DNA of 62,274 nucleotides, the filler included, from Basidiobolus ranarum (Eukaryota): assembly GCA_040143965.1 (NCBI GenBank). It is 7 parts of 7 records of this genome, joined end to end, with 100 filler letters (N's around TTAATTAATTAA, not from the genome) between each part and the next. Parts side by side here need not be neighbours in the genome. Positions count along the whole stretch, not along the records: positions 26,784 to 35,589 come from JASJQH010000917.1; 6 more parts are not named here. The stretch is one strand, 5' to 3'. Positions 1-62,274 of the stretch are shown piece by piece. Below the pieces are notes generated by a model. The model did not search any database, was not told the DNA's origin, and saw nothing but the letters and a program-made list of their open reading frames with translations. Made by a program: the position numbers and the translations under genes. The number at the start of each line of letters is the position of its first letter. Positions within the stretch are counted from its first letter, which is position 1.

Positions 1-570
1 TGGTTATTATTGTTGAAATTAGCATTGCCTAAACACCTATATAGTCATATATAGCTTAGTATTTAGTTATCCTATATTGGGCAAAGATATCACTCACTAA
101 TCTTGATTGGAATTTACTTAGTATAATTTACCAACATAGAAGTTCTCTGATATATAGATTTTTCAAACTTGTGCTAGAAGCCCCAAACTCTGCACACATA
201 TTTCTGGGTCCTTCTTTAGCATATTCTATTTTTAGGTTACTATTTAGTTATTCCATATTTCAATAAGATATCACTCACTAATCTTGATTGGAATTTACTT
301 TGAATATTTTTAGCAACTGTGAAGATCTCAGATATATATATATTTCGAACCTCTGCTAGAAGCCCCAAACTTTACATATATGTTTTTGGTACCTTTCTTA
401 GCATATTCTACATGTTTATTTTTACATCTTGACAAAACTGTAAATGGCAGCTCTCTACTCAATAAATGAGTAAGTTAAATCCACCAATTCTTCTAGTTAT
501 CCAAATCACTTCCAGCAAACTCTCAAAATTTTTTAACAAAAACAGTATGAGATCTAAAATCAAGTATTTT
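1..570 (+). repeat. Dispersed AT-rich repeat family, copy 1 (two tandem ~180-bp subunits plus conserved tail)
   Basis: Subunits at ~63-228 and ~243-413 share gatatcactcactaatcttgattggaatttactt...gctagaagccccaaact. The tail caataaat..aagt..aa.ccaccaatt...ccaaa.cacttcca recurs at 11740, 35690 and (reverse) 17680-17760 and 55170-55250. Confidence 0.9.
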
Positions 571-774
571 GTTGTAATTTGCAGCAAGTTATCCTAGGTG
601 TTAGTGTTTTTGATAGATATAGGTATAGGTGAAAAAAAGATGTGAGTAATTTTATTAAAAGGTGGAAAAGTTTAGGAGGAGGATATCAAAATAGGGATAG
701 TTAAGGTAAGGTTACTTTACTAGGAAGGGTAGGGTTAGTTTCCTAAGAAAGCTCAATAAAAAATCCAAAACCTA

Positions 775-963
775 ACCGAGAGGAAAAGTGCAGTCATACC
801 ATGACTCTAACCCTAACCCACTTTGACCAATCAAACTGCTAAGGTTCTGCACTCTTACCAAGAGGCAAAAGTAGTAGGAAAAGTGTACTCTTACTGGAAT
901 GATCATAACCATAACCCATTTTGACCAATAAAATTGTCAAGATTCTGCACTCTTACCGAGAGA
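775..963. repeat. ~95-bp tandem duplication with telomere-like CCCTAA units; probable terminus of the repeat element
   Basis: Units 781-864 and 876-963 both read aggaaaagtg...taacc(c/a)taaccca.tttgaccaat...ttctgcactcttacc. ctaaccctaaccc at 807-819; gggtagggttag at 727-738. Confidence 0.8.
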
Positions 964-964
964 G

Positions 965-1175
965 CAGCCTGGCAGAAGTGGTAGTATTAGACGACTTTGG
1001 AACCGGGACTTTGCTGCAGTACTTACTTTCCGGCATATCTTAACTTTGCTTAGAGAAAAAGGTTCCTGTCCTGACCGATTTATGCCCCAAGAGCCAGGTA
1101 AAAGAAAAGGAAAGCCAAGAATTGAAAAGAATCAAACTCTCTTCCTCCTCAGTTATCGCTGTAGGACACCTATAG
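965..1175 (+). pseudogene. C-terminal fragment of a Fanzor1 / TnpB-like RuvC nuclease
   Basis: Frame from 971 translates GRSGSIRRLWNRDFAAVLTFRHILTLLREKGSCPDRF (WNRD at 998-1009). This matches the RuvC-III WNRDxxAxxN motif and the RRLWNRDLAAVLNFRHIL..LR..G..P.RF tail I recognise from zygomycete Fanzors. One frameshift gives a basic tail KRKESQELKRIKL...GHL* (TAG 1173-1175). No 5' part is present. Confidence 0.75.
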
Positions 1176-1781
1176 TATTGGTAAGATTTTTAAAAGTATG
1201 TTGATTGTTTAGAAATCATCATGTCCACAAAAAAACCAAGACGTCTAGTTTTAATGTTGACATTCGTTTGAATGGTTTTCTATGATTGTCTAATTTTAAT
1301 TTCAGCTGCTTGTCTAATATTTTTTGCAATCATCTAATTTTAGGTTTGTAATCAATAACCCTATACTCGTGACTTACCTTATTCATTAGCTTTAAAAGCA
1401 GTGACATTCATTTACTTTGCTTTAAAGTTTTGAATTCGAGAAAGGAAACAAATGATCGTTCAACCTCATATTCACTCGCTTAATCCTCTCCTTGTGATCA
1501 TCAACTTATCTCTCAACACTGGCATGACTGATGAAGATTAATTTTAATCACCACAACCCATTCACCATGGATTACACCGAGTATTCTATGCTACAGCATA
1601 TTGATTCGAATTCATATCAACATTAAATATCACCTTTATATATTAACGGTTATTCTGCGTACAAAAGAAAGGATTTATATATGTAGAGAGGTAGACGTAC
1701 ATGTCTATGTAGCAATGAAGTGGCTATCGAATGAGAGGTTGGTTACTCGGCTGCAAGCTGATTAACAGGAAAAGTATATAT

Positions 1782-3424
1782 TCAACTGGTTTCCAACACA
1801 GCCTCTTTTTTCGGAGACTCTGGGATTTCCAATTCAGGAAGTGGTTCAGTTGGGATATTTGGTAGATCATTGATTGCTTGTTGGGCTTTCTCTTCGTTCT
1901 CTAGCTCCATTAAAAAGTCTAGCTCGGACTCAAGCTCACCCATCTCCTCCTCGCCTAAGCCCAGTGGCGCGCCTTGTATACTTTCCAAACCACTTGTCAT
2001 CGCCTGCTCAATCTCTTCCTGATCAGCCATCACATCCTGAAGCTTGTCGATAGTCTCGTCGATAGATTCAACGGTTAGTCCGGTGGAGGACATAACTGAC
2101 TTCAATGTGTTGGCACCCACGTCATAGGCTTTGTATATCTAGAATGGAATTTAGGGTAGTAATCTTAAATGAGAAGAATAGAAATCAACATGGGACATAC
2201 CTCAGCGTCACTTTCAGCCGTTTGGATTTTCAACAGAATGCTATCCATGGTTTCAAATGAGGCGCTACGTTTCTCCAGCACTTGGTTCAACTGTTTACGT
2301 TGACGTAAACAAGACAAAGCGCTAGTTTTCTGGTCTCTAGAGAGGTATTCTTTAGCCTTTTCGGTAAGTGAATGGATACGGGATTGAATGTCGGAGATTT
2401 GCTTTTCGATAGCTGTGCGAGTTTCTTTAATTTGAACGATTCCAAGATCGGAATCTGTAATTTGAATTGGAGTATTTGAATGAACGAATTTGATTACCTA
2501 TAAAAACGATAATAAATATGAATGAGATAGTTTATCGTAAGAAACCGATGGGAATAGAAGATACCATATCTTGAAGTTGTGGTGATGATTTGGAATTACT
2601 TTTATATCCAATCTTTAAACTTTTTCGATTCTTTTCCAAATAATGTACCAAAACGTTTAGATCTTCTTCTGATAATGTGACATTGTCGAAGAGTTGTTTT
2701 TCGAACTTCTCTTTAAATTCATGAAAGGTCAATAGACTATCGGTGATTGCAAAGGTGGAACTTTCCGCTTGTAAACGACAGGCCTTATCCCCTGCTTCCT
2801 AATACATATGAAGTAGAGTTAATACACAACAGGTCATTAGCGTGAAAAGTACCGTGAGTACCTTTAATAGACTCATGATGACGTATTTTCCTGTCACTTT
2901 GCTATTCTTCGAGTCGTCAGCCAAACTAAGCTGCTGGAATCCCCAAAGCAAAGGCGAAGTGCGCAAAGTATCCACCAACCAAGGGCCCCAACCACGGTTT
3001 TCCTTAGTGAAGATTTTAATGGGAGTCAAGTCACCAGAATCGATCATCTCCAACTTGAATGGTATAAAGAAAGAGAAGATTTCTTTAATAAAACGAGAAA
3101 TAAAATCAAAGCAAGTTTTCTATTTACCACAACTTCACCAATACCCATAGGAGTATCCCCCTCCTTTTTAAACACCTCTTCCAAACCCTCCACATTCAAA
3201 CAAAGTACTTCATAGTCTGTATCTCTATCTCTACTTGGTATCAAACCACGTTTGGAACTCTCTAGGAGGACTTTTTTCCAAAAGTTTACGTTCGCTTCAT
3301 AACCTACACGGTTGAGTTCTTTCGACATAGAGAAATCGGAAAATAAAGAGGAGATTCTGGAAGTGGAGTTCCATTCTGGTAAACTATTCAAATAAGCTTT
3401 TAAATCTCGTTCCTCACTGACCAT
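1782..3424 (-). CDS. CHMP7: CHMP7/Cmp7 ESCRT-II/III hybrid protein (winged-helix N-terminus + Snf7 domain), 5 exons
   Basis: Exons 3424-3128, 3053-2862, 2798-2565, 2497-2201, 2138-1782 joined by GT-AG introns in frame. N-terminal RISSLFSDFS..NRVGYEANVNFWK motif; Snf7-type coiled coil ...ALSCLRQRKQL...ILLKIQTAESDAEIYKAYDVGANTLK. Confidence 0.92.
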
Positions 3425-3863
3425 GATAAGAATTGAAGTTCAAAAAAAGCGAAAGAAAAGGATGCTATTAAAAGGATCCAAAGGTGAAAGTAAATTCGAA
3501 GGAGCAATTTCGTCAGATCTGACTCAATCTAATTGGACGTACAGCTGCGTCTCGGTTAACAATACACAATCATTAACTAACAATGAACAGTCACAACTAG
3601 GCATCATGGTAAACTTGAATGCATGGTTCAGTAAAAGCATTTGCACTATCATCCAAAATCAATCTGTAACAATAGGATTTATTGTGTGAAGGTTATATTT
3701 GATTAACATCAGTGGTTATATTAACAATTGAGAGAGGAGCAGTTAGAGGCGAGGGTGGAGGGATTATTCTAAGCAAATGTACAAGTGGATTCTATGTGTA
3801 AAAAGAAAGGGCAGTGGTAATAGTAGTAATTGTGACAGTTGCAGTAGCAGTGCCATCAAGATT

Positions 3864-4835
3864 CTAAGCGGTTAGAGATGCCTCGTAGTAAGGTGGCAAA
3901 CCCATAGTATATGGTGGTGGTTGAACGTAGATTGGCAAAGAATCAAAGGGGTCTTTAAGAGTGTTAGAGACGATGACGACTGGCAATTGAATGTTTATCA
4001 GCTCCCGTCTTTGAGTGACGCGATCTACCAAAACCACCTGACATTGGATTTGATGGATTATATTGATTGGGGCAGTTTGACAATCCGAATTTAAATTGCG
4101 TGTATTTGTAGGTAAGGCAACGGAATGGCTAAACTCTCCTAGTTTACACACTGGATTGTTGATGCTGGTGGAGCTGATTTCTGTGACAGACTGCTTCTCG
4201 AACCCTTTACTAGGCAGTGAAAACTTCCGAACTTCTATTAGCGAAATTTTGATTGTATCGAGAGAAAGGGAAGCATCAGGAACCATCCGAAAGTTGATAG
4301 GGATATCTTGGCCTGGAAGAAAGCATCCCGAAGAGAGATTAAAGAAGTATTCCAATTTTCCTCTGGCAGCACCGGCAGAAAGCACGGGGTCGACCAACTC
4401 CATCTTTCCACTAACTACGTTTCGTTTGATAGAAATCCCTTTCTTTTTCACCAAGTTAAACGAAAACAAGGATCTCTCAACAGTAGCGACGAAGCCGTAG
4501 CTAATAATACCAGTTTGACATGATACACTTTCAGGAGTGTTTCCAGGGAGTTGCATCGTGAATGGATATCTGTAGCAGCCGGGGGCCAATATGCGAGGTT
4601 TATCTTTAGCTTCGAAAAGGTTCCAGGAATTTTGCGCAATAGTGTTGTTAACCCATCCTTCGGATTCGATGAACATATCCAACAACCCTAAGAAGCGTAG
4701 CGAGATGGAACTCACTTTCGTGTGCTTGGTGAGGGTTAACAGAACATTTCCTTCAAGAAGTCCACCATTGGACTCTAAACAAGAACCATTTACAGTAACT
4801 TCTTCCCAAGGAAGCAATATATCTAAAGTAGCCAT
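3864..4835 (-). CDS. Alpha-arrestin (ART/Rsp5 adaptor-like), intronless, 323 aa
   Basis: Arrestin-N motifs LEGNVLL, LAPGCYRYPFTMQLPGNTPES, GIISY; arrestin-C region INIIHQI; C-terminal PY-type motifs LPIY, PPPY, LPPYY. Confidence 0.88.
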   Translation of the reverse strand: MATLDILLPWEEVTVNGSCLESNGGLLEGNVLLTLTKHTKVSSISLRFLGLLDMFIESEGWVNNTIAQNSWNLFEAKDKPRILAPGCYRYPFTMQLPGNTPESVSCQTGIISYGFVATVERSLFSFNLVKKKGISIKRNVVSGKMELVDPVLSAGAARGKLEYFFNLSSGCFLPGQDIPINFRMVPDASLSLDTIKISLIEVRKFSLPSKGFEKQSVTEISSTSINNPVCKLGEFSHSVALPTNTRNLNSDCQTAPINIIHQIQCQVVLVDRVTQRRELINIQLPVVIVSNTLKDPFDSLPIYVQPPPYTMGLPPYYEASLTA

Positions 4836-4913
4836 TATAGTAAATAGAAATCAAGACAGTTGAGTAGATATGATCTTCTGTGCTATGATTTCTGCCATGT
4901 GTAGGTGCCCTCC

Positions 4914-4920
4914 TTTTATA
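4914..4920 (-). promoter_or_regulatory. Putative TATA box of the arrestin gene
   Basis: TATAAAA(GG) on the minus strand ~80 nt upstream of the ATG at 4835. Confidence 0.45.
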
Positions 4921-5499
4921 GTCTCGAGGGCTGTGACACCAGTCAACACTCCGAAAAGGGACTCCACATTTTAACCAATCCAGATACATCATTATAGAAT
5001 ACACATTCGATATAAATATGGTCTCGAGCTTGATATACCTAATTTAGCTTCAAGGTATGACTGAAGACAAATATAGAATTTATGAACCTAAATGGTATGT
5101 CTCAATATGGACTCCATAGACCTACCCTTACCTTATATATTAGAACTGTACGCAACAATATGAAGCCATTAGTAATTGCAAAAATCAATAGATTGTGTCC
5201 TTTTCGAGAAAAAAATTGACAACTTGTATTTGAAGTTCGGTCTTTGCATTGATTGGCCAGGTCTGTGATGAATTGAATGGAGTTAGGGTGCTCAAGTGAT
5301 ATCGATATCCTATATCCTCCTTGATGACACCCGACCATAATCTTAACCATATGGTTGGATCGACTTGACGCAGTAAAGTTTACATATACATTTTTGCTTA
5401 TTTATAACGCGTATGTTTACTTATCTGGTGGGGGTCGCTAGTTCCCTCTTGATAACGTGTGAGCGATAAGGCAAGAGAGGGAAATTTAGAGAAGCTCCA

Positions 5500-8400
5500 T
5501 CAAAATAATTGTAGCAGTGAGAACCGTTATCGTAGCCGATATTGATGTAACAGGGCAATGTGTTGTGTATTGGTAATAAATTAATGAGCTATAGTCATGG
5601 TTATGGCCGTAGTGACAGTAGTAATTAGCTACCACAAGGAGCTAAACGACTGCTCAGTTCATATCAGCATCTGCTGCACAATCTTCAAAATGTGGAGATA
5701 AACTTTCATCTCAAGATCTCAATATAGACGATAGCTTAGTAATCCCGTCCAAGTACACAAGTCATATTTGTATCACATCACTTTCTATCAATGTGATGCT
5801 CGCTTATCTCACACTATGCCGAAATCATAATAAGGAACGGAACGTAACAGCCACATATAGATCAAGTTCTGTGAGAGACAGAGATTAGTAGAGCAGAGTT
5901 GGATTGATCTATTCGACAAAACTTGATTTAGATTTGGATTTAGAATTCAACTCTTAAATGAGATTTGCATATTTAAACAATTCAATTCTAGAAAGTTCGT
6001 TTAAATTCGATCCTTAGCGATGCTCGGAACACTGATTACTGTTTCTAGCAAGTATCGATTCTCCTCCGGCATTTGCCAAAAAATTAAAGATCAATGAACT
6101 TCTCAGTTCAATATCAAGCCAGTTCATGAGTCAGCCCCATCCCCGATACTTTGTGTACCTCAACTTGGTTTATGCAGTATCTGTTTCCAGATTCTTGGGC
6201 TTGTTTTTTCCCGCACACACCACAGGGAGCGGCATTAGTCAATTGCTCACTCAAATCTCCATCTCATGTAGGACCAATTGGAGTACAGAATCTAAGTATC
6301 TAAGTCTCAACTTGAATTTATAAGCATGATGTTTCTCAACCATTGATGAGCCACTAAGCGTGGAGCTGGAGATGAACAGAGTTGATACGATTGCTACATC
6401 AACACCTACACGTGGCTACAATGAGATCAAGCTTATAGAGATTAGTAATTCACGAGTCCTCCTCATGAACACTATTTACTATTTGATCGATTTCAAAGAA
6501 AATGTTTCCTGTAGAATCATCCAAGTTCATATGGCCGAAAGTGGCAAGGGGCTAGAGCATGATAGTTGTCGGGTGAGATTCCATAATAGGAGCAGGAGGT
6601 TATGGTTTCGAGTTAATAACTGAGTGAGTTAGCGAATGGACACGATGCTAAATCACAAGGTCATCCGTCCAAAATGGTGTCGATCAAGACTATGATGAGG
6701 GTCAGAGCGATCTATTCTAAAAGAATCCTTTCAAGGGCAGAACTTTCTATATTCACTCTGAGCGAATCCTATCATTAGCTGGGACACATTGGCTGGTTGA
6801 AGACTACTTTCTCCAATTCCTAGATTTACCTAGGGTCAATCACACTTCGGTCAACGTTCTCGTGATTAAAGCCACTTTCTACAAACTAAGTTAAATCGAT
6901 GTTGGATTTACTTTTAAGCTACACGATACTGTCCATAGACCAAGTTCGAGTCCAGCTAAGATATAGCTTGCGTAAGCATAGGTTTTCTGCTGTTCTCATC
7001 AACAAGATATTTGAACTTTGAAATCAGACGTAATAGCTCTGAGCTTGGCATTATGCATGTTACTGCGTATATCATTGAAGAAATAGTAGTTAATACACGG
7101 TGGCATTCAATCATTAGTACCCACGATAACCCAGGGCGATTCTCGAAGTTAGCATCCATAACCTGATCTAGATTGTATCTGGAAAGAGCCGGTTCAGTAT
7201 TTTACTCAGTACCTTCATAGACGGGATTATCGCTGTGATTATATCAGGGTAAATTTGTCAATTAGGTCAGGTGTCTGGACATATCTGGAGTTTAGATTCA
7301 TCTCGCTGTAATTATTCTGAAGTCAAGCTATGTTTACTAGAGATTTGTGAAGATGGAGGGATCTGGGTTTTAAAGATAGGAATTAGGGTTTCGAGATGCT
7401 TGCGTAAACATCCAGATACTGTGTAGACAGGCTAGATGGCTGCACATTTAGTAGTTTATTGATGTCATAACTGAAGAGTCATTTTTGAAGAGTAAATCAG
7501 AATCTGGGCCTCTCACCAGTCAAGTTCATATTTGGATATTTAAACCATTCTGCTCTAGCATTAAGCTACCGGATTTACGATGGTTATGAGAGAAGAGGTT
7601 TATCCAAGTTAGAGTTAGAGATTTAAGTGGAGAGTGTAATGGGAAAATGAACAGCCAAACCTACTGTATCTAAACGTTTGGATATATGGCAGTGTACAGC
7701 CCGTCAATCATTGATTCTATCTACTACTGTTGTAATCGAATAAGCTGTGGCTGCCATATTTCCCAACAATAACTATGATTTTTATTCTTTGATTATTCAG
7801 CTGTTTGAGAGTATTGGAGAGAATTTATCAAATAGTAAATACCTAGAAGCCACGCGTGTATTCCAGGTATCACCAGCAACATATACCAATTCTATAAGCC
7901 AAATAATATCAATATCTAAAATTCTCAGGATACATCAAACCAGTTCGGTTTTTTTTACACTGCCTGCCAGAAATAACAGTGTTTGCGGTCAATCAATTCA
8001 TTTATAATCAAAGGTTGTTTAAACTGCATACCATATATCGTCTTGCTAATGAAATAGGGTTTTGGATATAAATAGGTAGATTTAGGAGTGGTAGGGTATG
8101 CAGATGTATAGTTTTAGCACTGCTCAATGCGAGTCCCAAACATTGTTATACTCTACGAGTTTCAGAGAGGTTTGATGCGTCGATCCAGAGAGAGAGGGTA
8201 GCATTTGATATTTATTCTTCAGATGCTTAAACTAGTACAATTTTAAGTGGAAGTTAAGATGACTAACTAAATACACAACTAAACACAGGCTAGTGATAGT
8301 TTGGAAAGTGGTAAACGGTAAGGGGCAAGATAAGAAAGTTAATCCCAGAGCTTCAGCCACTCAATGCCATAAAACTCACCAAACCCTTGGTAAAACCTTG

Positions 8401-8821
8401 CGTCCCAAATACGATCCACACCATTGGTACAGCCATCGAAATGAGGTGCTTTCAATGGATTATCCTACGTTTCAGGATCAGATCACGGATCCGCATATCT
8501 TTCATGGCTATTACCAAAGAGACATTAATAATGTACCAAAATAATACGAAAATTTACTCAAATATGACAACGCGGAAAGAGGCCACGTAACATTGATATT
8601 GATCGAGGATTTTCTGCATTAATATCACAACGTCAACGGCGTTTGAAGATGGGAGTTACGTTGAAACAAGAAAAGAGGCAAGAGTGCTGATATCGATTCT
8701 TCACATGAAAGCACCATGATGATGAAACAGGACATACCAAAGTACTATTATCATGTGTCAAAGAGAGCGATTTCACCAGTACTAACGTTAAAGCATACAA
8801 GGAAAATGAAAGGTAAATCAT
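5500..8821 (-). pseudogene. Heavily decayed secreted/cell-surface leucine-rich-repeat gene (tentative)
   Basis: Signal-peptide-like MIYLSFSLYALTLVLVKSLS at 8821. Scattered LRR-like fragments on the same strand (NKYQMLPSLSGSTHQTSLKLVEYNN ~8210-8145, LHTLPLLNLP ~8100, LSLTELDLY ~5880). Thr-rich fragments ITTVTTAITMT and CPVTSISATITVLTAT at ~5630-5510. Many stops and frameshifts. Confidence 0.35.
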
Positions 8822-8832
8822 TGTGGTGTAGG

Positions 8833-8932
8833 NNNNNNNNNNNNNNNNNNNNNNNNNNNNNNNNNNNNNNNNNNNNTTAATTAATTAANNNNNNNNNNNN
8901 NNNNNNNNNNNNNNNNNNNNNNNNNNNNNNNN
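8833..8932. other. Artificial contig-joining spacer
   Basis: N44-TTAATTAATTAA-N44; stop codons in all six frames. Confidence 0.99.
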
Positions 8933-11249
8933 GATCTGTTAGAAGAACCTTCTTAACAAGGTGATGATGATGTCAGTCACAAGGGATCAAGATTCTCCTC
9001 ATCACTCAATTAGAGAGATGACTATATTTAGAAAATGATGAAGACAAATTTAATCCATCGAGATTTCCATGGCTATCCAATCACTGCTCTGTGCCAGTGG
9101 GACTCTGGGGACCATCGTGTGAATTGATTTCACTGGCAATATCTTGGTGATGGCCTCTGGTACTTCAGTTCAGAACTCTTAGATATGGAATCAAACATTT
9201 GGACTGCAATACTAACTGGGTAGAGAGATCAAGTTGCTAGTATGAGCAAAACGGATTCAAGCATTTTCCACGATCTATTATCGGTTATAATCGTCCCAGT
9301 TTTGTCCCCTGGCTAATGTGCTTTCAAATCTTGCAGCAGGCATATGTTGTATATCAAATGCAAACTATGCTGGATCTATTGTCATTGGCTTTAGTAAGCG
9401 AAGAAGAACGATTTTGTGCCTCTTCTTTAGCCTCTTTTGCACCTAGTCGTTCAGTAAAACTCATACCAAACGTCCTAAAAATCGAAATATAGCTCAACTC
9501 ATGTATGCAGTAAATGATCCTATCTGACGGAATCTTCCATGTCCAAGCGGCTGGCCAATGCAGTTTAGTGAAAAGCATGTAGTAGCACTCGCTCACAATG
9601 ATCGTAGATATGTTGAGCTTCAATTAGAAACTAGTGGTTGCATCTCGTACGAAACCAATCGTAATTTGCATGATGGTCCAGCTTGTACTGATAACCAGAG
9701 TTTGCTGACAATTAAATAAACTATGGCATCGGAACCATTGATTCTGTTATCTCACATACGCTCCGATATCGAGCCGTAGTCTAGATCTTTTTTCGATGCA
9801 ATCATGCAAGAATTTCACCTCAGAGGGTTCTGTCTCATATCAAGGATCAGATCGTATCGCCATAAAATCAAAGGATTGGTTTGAACGTTAGTTCGACATC
9901 GATTTCTCATATTTAGAATGGGTCTTATCGATAGGGATACTTTGCACCAGATCATTGTAATGGGCTTTAATGTCCTTTTAGATCATGATAATGAGCTGTG
10001 TTAGACATTGGCCATCCAGACGAAGTATCAACCTTTGAAAAGCACTAACCACGGTAATTCTCCGAAAAAGATGTTGGTGGCCGCTGAAATAGATCGTTGA
10101 TATTCATCCGTGATTCAAGAGTACGGATGTCTCATACAACATTCCATCAGACGGCACAGTATAGTCTTTGATACCGATGCCCTCCCAGCCATGTAGTTCT
10201 GAATATGCATGCAGTAGTTAGATTCTACTATTCTAGAATTATCTTTTCCACCGTATTTTATCGTTCAAGTGATGCTCTGCATCTTGCTCAATTGCCACCT
10301 ATAATATTTTTCCGATTAAATACACATAATCTGCCCACAATCTACCCATATTTCTACCATCTGCGCTGTAGTAATATTAACGAATGGAGAGCAACAAGTA
10401 TGGTATCGTGCAATGAAGGCATCCCGTACAGCCTATTACTGGGTATGTACTCTATGTAGGTCCATTGGAAATTCCCACCTGACCAGAAATACTGTTTACG
10501 TTATGTGGAAGGACATACGTGATGATAGTTAGGAGGGTTATAGTGAATATTGAATATTATATAGATATGTGTGTACTAATACCTCTAGATCATAATTGCT
10601 TCGCTTGAAGATAGAACTTAATAAAGGGAGAACATTTCTGTCTCTCACAAACTCTTCCAAATATATCTGGTATGCTTAACTCACACAATGCAACCTTAAC
10701 TACCAAATAACTACAGCAATGCCATGGTTAAGGCAGGAATATGCATAGCACCAAGTGGAAAGTGGGGAATGATATACTTCAGCCTAGTTGCTAAATCATC
10801 ATTCAATAACCATCTACAATCTGGCATTGAATACTGTACACGCTAGCTCCAGGTGCAATATTGAGATATTGCTGGTTACTGTGCACTAATATACTTTACA
10901 GACTATTAGTTTGATGCCACATAGAGTGGTATAATATTTGTATAGAAGGAAAAAATTCCTTTTCTAACTTTATACTATAGTATTCTGCTACAATTGATAT
11001 TCAAACAAACTGATATAATTATGAGTCAATTTTTTGATTCATAAGGACAGCTTCTAATTCATTGAGCTCATCTATCTCTCAAGCTGTACCATCAATCAAT
11101 CCTGTATCGGACTTCGCTGAGCATATATTTGTCTGTATACTTTCTTTATCAACTAGCAATAGATCAAATACCAACGATCTTCTTTGCTACAGACATCAAC
11201 CAGTATTTGAATTACCATTGTGTGTTTTCCTAGTCTGAGTGTAATTTAT

Positions 11250-11845
11250 TGGAATTTACATAGCCTAAACATCTATATCGTCATGTATATCTTAGTTATT
11301 CCATATACCAGTAAGATATCACTGCCTATTCAAAATTGGAATTTACTGAGAAGTTCTCAGATATACAGATTTTCCAAACTTGTTCTAGAGGCCCCAAGCT
11401 TTGCATACATGTTCCTGGGATATTCTTTGGCATGCTCTATATGTTTTTTTGCTTCCTTTTGACAAAACTATACATTTTTGAACTTCTAACTCAACCACGC
11501 TGAAATTAGCATTGCCTAAACACCTATATAAGTATATACAGCTTAGTACTTAGTTATTCCATATTTCACCAAGTTATCACCCTCTATCCCCAATTGGAAT
11601 TTACTTAGAAGTTTAAAGATATATAGATTTTTCAAAGAAGCCCCAAACTGGGCACACATGTTCCTGGGACCTTCATTAACACATTATACATGTTAGTTAG
11701 CTTATATCTTGACAAAACTATATATGTCAACTTTGTATTCAATAAATCAGTAAGTGAAAACCACCAATTTCTCTAATACTCCAAACCACTTCCAATAGGC
11801 TCCCAAAATACATTAGCAAATGAAATACTGAAAACAAGTATTGAA
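11250..11845 (+). repeat. Dispersed repeat family, copy 2 (two tandem ~250-bp subunits plus tail)
   Basis: gcctaaaca.ctatat...ttagttattccatat...ggaatttact...gccccaa occurs twice (11260-11480, 11500-11720), followed by the shared tail at 11734-11840; homologous to 1-570. Confidence 0.9.
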
Positions 11846-13808
11846 TATTCATTATTAACATTGGAAGAAGTAAAACTGGGCAGTTTTACAGCCAATACCA
11901 ACTATTTTGAAGCTTCAATTTAATAAATGCTCTATCTCAGATTGAATATATATACATACTCTGATTCTGAAGTGATACTAGCAAGAATAATGTGAACCAA
12001 TATATACATGCTTCGAGATATAGTATACTTTAGTAAGATAGAGATCAATATCAACACACTCGGCACTGAACTGGCTTTTCTGGGCCTTGTAGTAAGCTAC
12101 AATTATGAACATTTAGATACCATGACCCCACAGTCTCAAAATTTTAATAAGTGACCTTGTTTCTGAGGTAACTACAACACCAGAAATATATTATCTTACC
12201 ATGAATCGAGTTCAAGAAAATGCATTCCCGCATTCAAGAGAAACTCTCAATGAGCAAACGCCACAAAGAACTGATTTAATAATATCACTGTGTAGAAGAC
12301 ATGGAGATAATTTGTTCTGAGTATGAGAAAACTTCAAATATACAAGACTCGAATATACTTTCATACATTTGAATTTAAAGTCTTAACATTCGAATAGTAA
12401 CATATAAACACCATTTTTTGAAAAATGCCGTGTGAGATACAAGCCAAATGGGTACATATTTTAGACACTCATTATTTCATCAATGAAAGTTCATCTATTG
12501 TATAGGAATAATTGGAGAATCAAGATACAATTGTAGATATTGCACAACAGTATAAATTTGTGCTACTCAAGCCTTGGATCTATGCTCCAGTGACCTCGCA
12601 CTCAACTTTGACCCTACTATTGAAGCATTCAAAACTGCGGAGCACCAATGGATTTCTAAGCGGCCGCAGTACATGTGGGTAAATGAGTAGTACTCACATC
12701 AGTTACATCGACTGGAACCGAGATCCATTGAGTAACTTGGGAAAAACCAATAACGAATGCATCCTTTCTCATACATGCATTGTTCGATTGGTTTTACGCT
12801 AAAGCTCAAGACAAAGAGTCATCTAGGACAATAATTGGATAATGCATTGCTTTTACTTGGCTGTATGTCTTGCTGCAGATTAAGTACGAACCTCTTGGAA
12901 AATGCAGAACCTGAAGCAGAATCTGAACCCACGCTTATGCAAAGATGGCTACACTGAACTCCTGATGATTGCACGGAGATATTGTGCTACGTATGGCCTG
13001 GTGATCACTCTTTCCAAGTCGTGAATCTGATTTGGGATCTCTGCTCGTCTTTTCATGGATATTGACCACAATGCTTCCATTGAGTAGGAGCTGAAAGAGG
13101 GGCCATTTGCATTGTCTATTTAGGCAAACAATATGGTCCCAAGCCAAAACCGGACTGATGCTAGGATTAAACTCGTCTACTCAGACCAGCTCTATTTTCT
13201 CCAACATAACAGATACGGCAGATGGTGTCTCACTCATTAAGGAAAGCTTGATAACACTGAGAATATTCATGCACCAATCACCTGCCACCAGCCGCCAATC
13301 ATTTGACCTTACCTTAATGAACCGCCAATTTTTTTCACTTTCTATTTAACAAAATGAATATATATTTCAAATCATAGGCAACCTGATCAAGGTGATATCA
13401 TCGTAGAAATTTTAATCATCCCAATTACGAAGATGACTGCGGCAACGGAGTTTCTCTTCCGTAAAATGACCCAAACTCGCATCCGGAACTGGATTCCACA
13501 ATCGACCACAGTCTCGTTGATTCTGGGATAAAGCTATCCCGATTCGGCATACCCATTCCTTTCTCCTCTTGATTGTTAATCACACCAGACCAGGACTGAG
13601 AATACTTGGAGCACACCTCCATTCTTATGAATATGTTGTGTTTATTATCTTCAATGGCGTGTTTATGATTATTCTTTTACAAAGTGATGTTCCAAATGAG
13701 GAATTCGTGGCTATTTGGAAATGTGATAGCATAGAGAATATTACAAAAATACCTTACATATGTTATATAGTCATGTTGATCTCAACGTCGGTGGAATAGA
13801 TGTGATCA

Positions 13809-16225
13809 TCATGTGGAACCAGCTTGGCTGGCTTTTAAGCCAAGGGTTAAAATGGCAAATGTACCCTCTCCAAGTACAAATCCAGATGCTACTACAATCG
13901 ACAGTATCTGTACTAAACGAGGCCTACTGCTCCAACGACGGAACATTTCGCTCGCTAGTGCTCCCATAACACGTGGAAGGGTGTAGTTGGGTGGATTGTA
14001 TATGCCGATAGCAAATGCGATCCCCGAAGGAATTAAACGTAATAGTCGTGAGTGGGGATACTTGGCTTCCAGTAGTGGTGGGAGTGCAAAAAGAAATCCA
14101 AAAGAAAGGATGAAGGGAAGTACATTAGGTGGAAGCGGGTGCCCGTTCACTAGTCTTGACATGTCGAGCCATACTAGAGCTGTAGGGGCCTGAAATACGG
14201 GCCCAGGGATAGAGTACACACTGCTATACAATTGATACGCGCCAACAGCTACAAAAACTGACACAAATGATCCAATCAGCTGTCCAAAGAACTGAGCGCG
14301 CGGTGAAGCATGAAGAAGATGGCCGGTTTTCATATCTAGTAAGGGAACAAAATGTCAACATCAATTTGAACTACCTATGAGGCTGTGATCAAGCATATAC
14401 ATACCTTGCATTAAATCACCGGCTTGCTGAGCTCCAGCTTCAGCGATACCACCCGCAACAATGTTGGCGGCAATCCCACCAGGAATTACACCTGCAAATA
14501 CCACTTGAGATATCTTCCCAATACCACTAACAGGGTTCAAATCTGTTTCTCCAAGAGCTCGGACTGCCAAAACACTGAGAAGACACGCCAAGACAATAGA
14601 TAAGAGGGTAGCATAGATTGGAATATCAAACAATGCTGTCACGGCAACTACACACAATAACGATGAAAATGCTAATCCTCCATAAGTTACCCAAGATGGT
14701 ACTAATTGCTCTGGGGGGCATAAATCCTCATCTTCAGCTTCCATCAACTCGTCGCTATTCTTGTTAGAGTTTCTCCAACGCTGCTTAAATTCTTTGACAA
14801 CAATCACTCCAAGTCCGACTATACTTTCTGAGATCATGACTGCAAGTGAGATCCAGAGAATCCAGCCACGGGCTCCGGTTTGAGCATCATCTACTGGGCC
14901 TGGAGCCCAGCCACTGAAATAGCTAATTGGCGATAAAATACCCCAACCTACAATAGCACCAACTAGCATAGACAATGTAGTAGGTAATCCCATGATGATT
15001 CCCTGTCCCATGTATGATAAGGCTTTTGTAATAAATGATATGATTAGTACACTGCTCATAACTACAGTGACAATAAATACAGAAAATCGTGATACTTACA
15101 AGGAGTTAAAAACCAATTCCACTCGACAGCCTTTTGACCAAAGATAGGCAACCGGGATAGTATAGGAAAGAAGAAACTCAAAATCGTGTATAACCCAGAG
15201 AGTAGAAAGGAATAAAGTAAACAGATCCACTGTGTTCGCCAGTTGGCTTCTTCACCATTGGGCATGGGCTTTTTATGTAGCACGCTAATCATCTGAGCAG
15301 TTGCAGTGCCAGATGGAAATCGTAGTTTCTCTTTAATGATCTAAGAGGATACGAAAGAAGATTCAGTATGCTTGAACTCATAACAGTAAATACCAATGTT
15401 GTCAAGAACATACGGTTTGTTTCCGAAGTGGGATTGCAAAAAATACCCCGAAAAATGCGATGCCCAGTCCCCAAATAATCAATTGGAAACTGCTTAAAAC
15501 AATAGGACCACCTTCGTCTGCAGTTAGTAAGGTCAAAGCTGGGATGATTCCCACAAATCCTGTGTCATAGAATTCCGGTTAATATTGCGCTTTCAGGTTC
15601 ATAACATGGGCTTTAGAAATACCTCCAGCTAATGGCATAGTGGCAGTAGCCACAGCGGTAGTTTGTAAGATCACATTTTCAGCAACTCCAAACTTAACTT
15701 GCATCCAACGTTGAAAAGGTTTAAAAATGACAAAGCCAAGAAGTGACGATTGTAGCGACATCATGGATATCCAGCCAGTTTGCAGACCAAAGTACATGTT
15801 ACTGAAACAAAGAACTGACCCGATCATTAACCCCACAAGTATGGCACGAAGCTATAAGAAGGAACGGAGAAAGTTTAATACGATTTGAATACTATCCAAC
15901 CAACTCCTGTTGGTAACTGTATGTTCTTACCGTAAAGTGAGGTAAGTTCGCATCTGTGTCCGAGGTATCGGTAGACGATATTGAGGGATTTCTATGACCT
16001 TTTTCTCCATCTTTAGTGGTAAAAATATAAAAGTACAATAAATAAACTGCTGCAATTTGTGGGACTTTATAACTGGTGCTTACCGCTCGGGTTTTTGGTT
16101 ATAGTCTGATAGTCACCTTGTCGCCGTTTGCTGGTTGATGCAGGGGTAGAATCATTGGTCTGGCGAGGTAAATCATTTGGTAATTGCTCTTCCGACAAAA
16201 GGGGTTTGACTTCTGAATGTGACAT
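13809..16225 (-). CDS. OPT-family oligopeptide / metal-chelate transporter, YSL-like clade (yeast YGL114W-like), multi-exon
   Basis: Start MSHSEVKPLL at 16225. Spliced PHFT|LRAILVGLMIGSVLCFSNMYFGLQTGW, ENVILQT, EKLRFPSGTATA, RALGETDLNPVSGIGK, QQAGDLMQDMKTGHLLHASPRAQF, VASGFVLGEG are the conserved OPT/YSL motifs. Confidence 0.93.
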
Positions 16226-17639
16226 GCTTTAGCGTTGTTGCTAACGGTAAGGGTTTTGCAGAACACAACACTTGGTGATAAACAACTACGGGGAAAATTT
16301 ATGATAGACCTATCCGGTTAAAATTCTATAGTACGGATATAAAACTGCTACAACGAATAACTAAAGATATATTCAGCCGAACACAAATATAATAAAAATT
16401 CATGCGGCATTCCCGCACTTTTGTAGTCTTTTCGAATTCTCTGTTGATTTGTCATAAACAGCAGTCTTGCAATTATAATTATAAATTGACTATAGCTAGT
16501 TGTGATTTTCCCTAACAGGAAACGAGGGTAGTCATGTGTTGCACTGTAAAATTGCCTCATCGCTCTCCACAATGAGGACATTGATGACTAATTTGATCGG
16601 AAACACAAATTCCGTTCAACCAATAGATTACTGGTAGCATTATCAGGGTACGTGTGCCTGTCCGCAAAATGTACCTTAATTAAGATTGAGCACCAAGATG
16701 AATATAAGAGCTCACTTTAGACAGTATAGATTCGAACTAATCAGCAATAAGCAACTATCTGCTAAGCTCCATACACGCGAGTGAGCTGTAAATAGTACAT
16801 TTAGATCATCATTAACAGCTCATTCGGAGAGAGCATATTTAGTCGTGCTCACCGAACTTTTATCAGCAGGAGTTGTAGATAAGCCTAGCTCGCGTGGTAT
16901 GGCGATTTCTATCGGCGACTACATGCAACTTAACTTTTATGCTGAATCACTAAAATAGCATTCAAGTTCCATACCATTAACCGGAAACATCCGCAGTTAT
17001 GGAAAATCCTGATACCGCAACATTATAAGCCAAACATATGTTGGGCTCAGAATTGTAAACATCTATTGAAGATTAAAATGTGCAATGAAACATACAGACA
17101 CATTGCTTATGCCTACAAAAGGACTGAATACTGACCATACTTTAATTTCTTTATATTCAGCAACAACAAATCAATGATCTCTCCTACCATGTCTGTGTTA
17201 TGAGTATCTGTGGTGAATTGGAAGTGTTTACAAAAATTAGAATCATATGATTTGCACTTTGTAGTCCAGTTAATTGAAAATTAGTATTTATATGAATATC
17301 AGAACTGAAGAAAAGCTTTGATGGCAATTTGTACCTAGGGTATTGAAGAAAGTGTGTTTAGTGTTTGAGGAGCTTGGTTAAGTTAAACAATAACATTTCT
17401 TCTTTATACATTGGAGATTTGTAGAATATTTCCAAAGTGTGTGTGCCAATTTTGACTTATCAAATATTAAAAACTGTTGGAGGTTCTTGACATAATGCGG
17501 GTGGACTTTGTGTAATAGAAGCAACTTATGATAGTGTGTTTTAGTTACTTTATTCTTAAGAGTATATAGTGACTTATATAGTAGAAAAGTAAATCAATTG
17601 TTTGAGATATTCAGGAGTTTGTGTATTAAGATATAATAG

Positions 17640-17760
17640 AAAAATGGAGGTAATAAGACATACTTGTTATTGTTAAAGTATTTGGGAGCCTGTTGGAAGT
17701 GGTTTGGAGAATTTGAGGAATTGGTGGGTTTCACTTATTCATTTATTGAGTAGAAAGTTG
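17640..17760 (-). repeat. Dispersed repeat family, copy 3 (tail, reverse orientation, truncated by contig end)
   Basis: gtatttgggagcctgttggaagtggtttgg...atttattgagtagaaagttg is the reverse complement of the shared tail; nearly identical to 55170-55251. Confidence 0.88.
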
Positions 17761-17860
17761 NNNNNNNNNNNNNNNNNNNNNNNNNNNNNNNNNNNNNNNN
17801 NNNNTTAATTAATTAANNNNNNNNNNNNNNNNNNNNNNNNNNNNNNNNNNNNNNNNNNNN
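17761..17860. other. Artificial contig-joining spacer
   Basis: N44-TTAATTAATTAA-N44. Confidence 0.99.
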
Positions 17861-17899
17861 TGAAATTGATCATGCCAGAGGGTGATGGATAGTGCCAAA

Positions 17900-19700
17900 T
17901 TGTGCCGCATAAATTTTAGAATACTTTATCCAATATGATATATAGAGCACAATCTGGCACTATCACAGAGAACAAGTCCACTGTGAAGGATTTAAGGCCT
18001 ACAGACGGTTTGATATAAAAAATCAACAGTTAATTAAGTCAGAGATGTAATTTTTGATGAAAAGCAAATTTTTCATCTCAAATCACAGTTCTTGCTCCAG
18101 AAAACACAATTGGTACTATTTGGGAAGAGTCTGTCAAAAATCCAGTAAGCAGTATCTGAGCACTGTTCTATCAAAATTCCAGTCTAAATTACAGCAGAGG
18201 ATGATTCAGGACACAGAAGATTATCCAGATGGAGAAATAAGCCAGGGAACTGGTGTAACACTTCCAATGATGATGAATATCCTTATGCAGCATTCTGTGA
18301 ACAGCCACAGACTCTAGACCAAGCTCTCAAAGTCCAGAATCAAAATTATAGGAGAAAGTAAAGTTTGATGAGTTTACTTCACTCCAGGACAAATCAACAT
18401 GGGTTTTAAGCTCCATTGAATCAATCCTGGCACACTGAGCTGTGCATGACCTTGATTGACATCAAATAGATGTAAAACAGCCTTTCTTATTTGAAATCTA
18501 GGAGAGGAGATCTATGCGGAGCAACCAGATGGATTTGTTGACCAAAAACACCCTGATATGGTCTGTAAACTGCAGAAATTGCTATATGGACTCAAGCAGG
18601 CACCCAGGGCATGTTACAGCTAAATAAATACCTATATGGAATCACCAGAATTTTAAAAATGGATAGCAAACCACAGTAATTACATTAAAACAGTTGGAAG
18701 TAGGATCCTTGTCTTGGCCCTATATGTGGATGACTTGAACATCGACATAAAGGATTTAGAAACCCTTGACCAGACAACAAGTAGCTTATCAAGCCAATTT
18801 CAGATGATTTTTATGGGTGAATTAAGTAATTTTCTAGCAATCCAAATCAAGAGAAATAAGCCCAATCAGAAAATCATGCTGAGTCAATCCAGATACATCC
18901 TAGACATCCTGAAGTGTGTCAACACGGAGAAAAGCAAGCCTTTATCTACACCAATGGATCCCAATGTGAATTAATCAATATTTAATCCAATTTGTCCCAA
19001 AATGACTCAAATCAAAGCCAGAGGTTCCATTATCAATCCATGGTGGGTAGCTTAGTGAATACAATGGTTGCAACATGTCCAGACATTGCTGTTGCAGTTG
19101 GAACTAGCAGCCATTATCTCAAAATTCAGGATCTGAGCACAAAAATGCAGTAGAACAAATATTCAGGCATTTGAGAGGAGCTGTAGATCTAATTCTGGAA
19201 TACTCTGCCACTCCTGATGCACAGAATTTTGAAGGCTACAGTGATGCTGACTGGGGAAGAAACTTTGATGATAGGAGATTAACTGGGTAAACTTCCCTCT
19301 ATAGAATTGGTGCCATAACTTGGAATAGCAAGATGCAACCAACCATAGCACTGTCCACTCTAGGAGCGGAGTATATGGCTGCCTATGCTACTACACAAGA
19401 AGCCATGTTTATAAGGAAGTTATTTACAGACTTAGGATACATGCAGAAAGGTGCTATTACTGTATTTGAAGATAATCAAAGTTTTATTTCCTTAGCTATA
19501 AGCCCTACATTTCATGATGGAACAAAACATATAGATATTAGGCAGCATTTTGTTAGAGAAGCAATAGAGAATGATTTAATCAAATTTGTCTATTGCCAAA
19601 CTGAAGAAACAATTGTTGACATCTTAACCAAACCTTTAGCTAAAGCACAATTTGAATTATTAAGTTATAAGACATATTCAATTCAATAGCACTTTAGTGA
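17900..19700 (+). mobile_element. Decayed Ty1/copia LTR-retrotransposon pol (integrase tail, RT, RNase H)
   Basis: Motifs [100 protein letters not shown]; many stops and frameshifts. Confidence 0.95.
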
Positions 19701-20544
19701 CTAATTCACAAATCCAGATCTTTAAAAAAACTTCCAAATTGCCTGAACACTTTATCACTCACTACTATTAAAACAACACCAGATTACATATAGAGATCAA
19801 AGCTCAAAAGTAATACTATGGTTCAAGAATGCTTCAAAATTGAATTTAAATGCAGCATACTCACACTACATGAGTACTGCACATAATTTAAGGACAAAAG
19901 ACTAGTTGACACTAGGACCAATGGTAAATTATGTGCAGCAATTTGCCTTGTGATGAAAAACAAACATTGTTATCTAAACCACACTTCTCAGTCCAGACCA
20001 TACAATCTGAACAAATCAAAAGGTGTCTAAAAAGATTCATAATATATTGGAGCTTACTCTATTGCAAGAACTAGACCCAATAACCTATCAGGATGATTCA
20101 AGACTTAAGGCTGTGTCTAGAAGGTAAAATAATAAGGAACTGGTGGAAAAATGATACTCTTGTACTCCATGAGTGATTTTTATAACACTTTTTCTTTAGA
20201 AGCCAAGTTCAGCTGCAGTGGATTAATGTGCCATTCTGGGATTTCCCTAACTATGATTTAATTCTAATGATTGCTTGTGCAATCTTGCAAAATGGAAGTC
20301 TTGAACAACAGATACATATGAGGCAAGTAGATCAATTTGTTTGCCCAGAACTCCATGAAATGGTTGAGAAACTGTTATACAGCTAAATGGATTCAAATAA
20401 AAAATAGGGCATAGTGCAACACAAAAGATAACTTTTTGGAAATAACGGAATTTGCAAGATCCATAACACAAAAAAGTATTTACATCAAAACATTCAAAAA
20501 TAGAGTCCCTACCTTGTAAGTGTATGAAGCTGCCTTCATTATAG

Positions 20545-21100
20545 CCAAAAATGACTCAAATCAGAGCCAGAAGTTGCCTTATCAATCCATGGTTACTACT
20601 TTAATGTAGACAATAGTTCGAGCACATCCAGACTTTGCTGAGGCAGTGGGAACTGTTGGCCAATATTTCAAAAAGCCAGGGTCTAAGCACTAGACTACAG
20701 TAATATGAGTATTTGGATATTTGAGAGGAACTGTAGATCTAGTTCTGGAATACTCTGGGACTCACAATGCACCATATTTAGAGGGCTGTGATGCTATTGA
20801 CTGCAGAAAAAACCTTGATGATAAGAGATCAACAATAGGTACACTTTTCTCCATGGTTATGAGTTTGTAAATTGGAATATTAAGAAGCTACAACTGTAGC
20901 ATTACTTACTACTTAGGCTTAGTATATGGCTGCCTCAGCAACTACACAAGAAGCTATGTGGTCAAGAAAGTCATTTTCAAACTGAGGATACATGCTAAAA
21001 TGTGCAATTACTTTATTGAATACTAATCAAAGTTGTATTTCATTAGCTGACAGCCCTGCACTTCATGCTAGAAGAAAATGTATAGATACTAGGCATCATT
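20545..21100 (+). mobile_element. Second decayed copia fragment (RT end + RNase H)
   Basis: Begins aaaatgactcaaatcagagccag as at 19000; encodes HPDFAEAVG, YLRGTVDL, YMAASATTQEAMW, HARRKCIDTRHHF. Confidence 0.9.
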
Positions 21101-22850
21101 TCTCTCATAGGGCAAAAGAAATATTCAATTATATCATTCTCAATTGCTTCTCTGACAAAATGATGCCTATTATCTATATGTTTTGTTCTAGTATGAAATA
21201 TAGGGTTTTTAGCTAATGTAATATAACCTTGATTATCTTCAACTACAGCAATAGCTTGTTTTAGCCTATATCCTAAGTCTGTGAACAACTTCCTTAACCA
21301 CATAACTTCTTGTGTAGTGGCAGAGGCTGCCACAAACTTGGCTCTTGAAATAGAAAGTGCTCTAGCTAGTTGCTTCTCACTATGTAAAGTTATGGCTCTA
21401 ATACCATAGAGGAAAGTGTACACAGTTGTTATTCTGCTATTATCAAGGTTTGTTCCTAAGTCTGCATCACTATGGCCTTCAAAATTCTGTGCATCAGGAG
21501 TGCCTGAGTATTTCAGAACAAGATCCGAAGTCCCTCCCAAATACGCAAATATTGATTTTACTGCAGTCAAGTGCTCAGATCTGTATTTTTGAGATATTGG
21601 CTGACAGTTCCCACTACCACAGCAATACCTGGATGTGTTCCAACCATTTTATACATTAAACTACCCAACTTGGATTGATAAGGAAACTCCTTGCTTTGAT
21701 ATAGGTCATTTTAGTGCAATCAGGCAAATCTTGATCAACTTCACATTGAAATTTGATGGTTTCCATACAGCCTTTTTATTCCCCATGTTGAAGCATTGTA
21801 GGGTGTCAAGGATGTATCTAGACCATTTTGGCATAGCTTTCTCAAAGGGTTTTCCTTGATTGAACTGGATTTGAAGGATATAATTTAATTCACCAACTTC
21901 AGTATTCTGACATAGGTTTTATTAGCTGCTTTTCATTAAGATTAAATGCCTTCAGATCATTTGTGGCTATGAGCCAGTCATTCACATATGGTGCCAAGAT
22001 AAGGAACCTTTTTCCGGTATTTTAATGTAAGTAAATATCTTCTTAAAGATTTCCCTTTGGAAAGGCTGTTTGTACATCCTTTGTATGTAAATCAAGGTTT
22101 CGGATGATTGAGTGTGACAGGATTGCTCTAATCGAGCTCAACATAGCTACGGGAAGAAAGGTTCCTTGAAAATCAACTCCTGGAATCTTGGAATAACCTT
22201 TGCAACAAATCTTGCTTTGTACCTTTGTGTCATTCCATCAACATGGTTATTTCCTTTATAGAGCTAGTTGCAGCTTATTTGCTCCCTCCCTGTTGGTAGA
22301 GAACTTCAAACCCATGTTTCATTGTTGTAAAGTCAAGGAAAGTCATCAAACATTGCTTTTTCCCATAATTTTCAGTCTGGACACTGATGAACTTGATCCA
22401 AATTCAGTGGTTCATTACAAAGTGCTGCATAAGCATAGAAATCATCATTGGAAGTATTCTACTAGTTCCCTGGCTTATTTGTCTTATGGGATGATCTTCA
22501 AGGCTGTAAGTCACCCTCTGGTATAATTAGGGCTGGAATATTGGTTGAATTGGGTTCAGAGAGTGTTGGATCTTTGTCAGTCACTTACTGGAAAATGGCG
22601 ATTGTGTTTTCTGGATCAAAAAATGGGATTTGAGGCATATGATTTTCATTTCCTCAAAAATCACAATTCTGCACTTGATTAACCTCTGCTTTTTGGTATC
22701 AAACAGTTGGTAGGTCTTAGATCAATCACAGTAACCAAAAAATATACATTTACTGTTTTTGGGTACCAAATAAGAACATTGTTGAGCTGTAACTAGGCAA
22801 CAAGCTGTGCAACTAAAGTTCCAGATATGATTCACAATGTGTTTTGATTC
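21100..22850 (-). mobile_element. Third decayed copia pol fragment, inverted relative to the second
   Basis: ORF 21043-21570 has EGHSDADLG, AASATTQEVMWLRKL, EDNQG, FHTRTKHIDNRHHFVRE. RT remnants lie at 21600-22400 and an integrase C-terminal remnant (IWNFSC...IVIFEE) at 22650-22830. Confidence 0.92.
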
Positions 22851-22899
22851 ATACTGGGCCTCCAATGGAGTTGAATTCAGGAACAATATTGTTGGGCAG

Positions 22900-24730
22900 C
22901 TGTTTTAGATATAGACTGCAGTGGGGACACATTCAGCCTAACATTGGTAATCTGACTTTTGATCATATGTATGCCTTGAGATTAAACTCCATGAATTTAA
23001 GAAAATCAACAGCAGGATTGTGTATTGTGCCCTCGAAAACCTCCAGGTTTACTGATGGCAGGAGTGCAACCAACACAAACATTGATATTAGCTTTAAAAA
23101 ATATTCACTCATTGGAACCTAATTAGATAACCATTGAAACTCTGCAATCATAGGCTCTAAGAAGCTATCTATTAGTACTGGGATTTAGGTCCAGATATGA
23201 TGAATAGTATCAAAATTTTATGACTCTTGAACTGTTCAGAAGAAGGAAGATTTAAGTTGATTAAAATAATGGCCAGCAAGCCTTTCCAATGGTATTTTGG
23301 TTTTGTGAGAAACCATCCATAGCCAATGCAAATGCATGCTCATATGTGTTCTCAAAGAAACCTTGACTTTTCAGATCCTGGTGATGATATCCATCAAGTA
23401 TAGTGATAATACCAGTAGCTTTTCTGTGACCACTTTGGTATCGGTTTAATGATCTATATTTGGGTGCTTTCATCCAGACTTTAAGATGGGCAATCAATGG
23501 TATGTAAGCCAAACAATAACATTGTTTATCTGATTCAGTGATTGCCAATGTTGTGCAAACAGTACATGACTTCAGATTTTTCAGAGCACAGGTGAAAGCC
23601 ACAAACCATATGAATATGAAGGTGGTCTGATCACAGAAGGATTATTAGTCATACAATTGTTGGGTGTTCTCTTCTTGTACCAGGTCTGCAACAAGCAACA
23701 GTTGCCATGCAACTAGAGTAAAAGTGTAAGAAAACCAATTAATGCCTGGTTTGTAAGATTGGAGTGAAATATCCAAACATCAGTGATCAAGGCTGCTTCC
23801 TTTATTGTAAGTGTTATGGGTGGACTAATGCTTGCTGATAACAAAGAGTCCATAACCAAACCAGTGTCTTCTTCCTTATCTTCTGATACATTATCATCAG
23901 TACTGGAATGAACAAGGTCAAAATCCGGCAACATTTCCTCAAAATTGTCTGTACTTATTGGTTCACCCAAAGTTGCATTTCTACCTACATCAATCTGGTC
24001 TTATAACTGAGGTAACTCCATGGTATCTTAACTTTTAGCAATGTTACCAAAACTTTGAGGCAAAGCACAGCCCGTGGACTCACTAGGCAAAACTAAAGTA
24101 GATGGTTTGCACTTACTACTGTTGATATTTACCAGGCTTTGTGCAACTGGTGGCTTTGTACAGTGTTCATGCCTGTGATTGTTTTATAATGGTTGGTAAA
24201 TGGTCAATCCAATATGGATTAAAACTGTGATGGTTTTCCTGCATTAACCATCCTCTACTTTATATTAGGGCTGACTTTAGGTTTTTCAGATCACCAGTGA
24301 ATGCCAAACAACCATTTGGACATGAAGGTAGTTTACTTACTGCAGGATTATAAGTCATATGATTAATAGTGTTTTCCACCTGCACCAGGTCCATGGAAAG
24401 CAACAGTTGCCAATCAACTTTGGTAAAAGTGCAAGAAAACAAATAAACACCTGGTTGCTAATATTTGATTGAACTCTTCACTCCTCATATTCAACACTGC
24501 TTCTTTTGCAGTAAGTGATAGAAGTGGACCAATGCTTGCCAATAACAAAGAGTCTGTAATAAATCCGTCATCTTCTGTATTTTCGGATATACTACCATCA
24601 ATACTGGAATAACCAAGTTCCACATCCAGCATCATGTCCTCAAAGTTGTCTTAACTTACAAGTTTAACCAAAGTAGCATTTCCACCTGAATCATTGTAGT
24701 CATATAACTGTGGTAACTCCATGGTGCCAT
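22900..24730 (-). mobile_element. Decayed CACTA/EnSpm-type (tnp2, Transposase_21) transposase with an internal tandem duplication
   Basis: CPNGCLAFTGDLKNLKS, C..C, YIPLIAHL, ILDG.HHQDL...GFF, ALAMDGF, CWPL, NLNLP..E, ISGPK are the fungal tnp2 signature. The 5' part is duplicated (~23565-24030 vs ~24270-24730). Confidence 0.85.
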
Positions 24731-24799
24731 AAGAGAAATTGGAGAACTGTTATTGTAGGAAAGTCTTCGCAATTTTAGTACATTTGGGATCAACACTGA

Positions 24800-26683
24800 A
24801 TGTCATAAAACTGTCAAGTAAGATTTGATGTTAATCAATTTTTCCAGTTGTAGGATTGAAATATCAAGATCTCACAAAATAGTTGCACACAATTGTCTAC
24901 AACCTCAGAAAACAAATGGTTCAACACATGTCCAAAAAATGTATCTCAAATTTTACAGATTTACCACTTGAATGCCAATTTGTCACCTTCAAAATCCCTA
25001 GTTTCTTTGATATTTTCTCCTGAATATTTCTATAGAGTTCTTCATAGCAAAGGTTTAGCTCATATCCAACATAAGTTTGTATAAACATCTCCATCAAAGC
25101 CCACAATCATATTAATGTTGCTGAATCGATATTTTTCAAGCTCTCTGTCAGGTACCCTACAATATTTTGCCACTGTGTATTACATTCTTTCCAAATATCT
25201 GCATGGTCAACACCAGACTGAATGCCAAGTTCACTATTCTTCTTCTGAAGCCACTTTCTGCATACTTGCAATGTGTTCTTGCCTTCATACTTTTGAAAAT
25301 ACTCCTCAAGTACTTTGACTATTTTCATACATCCCTGTAGTATGATGCTACTGAGGGTGTGTGCAGTGTTTGTGTGGCTTTTTGCTTGCCTTTAACTTTG
25401 GGGCTACTTGCAATACTTTGAAAAGTATCAGTTTTGGTTGGAGAGCCATGAGCTTTATTTGCTGGTGTTTTGGCTTGTTGAGAGGTGCTAGGTGTTGGAT
25501 AAACTTCCAAATTGAGCACTCTTCTAGCTGTTGTACCTGGTTCCATGGTGATATTGAGCTTTTTTGCTTGTATACATGACTCTGAAATACAGATCTGTGT
25601 AATGGTGTGAACAATTTACCAAGTGGGAAAGTAGAGCCTAAACTGACTGGCTTGTTTGCTTTTCCTTTGGGCTTATTAACTTACTAATTCTTCAGTACTT
25701 CTTTAGCTGCTTTTTTTGTTTTTCTAAGTCAATAATTGTGTATCTTTTTAGATGAGTAACTGAGAGGCCAGTATTAGCCCAATTGCCAATTGCTTGCAAA
25801 AATCCAGGATAAGCCACATGGAATAAGTAAAGAACCTTCAGAGTAATGCCTGGTTTTCAGCTTTTCTACAATTGGCTTAAATCAAGGTAATTTTGGGCAA
25901 GATTTCACACAGTTTCCAGATTGTTAAACAACTCATCATCTGGGCAAGTGATGTTAGTTCTGACATTCAGAGTCTTTTAATTTGCCAGTTTCACTATGAG
26001 TTTTCTACTTTCATGTGCCCAAGAAATATCAGGTCATTGTGTGGGATTAATGGATCTGGACATATTCTGCTCTGCTAGATTGTAACAGTGGCATTCATAT
26101 GTATGGGCTGGGATTGCTTGAAATCCCATATGGGAATGCACAGAGAGAGCAGCATGTTGCTGTAGCTTAAGTGCAGCATTCTGAAGGACTTGTATCATTG
26201 TTGAGTGACTCTCTAATGGCTGACTAGTTGCTTCAGACTGCTGCATTAATTGCAATATTGTGGTGTTATTGCTTGTCATGGCCTGTATGGCAACATTGTA
26301 GTTTTTACTTATGATTGAACACAAGCAATTATGATGTTCTGCTTGCAATTCCATTGTTGAAGTAATTCTATCCAAATTTTCTATGGAGGGTGGCTCAAAA
26401 GTCGGCAAAGTAGCCATTTTGCAAGTTGAAGATCTTGATGGTTTCTTGGTTGAACTTTGCTCAACTATTGAATTACTATCCAATTGGGGTACTCTAATCA
26501 CTTTACATGCACTATTGCTGTAAAGGAACACATCTGGAAAATAGATTAATGCATCATCATTACTCAAGTTAGTTTCTAACATGTTAATGCCTTACAACAT
26601 GAATAGTGAAGCACTAGACTGCTCATTAATAAGGTCCTCTGGTCTTGCTGGTTTTTTCCTGTTTTGGAAGCAGGATTTAGGTT
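24800..26683 (-). mobile_element. Unidentified decayed ORF, probably TE-borne (possible accessory ORF of the CACTA element)
   Basis: Chain of same-strand ORF fragments (26034-26582, 25325-25546, 25107-25328, 24921-25106) with Q/S/T/K-rich low complexity and near-total CpG loss, like the adjacent TEs. No family motif recognised. Confidence 0.45.
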
Positions 26684-26783
26684 NNNNNNNNNNNNNNNNN
26701 NNNNNNNNNNNNNNNNNNNNNNNNNNNTTAATTAATTAANNNNNNNNNNNNNNNNNNNNNNNNNNNNNNNNNNNNNNNNNNNN
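26684..26783. other. Artificial contig-joining spacer
   Basis: N44-TTAATTAATTAA-N44. Confidence 0.99.
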
Positions 26784-29034
26784 AGATATTCCTATTTAGA
26801 ATATAGGGGCTATAGATATGTTGCTTTCTGTTTCTGATATATGTATCATAACTAAAGTTAACTATGATGTTGAATAAAGATTAATTATCCAACAACTAGG
26901 TAAGCAAGGCACTAGGCCAACTCTTTGCATGCAACATGTGCGATTTTTTTAATCCAGCAAGCCCTACAAATGGTGCTTGTTTTGTGGTATTTGCCTTGTT
27001 GTGCTTAGGAAACTTCAATAGAATCTACTGACATAGTGTAGGAGCTTCAACATTCTATATCAGAAGAAGTAGGTGTTTAACCAATGGGAAGTTACCAACA
27101 ATTTGGTGAGAACCCCCTTGGAAAACTACCTGAACTACCAAGTAGCTCCAACTCCCCTATTGCAAATAACTACCTTGTTGATGAGGCCAGTGATTAAGAT
27201 TCTTATGCTATATAAATATGATAGTGCTTATGGTAACTGATTCTGAAGGTGAGCATTATGCCTGCATAAAGATGAACACAAGCACTTTTCCTCATATATG
27301 AAGATCTGTATCTACCTTTGTTTCATTAGTACTATTACTTTGGAGGCTTTATATCTCTTTATAGGTATATGTGTTTACACTCGTTGTTTTACTGAATTGA
27401 ATGTAAATATTTGTACCTACGTAGGAAATGAACAAGTATAGAAACAGAGTTGTGTAGCTAGAGCACCGGTTCAGAAGTGGCAGTCACCAATTCACAAAGC
27501 AATACTGGTATCAGCAGCAGATTGCTTACTGTGCAATTTAAATTGATATTCCGGGGACAGTAGGTTCAAAATCTTGGATTGCAATAGCGTAATATTTTAA
27601 CTTCTTAAACAAAATATCCCAAATGTTGGTAAAGCGGCTGTTAGTCTACTGATTGGCAATATTAGTTCGAGCATCAGATACCGTCGCAGCGTTCATAGAC
27701 ACATTACGGGAAATTTCACCGTAATATTGACCATCTAATGCTCCATTTGGCTGTTGAAACCATTGGTGATATTCAAAAAATTCCATCCATCACCTCCTAC
27801 CGCATTGGCTCATTAACTTCGATATGCTCACATTCATGAGGCCAATGGATTTACTACACGATCCAAGAAAGTTAGAAATACTTGGTAGTCGTGATAAATG
27901 AAACTTTTATTGAAATTCATTGTATATATATGTATTTGGCCAATAATAGGAAAACTGAAGTGTCAGCTGAGTAAATAATGGACATGTATAAAATCCATCT
28001 GTGAACAATTAGATCCGTATAAAACACCCCCTTCTCCTACCATAAATACTTGTTGTGTAAAGCTGTGAAAGTCTCATCTACAAAGCACAACTCTGACATC
28101 CGTTGATAGTTAGGCTGTTGAGAGTAGTTCCATTAAACCAAGTATTTGAAGAGGTCAACGAGCAGCGTACATCAATGATCATCATCAAGTACACTACTTG
28201 AATTGGTTAAGAGGCAAACATATTATATTAAATAGCATATCCGGTTCTTGCCCGGAGAGATCCGAAACAATTGAAACATTTCGATTGAATCCCAGCTATG
28301 GAAAATTGCATCCAAGCGTATCATGTGTACAGCGAACCATCACTTGTCTCTCGATTGAATTAGAACACACAACTCAAAAGGAAGTAAAAATATGTGATTA
28401 TTGTGTGGGCCCCAGCGACGTTTTAGGTATACGTGAACTCTTTATCCATGATTAGACCCACTCACGAACTCCAACTTAGGTAAGTGAAAAGCCATCCAAA
28501 ACTGCCACGATGGTACAACTCTCCTTTCCCCTACAATCTTACCACTAGCTATGACAGTAAGGGAGGGATTATAGCTATTAGAGATGTAGCACTGTATACC
28601 TTGATACACATGGAAATTCGTGTATGAGAAACAAGACAGGTTTAGAAGTGTCCTTGGCCTCAAGTAGTAAATGTAGAATTTATGAACATTTCATATACAT
28701 GAAATGATTCTACTATAGCTGACAACTAAGCCTGCGATCTCTGGCTACATTTCAAGTGATAGTTACCAAATACGCGTATCAAGAACATAATGTAAAGAAA
28801 GGAAGTTATCTTTAATCATTATTGATTCCTTTCTGAATGAAGGAATATACATCTTGATAGAAACAATGAACTCCGAGAAGCTTTAGATATGTTTGATAAA
28901 AGACATTGGTGATTTCAAAAGAAAAAAATATTAAATTCAGAGCACATATGAGTCAATCCTTTTTCTGTGGATTGTATAAGAAAAAAGCATCAACTGAATC
29001 CATGAATCCGTGGTTAGACAGATCCTTTCTGTGT

Positions 29035-29925
29035 TTAGAAGGAATCATCGATACGGAAAATGTAAGAGTATGTTATGATGGTGCCATACACCAGAATGCC
29101 ACCAGAGATACTTAAGAGCATCGCAGGCATAGTAATCTATAACATAAAAGATGCTTTAATTAATGTTTCTGAGTGTTTGCAACCTTATATACGTACCACT
29201 CCAGCATGAGCTAGCACCATAGGTAGACCTGCACGAAGTAATTAGTATCGACCAATAAGTGTCTTGTAGACGAACAAAAGAATTTACCGAAGCCAGTTAC
29301 AATGAAGATCGCAGTGATGAATCTACCAGCGTCGAGAAAGCCGGCTCTAACGTAAAAGAATTCAAGATCAGTATAACATTTAAAATACACTCTAAATAGA
29401 GACGGTATCTCACCCATGAGAATCGGACATGAGGTCATCTCCACCACCGCAACGCCCAAAAATAAAATTAGGCAACGGTGCAAGTGCATACGTAAACACT
29501 ACATAGTAAAGTAGATGGGGAAGTTAACTCCAAACATTAATCACGTAAAGAAATGATATGTCTAGTACAAACAATATGAATAATCTACATACCAACAAAC
29601 AAAGGCCACCAGTTTCTATTTAAAATCAACTCATCAATATGTAACGAAATAAATAACAACAGAAATAATCGTTACTTACTGATAGAGAGCACATGATAGG
29701 ATCGAGAGTAGGAAACCGATGGCTAACAAGAATGCAAGAGAGATGATACTATGTAGATAAGAATATGAGAACATGAATTTATGAGCAGATGTAGATTTAA
29801 GAACCAGAATTCCAATAAAAACTTTGTAGAATCTATATTTACACTTATAGAAAAGTACGCATGAGTCAAAGATGATCGTTAATTCTATATTAATTAGGAT
29901 AATACGTACCTTTTACTCCGGCCAT
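29035..29925 (-). CDS. VPS55: Vps55 / LEPROT (OB-RGRP) family four-TM endosomal sorting protein, 7-8 short exons
   Basis: Hand-spliced: MAGVK(V)IISLAFLLAIGFLLSILSCALYQNWWPLFVVFTYALAPLPNFIFGRCGGGDDLMSDSHGAGFLDAGRFITAIFIVTGFGLPMVLAHAGVITMPAMLLSISGGILVYGTIITYSYIFRIDDSF*. All introns GT-AG. Confidence 0.93.
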
Positions 29926-32595
29926 ATTTTCAAGCTTTAAATTGAGGAAAAAAGATCTATTTTCAAAATAATACGAAGAAGGTAAATTCAATGTACGTCT
30001 CAAGAGAGATTAAAAGAACATCTAATACCAGGTTGATTCCAGACAAGTCACAAGTATACGCGTACCTTATGCTAAAAAGATAAAGTAACTTTAGGATTGA
30101 CCTGTGTAATATTACGGTATCAAACATCAAAATTGTAGCTAGCGAATAGGTGCAGATAGCCATGATTGTTTAATTATCTATGATTCTTAAACCATGCAAT
30201 AATTGGGAATATATGCTATTAAAAATATCGAAAATAACTATCAGATAGATATGCACATAGATTTAAGAGTGGTTTATCACGTATACAGCTTGGTTTTCAA
30301 AGCTAACAGTTATTGGACCACATTATGGTCGAAATAATTGATGGACCAGCAATAAATCGAGGTTTATCAAGCAATTCTACCCTACTTCAGTTTGCTGCTA
30401 TGTGATTGGTTATAATGAATTCTAAACGAATATTATCTAAACCAGGACGAAACTATATATTGGAAAAAGCGCCCCATTACGAGTGATTGGCATTTTAGGG
30501 AATGGAGTTTGCATCATAAGATATATTAGGTGAGAGCGGACTTGCAGCCACAGAAGGACAATCCTCCAAATAGGACTGACATGCTAATCTGTTCTGCATT
30601 GAATGCGTTGAAAGGCCATAGAGTCTACAGCACCTAATACGATGGAGACTCTTCCGTCCAAGCCGCATATCAATAGTTTGGCATTTCGAAACTTTGGGTT
30701 GCTTGAGACGTGGAATCCAATAGCTGTACACTGCTCTGACGCATGTGTGGTGTGCCAGTGTTGCATTGTGATTGTGTTCTAGGGCTGGATCGAATAGTGA
30801 TCATCTGCAGTCCATAATACGCCCAAACCAAGCTTCATGAATTGCTACCGTGTGGCAAGATGATTACTACATGACCTCATACCAGCAAATAGCCGAAGAC
30901 ACTCACAGCAGCAATCCCATCTGACCAATTCTGAGAGCTCATTCTAGGCCAACTAGAAATACACAGCACATACAAAGAGCAACCATACAATGGTCCCATC
31001 ATAATCAATAGCAACATCTCAAAATTCAGCGATTTCCCAATCCTCTTACTGCATTTGGCAATTCTAAATATATGCTGGTGACCAGAACTCAAACCTAAAG
31101 TAGGTAAGCAATCCTAATGGCCCGCTCTTGCACGAGATCCTACAATCCATTGTGAGCACTTTACACAATGTCAAATGTCTGCCAAGCAACAATTGATGCG
31201 CGGTGCAAAGTCGACATTGATGGTCTGCTCAGGGGTAGCGACGTTTGTAGATGATTGTATCCTTCACGGGAGCGTCATGTGAGCGCTGCTCCGAATTGTT
31301 TTGGACCAACGTGCGTACATCATGATGGAGAGTCGTGGATTGGGCAATCTCGTCTCACGTGCAGATTCATCCTTTTTCGTACTAAAGGGAATCTGGTGTA
31401 ACATTGGCTGCAGAGTATTAGAAACATGCATGTGCATGAGATCGAATGAAGCTACAACAAGGATGCTACATGGTTGGCTCAAGTCCTGTGATACGTGTCT
31501 AATTCGACTCACCACCAATCCAGAACCCTTCTTTTCTGGATTGTAATCAAACAACTGTGGTGAAACCTAAAGAGCGGTTTCATACGGTGCTTACAGCAAT
31601 CTGGAACGAGCTCTCAACGGCTGTTGTGAAAGCCACGTTTTGCTTCACCTGATTGCCGGAGTTGTGTACATTCAGCATTCCAGTGAGTTAGGCTGCGAGG
31701 TAGATTCATCCGTCAACGGCGGACCATACAGCTACTGCAGACCCAACAAAGCCAGTGGGCCTTGCAAACGAGACTTGAATGATTGACTTGGGATGCGGCG
31801 TAGATGCTAACGATCTCCGATGTGTACGGCTCCTACAATTGAGTTAAGGATGCAAGTGCAGCAGTAAATTGTTGCCACATTAATGAATGACCTCCTCCCC
31901 TGCTCACCCCGATGTTATCTTACCAGGCCAATCCAGAAACAGAGTCAAGGGGATTTGGAGTATTTGGTTTCATTTAACAATTCCAAAATGCCATTAAAAT
32001 AGTGATGATCGCATCGAATTAGACTCGTTTCTAACTTCATATGAAATACATTAACCTGAAATCAGTAAAGCCTGTTTGATCCAATTGGGTGATACATTGC
32101 ACATTTTTAACTTCTCTATCCTCTTACCTTTAAAACAATTGGTGGATCCCATTCTGACAAGTGACTGAACCCTTTATTCTTTGTGGCCACTCCTAATTCC
32201 GCCTCCTTTTTTTCCGTACTCCTCTTCTCTTGACCTACTATATCCCTACATATCTACTTCCTTTTCATTTGCTGTGTTTGTTTCTGGCGAGCTACATTCT
32301 TATCATACGCAGTAACTACCTGACTTCCTTACCAGCGAAAGCTTTACATTTACGTTCTGTTTTTGTTCCCTTTCCAGCCTTCTGGAAATCCCTTTCTCTC
32401 ATTGTTATATTGTTGTCCTTCCCTTTTCAACCAACCAACTGGTCAAGAATCGAGCCATAAAGTAGGACCTAAACCAAGAACCCAACCTAAACTAAGTAGT
32501 CATTCTTTTCACAGTGTGAAAACAAAAACCGGTAACCGTAAAGAAAGCAGTCACGTAAATTTTCTCACCTACGAAACGAAAGTGTTACAAGACAA

Positions 32596-35558
32596 ATGCC
32601 ACACAAAGTACTAACCTCGGATTCTGCCGAGGTATTCCTCTCGGGTGTTCCGCACCCAGGTGGCCTAAATGACCTTCCACACCCAGTCACTCCAACAATC
32701 CTAGAAGCCTCCATTCCTGAGGAAATTTTCGGTCCCACCGATAGTTTGATGGAAAATGTGGAAACCAATCCACCAAAAACGAAGAATCCCACTGAAGTCA
32801 AAACTCAAAATCCATCCGGAAAAAGTACCAAGACTCGTCGATCTGTTGGTGAGTATCAGTTAAATAAAACTCTTGGCGCCGGAAGTATGGGGAAAGTCAA
32901 ACTTGGTATCCATAATGTTACCGGCGAAAAGGTAAACAAATCATATTATAAATTTCGGTATAACTTGTAATTATTAACGAATTGGGAGTAGGTTGCAATC
33001 AAAGTAATCCCTAGAAGTAGTCGCGAAAGTAATTCGAAACGTCCATCTGAAGCGGCAGCGAAAGAAGAGAATAAAGAGATTCGAGTGGTTAGAGAGGCTG
33101 CCATTATGTCGCTTCTTGATCATCCTAACATAGTGAAGATGAAGGAGATGATTGTTCATAATCACCATTATTACCTTATCCTCGAGTATGTTAGCGGTGG
33201 CCAGATGTTAGATTACATCATAAGTCACGGTCGTTTGAAGGAGAAGCACGCTCGAAATTTTGCTCGACAAATATGCTCGGCTCTAGGTAAAAACAAACCA
33301 TATACATGTTCTTGAATTCGCTTATGCTAACCTGCTGTCCTACAGATTATTGTCATAAAAACTCGATCGTCCATAGAGGTAAAGGTTCTTGATAAAGTGG
33401 TAATATTCGTCTACAATGTTAACTCATATGTACTAGATCTCAAAATCGAAAACATTTTGATTGCCGACGACGGTTCAATCAAATTGATAGACTTTGGTCT
33501 TTCAAATCTCTTTTCCACGCGTTCACATCTATCTACCTTCTGCGGGTCCTTGTATTTTGCTGCCCCCGAGCTACTACATGCACGTGCCTATACCGGACCA
33601 GAGGTCGATGTATGGAGCATGGGAATTGTTTTATATGTTTTGGCTTGTGGAAAGGTTCCATTTGACGACCAAAGTCTCCCAGCCTTACACGCCAAGATCA
33701 AGAGAGGTCATGTAGAATATCCTACCTGGTTGAGCAGCGGTAAGATTTAGAATACTTGGAATCCACACAAATGACACCTACTAATTAAACGAATTTTACC
33801 ATAGAATGCAAGCATTTGCTTTCTCGCATGTTGGTGACCAGCCCACAAGACAGCGCCACCATGGCTGAAGTGATGCGTCACCCTTGGATGAACAAGGGCT
33901 TCGACGGCCCACCTGTGAATTATTTCCCAGTTAGAAAGCCCCTGCAGTTACCATTAAATGCAGAAGTAATTCAAAATATGATTGGGTTTGAATTCGGCTC
34001 AGAGGAACGAATTCGGCAAGAGCTAGAATCCATCGTTCGCAGTGATGCGTATCAAAACCAAACAACCCCGACCCATAATAATGTAGGATTCTCTCGACGA
34101 CTGAGCGGCTATTTAAAGAGAGGGAATACACTAGAAAATGGTGTGGATCATCCACTACTCTCTATATATCATCTAGTGAAAGAGCAAATAGAAAGAGCTC
34201 AAGAGAAGGCCTCTTCAAGTACTTCCTCAACCTCTCTGCAGTCGATTCCAGAGAATCAAATCGTTGAAATAGCAACACTCGATCATGCTACTAAAGCAAG
34301 TGAATATCATACCGTCAATAGCGAGCGCTTTTGCAATGATTCACAAAGGTTGGTCAGAGACAATAATGAAAAATACGGAAATGGGGATACTCCAGCATTA
34401 GATAATAAATTAAATGGCGACGAATATACACATAAAAGGAGTAAGAGCACCACCGCAAGCGGTGTGTTCCGGCGTATCAGTCAAGCTATTAAATCTGGAA
34501 GGAGCGGGCGTAGTCAGTACAAACACCAACAGCATCAGTTGCTTTCAGATGATGAGAATCATGAACCTAGCAATTTTGATAATGATCTTACAGCACCTAA
34601 CCCGATGCGAACCAGAAGAGCTTCAGCTAATCACGATTCACGTCCCCTGAGCTCCAGAGCTGATGATCAATTCTACACTAGCGAACATAACACCAAGAAA
34701 ACCGGTCGTGAACATTTGGGAAATCGGCTTAGCAGTATGCTTTCACGAGCCACTAGTCTCAAAGAATCCAACATATATAGGAGACGACGTAAATCAAGCG
34801 AAGAGAAAGCACCGATATCTAGAAAGCCCTCAAGTGTAATACGACAGTCACATAACCGTCCTCCACAACTGCGTGTCGACCGCTTCCCTACACGCAGTCA
34901 CCCTGAAACAATTGGAGAGAGGGATCAAAGCCCTACGCGTAGTCTTACTGACTCTAATTGTTCACGCGAACACAATACGGTTGACTCTTATATCAAACCG
35001 GTATTTCTTAAGGGACTATTCTCTGTGGCTACAACCAGCTCCAAAAAGCCTAGCACCATTAGAGCTGATATCATTCGAGTATTAGATAAGACGGAGATCG
35101 TATGGAGAGAAGGCGCTGGTTACTTTGAATGTATACAGATGAACCTTGAGGAAGATGGACAAAGTGGATTTACTCGACTTTCCGATAATACTGGCTCCTC
35201 GGTAGTTACCTCCAAGTCGGATGAGCCCCAAACCTCAAAAACCTCACCCAATGCTCCCGACTCCAAGCTTAGGTTAACTGTACAGAAAAACCCATCGGAT
35301 CGTTTAGATGTCGAGGAACGTAGGTCAATGAAATCGAAAGCATCCTCTAGCCGACCATCATCCTCACGCCATGAACCACAGTTTGATGCAGAAGAAGAGT
35401 CAGCCATGCCAAATTACACCTCTACTAGATTTAGGATCAGCATTGTAAAAGTCCCGTGGCTACCAGGTCTTCATGGAATCAGGTTTAGAAGACTAGTTGG
35501 ACATCCCTGGGAATATAAGAATGCCTGTTCCAAAATCCTGAGCGAATTAAAGCTTTGA
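32596..35558 (+). CDS. KIN1: Kin1/Par-1/MARK family Ser/Thr kinase with C-terminal KA1 domain, 5 exons
   Basis: [60 protein letters not shown]1 region [17 protein letters not shown]...[27 protein letters not shown]. Exons ~32596-32931, 32992-33286, 33346-33378, 33437-33739, 33805-35558. Confidence 0.96.
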
Positions 35559-35589
35559 TCCGGCCAGGTTTCTCGGGATTTATGTGAAC

Positions 35590-35689
35590 NNNNNNNNNNN
35601 NNNNNNNNNNNNNNNNNNNNNNNNNNNNNNNNNTTAATTAATTAANNNNNNNNNNNNNNNNNNNNNNNNNNNNNNNNNNNNNNNNNNNN
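35590..35689. other. Artificial contig-joining spacer
   Basis: N44-TTAATTAATTAA-N44. Confidence 0.99.
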
Positions 35690-36200
35690 CAATAAATCAA
35701 TAAGTGAAAACCACCAATTCCTCTAATTCTCCAAACCACTTCCAACAGGCTCCCAAATACTTTAACAAAAAGAAGGATAAGTTCCAGAAGCTTAATAGAT
35801 AGGCATTTTGGAGAGTGCAAAAGTTGGGGTGTATAGTCTGTTGAGATATCTTGGGAGTTGTTGGAAGAGGTTAAGTAAACTAGAAAGAGTTAATGGCTTT
35901 CACTAATTGATTTATTGAGTGGAAACTTGCCATGTATAGTTTTATTAAAGGGTTGATAAGCAAACATGTAGAATGTGACTACATAGATGTTTAGGCTATG
36001 TTAGTTTCAACACAAGGAACATTTATTTAATGTTTGGTGTGTTCTGGACAGGTTTTAGCAAACTACATAATCTGAGAGCTTCCAAGTTGGTAAAAATATT
36101 TAAAGTAAATTCTACATGAAGATATTAAATCATAAAAGTAAAGTCTGGATAGCTAGCTATATGACTATATAGGCACTTAACCTATGTCATTTTCAACACA
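35690..36200. repeat. Dispersed repeat family, forward tail facing a diverged inverted copy
   Basis: 35690-35770 is the forward tail. ~35845-36200 is a reverse-complement copy (ttgggagttgttggaagagg...gatttattgagtggaaacttg...tagatgtttaggctatg). Confidence 0.8.
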
Positions 36201-36561
36201 GCACATATCTTTATAACTAACTTTCATAGGTTTAAGAGTTGAATCCTCATATCACAACTTACATCAATTGTTTGATAATAAAAGTTAAGTTAATTACAGT
36301 CTACAAACTCTACCTTTACAAAAAATCTCTACTGTAGAAGCAAGAAGAGCAAAGTAAAAGATTCCATTGTGACTTGAAATCAACTAGAAAATCGGTAATC
36401 CGATGAAGAGGGCTGCGGGGGGAGGGATCACTTGATAAGTCAATCGAATAAATAAACAACTCTAGTCAACTTGTAATCACTCAATCAGATTCACGTAGAT
36501 AAACACATATAGATACAACACAAACGCAAATTACTGAAAGTTGGCTTTGTTACCTTCTGTC

Positions 36562-38817
36562 ATGTCCAAAGAAATAACCGTCTATATTTTGGAAGTTGGG
36601 CCTAGTATGTGGGAACCGAATGAGCTTGGAAAGCCCACTTACTTAGCCAAAGCTTCTGAGATATTAGAACTTATGTTGCATCCCAAGGTATACTATTCCA
36701 ACATAAACAACTAACTATCACTTCAACCTTCGAATAAACTTGTTATGTGGATACTTTAAACTTACTTCTTATTATTATTGAAAGTTAAGTCATGTTAAGA
36801 AAAGTGAGGAATTCGCATTGGTCCTTTTTGGTACTGACGGTAGGTTTGGTTTATTAAATATTTAAAGGAATTTCACTTCAACCAACTTGTACGAACCTTA
36901 CTTCATTCAGAAACCAGAAATGACCTAGCACTCAACGACGAATATCAACACGTTACAGTAATAAGAAAGCCTAGAAATATTGATCTAAATTTATTATTGT
37001 GTGCAACCACCGAATTACCCAAAGGGAACGCTGAAGCTGATGGTATTCCTTATTTTAGGGTGTAAGTATTCCCTTCAGTGAGATTCCTAACCCAGAGATT
37101 TTCTTTTCAACAAAAATAGCGTTAGATGCGTTAATCGTAGGTATAGACCTGATAGAGCAACACTGTGGTCAACGAAAATTCACCAAACGTATAGTCCTCA
37201 TTACCGGTGCAGAAGTACCCATTAACTTTTCTGATGCTGAAGAAGTATCCAAGCAAATTACCGAAGATGGAATTGAACTGAATATAATGTAAATTCTCCC
37301 ATAATGTTCCCATTTCACTTGATATTCATCTCTTAATGTATCTTCACTCATCATAGTGGTGCTGGATTCGAACCTGAACTTAAAAAATCCAAAACCAAGG
37401 TAACTCTTTCTTTGGACATAATGTAATTCAAATTTCTAATACTTTCTCTCATAGTCACTCAATGAACGCTTTCTAAAAACCTTAGCGGATCGAGTGAATG
37501 GCTCTATATTTGCCATGTCAGAAGCGTTGGATATCCTCTCTGAATATCAAGTCAAGACAGTTCGATCAACCGCAGCTTTTCGCGGATCTTTGTTCTTGGG
37601 GGATCCTAGACTACATCCAGAGACTGCACTCGACATTCCGGTGATTGGATACACACGCACCACTCCCCTATCTCTGCCCAGTGCCAAGAAATGGTCCACT
37701 CTGGCTGATGTAGCGGCTGGTGAGCAACCGAAGACACACGAAGCAACCATGGGTCGAACGTATCAGATTCTTGGTGAAGAAATCCCAGAAGAAGTAACTT
37801 ACTCAGATTTAGAAAAAGCATATCATTATGGTCGTACTTTGGTTCCACTGAAGAAGATCGATGAAGAATTATTAACGTTACCAGCGGAAAAAGGACTCTA
37901 TATCTTGGGCTTCTTTGATGCTACTTACTTTAACAGAGAATGGGAAGCTTCAAATGTGATGACTTTTGCTGCTGCACCGGATAATACACTCGCAAGTAAG
38001 GGGCTATCCTCTTTGATTCACGCAATGTACGAAAAAGACGCGTTTGCATTGGTTAGGTACTGTCGAACAGACAATGGTATTGTGAAGCTGGGAGTATTAA
38101 AGCCCTGTATCAAAGCTGAGTATGAGTGCTTGTACTATGTCAAGGTGAGTGACACATGCGGAGTACCCCCGAAAAGCGGCATTATTAAACATCGTTTATT
38201 AAGGTACCGTTTGCGGAAGATATTAAGCGCGTTACTTTCCCGTCATTGGACTGTGTCAATAAACGAACAGCCAAATCTACGAAAACATTCCCGACACAAG
38301 ACATGTTGGACCGTACCCAAGCGTTCATTGAAAGTATGAATCTTATGAACGCAGATGTTGATAAGGATGGGTAAGGATAAGATTGCAAGCAACATCAAAT
38401 CCAACTCTGACTGAAATCGGTATAAATAGCAAACCTCAAGAAGCCTGTAAGCCAAAAGAAACTTTCAATCCTACTTACCAGCGATTATATCAATGCATAC
38501 GTAAACGCGCTCTAGATCCAGACGCTCCGCTACCTGATATTCCTTCAGATTTATTAAAGCAATTTGAAACGCCATCGATAATCTTGGATAGAGGTCAGTC
38601 AGCCGCTGAAGGACTGAGAGCAGCTTTCGAGGTGCAAAAAGGTATTCTTTTTATTTTGGAAGGTCTCTTCAAATTTCATCATAGTAAGCATTTAATGATA
38701 GTGGAACCAGTCAAACGATGGAAACCAGAGGAGGCACCTCCAATTCCCACAACGACAGTCGATGAAGTTTTGGAGAGGGGAGCAGATAGTGACCTTTCGT
38801 CGTGGGTTTCTATCTAA
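36562..38817 (+). CDS. KU80: Ku80 NHEJ DNA end-binding subunit (vWA + beta-barrel + arm), 9 exons, ~570 aa
   Basis: MSKEITVYILEVGPSM, ALVLFGTDETRNDL, ADALDALIVG, KRIVLIT, KAYHYGRTLVP, LSSLIHAMYE..ALVRY, VPFAEDIK, FNPTYQRLYQCIRKRALDP; eight in-frame GT-AG introns. The exact 3' end is uncertain. Confidence 0.92.
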
Positions 38818-39150
38818 CATTTTCTAATAAAATAATCATTGGTCAGTCAATCCTTGGCAACAATTGCATTACAAATAACAAACTTTGAATGGAATTTTAT
38901 CTCTACTCTAATGTTTATTTGGCCACCTGGCAATGCTTTAAAGGTGATTCCTAGTAAGTAATTTTGGCATGGGGTGTTAATTAGTGGTGATTCCCTATAT
39001 GGGTTCGATTATTGACAAGTTTTAACCAATCTAACACTCAACATGATGGGTGTAAATTTCAGGAGAATTGATTTTGATGGAGATCAAATCTAGGTCAAAT
39101 AGATGACATAGTGTACGAAGTACCTTTTACCAGGTCTGTCTGAATACACA

Positions 39151-41039
39151 ATGGATAGTGACTCGGAATTTACCGATGCCCAAGAATACATTCAGCCTTC
39201 TGTCAAAGAATCGACTGCTGATAAGGAGGTATCGGTTCAATCTCCTACGACTCTATCATTGAACGGTGATAAGCAAATAGAAATTAACCACCCTCATTCT
39301 TACGATTCCGAACATTCTTTTCCCCAATCCGACCTAGAGGTTCAACAAAATGGACACCATCTAGAAGATAGTCATGATGTCAATGTTGATATTAAACCTA
39401 TCCCCAATCTTATTGACTTTGAAATGGAATCAGATAGTGCCATATCTCTTGCGGGGAAGCTCTCTCCTCCAAAGGATTCCTACAAAACCTTGGCTGATTT
39501 TGAGTTTACGGAAATGGAAACGAATCCTAATACATTCCATACAAACGACCTTCTTGCTGAATTCGATAACTTTCATTTGGGTCAGAAGTTGGATACTACT
39601 GATCTTATTGGAGAATTTGATGATTTTGAGAGCAAAGGCAATTTTTCGGAGATAAAATCCGACGAATCTCCCGTTTTAAAAACAGATGCTTTGATTCCTC
39701 AAGAAGATATTGTTGAACCATGTACTCTGGAAAGGGATTTAGAAGACACTCAGCAAGATTTTCAAGATACCTCTGATAGCATGATCCAACTGGAAAAACG
39801 CGACATTGAAAATGGATTAGAAAACGACGAGAACGGTGATCATAAAGATAGCTTTGACGATTTTGATGAACCATCATTTAATGATGCTGAGAATTTTGGA
39901 GACGAATTCAATGGATTTGACGAACAGGTCAACCATTCTGGGGAGGAGTTTGGAGACGACTTTAATGATGATTTTTCTAATATGAATCACGACGATTTCA
40001 ATGACTTTGGTGATGATTTTGACGACTTTGCTGAAGCAAGCCCTATCCCTAGGATAGATGATACACCTCTGGTATGACCTAATGATGTAAGAATGATAGT
40101 TTTATCTGGTTTTAATGACTTCACCCCTTTGGATAGTCTGGATTGCTTTCTAATGACCCCGAGCTGGCTAAGAATACGGTGACCAAAATACTGGGAGGGA
40201 TTTTTGAAACCTCGCCAGAGAACTTGACAGTAGACACAACGGAAACCAAAGAAAGGTATTTGTGCAGCTTTTGTCACTGGTATAGAGTTTATTATTAAGT
40301 TGAATTTAGGCACAGGTTGTGGAGTGCTGTCATTGAACAAAAGGCCAATTCAAACGGCAAGAGTATGGAGCCATTTGAATGGATCCGTTCACAAATACGA
40401 CGTGATTTTCTGATCTCACTTAACATTCCCATCAATTTGGACGAGGTATGATATTGCCATATATAACCCGATACGAATACCAATACATATTGAGATGTTG
40501 TGATTAGATATATACGCGAAGAGCTTCTGTACTGAAGATTGATACGCCTGCAGTTCATCCTGGAAGCGGACCGACAGATGAGTTTGATATTGCCATGGCT
40601 AGGTCCTTGTGTAACCTATCAGAAGGTCAGTTTGTTTATCAACTGGACCACATGCAATTCAAACCAACCTTTAATTACAGAGACGATTCGTGACTACCCA
40701 ATCAATGATCTTATTTCCCTTCTGGATCAACTTACTTCGTTATCAAAGCAAACCAACTCGTACTTTGATTTCTGGATCAAGCAACAAGAAAAGGTCAAGG
40801 CTGAAGCTGAAGCCATTCATAAGACGATTGAATGCATGGCACTCCATGCCCAAAAGAATCGAGACAAACAATCCGGAGAGTCCAAATGTACGTGTTAATA
40901 ATATTCTCTTAAGATCTTTGTCTCACTCAACTTCATTAATTCTCCAGGGTTCAAGAAGCGAATCTCTGGTATATCGAAGGGCACATCTCCGAGAAACTCC
41001 TCCTCAATCGATGTTTCCCGAAGAAGACTCTCCATGTGA
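39151..41039 (+). CDS. Laa2-like (YBL010C / DUF5102) acidic AP-1 clathrin-adaptor accessory protein, multi-exon
   Basis: Long acidic N-terminus with FDDF/FGDDF/FNDF gamma-ear-type motifs; conserved FEWIRSQIRRDFLISLNIPINLDE block; C-terminal coiled coil AEAIHKTIECMALHAQK; spliced stop TGA at 41037-41039. Confidence 0.7.
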
Positions 41040-41458
41040 AAGCACTCCAAGCCTCCTCCTTAGTCATCTCTTTGTTGTCGCCTCTTGTAGATTGCCTTTC
41101 ATTGGTCCCTATATGAAATTCCTACTCAATTCCTCTATTTATATTCTTCTCTTACACCCACTACAATCAATCATCAAAACTAATAAATATAGATCGTTCA
41201 GAGTCTTTTCAAATATAGATTCTATTGAATCCATATATGCATATAGAGTTGCTTGCTTTATAATCTTACTACTATTTGTTCCGAATAGTCTATTCCAAGA
41301 TGACTAAGCTATCAGAATGTATTAATAATCTATCTAGGATGCCGCAATTTACTAGAAAAAATTGAAATCAGGCCCGGTCACATGACAGGTAGAGAAGATA
41401 TTGCGTTTGTTAAAAGATTGACTTGGTAGTTTGCATTCAACTAGCATAACCCCCCAAC

Positions 41459-42868
41459 ATGACTTCCCGTATACTATTACCTAAAGCTCTTAAACCTTTA
41501 CTTCCGTTTACTTCTAGTAAACAATGTTTCAGAGCATTGCCAACGCTTAGTCAAAAGTTTGGAACGGTTACTGAGGCGCCTAGAACACGTATCTCCAAAT
41601 TAGCCAATGGCTTTACCGTTGCAACAGAATCCATTCCTACTGCTCAAACAGCCACAGTAGGTGTTTGGATTGATGCTGGAAGTCGTGCAGAAAACTCCAA
41701 AAACAATGGCACTGCCCATTTCTTAGAGCACATGGCTTTCAAAGGAACTCAAAGACGTACTCAACGTGAGTTGGAAGTTATGATTGAAAATATGGGTGGA
41801 CATCTTAATGCTTATACTTCACGTGAACAAACTGTATACTATGCCAAGACTTTCAAATCAGATCTTCCTGCCGCTGTAGATATATTGTCGGATATTTTGT
41901 TGAATTCCACTTTGAATTCGGGTGCGGTTGAACGTGAAAGAGATGTAATTGTCAGAGAGCAAGAAGAGGTTGATAAAATAATGGAAGAAGTGGTTTTTGA
42001 TCACCTTCATGCTACTGCCTTCCAAAAGCACTCACTTGGTAGAACCATCCTTGGTCCTAAGGAAAATATTTTATCTATCAAAAGAGACGATCTTGTTAAT
42101 TATATCTCAACTAACTATAAAGCGGATCGTATGGTATTAGTTGGTGCTGGTGGTGTTGATCATGAGGAACTAGTATCTCTTGCTGAAAAGCATTTCTCTT
42201 CACTATCGAGCTCTGCAGGTCCACGTCCAGAATCGAAAAAACCCACATTTGTCGGGTCAGAAATTAAACTCCCAGACAATAGTACAGCACAAGCCCATAT
42301 CGCTTTGGCTGTAGAGGGAGTTGGATGGTCATCCCCTGACTATTACCCTATGTTGATTTTGCAATCTATTATTGGTAGTTGGGATCGTTCTTTGAGCACA
42401 CCCTCTGGCTCATCATTCCGTCTTTCCTCTGTAGTCGCCGCCAAACAACTAGCCAACTCTTTCATGTCATTCAATACTTCTTACTCGGATACTGGTCTAT
42501 TTGGAATCTACATGATATCCGAAAATAAAGACAAACTTGATGAATTGGTATTCACTGCGCAAAAGGAGTGGTCCCGTCTCAGAGCTACCGTAACCGATGC
42601 TGAGGTGGAACGCGCCAAGCAACAACTTAAAGCAGCACTTTTGTTGAATCTTGATGGTAGTACCGCTATCGCTGAGGATATTGGCAGACAATTGATCACC
42701 ATGAACAAGAGAGTGGAGCCTAAAGAAGTCGAAACCACCATCAATAGCATTACAGGGGATGATGTTCGTCGTATAGCTCAACAATATCTCTATGATCGGG
42801 ATGTGGCGGTAGTTGGATTGGGCCCAGTTGACAAACTCCCAGAATACAGTCAAATTCGGATCAATTAA
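41459..42868 (+). CDS. MAS1: Mitochondrial processing peptidase beta subunit / complex III core 1 (peptidase M16), intronless
   Basis: Basic mitochondrial presequence; VGVWIDAGSRAE, zinc motif HFLEH, LNAYTSREQT, FNTSYSDTGLFG, AEDIGRQ. Confidence 0.93.
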   Translation: MTSRILLPKALKPLLPFTSSKQCFRALPTLSQKFGTVTEAPRTRISKLANGFTVATESIPTAQTATVGVWIDAGSRAENSKNNGTAHFLEHMAFKGTQRRTQRELEVMIENMGGHLNAYTSREQTVYYAKTFKSDLPAAVDILSDILLNSTLNSGAVERERDVIVREQEEVDKIMEEVVFDHLHATAFQKHSLGRTILGPKENILSIKRDDLVNYISTNYKADRMVLVGAGGVDHEELVSLAEKHFSSLSSSAGPRPESKKPTFVGSEIKLPDNSTAQAHIALAVEGVGWSSPDYYPMLILQSIIGSWDRSLSTPSGSSFRLSSVVAAKQLANSFMSFNTSYSDTGLFGIYMISENKDKLDELVFTAQKEWSRLRATVTDAEVERAKQQLKAALLLNLDGSTAIAEDIGRQLITMNKRVEPKEVETTINSITGDDVRRIAQQYLYDRDVAVVGLGPVDKLPEYSQIRIN

Positions 42869-43288
42869 ATAGACTAGCAAACGTTCAGTACACAGCACAC
42901 ACACTTTCACCACCACATTCATTCATCTGATTTCCCAAGAATAAATTTGATCGCTTAGTATCAATATTTCTCATTCCAAGTTCCAATATAAACATTATAT
43001 GTAATGATGAATTTATTGAATCAGAAATCTTTCTAAAGTTACATGTTTTAAGTAAATCCGATCATATCCTTTAAAAGGAGTAAATATAGTGGGGGGAGGG
43101 GAGAAAGGAAGTAAAAAAGAATAAGTTTGCATTCGCAAGGAAAAGCTATGGAACAAAATTATAAAAGTTAGGTATATATTGGCCAACAATAACTAGTATG
43201 AGTCAAGGAGAATAGACAAAAACTCATGGAGTAAGAGCGTAGGCACGGGCCTGAGCAATACCAAATGTTGGCTTTTATCAAAGTGTTA

Positions 43289-44493
43289 TTAACCAAAGCC
43301 AAACCCGGTGTTGCACTCTTGAATGGCTATTAGGGTGTTTGAACGTAATTGTTCGTAACTTTCATACTGCGGGAGGTCAAGTTGATTGAAGCTGTAGATG
43401 TATAGGATAGGATTTGGGTCAGTAGCATTCTATTAAAAATCTCCATGTAAACGATAAACTTACCAAGTGTGGGCGGAAGGAAGGCGATGTGTGGAGGAAG
43501 GATCTTTGTGGATTTGGAACTTCTGGACTCCGTTCACCCCTTGCAACGAACTGAATCCCTCAAGGGGTACTTTGGATGTGCCGGTGACAAACTGAATAAG
43601 CTTCGCCCTTTCTTCTTGATCAAAACTACGAACAGCTCGCCAGAACCATTGGATCTGAGGGGAAGAGGTGGTGTATCCTTGATATTCGGTATTATTCTTC
43701 CAATCATCCACATCAATATCGGGCATTCCAGAAATAAGTAATTCAAGTTCTTGCTCGTTAAATATACTGATCAGTTGAGGGGAGATGATTTCATGGAAGC
43801 CGACAAGGAAATTGTCGATCTGGTCCTTGATTGCCAAGGTGAGTTTTTGCTCAGTGACTAGCTTGACGTACTCGTACTTGTTTTCTTCAGTGACAGGAAT
43901 GTCTCGGCCATTGGGTTTGAGATCTATGACTTTCATTTTACCAAAGTCATCTGCTTCAATGCAAAAGGTTAAATCAATAATATCGGTGATATCGTTCTCA
44001 AGCATCCACACCAAACTCTTGAAATATTCTGGATCAAGAGCTTCAACATCTTTGTAATCCACATCCTTTCCAAGGATATGTTTGTAGAAGGAGCGAGTGA
44101 AGTAACAATCAAGAAGTCTACCGTCATAGATGGCTTTTCCAATAACTCTACCCACAAACTTGAAATAGAGGAGATGATCGGGATTTACCCAGGAGGCTCT
44201 ATTAGGTTGGTAGGTGACTTTGTCGACGGCAGAGGATTTGAACAATGCATAATCAGGGTTGAACATTTGACGAGAAAGTACTTGGAACCACTCGCGAGTA
44301 ACTCCTCCAGCATCAACACCCTCTTCATCATAGAATCGAACACTCAGTTTGCCATTCTTGACTTCATCTCCACCCCTACCCTGTAGTTGATGGAATGAAT
44401 CCTCAAATACGTATTGACGGCGAACATTCAACTGAAGAGTACCATAATGTTCTCGAGTGCTGCTTCGTTTATGTAACTGTTGATTGAAGTAAT
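43289..44493 (-). CDS. TOM1: HECT E3 ubiquitin ligase, Tom1/Ptr1/HUWE1 type, 3' end only (5' truncated by contig end)
   Basis: [49 protein letters not shown]. The catalytic Cys codon is split TG|C by an intron starting at 43463; the last exon reads [13 protein letters not shown]...GFGFG*. Confidence 0.93.
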
Positions 44494-44593
44494 NNNNNNN
44501 NNNNNNNNNNNNNNNNNNNNNNNNNNNNNNNNNNNNNTTAATTAATTAANNNNNNNNNNNNNNNNNNNNNNNNNNNNNNNNNNNNNNNNNNNN
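44494..44593. other. Artificial contig-joining spacer
   Basis: N44-TTAATTAATTAA-N44. Confidence 0.99.
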
Positions 44594-46273
44594 AAGATCT
44601 AACCAAAGGAAATAAAGATGATACACGTATCGAGATCTCCGAATACTCGACGGTCGAAACTAGAGCAGGAAAGGTGAAATCATTTATAAAGAAATTGGTC
44701 TCTTTCTTAGGACCTGGTTACAGTGAGTTTCATTTAGAATGGATTCATGTGTACGACTTACAGCTAACATGATGCCTACTTAGTGATTGCCGTGGGCTAT
44801 ATGGATCCAGGGAATTGGGCTACTGATCTATCGGGTAATGTGAAGCTGTTCTAACATCCATTATTAACACCAAGAACTAACCATATCCCTCTAATGAAGG
44901 TGGTTCGCAATTCGGATACTCTTTACTCTTTGTAATCTTGGTGTCCAACGTCATGGCAGTTGTTCTTCAGTCACTGGCTGTGCGTCTAGGAGTTGTAACT
45001 GGTTGCGGTAAGTTTCCAGGCCCCTACATTCACATAAGAATCATCTGGCTCAATTGCATTGCTCTTCTACCATACAGATCTAGCTCAAGCTTGTAAGAAG
45101 TACTATCCAAAATGGGTGAATGTATGTCTGTACCTCTTGTGTGAAGTAGCCATCATTGCATGTGACTTGGCGGAAGTAATCGGGTCCGCGATAGCATTGC
45201 AGATGTTATTTGGTCTACCGTTGGTTTGGGGAGTGGTGATCACTACACTAGATGTATTTCTAATTCTTTTGGCCAATCGAAGTGATTCTAAGTTAGCGAG
45301 TCGATTTTTCGAGGGATTTATCTTTCTGTTGGTCATGGGAGTTGGTGTCTGCTTCATCATTCAATTGGTTTATGTTCAACCGATCTTCACTCAGGTGATG
45401 TTGGGATTCTTACCCACTCCCGAAATACTAACCAATAGTAAAGAATTATATGTGGCGATTGGTATCGTAGGTGCTACCGTGATGCCGCATAACTTATATC
45501 TCCACTCTCATATTGTTAAATTACGCTCCCCTAATTCCAATACAACCGAACCAATTCAGAGTCAAAAAGAGTTAAACAAATCCGTCCAAAGCTCCCTTAC
45601 ATTCTCCATTGTGGATTGTATTCTGGCTTTGACATTTGCATTGTTTGTTAATTCAGCTATTTTAGTGGTGGCCGGTGGAGCGTTTCATAATAATGCCAAG
45701 GTGGAAGTGGCTGATCTATTCGATGCCCAGAGGTTACTGACTGAAACCATGGGTTCGGTTGCCGGTATGGCATTCGCTTTGGCACTACTACTTTCTGGTC
45801 AAAGCTCAACCATTACTGGGACTATGGCTGGTCAAATCATCATGGAGGGTTTTCTTGGATTGACCATTCGACCTTGGTTACGTAGACTCGTCACCCGAGG
45901 TTTAGCCATCATTCCAGCTATGGCTGTGGCGATACTATTTGGCTCCAAAGGCATGAACCAGGTACTAATTGGATCCCAGGTGATATTAAGTCTTCAATTA
46001 CCTTTCGCAGTGATACCGTTGGTCATGTTTACCGGTAACAAGAAGGTGATGAAAGTACCATTTATCGAGAAGAATGAAGAGTTTGAGATCAACACCATAT
46101 CCAGTGAAAATGAAAATCAAACGGCTAAAGATCACGACGATATGTTCGACGATAGTGAGAAAACCTTCGCAAGTAACACTTTAATGAAGATACTCAGTTG
46201 GTTGATTGCCATAATTATCGTCGGTTTAAATGGCTTCTTGCTAGTAGAAACTGCCCGGGGTGCCACGCTCTAA
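44594..46273 (+). CDS. NRAMP/SMF divalent metal (Mn/Fe) transporter, 5' truncated, at least 4 exons
   Basis: [85 protein letters not shown]. Confidence 0.95.
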
Positions 46274-46874
46274 TGTATAATGAGACTACGACTAATGGTT
46301 CTGTGGAAAACACTGGACTAACTAGTGCCTGTAACCTCTAAACCCATGAATTATACCCAACCATATCTATATTCTCTCGTTTCAGGTAAACTTACTAAGA
46401 TGGTTTTCGGAGTAAACTTGGTTGATTTAATAAAAATCCATCAATATGCCCATATTCTAAGAGATATTCTTATCCATTATTCTAACTCTTGTGGTGGCTT
46501 AGTAGCATTTGGAGATGCAATGATTCCGAAAGCCTGGGGGAATTTTCATTGGTGTTACCTAAAATCATAGGCAATCCTTGAAAATACATGATTTTCCGGA
46601 TGGTTGGGATTTAGTAATGATTTCCAAATGCTGCACTAGTGGAGTAATGTATACGATTTAGAGAGGACAAACGAGATATTTGTCATAGTTGCATGAAATT
46701 TATCATCTATTCTTAATAATTTATCAGCTGTGCAATGGTTGAATACATCCTCAAGGGTTTCACAGACACAAATAAAAATCCAATGATGACTTCAGTAGTA
46801 AACGTACATGTATTATTATATGCCCAAAATGATATGTTTACTTCACCACCTGTGGGATTCAGCGAGTTTCATAT

Positions 46875-48634
46875 TTAGAATGCGGCGGCAATTCCTCTCT
46901 TTCGGGAATCAGAGGCTGCATTGAAATATCCATTTGGCAGTCTAGCAACTGCCTGGACAACACATTGTGTAGTGGCCAATCTAGTGACGTTGTGACCGCG
47001 TGATTCCAAAGACTTTACAAAACGCTCAGCATATTGTGGCTCTACGGTTACTTGGTTAGGCATTAATTGGTGATGGGCGCGGGGAGCAGCAACTGCTTTA
47101 TCAACACTAGTAGAGAAATCGTATATGCTGAGAATCATTTGAATTGTTGCAGTGGTTATGTAACTACCACCACTAGCACCGACCGCTAAAGAAGGATATC
47201 CATCGGTCTCTACAATGGTTGGTGACATGGAGGAGAGTGGACGTTTGCCAGGCTGAATAAAGTTGGCTGCCGATGGAAGGTATCCAAATGCATTCACCAA
47301 TCCTGGGGTAGAAAAATCGTCCATCTCATTGTTGAAAATGATCCCAGTTTCACGATCTAGAACTTTGGAGCCAAATTCAAGATTAATGGTGGTAGTCAAA
47401 GCAACTGCTCCACCTTCTTTATCCATGGTTGATAAATGAGTGGTACCGGGGGTATCTTTCTGCTGATAGTTTGGTTGATAATATTCTACTGGGAAAGTTT
47501 TGGAATTCGAGATGTTATGACGTCTCAGAGCCCCTTGATCCTTGGATAACATTTCCGCGATCTTGGCTGTCGTATTGACGAAATCTGGATCCCCGAGATA
47601 TGTACGCTGAGCATACCCATACTTGAACGATTCGATAATTCGATGAAGGTTAAGATAATTTAGCTTATCAAGGGCAATATTGTATCCTTCAAGGGTATTT
47701 AGTGCTGAAATGACGACTGAGCCACTAGCAGGTGGAGGTGCAGCAATAACTTTATGGCCGTGGTAATAGCCTACAAGTGGAGGCTTTGATAAAGCTTGGT
47801 ATGAACTAAGATCATCCAAAGTAATTATTCCGCCTGCTTTTTGAACCGCATTCACGATGAGATTAGCGAGTTTTCCCTTATAAAATGCATCGGGACCATT
47901 TCGAGCAATCAACTCCAATGTGTCTGCAAACCGAGGTCTCTTTACCAATTCCCCGGCTTTCAAGATTTCTCCGCGAGGTGCATAAATTTCCCTGAAAGCT
48001 GTGTTGTTCAAAATCAAATCTTTATGAACTTGTAATTTGATTGCCAATTGTTCGGTGGCTGGGAAACCGTTACGCGAGAGTTGAATCGCTGGTTGAAACA
48101 ATTTTTCCCATGAAATACGACCATATTTCTTATGAGCTAATTCGAAGCCTCGTATTTCTCCGGGTATGCCGATCGCTAAACCCCCCAGCTGGGAGGCACC
48201 AGGCTTATTCTTAAACATTTCAGTGGACGCACCGGCTGGGGCCGACTCTCTGAAGTTAATGAAGTCTACTGTACCGTTACTGGAACGAATAGTCATGAAA
48301 CCACCACCACCGATACCCGATGAGAAACTATTACCGGAACCAAGACATAATGCAGTTGCAATAGCAGCATCAATAGCATTACCACGACTCTTCAAAATTT
48401 GCACACCCGCCTCGGAACATATTTGTGAATCAGCAGCGACAGCACCATTGTGCCCGGTAGCTAAATGAACCTTTCCAACTGAAGGAGCCTCTTTGACTGA
48501 TCAACCAAAGAGCTGTTAGTATGACTGGTAAATAGAACATAAGTAGTAAAAATTCACTTGCTTGGAGCACTGACGACAACACTGGCAGAAGTACATGCTA
48601 GAAGCAACCAGGCGATTTTAGTAGTGGCCACCAT
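46875..48634 (-). CDS. Gamma-glutamyltranspeptidase with signal peptide, 2 exons
   Basis: Exon 1 MVATTKIAWLLLACTSASVVVSAP (48634-48562). Exon 2 from 48496 has GAVAAD, GNAIDAAIA, SGIGGGGF, NFRESAP, catalytic TTHLS, NNEMDDFS, PGKRPLSSMSPT, GASGGS. Confidence 0.95.
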
Positions 48635-49881
48635 TGGATTGACTACAGAAAACGATGAGGATAGAGATAGATAACTTGACCCTAGGCAAAATCTACCTGA
48701 TTTATATCTGAAACGAGAGTCAATATATTCCCGCCGAAGGCACAGTTCCCAACCAAGGAGTGAATGAAATGAAATGCTTGGACTGATCAGTAGGTGTCAC
48801 AATATCCAGCAAATGAGCAACATCATCTAATCTGTCATGTAATTGGCTTGCATTATCTCACGACTCTCTTTAATCTCGAAAAAACCGTTTGACTAGGTGA
48901 GCTACGTGTGCCATCAATTGAGTGAATTGCGAAAAATGATCAGACGACTCTGTACTGCTTGATCAGGAAGATTGCGAGGAAATAGATACACTGGGGTTGT
49001 GAGATAGGTAGCATGGTGCTACGATTCAGAGTACACTGCGTCAACCACGAATTAACAAGTTCATTTGGAGCTGTGTGCAAGCCGCTCTTGATCTACTGTG
49101 ATGGTAGCAATGGGATTTATTCCCAGTGATTCCAAAACTCAAGTAATTTTCGCTGTGAAACCAAGAGTGGGTAGAATGTAGATTGCTTCTAGCCACCCAA
49201 CCATTGGATCTGCCTCAACGCTATATGGTTTCTAGGTTGTGTATCACCATGCACCTCAAAGTGAGGAAATTCCAATAATTTTGGTCATGAGAAGAATCGA
49301 TCCGTCAACCTATATCAAGCTCTTTGGTAGTGTTTAAGATGAGACCATTTGCCGTCCACAGACAGAAGTAGGCATACACGCCCACCTATTGTTTAGACTT
49401 GGACAAACATCACTCTCCTCCTATCCAACCATAGATAATGCCATCACGCAAACATATGAGGTATTTTTATCGTACCAAACTGAAACATCCTGGTTGTGGA
49501 CTAGTTCGAACATGATTTGTGATTGTGGTTTATCTAATCATCATAGCCGTTAGCTTCCGTAACAAACCTTAAAACTCATATGGCAAAACATCCAGTCATG
49601 ATTCCACCAGTGACGATTAATCACATCAGAAACGTACTCGATCAAAATTCATCACGGTTGATCAGACGTTTGTGGTTTAGCAAGTAGCAGTATGTCATCA
49701 TGAACGAACGAGAAAATTTTACTGTCTAGCACAGCTAGGGTTCTTCCTATAGCTCGCAAGCTAATGCAGAAACGAAAAGTGGGCTCTCTTCAAAAATGGA
49801 CTATGACTGAGCTCGGAAAGTAAGAGAATATCAATCTAATGAAATACATTTATTTGCTTAATATGGCACATGAAGAGTTGT

Positions 49882-50278
49882 TTATATGGAGCCCTGCATG
49901 TTTTGAGATTCACGTTGAACACGGGAAATATAGGCGCGAGAGACAATGTTCCAGGCCTCCATGTAGCGATCCATACACTTAGAAACGCATGCTTGCTCGC
50001 CATTGTCAAGGCGAGAGCCAGGTTTAGGGACACATTTGACAAAGCACTTGTCGTTCATTTTCTAAAGAGTAGATAAGCAATTTAGTCTTTGTTTAGATAC
50101 TCTTTCTCACTCAAACCTTATTCAACTACAAAGTAAATATACGAAATGTGGTCAAGCTTACGTTGATGAGCTCTTGTGCGTTTGCTAAAGCTAACTCGCT
50201 TCTAACTTGGTCGATGACTTGTTGTTTTTTGCCGGCACCACTAGAGGGCATGGAAAAATTACCTCCGTAGTCGCTCAT
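49882..50278 (-). CDS. TIM13: Mitochondrial intermembrane-space small Tim chaperone Tim13, 2 exons (missing from the ORF track)
   Basis: Exons 50278-50162 and 50061-49882 give MSDYGG...[66 protein letters not shown]... with the twin CX3C motif. Confidence 0.95.
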
Positions 50279-50703
50279 GTTGAATGTACGATTTGTGTGT
50301 TAGTGAAGAGAATGTAGAGATTGATCGAGTCATGGAGACCATTTGTTAGAACTTTTAACATCTCATCGAAAACCTCACCCCATCTACATAGATGATGTCA
50401 CCCTTTTCCCTGATCAAGAATCTACTCGGTGAAAGGAAAATTCTTTTCTTGGAAATTTAATATTGCCTTTCATATTGATTGGGAATAACGGAAAGAAGAC
50501 ATTCAACGATTATTTTATTTTGCATAAACACAAGCATTTGACCATTATATTGTTCAGTCTCAACCTGATTGCACTATGATTTTGGGTTAAGGCAGTTTCA
50601 TCAATCTATTATAACCAGCCCTGAATATTGGTCAGAGATCTCTAACACAACCAGACTGTCAGTTTGACTTCTCATTTTAGCTACGCCTTTCGATGTTACG
50701 GTG

Positions 50704-50710
50704 TATAAAA
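50704..50710 (+). promoter_or_regulatory. Putative TATA box
   Basis: TATAAAA(GG) ~45 nt upstream of the ATG at 50755. Confidence 0.45.
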
Positions 50711-50754
50711 GGCCTAGTGAAATTCACCACGATGAGGTCGGCTATTTTACCTCT

Positions 50755-51328
50755 ATGAAGTTACCACTCACTCTTTACTTTACCTCTCTATGGTTTCTTG
50801 TAACTCTTAGTGTAGTTGTTTGTAATAATCGAGAGGTTTCTCCTTAAGCTTTCTCGCCATATAGTTTGAACCTTTTTTTTTAACTTTTTAGTTTATGTAG
50901 ATCCTTAGCATCAAGAAACCGAAATCCGGAGAAATCTTAAAGCGTGGTCATAAAATTGACGTTACTTGGGAGGTACCTAGAGATGTTGGCTTTATGAATT
51001 TTACAGTTGAGCTTTGGTCTTTGAATACTATTCAAGCTGGGTCTTCCAAGAAACTCTTCACCCTTGGTCATACAGATTCAACCAAGGCACAAGGTCAACA
51101 GTTTACCATCCCTTGGAAAATCCCTTACTTTAAGAAACAAATGAAAACCGGATATTTCATTGCAGTATATGGCAATAAACTCAGGTATGTAACCAAAAAA
51201 TTATTTCCTTCTACTGTTGGTAAATTTTAACGAAACCATTTGGACTTGATAGTAAGGGGCCAAGGTTTTCTTGGGTTTATCCTTGGGATGATATATTTTA
51301 TGGACGAACTGAAGTGCTTTTCTCCTAA
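50755..51328 (+). CDS. Small secreted protein (~150 aa), probable Kre9/Knh1-like Ig fold, 3 exons
   Basis: Signal MKLPLTLYFTSLWFLVTLSVVVC; exon 2 ILSIKKPKSGEILKRGHKIDVTWEVP...FTVELW...FTIPW...YFIAVYG; exon 3 ends ...GRTEVLFS*. Two in-frame GT-AG introns. Confidence 0.7.
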
Positions 51329-51724
51329 GTAACTCATCTCTTATACACATGCTCTTTCACACACTGTATCTTATGAAAAGTGTTGTGGCATTTATGGCGG
51401 TTGGAGTAAAGAAATATGGTCAATGGAATATCGGATGCTATCTCCCATTTGTCTTCAATGAAAATTCAAGTAAGTTTCAAAAAAGAGGGATCAAAGTGTC
51501 GCTCATTGATATTTTTATAAGAAACTGGTACATAATATATAGATGAACTCATAAATAGCATGTATGGTGTGGAAGTATCCACACTCTTCGTCTATTGATA
51601 TGGATGGGATCAACTAGTTGACTTCAAATTAGACCATTGAATATGTAATGAAATCACCTTAACACAGGATCAACGTTTGTAGAAAATTCGTTAAACCATT
51701 GTTCCATGTTATTCCAAGAATTTC

Positions 51725-51886
51725 TCATCGGTTCCAAAGAGTCCTTTGGTATTTTTGGGAGGTGAGGCGACTCGATATAATCCGATGAAGTCTGTATTCA
51801 CCCCCAAAGCCATGTTTAAGCGTATCTCGTGCAAGCGTTACCGAAGTAAAAGCAAGCAAAGTTAAACCGACAGAGTTGAAATGCAT
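51725..51886 (-). CDS. Possible 53-aa secreted peptide, or a frameshifted secreted-protein pseudogene
   Basis: MHFNSVGLTLLAFTSVTLA-RDTLKHGFGGEYRLHRIISSRLTSQKYQRTLWNR*; convincing signal peptide, no family recognised. Confidence 0.3.
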   Translation of the reverse strand: MHFNSVGLTLLAFTSVTLARDTLKHGFGGEYRLHRIISSRLTSQKYQRTLWNR

Positions 51887-53386
51887 AGGTAACGTGAGTG
51901 CGTGTGATCAAGTACAAAGAGAAACTAACTGATAAAGGTCAAGTGAGAGTGTCTCTAGCCGAGCATTCAAGTAGCTAGTTTTGTATTATACTGATTTTCC
52001 TTTCGGTAAATTGACTAACGGAAGTTAAACTTGATGCACAAGAGTAATAGAGCGCCACACAACAAACACGACATGCGCTGTCAATCCATTCGTTGACCTA
52101 TCAAATGTGCTTAAACAAGAGATGTTGGATATATTGAGCAGGCTATTGCGCAGATATCACGATTATCGGTTTGAAGCATAAGCTCAACGTGTTGTCTCTG
52201 ATGCGTATGGCAACTTTTCAGATTTGATGTAGCATCAAACACTGCTATAAGCAATGAAAACTTTGATCATTTCCACACAAAGAGTGGAAGTACGGTGATG
52301 CAGGGTTGATGGACTAGTAGAGTCCATAACTAATTTCATTATTACCAAATTAATAAAAGCCAGAGTAAGCAACAAAATGTGCTCGCGTGCATAGAGACAT
52401 CAGAGTATGCGAGTAGAAGAGGGATATGTATAGTCTGCACCTGGATTAAAGGGTGACTCCGATGTATTACTTTAAATCAGTTCCATAACTCTCAACGCAA
52501 AGCCCACATTATTATGTAACAGAAAGAGTCAACTTGTTTGTCGACAAGCTGCCATTGGATTAAGCTATAGTCCTATCAGATATCCTGATATATTGATTCA
52601 ATGCTATTAGTTTACATGTCAGCAACTAGTTTATGAAATGTATGATAGATGTGCTTCTGGACCACAAACAAGCTCAGACAACAATTCGAGTGTAGCATCA
52701 ATGCTGACATGTAAACAAAATCAGTGGCGACGATTAGACTTGAAATGGAATTCTTACAATTCATTTGGAGATTTCTTTGTAACTCAACGTTTTGAATCGA
52801 CATGTTAATGATATCCAATGCCATATCCTAAACTGTATACTGTACACTAAATCTGATACCCATGTCATGATGCTTCTCATTCTAAAATCTAACCAGCACC
52901 ATTGGTAAACTGTGGATCGATTACGGTCTTCAGAAACATCCACTAACAATATATTGGACTGTCTCTAAAAGCTATATAGATAGGCCAAGTAATAAATCAC
53001 TATAGAAAAGACCACCACAAGATCACGTGAATTTGTTTCATGTGGAGGTTAATTTGGGGGGAATTTCAAATCCTGGTAAATTGGTGCCGATTTATGGTTA
53101 TATATATGATAGGATCAACCACTAATCCGCCATTCCTACATCCTGTAAGTTTGGCCATTTTCTAAAAGCAGAAAACATCAATATACTATAGTTGGTTTTG
53201 AAGGCACATTCCACTAGTTTAATTTAACATAACAGAGATTGAATCGGACCTTCGATGTGTGTACATATAAGCGCTATATCTGAGTATTACTAGAGAATTA
53301 TCTATTCATGGCCCAGAGAGCCTAGTTTCGAGTCTCATTTCGACTACTTTGTGTGCATACACATACCTACCAGTCTATACAAATAG

Positions 53387-53486
53387 NNNNNNNNNNNNNN
53401 NNNNNNNNNNNNNNNNNNNNNNNNNNNNNNTTAATTAATTAANNNNNNNNNNNNNNNNNNNNNNNNNNNNNNNNNNNNNNNNNNNN
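53387..53486. other. Artificial contig-joining spacer
   Basis: N44-TTAATTAATTAA-N44. Confidence 0.99.
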
Positions 53487-55050
53487 GAAGTAAATTCTCC
53501 ACCATTATCAGTATGCATTTTGTTGATTTTAGTTCCAGTTTCAGTCTCCACAAGTGTTTTAAAATCTCTAAAGATGGAGAGAGCTTCTTCTTTTTTTTCC
53601 ATAAAGTAGACCCAAGTGTATCTTGTGCAATCATCAATAAATGTCATTAAATATCTCTTTCCACCTAAAGATAAATTTTGCATAGGCCCACACAAATCTG
53701 AATGAATTCAATCCAATTTTTTGACAGATTTGATTAATCCAGAGCTCTTGAATGGTTGCCTGGCTTGTTTTCCATATTTACAACCCACATAATTTCCATT
53801 TTGGATGAAGGGTTAATTTGAATTCCAGAAATTTTGCAATTTTTGATCTTTTTGCTCAAATAATCAAATCCAATATGGCCAAATCTCTTATGCCATAATT
53901 AAATAGTGTCTGGATTCAAATAACTTATCTTAACACATAAACCTCTTGGATTATATATAAGTTTTTATAAGTTCTGATCCTTTTCTCTCAAAGCTAAATA
54001 ATTCCCATTTTGATCAGTGATGGTGCATCCTGACTTTTCAAAATTGATTTTTAGCCCTTCTGAGGTGGCCTTGCATACAGATATTAAATTCTTGGCAATA
54101 TCTGGAGCATGTAGTACATCCTTAAAAGTATATACCTTCTCTTCAGAATCTCAAGTTAAATTGACTTGAATTTTCCCCTACCAATAGCATCCAAGGTGCA
54201 GTCATCTCCCATGAAAACCTTTCTAATTGAGATCCCTTCATATTTCACAAACCAATGGTTTTCATTTGTGAGATGTTGGGAAGGTCCAGAATTGATGTAC
54301 TATGTCTGAGAATCCTTGTTGATACTCATAGATAGAGCAGATATGAACAAGTGCTCTTCTGTTGTAACTGCATTTCCAGATTCAGTATGTTTTCTTCTTT
54401 TTCAATCTTCTAGAGCAATCTTGACTCAAAAGGCCAGTTCTTTTCCAGTAATCACAGAATGTGTTACTTTTCTTCTTTAGGTGCTTTTGACCTTTATAGG
54501 AAGGTTTCCCATAGCCTATTGAAGCACTTTATTCATTCTTTTGATTGGATCCAGATTTGCATAGATCTACATCCAGGAGTCTGCCAAATACATAATTTAT
54601 GGTCAAATTCACAGTTCTTGATTCTCAAGCCATTACTAGGCTCTGAAACTTGTGTGGTAGGCTGTTCAGGACTGTAACTATGATATCTTGATCAGTGTTA
54701 GGTACTCCAATGCATTCCATTTTGTGCACTAAAATAGTGACTCTATTAATTGGTGATTTAATGTCTTCTCCTGGCTTCATCTATAAGTTAAAGAATTGTC
54801 TTCTTGGAACATCTTGTTGGCAGCAGAACTTGTTTGGTAGATGTCTTCCCAGGCTTTTCATACCTTCTTGTCAGTTTTAGCTCTTGAACATTGAATTAGC
54901 AATTTGTCTTTAACATTAAGACAAGCTGTGTTAAAGGCACTTTGTTCTTTTTTAACCTGCAGTAAAGCTTTGGTTTCAGATAGTTTTGCATTGGTTTCTT
55001 CTACTACAACAGTGTCAAAAGAGTCCTTTTTCTTGTAGCAGCATTTTCAT
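53487..55050 (-). mobile_element. Decayed Ty1/copia gag-protease-integrase region
   Basis: Integrase IHSDLCGPM...RYLMTFIDDCTRYTWVYF...TDNGGEF; gag-pre-integrase LWHKRFGH; protease-like SGPSQHLT and DVLHAPDIAKNLISV; degenerate zinc knuckle near 54420-54460. Confidence 0.93.
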
Positions 55051-55159
55051 TTTGATTTTTCAAACTTGATAAATGGCTCCATCCAATTTTTCACAAGAGG
55101 GAAAATTTCCATAAATTTGAGAAGTAGGCATGACAGAGAGTGCAAGCTTGGGGTTTATA

Positions 55160-55522
55160 ACCTTTTAAAGTATTTGGGAGCCTGTTGGAAGTGGTTTGAA
55201 GATTTAGAGAAATTGGTGGTTTTACTTATTGATTTATTGAGTAGAAAGTTGACATTTAGAGTTTGATCAAGACATAAGCAAACTATTGTATAGAATGTGT
55301 TAAGAAAGGTTCCAGGAACATGTGTGCAAAGTTTGGGGCTTCAAGCACAGGTTTGAAAATCTATATATCTGAGAACTTCTAAGTTGGTAAAAATATTCCT
55401 ATTAAATCCCAATTCAAAAATGGATAATATCTTAGTGAAATATAAGATCATTAAGTAATAAGCAATATATTACTACATAGATGTTTAGCAATGCTAATTT
55501 AAATCATTCTAACCCTAACCCT
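55160..55522 (-). repeat. Dispersed repeat family, reverse copy ending in CTAACCCTAACCCT
   Basis: Reverse complement of tail + subunit + aaattagcattgc.aaaca; telomere-like 14-mer at 55509-55522. Confidence 0.88.
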
Positions 55523-56519
55523 GTTTACATCCCATCATTAAGACTGAACAGCTGGTATTGTTGTGAAAAGTCTGCATAAAGCTTGTTAAACCATTTGGTT
55601 TACATGTATTTCAATAAATACTGCTCTGTGATGTAACATGTTATATTTTAATAGATCAATTATCTTGCCTACAACTATGCCATACACTTGGACACTGGCA
55701 CTCAAAGAGCACCATGACCATCTTCTTAGCACGCCATATTGCAGGGATAATATAATGACCATTTATGATCCTCAAAAATTTCTTAGTCTGGAGCTGTTCT
55801 TAACTAGTGACTGCTTGGATAGCTCTAACACACTGGGATTAACACCTCCCTCAACTTGGCAATAATATTGGATATGAAATGAAGAGATTCAACAGCAGGG
55901 ATATGCTTATAGTGTATACAAAGTTGAGGGTTAAAGCTTGGGCCACTTTGGACAAGCTTTAAAAGTATCCAAGTTAAATATATCCAAGTTGTCAAAATTT
56001 CTGACATTTATCAAATATATTAAATATATATATATGTGACAATTTTGATTCATGAATTTTTAAACAGGTAATTATCAACTATGTTAAACAAGATACAGGA
56101 GTAATTAGGTGCTTAATTCAAATATCAACACTTACTAGACCTATATTTCAGCATTTGTAGTTTCTACATACTGACCCTAAGCTAAGTGTGACATGCAGAG
56201 AACACTGAGTCCAGCCATTTGGAAAACTATAGCTTGTTCAAAGCATAGCAAAGCACAGATACTCAAAAAAAGTATATTGGTCCATACTTCCATTATGGAT
56301 ACCCTGTATTAAATATATTTAATATCCAATACAATAATGTTCATTATTATTGAGGCCATGGTTTTAAATCACTTTCTTTGCGTATACTTGAACCTACGCT
56401 ATAGTAGATATTTTGTTGTACTCCAAGAATCTCCATCTACATTTATATGAGCCAACGACTTACCATTAACTTTTCTCCCATGTAAAATGAATTTAAACTT
56501 TTTCAAAATCTTGCCTGCC

Positions 56520-57000
56520 CCAATAGAGCTTTAACCATCCACTTCAATGACTGTTACTTTCTTGATTGTATCTCCTCAATAAATTTACATTTAGCAGATG
56601 TAACAATTCTCTTTCTGCGTTGCATATGTCAGCGTATCTGAGATGTCTCGGCACTAACTGATATTTTAATATATCCTGCTGAATACTATAAACATTTAGA
56701 GAGTATACTGCTTGTACAATCCAACGCCGTAAATAAAATAGCGGGATTCTACTCATATATAAAATATGATTATTCTCTCAGCTTATTGTATTACCTGATC
56801 TTGGATTCAGACTTTGTCTCAACATCAAAGAATGTAGTAATTTTAAGAATTCCACATGAGACATTCCTTTGAGCAATATATTCTAGCCTCTGGAAGATGC
56901 ACAGGCGGAACTTGCAAGGATAGCAAATTTCTAGTTGAAAACAATACGTGCCAATCAACATGCCTTTCATAAAGAGAGAAATATTCAAAGCCCGCATTCC
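56520..57000 (-). pseudogene. Possible decayed PCL (Pho85-type) cyclin
   Basis: Fragment YADICNAERELLHLLNVNL resembles the cyclin-box helix D-I-N-x-x-E-R-x-x-L-x-L-L-x-x-x-L. Upstream fragments RNVSCGILKITTFF and ILFTALDCTSSILSKCL fall in the expected order but in different frames. Confidence 0.3.
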
Positions 57001-58115
57001 ATATTTACTCTGCTCCAGCCTTTAACACTCTTGATAGTGTTTTCTATCACTTACAATTAAATGAATAATCTTCCTGATTTTTTCCTATTACTCAAACTAG
57101 ATTCAATTTGACCAAATTTTTTACGCATTTATGGTTACCGAGTACACCACAGTGGCGCCATTGTTCATCCCTATTGCTTTTCACTTTTGCTCCACTTATT
57201 TTCTCTGCTCCTAAGTATATTAAGGTCGAGCCAAATTCTAACTGGAACAGCATCTAGATTGGCTTGATTGTTGTACCACTTAGATCACTTGAATTAGGAC
57301 CAATCGAGTATTTGGCGTTTTCCCACCGATGAATTTAGCACACAAGAACATTAGAATTTTCTGCTTGGTGATCATAAGGAGGCAAATTTTCAGCCATAAA
57401 ATTGCTGCGAAATCTCAAAAGTAAAATCGAAGGAAAAAAATATCAGCAAGTTGCAATTAGACTATTTTCAAAGATTGATTAGTCCCGGCTGTCAAAATGT
57501 GATAATTTGGAGCACTGGGAATCCATATATATTATGGTTATCGATCAATTCCATTTTAGATTTGGTCATACACTGGTCTAAATGGGAAATCTAGATTCAG
57601 CCATACACACGACATAGTGTTATTATACAGCAAAATTTTCTTGTGCCATGTGATTGAGTACACAGTCTCTGTAACCGCCCACAAATGACCAGGAATGAGA
57701 ATTCAATGGGATTCGGCTGCTATGTCCAACAGCATCTCATTAATATGTATTACAGAACTCCTATTTAGCGAGAACTCTGTGTATCCTTGCTAGAGCAGGG
57801 AAGTAACAGCCTCATCATTACCATATCACTTGGATCAAGAATAGTGTGTCCCTTACAATCCGTTTTGAAACAATGCAACTAGCCGAACCCATATATGACA
57901 ATCGGCAGCTTAGTACTTGAGAATGGAACACTGGACAAATTCCAAATCCATTATAGGCAACGGATTGGCCTTATGTTTGGTGAGATGATATATTCAGAGA
58001 GTCCCCAAATAGGCTTATTTAAGGTTAGGTAAGGTAACAAGTATAAGTTTCGCAAGAAACATTTTCCCGCCTTCACTATAAATTTTGGGATACTTCATTT
58101 TCAGAAGCCATTACA

Positions 58116-60470
58116 ATGAGTATACTATTTCTTTTTTATGGTCGAATCTCAAATCTTGGAAAGGCCTTCATCTCTGCCACCTTCACTTTATGTATCCTAT
58201 GCAAACTAGCATTGACTTTTGATTACATCAGTCGGGTGCCAAGTGGAGCTCTCTGGTTCCCCTCCACCCTTTTTTTCGACTGGGTATACCTTCAAGTAAT
58301 AGTTATTTTGATGGATTTGAGTGGTAGAATGCAGAAGTTACGGTGGGTGGGGTGGGTTTTCATAGGCATGTTGTACCTCCTCACTATTTGGAGCACCTTG
58401 GCAAACGTTATGACCATCACATTCTATGTCGAGTCGGAAACCTTGTTAAACTGGTACACTATGCGCGACCTTATAGCTAATGTTACTGTCGCTCAAGCCG
58501 GGATGGCTGTACACGATCTCCCTTTGCTTGCCCTCATGCTTTCAGGATTTCTTGTCCTCTGGCTATTTTTCTATTTCTCCTTGCGCTATCAACTGTCCAG
58601 GGCGTCATCGAATCAGACCTACATGCCCGTACACACCAGGCTCGAGGAGATTGCTGCGATAGAGGAAGCATTCTTAGAAGAAACGGTGTATATAGAGCCA
58701 AAGACCTCTCCACCCACAGGCAAGTTCTCCTGGTCCAGAGAATCCCTATGCATGCTTGCAACCAAGAGAAATGCGGCATACGGATTAGGGGTTGCTTTCC
58801 TCATAACGTACATGATTTTGTGTTTGACCATCAGACCATCAGACCCTTGGTCTACATTTGATAGCAACTTTGGTGCCAAAGCATTATGCATTATGCTGAT
58901 TTATCCTAATGCTCCATTTTCTGATTATCTGCATGTTACAGGTTTCAAATATGATGCATCTAACGATTTTATGACGAAATTCTCGAAAATTCATGTTGGA
59001 CGAAAATCAACAATGGAAGAGCAAAACTTTGACTTCCTCCGAAGAAGCCAGAACTCTACTATCAAAAACGTTGTATTCCTGATCCTTGAAACGACTCGCA
59101 ATGATATTATTCCATTCGACTACTTCTCCGAATTTTCGGAGCGGCTAGAAGTAAAATTCAAAGAGGAGCAGCGTAATCAAACCCGTAACGCAACCAGTGC
59201 CGAAGGATACCAGAACGGTATTTCGCCATTCTTCGAGGATTTGATGCGACGAGGAGGTTTCTACATGCCATACACAAAATCACTTTCGGGATATACCTTG
59301 AAATCTCTCACCACTACCCATTGTGGTATGATGCCCCTTCGTACCCCAACTGCCACCGAGACCACGCATCCATTCTATCAAACATGCTTGCCAGAGCTTC
59401 TCAGTAATCACAACTACAGCTCAGCGTATTTCCAAACTTCCGACGGAAACTTCGATAGCCAAAGAACTCTGATGAACAAATTCGGATTCGACTTAGTGCT
59501 AGACAAACAGTTGATTGATAGTGGTGTACTTGACCAATACAAAGATATCCCTAGACTCGCGGACGGAAAGTTTGAGGAAATCAATTACTTTGGATATGAG
59601 GATGAGATTATTATTCCCAAGATGGTGGACTGGATTGGAGAGCAGAAAGACGCTAACAAGCCCTTTTTCCTCACTCAACTGAACAATGTTGCGCACCATC
59701 CGTATGGTCAACCCAAGAGGTGGAACAAGACCAATTATCTGCAGGATGCCGATAGCTCGGTGAATGACCATCTGAACAGCATCCGTTATGTTGACGACTT
59801 CCTGAAGGATTTCATGACTGGCTTCGAAAGTGCTCATCCACAAACCTATAATGAGACTCTATTTATGTTTATTGGCGATCACGGAGTTTCTCTACGCGAG
59901 CATCACATCATGCACGCTCATCAACACCCTTACGAATTTGCTTTCAACGTGCCACTTATGTTTTACTCGCCGAATGATGGCATACAGGACTTTCTGAAGC
60001 AGCAATTCCGAAAGAACCTGATTGAGAAGAACGGGCCAGAAGCACAGCAAGATGGCCGCTTGCAAACGCTTTATCAACGCGGTGCCACCAACCTAGTCCT
60101 TGGCAATTGGACCAATCTCGACATTCTACCGACGATGCTCAACCTTTTCAAGGAAACTGCAGATGCGGAGCAAGGCAATTTCGATTACGAAGGATCTAGC
60201 ATCACCGGGCCTAATGACCCCAAGCGAGTCACTATGTCTATTGCCTCTCCTGGCGGCTTTTCTACGACGCTTCGCTATGGCAACCATAAGCTACTGAAGT
60301 TCAACGATGGCACCATGGTATATTACGATCTCTTCTCTGACCCCACTGAGCTTCATCCCATACAAATTGAAGACCTGGGTCCAGAGTTGCACGAATGGGC
60401 GGTTGCCGCTGATAGCGTTTCTGAGATCTGGAATACGAATATTAACGAGGCATACCATGATGACCAATAA
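58116..60470 (+). CDS. LtaS / sulfatase-like (alkaline phosphatase superfamily) membrane enzyme, intronless, 784 aa
   Basis: About five N-terminal hydrophobic segments, then NVVFLILETTR (metal Glu), GYTLKSL (Thr nucleophile position), GFD, PFFL..LNNVAHHPY, HLNSIRYVDDFL, FIGDHG, VPL, DILPT. Confidence 0.88.
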   Translation: MSILFLFYGRISNLGKAFISATFTLCILCKLALTFDYISRVPSGALWFPSTLFFDWVYLQVIVILMDLSGRMQKLRWVGWVFIGMLYLLTIWSTLANVMTITFYVESETLLNWYTMRDLIANVTVAQAGMAVHDLPLLALMLSGFLVLWLFFYFSLRYQLSRASSNQTYMPVHTRLEEIAAIEEAFLEETVYIEPKTSPPTGKFSWSRESLCMLATKRNAAYGLGVAFLITYMILCLTIRPSDPWSTFDSNFGAKALCIMLIYPNAPFSDYLHVTGFKYDASNDFMTKFSKIHVGRKSTMEEQNFDFLRRSQNSTIKNVVFLILETTRNDIIPFDYFSEFSERLEVKFKEEQRNQTRNATSAEGYQNGISPFFEDLMRRGGFYMPYTKSLSGYTLKSLTTTHCGMMPLRTPTATETTHPFYQTCLPELLSNHNYSSAYFQTSDGNFDSQRTLMNKFGFDLVLDKQLIDSGVLDQYKDIPRLADGKFEEINYFGYEDEIIIPKMVDWIGEQKDANKPFFLTQLNNVAHHPYGQPKRWNKTNYLQDADSSVNDHLNSIRYVDDFLKDFMTGFESAHPQTYNETLFMFIGDHGVSLREHHIMHAHQHPYEFAFNVPLMFYSPNDGIQDFLKQQFRKNLIEKNGPEAQQDGRLQTLYQRGATNLVLGNWTNLDILPTMLNLFKETADAEQGNFDYEGSSITGPNDPKRVTMSIASPGGFSTTLRYGNHKLLKFNDGTMVYYDLFSDPTELHPIQIEDLGPELHEWAVAADSVSEIWNTNINEAYHDDQ

Positions 60471-61869
60471 TTGAATATGAATTATTCCTAATTTTAATGT
60501 AATAATTTTCGGATCACTTAAAATCCCTCTGTCACAAAATAAATCACTGTACATTTTGATCTTAATTGAGGCCCATTTATAGCCTTGTATTATTGATGCT
60601 GGTAAAGGCACAACAGGTTTATTGGGGAGATCCATGATCACTTGGAGTCTTACTGTATTTGCTCCTTGGCCATATCCGTAAACCTTATTTCCGGCTGCTT
60701 CGCTTATGACCCTTTTTGTTCATTCTGCAGGTCATCATGATAAGGGTCCCAGAATACCAGGGTGTGGCGCGGGAGTTTGGGGCATCTACATTTGAAACAG
60801 GGGATTACGACATTAGAATGACAGTATGGGTATTAGTAAGTGGGAATGGACTGCCTAAGCCCAAGTTCATCAACCGTAGTCAGAGCGTAACCTATAGGCA
60901 GCGTGATCCTAGCTCTCATTTGGCAATCCAAATACCCCAATATTTTAATTACTAATCGAAAAACAAATATAAACCAAATTTAGAAAGATCGAGTTTTGCC
61001 TGCTGCATAAAATCCAAATATTGGGACTAGTTGGATTTTTACAACAAAACCTCTCTGGACGGCTTTGACCAAAAGCTTGTCGCTGAAAAGCTACATAAAG
61101 TCCATCGCGAAGAGGTAGTATGAATGATGAAAAAACATCAAGTGGGATGATTTAGGGCTACACTGGGGAGTTAATCATAAGGTCTGATCACTGGAGTGCT
61201 AAATCTCAGTTACTTGGAGTACTCATTCGCAACTGGTGCCCACTTTAATGAAAGTATCATCGAGTATACTTGGCCTGGAGCCACTCACATTGAAACCTCT
61301 CTGTGATTATTACCAACTATGCGGTATAATTAACAACCTAATTCATCATTGGTGGGACCGAGGAATTCATCCACAGCCAACACCAAATGATATGCTATTT
61401 AGACTGACTAGAGGTAACCATTACGATGGACCAGTTGAAGTGGACAGTGGTGCGTTTAATTCTACAACAGATCACCAAGAGCTTGTGCAAGGCCAGGGCG
61501 ACCCCCAATATGCCTAAATCATTATAAGAAGCAAGTATAAATCTAGTTGATGTCTCGTCGCACTCAATGGAGCCCATGCTAGTGCACGAAATCAGACTAG
61601 GGCCTGGTACAAGCCATGCGCGAACTTGGAAGGGGGAATAGAATGTTTGGAGGGTGTATTATTCATTTACTATTTGATTGAATTTTTACTTTGGTCGGAT
61701 TTATGTAGAACTAACCACGGGGTTAGGCGTCTTGTGGACACTTTCACAAGAGAATATTCCAGTGGGTTGATTCCGGACGTTAAACAACATTGGGGGCTGT
61801 GTACTAAATACATGTTATTTAGCTCATGTTTGAGAAGAATCCTGATGTATTCAGATTCAATGAAGTACG

Positions 61870-62205
61870 ACGGAATCAATTGGCCCATATTTAGTAGATT
61901 GCCGCTTGTACTAGCAACAAATTTGTGATGCAGTAATTGAACCGAATCAATTGCCCGATATTTGGTATATTGCCGCTTGTACCAAATCCCATATCTGCGG
62001 GTCATCAGAACTCCATTTCCAATACAAATTGTTGAGACTGTGATTGGACAAAATTAACTGGCCCATATACGGTAGATTGCCTCTTGTACTAACAACAAAG
62101 AATTGATACTGTGATTGGGCAGAGACAGTTGAGCCATATTTGGTATATTTCCGCTAGTACTAAATCCCACAACTGTGGGTCATCAAACTTCCATTCCGAA
62201 TACAA
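61870..62205. repeat. Higher-order tandem repeat: 2 x 178 bp, each with two ~42-bp cores
   Basis: Core aatcaattggcccatatttggtagattgccgcttgtact (variants) starts near 61874, 61945, 62052 and 62123, with spacings 71, 107, 71. Confidence 0.85.
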
Positions 62206-62274
62206 TACCACAAATTGCGATGTGAGGCAGGGGTATCTGCGGATTAATTGATGCCTTACTCTGGAAAATACATG

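Follow-up and report, generated by a model that had tools for sequence, protein, structure and literature searches.

The plus strand of the window (the whole stretch of DNA analysed here, 62,274 nucleotides) contains, just downstream of a tandem repeat, a short open frame, which had been interpreted in a sequence-only reading as the 3' remnant of a gene for Fanzor, a eukaryotic TnpB-like RNA-guided nuclease, followed by a region possibly encoding its omega-RNA. The locus raises the questions whether the frame is indeed derived from a Fanzor gene, how much of the gene and of the RNA is left, and whether what is left could still have a function.

Identity of the encoded peptide

By direct reading, the frame at 932-1204 (+) translates as ...SGSIRRLWNRDFAAVLTFRHILTLLREKGSCPDRFMPQEPGKRKGK... 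(90 aa; in a longer excerpt, NCQDSALLPREQPGRSGSIRRLWNRDFAAVLTFRHILTLLREKGSCPDRFMPQEPGKRKGKPRIEKNQ...). This 90-aa frame was the query of an exhaustive phmmer search of 1.84 billion representative proteins, which returned 16 proteins at E<=1e-3, two of them at E<=1e-10, the best match having E=5.9e-13. Identity over the remnant was 44-79% across these relatives. The two top matches are Basidiobolus ranarum 'hypothetical proteins', and both are fragments: P0001 is a 191-aa deleted form (79% identity), P0002 is a 64-aa partial sequence (69% identity). The remaining named matches were from Coemansia species and from Dispira parvispora. All alignments were located at the C-terminal end of the matching protein, for example at residues 603-651 of the 672 of P0005, or at residues 736-790 of P0013, which is 807 aa long.

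The full-length relative P0013 could be aligned in four segments with the Fanzor1 of Parasitella parasitica (PDB 9cf0, E=1.3e-79), and it also matched the Spizellomyces Fanzor1, SpuFz1 (PDB 8gkh, E=1.2e-33). The remnant peptide itself aligned with residues 1217-1258 of the 1259 residues of 9cf0, i.e. with its last 42 residues (E=5.9e-5; the next PDB match had E=2.2). The sequence-only reading had proposed a search of the peptide against Fanzor proteins; this search gave the 9cf0 match and the family profile match described below, and the Fanzor identity held up: the relatives are Fanzor1 proteins, and the peptide falls on the extreme C-terminus of a solved one. Judged by these sequence comparisons, a Fanzor1 gene is represented at 977-1164 (+) by its C-terminal end.

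Pfam assigned no family to the 90-aa peptide, and among the relatives it gave sub-threshold matches to PF07282 (Cas12f1-like TNB) only, in three of the eight proteins scanned. Most full-length relatives carry PF26935 as a precomputed Pfam label; a separate Pfam scan of P0013 yielded no family. None of the 48 candidates raised in a word-based search for longer proteins scored at E<=1, and neither viral contigs nor the genome contigs of prokaryotes, when scanned, gave a confirmed relative. In an alignment of 14 proteins (A1) the invariant columns include D488 (in a DPGRRD stretch), E673, C680, C683, C715, C720, N747, D749 and N755; D488, E673 and D749 presumably form the RuvC triad.

It must be noted that in some Coemansia protein models (P0047, P0067, P0091, P0084, P0096, P0103) C-terminal parts of Fanzor1 are fused to unrelated host domains, labelled e.g. 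as 2-oxoacid dehydrogenase or PP2A subunit. These fusions are probably due to annotation read-through across transposon insertions.

Extent of the gene and its upstream border

The following features define the border of the remnant:

781-962, no strand assigned: tandem repeat of ~98 bp, two copies, with telomere-like CTAACCCTAACCC (repeat search, self-blastn)
977-1114, plus strand: Fanzor1 C-terminal coding remnant, frame A (tblastn, phmmer, family profile, 9cf0)

A family profile of 674 positions, built from the 14-protein alignment, was searched against the six frames of the 62-kb window. It matched nucleotides 983-1123 (E=4.6e-12), solely through positions 615-661, in agreement with the missing 5' part claimed earlier. 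The next matches had E=1.8 and 6, and the six frames contained no other Fanzor match. The results of tblastn with 16 homologues agreed with the profile, the closest relatives aligning from 977. About the last 9% of the gene, the last ~60 codons from the RuvC-III motif to the stop, is present. The RuvC-I Asp, the RuvC-II Glu and the CxxC...CxxxxC zinc-finger (TNB) domain of Fanzor1 were absent in the six-frame profile search of the 62 kb, thus the locus represents a remnant, not a functional member, of the Fanzor1 family.

Self-blastn and tblastn detected no second Fanzor copy in the window. Two tblastn matches at 59421-59552 (E=0.3 and 0.98), within the 807-aa ORF of a sulfatase, were discarded as chance. 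A weak match of the peptide at 23768-23655 (E=0.048) was likewise set aside; it belongs to a degenerate repeat ORF in which no Fanzor motif is present. The sulfatase/alkaline-phosphatase-like ORF (58047-60470, plus strand, 807 aa uninterrupted, precomputed label PF00884) shares 80% and 68% identity with two Basidiobolus meristosporus proteins, which, together with the B. ranarum origin of the nearest Fanzor fragments, marks the host as a Basidiobolus-type fungus.

The two copies of the ~98-bp repeat are at 801-864 and 899-962, and match each other over 87 bp at 79% in self-blastn. The Fanzor homology begins at 977 if judged from the closest relatives, or at 983 according to the family profile, 15-20 nt past the repeat end at 962, which bears out the abrupt start described in the sequence-only reading. 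A second tandem-repeat family, with a period of ~181 bp, is found farther upstream (47-410).

The remnant was also said to have kept its CpGs, and this proved right: 965-1260 contains 6 CpGs, with a CpG observed/expected ratio of 0.53. The ratio is lower in 1-964 (0.12) and in the repeat blocks of the 18-27 kb region (0.07-0.11), and higher in two genes (0.84-0.90). More generally, CpG observed/expected was 0.07-0.15 (GpC ~1.1-1.3) in the repeat/retroelement blocks 18001-27000 and 54001-57000, and 0.7-0.9 in the flanking genes. The CpG-depleted blocks look like the products of repeat-targeted cytosine methylation and deamination, or of a RIP-like process. A run of N at ~26690-26735, inside a repeat block, is an assembly gap (X in the ORF list).

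The missing 5' part could be explained in another way, namely that the repeat DNA of 1-962 was inserted into a once complete Fanzor1 gene, whose 5' part would then be located upstream of the window. The homology does stop within 15-20 nt of the tandem-repeat end, the CpG ratios on the two sides differ (0.12 versus 0.53), and the 976 bp upstream of the remnant are all that is visible; moreover, retrotransposon insertions into Fanzor loci were reported in Spizellomyces punctatus (PMC10432273). However, tblastn and the profile found no Fanzor piece in 1-976 or elsewhere in the window, and even if such an insertion had taken place, the frameshift and the two substitutions described below would leave the gene broken. 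We regard the insertion as unlikely, and treat the remnant as a 5'-truncated gene end.

On the other side of the remnant there is a gene of the Snf7 family (ESCRT-III) at 1782-2497 on the minus strand, with at least two exons (PF03357, 29.4 and 43.1 bits), whose 3' end faces the Fanzor remnant. Between the two lies a 24-nt inverted repeat (1250-1273 / 1604-1627), its arms 79% complementary and 330 nt apart, which may be a small transposon or may have arisen by chance.

Damage in the coding sequence

In the coding remnant 977-1114 the WNRD motif of RuvC-III, the FRHILTLLRE helix and the (R)PDRF motif can be recognized, as can the beginning of the basic tail. Within and behind the remnant the following positions are of interest:

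1007-1009, plus strand: codon of the presumed RuvC-III catalytic aspartate (WNRD), retained; D749 of P0013, invariant in the 14-protein alignment
1010-1027, plus strand: two substitutions at near-invariant positions (86 motif-bearing relatives compared)
1115-1128, plus strand: zone of a net 1-nt frameshift, A-rich basic tail (three-frame reading against P0002)
1129-1164, plus strand: last 11 ancestral codons, ESNSLPPQLSL, and stop TAG (1162-1164), frame C; 10 of 11 residues as in the P0002 C-terminus

The WNRD motif is encoded at 998-1009, and its D, which we assume to be the RuvC-III catalytic aspartate, is retained. The next residue is changed from L to F (1010-1012); L is present in 80 of the 86 relatives carrying the motif, and F in none. 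The N-to-T change at 1025-1027, noticed already in the sequence-only reading, affects a position (N755) that is invariant in the 14-protein alignment; 81 of the 86 relatives have N, none has T.

Frame A of the remnant continues to ...GKRKGK (1114). In tblastn, residues 4-48 of P0002 fall in frame A and residues 54-64 in frame C, and one net frameshift is sufficient to account for this, because the distance from KRK to the stop differs from that in P0002 by a single nucleotide. We considered a path with two frameshifts, through a 'KESQE' match in frame B, and rejected it, a single net 1-nt change being more parsimonious in an A-rich tail. The frameshift postulated earlier is thus real, and the second frame, reading KEKESQELKRIK..., is present in the tail, but the KRIK reading of the tail is not the ancestral one: it is the frame ending in ESNSLPPQLSL and the stop that matches P0002 (10/11).

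No protein can be made from this copy, since at least 90% of the gene is absent from its place, there is a frameshift in the tail, and substitutions affect two near-invariant residues. We infer that the remnant is inactive as a source of nuclease. The earlier conclusion that this copy cannot encode an active protein is therefore upheld, with the truncation, the frameshift and both the L-to-F and the N-to-T changes as its grounds.

The omega-RNA scaffold

The features of the RNA part, all on the plus strand, are as follows:

1137-1192, plus strand: homologue of the Fanzor1 omega-RNA scaffold, zygomycete/PpFz1 type (covariance model R1)
1146-1166, plus strand: conserved hairpin with 5' arm 1146-1152, loop TTATCG 1153-1158 and 3' arm 1159-1166, T1162 bulged (R1, covariation)
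1159-1175, plus strand: stem-loop CTGTAGG-ACA-CCTATAG, specific to this copy (minimum-energy fold)
1180-1185, plus strand: conserved GGTAAG motif near the scaffold 3' end (alignment of loci)
1192-1212, plus strand: putative guide-equivalent flank, just past the right end of the element (analogy with PpFz1)

JGI metagenome contigs were scanned with the protein alignment, which gave seven loci, four of them (L001, L002, L003 and L007) including the 3' end of the gene and the flank. In all four a similar block is found at or just after the stop codon. A covariance model (R1; 55 positions, 7 pairs) was made from these four loci, leaving out the Basidiobolus window, and was then searched against both strands of the whole window and the seven loci (82,267 bases). 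Outside the training sites it matched 1137-1192 (+) over all 55 positions, with 31.3 bits and E=7e-5; the next match had 13.7 bits and E=1.3. The E-values of R1 are rough, as they come from a short calibration. The score of the window scaffold (31 bits) is lower than the scores of the training loci (49-56 bits).

All seven model pairs of the hairpin 1146-1166 are standard pairs in the window. Across five sequences 90.9% of the cells are paired, as against a shuffle mean of 67.4%, the observed value being reached by 0 of 500 shuffles, and five of the seven pairs are changed on both sides, controls slid along the alignment giving 8-63% pairing; these figures come from five sequences only, whose alignment was fitted to the model. 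The GGTAAG motif is shared by the window, L001 and L003, and is replaced by GTGTAAG in L002 and GGAAAG in L007. The window scaffold lacks the ...TATACT-like bases seen in the relatives 3' of GGTAAG. A further stem, between the ATCC box and GGTAAG, was dropped from consideration, its pairing, inspected by eye, being inconsistent across the loci.

The 5' half of the scaffold overlaps with the codons for ESNSLPPQLSL and the stop, and TAG 1162-1164 of the ancestral frame sits inside the hairpin. The C-terminal ends of the relatives are similar to each other (...NNLPAQL in a Coemansia subgroup, ...NNLPAQLSLR in P0030, ...NNLPPQLSL in P0002, ...IPPAQLSL* in L007), whereas the basic tails preceding them vary greatly in length. 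These conserved ...LP(P/A)QL(SL) ends are encoded by the 5' arm and the loop of the hairpin. Conserved protein ends behind tails of variable length fit a constraint acting at the nucleotide (RNA) level at the end of the ORF.

In the P. parasitica enzyme (PpFz1) the first guide base is C50, 6 nt past GGTAAG (PMC11423790, Table S3). If the locus follows this layout, its scaffold would give way to the guide at about 1191/1192, and conservation among the loci fades in 1192-1212. The suggestion that an omega-RNA region had been preserved was correct in that a scaffold is retained, yet it covers only ~55 nt and not the whole of 1085-1260.

The stem-loop at 1159-1175, to which the sequence-only reading had drawn attention, does exist, and it is this structure, and not the conserved hairpin, that the minimum-energy fold of 1140-1191 uses. 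The fold is not unusual (z=-1.55, 12 of 200 shuffles folding as well; z=-0.94 for 1130-1215), and the stem-loop is not conserved in the relatives: in the five-sequence alignment 56.7% of the cells pair, which equals the shuffle mean, with no compensatory pairs. Since both this stem-loop and the conserved hairpin need 1159-1165, the two compete. We therefore rejected 1159-1175 as the conserved structure of the family, the relevant hairpin being 1146-1166.

Rfam detected nothing at gathering score over 1-3000; the sub-threshold matches in this interval were mir-1277 (24 bits, cutoff 81) and sn2841 (19.9 bits, cutoff 45), neither of them in 1130-1200. One of the metagenomic loci contains a second, degenerate Fanzor C-terminal fragment (L003:3719-3865, minus strand; tblastn E=9.7e-5), tail to tail with its full Fanzor1 gene; this fragment lies ~650 nt downstream of the end of the first gene and contains a stop.

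Interpretation of the locus

Taken as a whole, the sequence very probably represents, at 977-1192 (+), the decayed right-hand end of a Fanzor1-carrying transposon with its omega-RNA scaffold, in a Basidiobolus-type genome. Such an end would consist of the last ~60 codons of the nuclease and of a ~55-nt scaffold that overlaps the stop and extends past it, with an ATCC-like box, a 7-bp hairpin with the loop TTATCG, a spacer and GGTAAG as its parts. In the intact element the RNA would have been transcribed through 1137-1192, across the element end and into the flank, and the flank 3' of the scaffold would have become the guide directing Fanzor1 to matching DNA, to be cut beside a TAM. Guide-directed cutting of DNA beside a TAM was shown for PpFz1 (PMC11423790) and for SpuFz1 (PMC10432273), and for the window it is presumed from these cases. 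In its structure the scaffold is intact, yet it is most probably just a relic.

If so, the locus indicates that a Basidiobolus-type genome was formerly host to a PpFz1-like Fanzor1 clade. A more useful result is that the very short scaffold solved for PpFz1, which shares sequence with the final codons of the ORF, is conserved in the metagenomic relatives and in B. ranarum, its stem showing compensatory changes. We propose the combination of ATCC box, TTAYCG-loop hairpin and GGTAAG as a signature for the right ends and guide boundaries of this clade.

A more far-reaching interpretation is that the locus is a working orphan guide, its omega-RNA being still transcribed and taken up in trans by an intact Fanzor1 whose gene lies elsewhere in the genome, with the guide running from 1192 onward; in that case it would correspond to the 'ghost' loci of Spizellomyces, but have arisen by truncation. 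The hairpin with its 7/7 pairs, the loop and GGTAAG are intact, the DNA has not decayed like the repeats (CpG ratio 0.53 versus 0.07-0.12 in the neighbouring repeats), and guide loci without a gene do exist, 134 ghost loci being counted for S. punctatus in PMC10432273. On the other hand, neither the 16 relatives of the peptide nor the 97 of a wider search include an intact Basidiobolus Fanzor1, which is a weak point as an argument because transposon genes are often left unannotated. The last scaffold bases, between GGTAAG and the boundary, differ from those of the relatives, the competing copy-specific hairpin dominates the fold, and there is one copy in the window. We therefore consider a working guide highly improbable. 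If it did exist, a broken transposon end would still be programming an RNA-guided nuclease, and the preserved CpGs would reflect escape from the silencing that struck the neighbouring repeats.

That the similarity arose by chance, or that the frame is a short exon of a host gene unrelated to Fanzor, is so improbable as to be negligible: Pfam and the word-based search were silent on the peptide, but a match of E=5.9e-13 was obtained among 1.84 billion proteins, all full-length matches are Fanzor1 by comparison with solved structures, and an independent RNA model matches the adjoining DNA exactly where the family has its scaffold.

Comparison with known Fanzor and TnpB systems

It is useful to compare the transposon end in the window with the structurally characterized PpFz1 system, whose omega-RNA is 71-75 nt long (PDB 9cf0-9cf3; Xu et al. 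2024, Cell, PMC11423790). At the protein level the C-terminal ...LWNRDxAAVLxFRxIL..LRE....P..F of PpFz1 aligns with the remnant. When 1140-1191 is compared by eye with nucleotides 1-49 of the PpFz1 RNA, as given in Table S3 of PMC11423790, the ATCC box, the hairpin, the spacer and GGTAAG are colinear, and the layout is common to both: a 6-7-bp hairpin, the loop TTATCG, a spacer of ~12-14 nt, GGTAAG and ~6 nt to the guide. By the same visual alignment, 18 of 25 positions in the 5' part are identical if T1162 is taken as an insertion, and in three stem pairs both bases are replaced (one A-U to C-G, two A-U to U-A). The window differs from the PpFz1 RNA in the bulged T1162, a spacer 2 nt longer and the last 6 nt; it differs from the PpFz1 gene in having only the last ~60 codons, with the frameshift and the L-to-F and N-to-T changes.

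The 'hypothetical proteins' of Fanzor1 type in Coemansia, Dispira, Basidiobolus ranarum and Mucorales include subsets sharing the C-terminus NNLP(A/P)QL(SL). Unlike the remnant, many of these relatives are full length (600-1000 aa) and have the invariant D, E, cysteine and D columns. A full-text search, covering the main texts of papers and not the supplementary lists of the large Fanzor surveys, found no paper with both 'Fanzor' and 'Basidiobolus'.

In Spizellomyces punctatus, Saito et al. (2023, Nature, PMC10432273) reported 134 ghost loci, beside 42 loci whose Fanzor genes are full-length (19 loci) or partial. The partial and ghost loci of the Spu-1 type resemble our locus in that a Fanzor1 family leaves behind partial genes, and loci without the nuclease which retain the RNA region of the right end. 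The ghost loci are, however, complete miniature elements with both inverted repeats, present in many copies, whereas the remnant is a 5'-truncated gene end without the left end. No inverted repeats bounding the remnant were found, the only ones detected in 1-2000 being unrelated. With no left end, a single copy in the window and an ORF stub attached, the locus does not count as a ghost element. It also belongs to another Fanzor1 clade than Spu-1, with a scaffold of ~50 nt versus 75 nt there. Partial Fanzor genes and nuclease-less loci having been described already in S. punctatus, the locus itself is an ordinary transposon relic.

According to PMC10432273, the RNA of Fanzor/TnpB systems may overlap the 3' end of the ORF. 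The same source describes this arrangement for the bacterial TnpB of IS200/IS605, in which the gene for the omega/reRNA shares sequence with the 3' end of the nuclease ORF and continues to the right end, the guide being taken from the flank of the element. The transposon end in the window is alike in these respects; it differs from bacterial TnpB in belonging to a eukaryotic Fanzor1 clade with different domain extensions and no TnpA.

What the first reader, a model, noticed from the sequence alone, without database searches (positions are those of the whole stretch)
29749..29910. Probable single-nucleotide microexon in VPS55 (position 29843)
Seen (minus strand): exon 1 ends ATG GCC GGA GTA AAA G|GTACGT (phase 1), but the next exon starts catag|T ATC ATC (needs phase 2), so direct splicing frameshifts. 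Inside the unusually long 161-nt gap lies tacttttctataAG-T-GTaaat: an acceptor, one base (29843) and a donor. This splits the gap into introns of 66 and 94 nt and restores G+T+T = Val, giving MAGVK-V-IISL. That matches homologue spacing (MAGLK-T-IIAL, MAGVK-A-LVAL). AAG acceptors and GTAAAT donors are both used elsewhere in this window. From memory, to be verified: the phase-1 intron after MAGVK is shared with animal LEPROT, and 1-nt exons have been reported in plant APC11 and VPS55. A fungal case would be notable. Alternatives: a weaker donor GGT AC|GTATTA (adds one residue) or a downstream acceptor that deletes part of TM1.
Basis: partly seen in the sequence, partly recalled or inferred. Interest (0 to 1): 0.7.

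Follow-up and report, generated by a model that had tools for sequence, protein, structure and literature searches.

The report
One-base exon in fungal VPS55
A small membrane-sorting gene (VPS55) of an early-branching fungus very probably keeps a single T as an exon between two ordinary introns; two distantly related fungi have the same layout at the same codon, and plants have a proven one-base exon in the same gene, but no RNA data could be checked here.

Summary
Observation confirmed. Exon 1 ends in phase 1 and exon 3 starts in phase 2; T29843 between an AAG acceptor and a GTAAAT donor restores a 128-aa Vps55. No RNA could be read, so inclusion is inferred. Support: both intron-bearing orthologous loci of 3 found (Mortierellaceae-like L010, L011) have branch site-YAG-N-GT at the same codon, with T and C. 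115 of 131 scorable homologues have one residue there, 2 have two. A splice model self-trained on this genome puts the site above all but 13 of 5000 shuffles, and both single-intron rivals at the 1st percentile. The public model of this gene misses exon 1. Against: weak AAG acceptor, Val is rare here (1 of 115), only two orthologous loci. One-base exons are published for plant VPS55 and for other fungal genes, so this is a new member of a known kind. The scan noted VPS55 one-base exons before on other DNA (springtail, protist; unchecked). Whether the plant exon splits the same codon, which would make it about as old as eukaryotes, was not testable.

The parts
29910..29925 (-). VPS55 exon 1 coding part (16 nt, five codons plus one base, phase 1)
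   Evidence: matches the conserved MAG[LVI][KR] start of homologues; start context A at -3, G at +4
29844..29909 (-). intron 1a, 66 nt, GTACGT...AAG
   Evidence: whole-intron score at 54th percentile of 255 predicted introns
29861..29866 (-). predicted branch site of intron 1a (ACTCAT, branch A 29862), at the usual distance; the AAG is the first AG after it
   Evidence: 46th percentile; 41 nt to the previous AG; prediction only
29843..29843 (-). one-base exon (T), middle base of codon 6 (Val)
   Evidence: same layout in L010 and L011; inclusion in mRNA inferred, not shown
29749..29842 (-). intron 1b, 94 nt, GTAAAT...TAG
   Evidence: donor 63rd percentile, whole intron 10th percentile
29772..29774 (-). 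ATG inside intron 1b, in frame with exon 3; start of the public model P0005
   Evidence: poor start context
29680..29748 (-). exon 3 (69 nt, starts in phase 2, encodes the first hydrophobic stretch)
   Evidence: also 69 nt in L010 and L011
29593..29615 (-). exon 4 (23 nt)
   Evidence: also 23 nt in L010 and L011
29414..29498 (-). exon 5
29288..29346 (-). exon 6
29197..29228 (-). exon 7
29035..29136 (-). exon 8 with stop codon

Best explanation
T29843 is a constitutive one-base exon of VPS55. Two ordinary short introns (66 and 94 nt), each with its own donor, branch site and acceptor, sit one base apart and are each recognised across the intron and removed one after the other. The T supplies the middle base of codon 6, just before the first membrane helix, and gives the full 128-aa protein. 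Skipping it or keeping either intron stops translation by codon 7-14. The layout is inherited, not a recent repair: it is shared with Mortierellaceae-like fungi. Shown: the sequence layout, the open frame and the same layout in two orthologues. Inferred: inclusion in mRNA, branch sites, sequential removal (model proposed in PMC4674806) and shared ancestry.
For: Phase mismatch 1 to 2 is repaired by exactly this base; the two other in-frame internal exons in the gap (10 and 28 nt) score lower and would add 3 or 9 more residues. L010 and L011 have a phase-1 donor, an internal branch site-pyrimidine tract-YAG-N-GT (T; C) and a phase-2 acceptor, and exons 3 and 4 of the same lengths as here; their sites beat all but 5 and 3 of 5000 shuffles. 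The base differs (T, T, C) and always gives a plausible residue (Val, Ile, Thr). One residue at this place in 115 of 131 homologues, and in all 37 intact of 47 unnamed transcript-like proteins (36 Thr, 1 Ile). Window site beats all but 13 of 5000 shuffles; intron 1a is typical. Public models of Mucoromycota+Zoopagomycota are broken at the N-terminus in 52 of 77 against 9 of 49 in Agaricomycetes; 17 of 30 with a foreign N-terminus end in Ser/Arg, as read-through of a phase-2 AG would give, and 14 of 25 intact ones have Ser/Arg where 40 of 40 Agaricomycetes have Thr. After removal of intron 1a the bases before the T are again AAG, so the second donor keeps its context.
Against: No RNA read or cDNA of this gene was seen. 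The acceptor is AAG (20 of 255) and scores at the 3rd percentile by sequence matrix, 26th with the branch site; intron 1b is at the 10th percentile. Val occurs in 1 of 115 homologues, Thr in 98. Only two orthologous intron-bearing loci were found, both from one family, by a pattern that required intron 3. The splice model rests on 255 predicted, unverified introns, and the Mortierellaceae-like sites were scored with this genome's matrices. Many zygomycete models may be broken for other reasons, such as annotation without RNA (not checked). The public model nearest to L010 (P0053, 56 of 56 identical residues in the exon compared) uses the +4 donor.
Confidence: 0.9

Rival explanations
1. One 157-nt intron from a donor four bases downstream (GTATTA, 29905) to 29749; the protein gains one residue (Gly-Thr in place of Val) and the internal AG-T-GT is chance or a vestige.
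For: Gives an open 129-aa frame and puts Thr before the helix, as in 98 of 115 homologues. Public model P0053 has the matching two-residue form. Needs no AAG acceptor.
Against: GTATTA is 1 of 255 predicted donors (11th percentile) and 9 of 255 introns are >=150 nt; whole-intron score at the 1st percentile. A second GT at +5/+6 is present in 97 of 255 donors, so its presence says little. It competes with a stronger donor four bases upstream. Two residues occur in 2 of 131 homologues. In L010 the equivalent donor is very weak (-2.77) while its AG-T-GT is strong.
Confidence: 0.05
2. The public model is right: translation starts at ATG 29774 in what is called intron 1b here, giving a 131-aa protein with another N-terminus; exon 1 is non-coding. 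A weaker form: this is a minor product of transcripts that keep intron 1b, like the intron-retention forms of plant VPS55.
For: P0005 is annotated so; the ATG is in frame with exon 3 and the first hydrophobic stretch stays whole. Plants have VPS55 forms made by intron retention (PMC8831610 section 12).
Against: Leaves the conserved exon-1 peptide, its good start context and its strong donor unexplained. Poor start context (T at -3, T at +4). The foreign N-termini of related models differ from each other, and 17 of 30 end in the Ser/Arg signature of an acceptor.
Confidence: 0.03
3. One 187-nt intron from 29909 to a downstream acceptor (29723), deleting nine residues of the first helix.
For: Open 119-aa frame; good pyrimidine tract (69th percentile); public model P0037 has the like deletion.
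Against: No branch site (0th percentile); whole-intron score at the 1st percentile; shortens the uncharged stretch from 23 to 14 residues; 29749 is met first.
Confidence: 0.02

Closest known systems
1-nt microexon of plant VPS55 (cluster 2; Yu et al. 2022, PMC8831610: section 12, passages, supplementary files 1 and 6 searched, file 4 read; also Zygnema Vps55, PMC11096116, passages read)
   Same: Same gene family; one coding base between two introns near the N-terminus; missed by public annotation, which then gives a wrong N-terminus; RT-PCR-confirmed in plants.
   Different: Fungus, single gene copy. Donor after the exon is GTAAAT here (GTAAGG, GTACGT in L010, L011), not the conserved plant GTRAGT. 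Whether the same codon is split could not be seen: the alignment figures are in a supplementary PDF too large to read. No RNA proof here.
One-nucleotide exon of Fusarium CYP621A (Nelson and Syed 2026, PMC12940212: abstract and Discussion read)
   Same: Fungal; phase-1 donor meets phase-2 acceptor; the base is the middle of a codon; found by comparison of orthologues.
   Different: Other gene and phylum; invariant G in a conserved motif, whereas here the base varies (T, T, C); confirmed by RNA reads there.
1-nt exons of Coprinopsis cinerea (PMC12230235: passages read) and Arabidopsis APC11 (PMC4674806: passages read)
   Same: One-base internal exons; 13 in 13 genes in Coprinopsis long-read models; sequential intron-definition splicing proposed for APC11.
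   Different: VPS55 is not named in the Coprinopsis main text (0 occurrences); Agaricomycete VPS55 models point to a single phase-1 intron (inference).

Membership tests
Vps55/LEPROT (Pfam PF04133) | match to the family profile | tested here: met
   exons 3 and 8 each pass the cut-off; P0005, identical over exons 3-8, carries PF04133
constitutive single-nucleotide exon | one base between a complete upstream intron (GT...branch...AG) and a complete downstream intron | tested here: met
   branch sites are predictions
constitutive single-nucleotide exon | inclusion needed for the conserved reading frame | tested here: met
   skipping stops at codon 14; one-residue spacing in 115 of 131 homologues; two in-frame single-intron escapes exist but score at the 1st percentile
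constitutive single-nucleotide exon | conserved in orthologues | tested here: met
   2 of 2 loci with introns at this codon, of 3 found; the third (L009) and L072 have no intron there
constitutive single-nucleotide exon | base present in spliced mRNA | not testable with these tools
plant VPS55 microexon cluster 2 | 1-nt exon in a VPS55 gene, near the N-terminus, whose omission damages the N-terminus in annotation | tested here: met
   codon 6 here; public model lacks exon 1; plant description
plant VPS55 microexon cluster 2 | same codon and phase as the plant exon | tested here: inconclusive
   text gives only 'absence of 13 N-terminal amino acids' in Arabidopsis; phase and tag not in the files that could be read; no plant VPS55 protein was among the hits listed
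plant VPS55 microexon cluster 2 | downstream donor GTRAGT | tested here: not met
   GTAAAT, GTAAGG, GTACGT in the three fungal loci against GTRAGT

The most novel reading that the evidence does not exclude
The VPS55 one-base exon is a single ancient structure: two introns one base apart in codon 6, shared by early-branching fungi and streptophyte plants (and, by unchecked notes of this scan, a springtail and a protist), so about as old as the last common ancestor of eukaryotes. Lineages then lost one intron or the other, leaving phase 1 only (Agaricomycetes, by model signatures), phase 2 only (Rhizophagus and Lichtheimia models read Thr-Tyr-Val after exon 1) or none (two ascomycete loci), which looks like a one-base intron slide. 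It would contradict, for this exon, the published view that these microexons arose as plants came onto land.
Probability: 0.45. Interest if true: 0.75.

Novelty: new member of a known kind. Interest (0 to 1): 0.5.

Why it matters
Practical: the public model of this gene lacks its real N-terminus, and the same fault is likely in many zygomycete VPS55 models (52 of 77 broken at the N-terminus). Evolutionary: the exon is shared across two fungal phyla (Zoopagomycota-labelled P0005; Mortierellaceae-like L010, L011) and lies in the gene where plants have a proven one-base exon. If the position matches, it is a candidate for the oldest known one-base exon and a natural test of apparent one-base intron sliding by differential intron loss. 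The short flanking introns (66 and 94 nt) make it an easy substrate for asking which intron is removed first.

Tried and rejected
RNA runs: not available for this window. Pfam family search of the own genome found 0 matches because exons are short. Representative-protein search with exon 8 gave 1 hit. Pattern scan of viral contigs gave 6 matches, none VPS55 in the frame read; the alignment scan there found 86 pattern matches and no relative. Prokaryote-genome scan gave 1 match, an ascomycete-like VPS55 without an intron at this codon. The genomes behind L010 and L011 are not held. No solved structure. DNA alignment of the three intron cores did not line up the one-base exons and shows no shared element. 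Other internal exons in the gap (10 nt, 28 nt) rejected: lower site scores, wrong spacing. Acceptors 29833, 29822 and 29885 rejected: weak branch scores (5th-8th percentile), and the first two lie 11 nt behind another AG. No congeneric VPS55 protein was among the hits listed. Literature searches for a fungal VPS55 one-base exon (listings only, apart from the papers named) found none; the library lacks most subscription papers. PMC9508853 mentions S. pombe vps55 introns only as unstructured controls (passage). MEPDB (PMC12409088, passages) does not name VPS55. Look-ups of earlier findings by sequence and by a narrower word set were empty.

Full report
Observation. On the minus strand the gene starts at ATG 29925. 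Exon 1 has 16 coding bases and ends in phase 1 at donor GTACGT (29909). Exon 3 starts at 29748 in phase 2. In the 161-nt gap lies acceptor AAG (29844), T29843 and donor GTAAAT (29842), which gives introns of 66 and 94 nt. With the T, eight exons give an open 128-aa frame; the other five introns are 59-94 nt. Skipping the T stops at codon 14, keeping intron 1a at codon 12 and keeping intron 1b at codon 7. Two single-intron routes also keep the frame without a long insert: donor 29905 (one extra residue) and acceptor 29723 (nine residues lost).

Identity. Exons 3 and 8 pass the Pfam Vps55 cut-off. Public protein P0005, named by its source as Basidiobolus ranarum Vps55, is identical over exons 3-8 (122 of 122 residues) but starts at an ATG inside intron 1b and lacks exon 1. 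This confirms the downstream boundaries and shows that the predictor failed exactly here. The window is seven contigs joined by N spacers; the gene is on G000:C917 and two searches found one copy.

Chance and splice strength. I trained a simple gene finder without splice priors on 661,674 bases of the genome (600 kb fetched, plus the window). It yielded 255 predicted introns, VPS55 left out: median 63 nt, 18 of 255 >=90 nt, 9 of 255 >=150 nt; donor GTAAAT 18 of 255, acceptor AAG 20 of 255. These introns are predictions, not RNA-verified. The microexon donor is ordinary (63rd percentile), the rival donor GTATTA weak (11th; 1 of 255), and the AAG acceptor weak by matrix (3rd). That acceptor has a typical branch site at the usual distance and is the first AG after it; the rival acceptor 29723 has none. 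Whole-intron scores: 1a 54th percentile, 1b 10th, alternative donor 1st, alternative acceptor 1st. Some usable AG-N-GT arises in 7-8% of shuffles of the gap, so the motif alone proves little; one as good as the real site arises in 61 of 5000 or, with the branch site, 13 of 5000.

Orthologous DNA. One metagenome scan, with a pattern of exon-3 codons followed by GT, gave 3 loci. L009 is an ascomycete-like gene with no intron at this codon. L010 and L011 are Mortierellaceae-like: closest to P0053 (56 of 56 residues) and to P0017/P0011 (52 of 56). Both have exon 1 ending in phase 1 at GTATGT, exon 3 starting in phase 2, exons 3 and 4 of 69 and 23 nt as here, and inside the gap a branch site, pyrimidine tract, YAG, one base and a donor: T in L010 (introns 250 and 133 nt, Ile) and C in L011 (450 and 235 nt, Thr). 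Each gap holds one other AG-N-GT, with a very poor score. The real sites beat all but 5 and 3 of 5000 shuffles. The intron sequences are not otherwise alike, so what is kept is the architecture. Limits: two loci, one family, and a pattern that needed intron 3.

Protein spacing. Of 194 homologues, 26 lacked the helix anchor and 37 the exon-1 motif. Of the 131 left, 115 have one residue between K/R and the helix (98 Thr, 9 Ser, 5 Arg, 1 each Val, His, Ile) and 2 have two; the other 14 have other spacings, one of them mis-anchored by my pattern (a stricter first count gave 60 of 68 from 120 proteins). I sorted 173 of the 194 by source name, by hand. Among 77 Mucoromycota+Zoopagomycota models 25 are intact (10 Thr, 9 Ser, 5 Arg, 1 Val), and 17 of 30 with a foreign N-terminus end in Ser or Arg. 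Among 49 Agaricomycetes 40 are intact, all Thr, and 6 of 7 foreign N-termini end in Ala. Among 47 unnamed, transcript-like proteins 37 are intact, 36 Thr and 1 Ile. Inference: Ser/Arg is what AG plus one base gives when a model reads through a phase-2 acceptor or borrows a splice-site G, and Ala is what a phase-1 acceptor gives before a Thr codon. This points to a widespread one-base exon in the two zygomycete phyla and a single phase-1 intron in Agaricomycetes. Models P0124 and P0015 read Thr-Tyr-Val after exon 1, as a phase-2 donor would give. These readings rest on proteins only; the DNA was not seen, and poor annotation is a confounder.

Mechanism. The most likely route is intron definition with sequential removal, as proposed for Arabidopsis APC11 (PMC4674806, passages): two spliceosomes are unlikely to fit across one base, but each intron here carries its own signals. 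Exon 1 and intron 1a both end in AAG, so the context of the second donor is the same before and after the first step. The order is unknown. The weak AAG and the 94-nt second intron may make splicing leaky; retained-1b transcripts carry an in-frame ATG, which recalls the intron-retention forms of plant VPS55, but that is speculation.

Evidence against. No RNA evidence. The rival donor would give Thr before the helix, the common residue, while the microexon gives Val, seen once (P0003). P0053, the public model nearest to L010, uses the +4 donor; I could not see whether RNA backs it. A GT at that place is present in 97 of 255 donors, so predictors have this escape at hand.

What is known. Plant VPS55 has a 1-nt exon confirmed by RNA-seq and RT-PCR; the paper does not mention fungi (PMC8831610; 0 occurrences; section 12 read). 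Zygnema has it too, under the heading that microexons evolved during plant terrestrialization (PMC11096116, passage). Fungal one-base exons are in print: Fusarium CYP621A (PMC12940212; abstract and Discussion) and 13 in Coprinopsis (PMC12230235, passages). Seven searches of the held library found no fungal VPS55 case. The plant exon's codon and phase were not in the text or in the supplements searched or read; the main supplementary PDF, which holds the alignments, was too large to read and bears directly on the homology question. Earlier notes of this scan report VPS55/LEPROT one-base exons in a springtail and a protist; I did not check them.

Verdict. A real one-base exon with probability about 0.9; a new member of a known kind; interest 0.5. 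The bold reading, one ancient exon shared by fungi and plants with differential intron loss, has about 0.45 and would merit 0.75.

Noticed in passing
window 8833-8932, 17761-17860, 26684-26783, 35590-35689, 44494-44593, 53387-53486: The window is seven contigs of about 8.8 kb joined by N spacers, so neighbours across spacers are not real neighbours.
   Followed up: yes
L072 (1-2445): An ascomycete-like VPS55 with an intron lies on a 116.7-kb contig filed in a Deltaproteobacteria genome bin; probably eukaryotic contamination.
   Followed up: partly
window 29774-29749 (-): In-frame ATG inside intron 1b; transcripts that keep this intron could make an N-terminally different Vps55 behind a six-codon upstream frame.
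   Followed up: partly
L010 rc 595-978; L011 rc 293-978: The introns on either side of the one-base exon (133-450 nt) are longer than introns 3 and 4 of the same genes (84-97 nt).
   Followed up: no
proteins P0122, P0177: Both Blastocladiomycota models are also irregular at this codon (two residues short; one extra), which hints that the exon reaches zoosporic fungi.
   Followed up: no
window 58047-60470 (+): 807-residue open frame without an intron break, with a hydrophobic N-terminal part and a Sulfatase domain.
   Followed up: no
window 45038-46273 (+), 46875-48500 (-), 41450-42868 (+), 37455-38817 (+), 32596-35558 (+), 3864-4850 (-), 13809-15095 (-): Ordinary genes: Nramp transporter, gamma-glutamyltranspeptidase, M16 peptidase, Ku, protein kinase, arrestin, OPT transporter. 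The Ku gene has a predicted intron with an AAG acceptor at 38145-38203.
   Followed up: partly
window 19291-19689 (+), 21043-21648 (-): Frames that look like decayed copia-type retroelement pieces (label from recall; the one scanned had no Pfam match).
   Followed up: no
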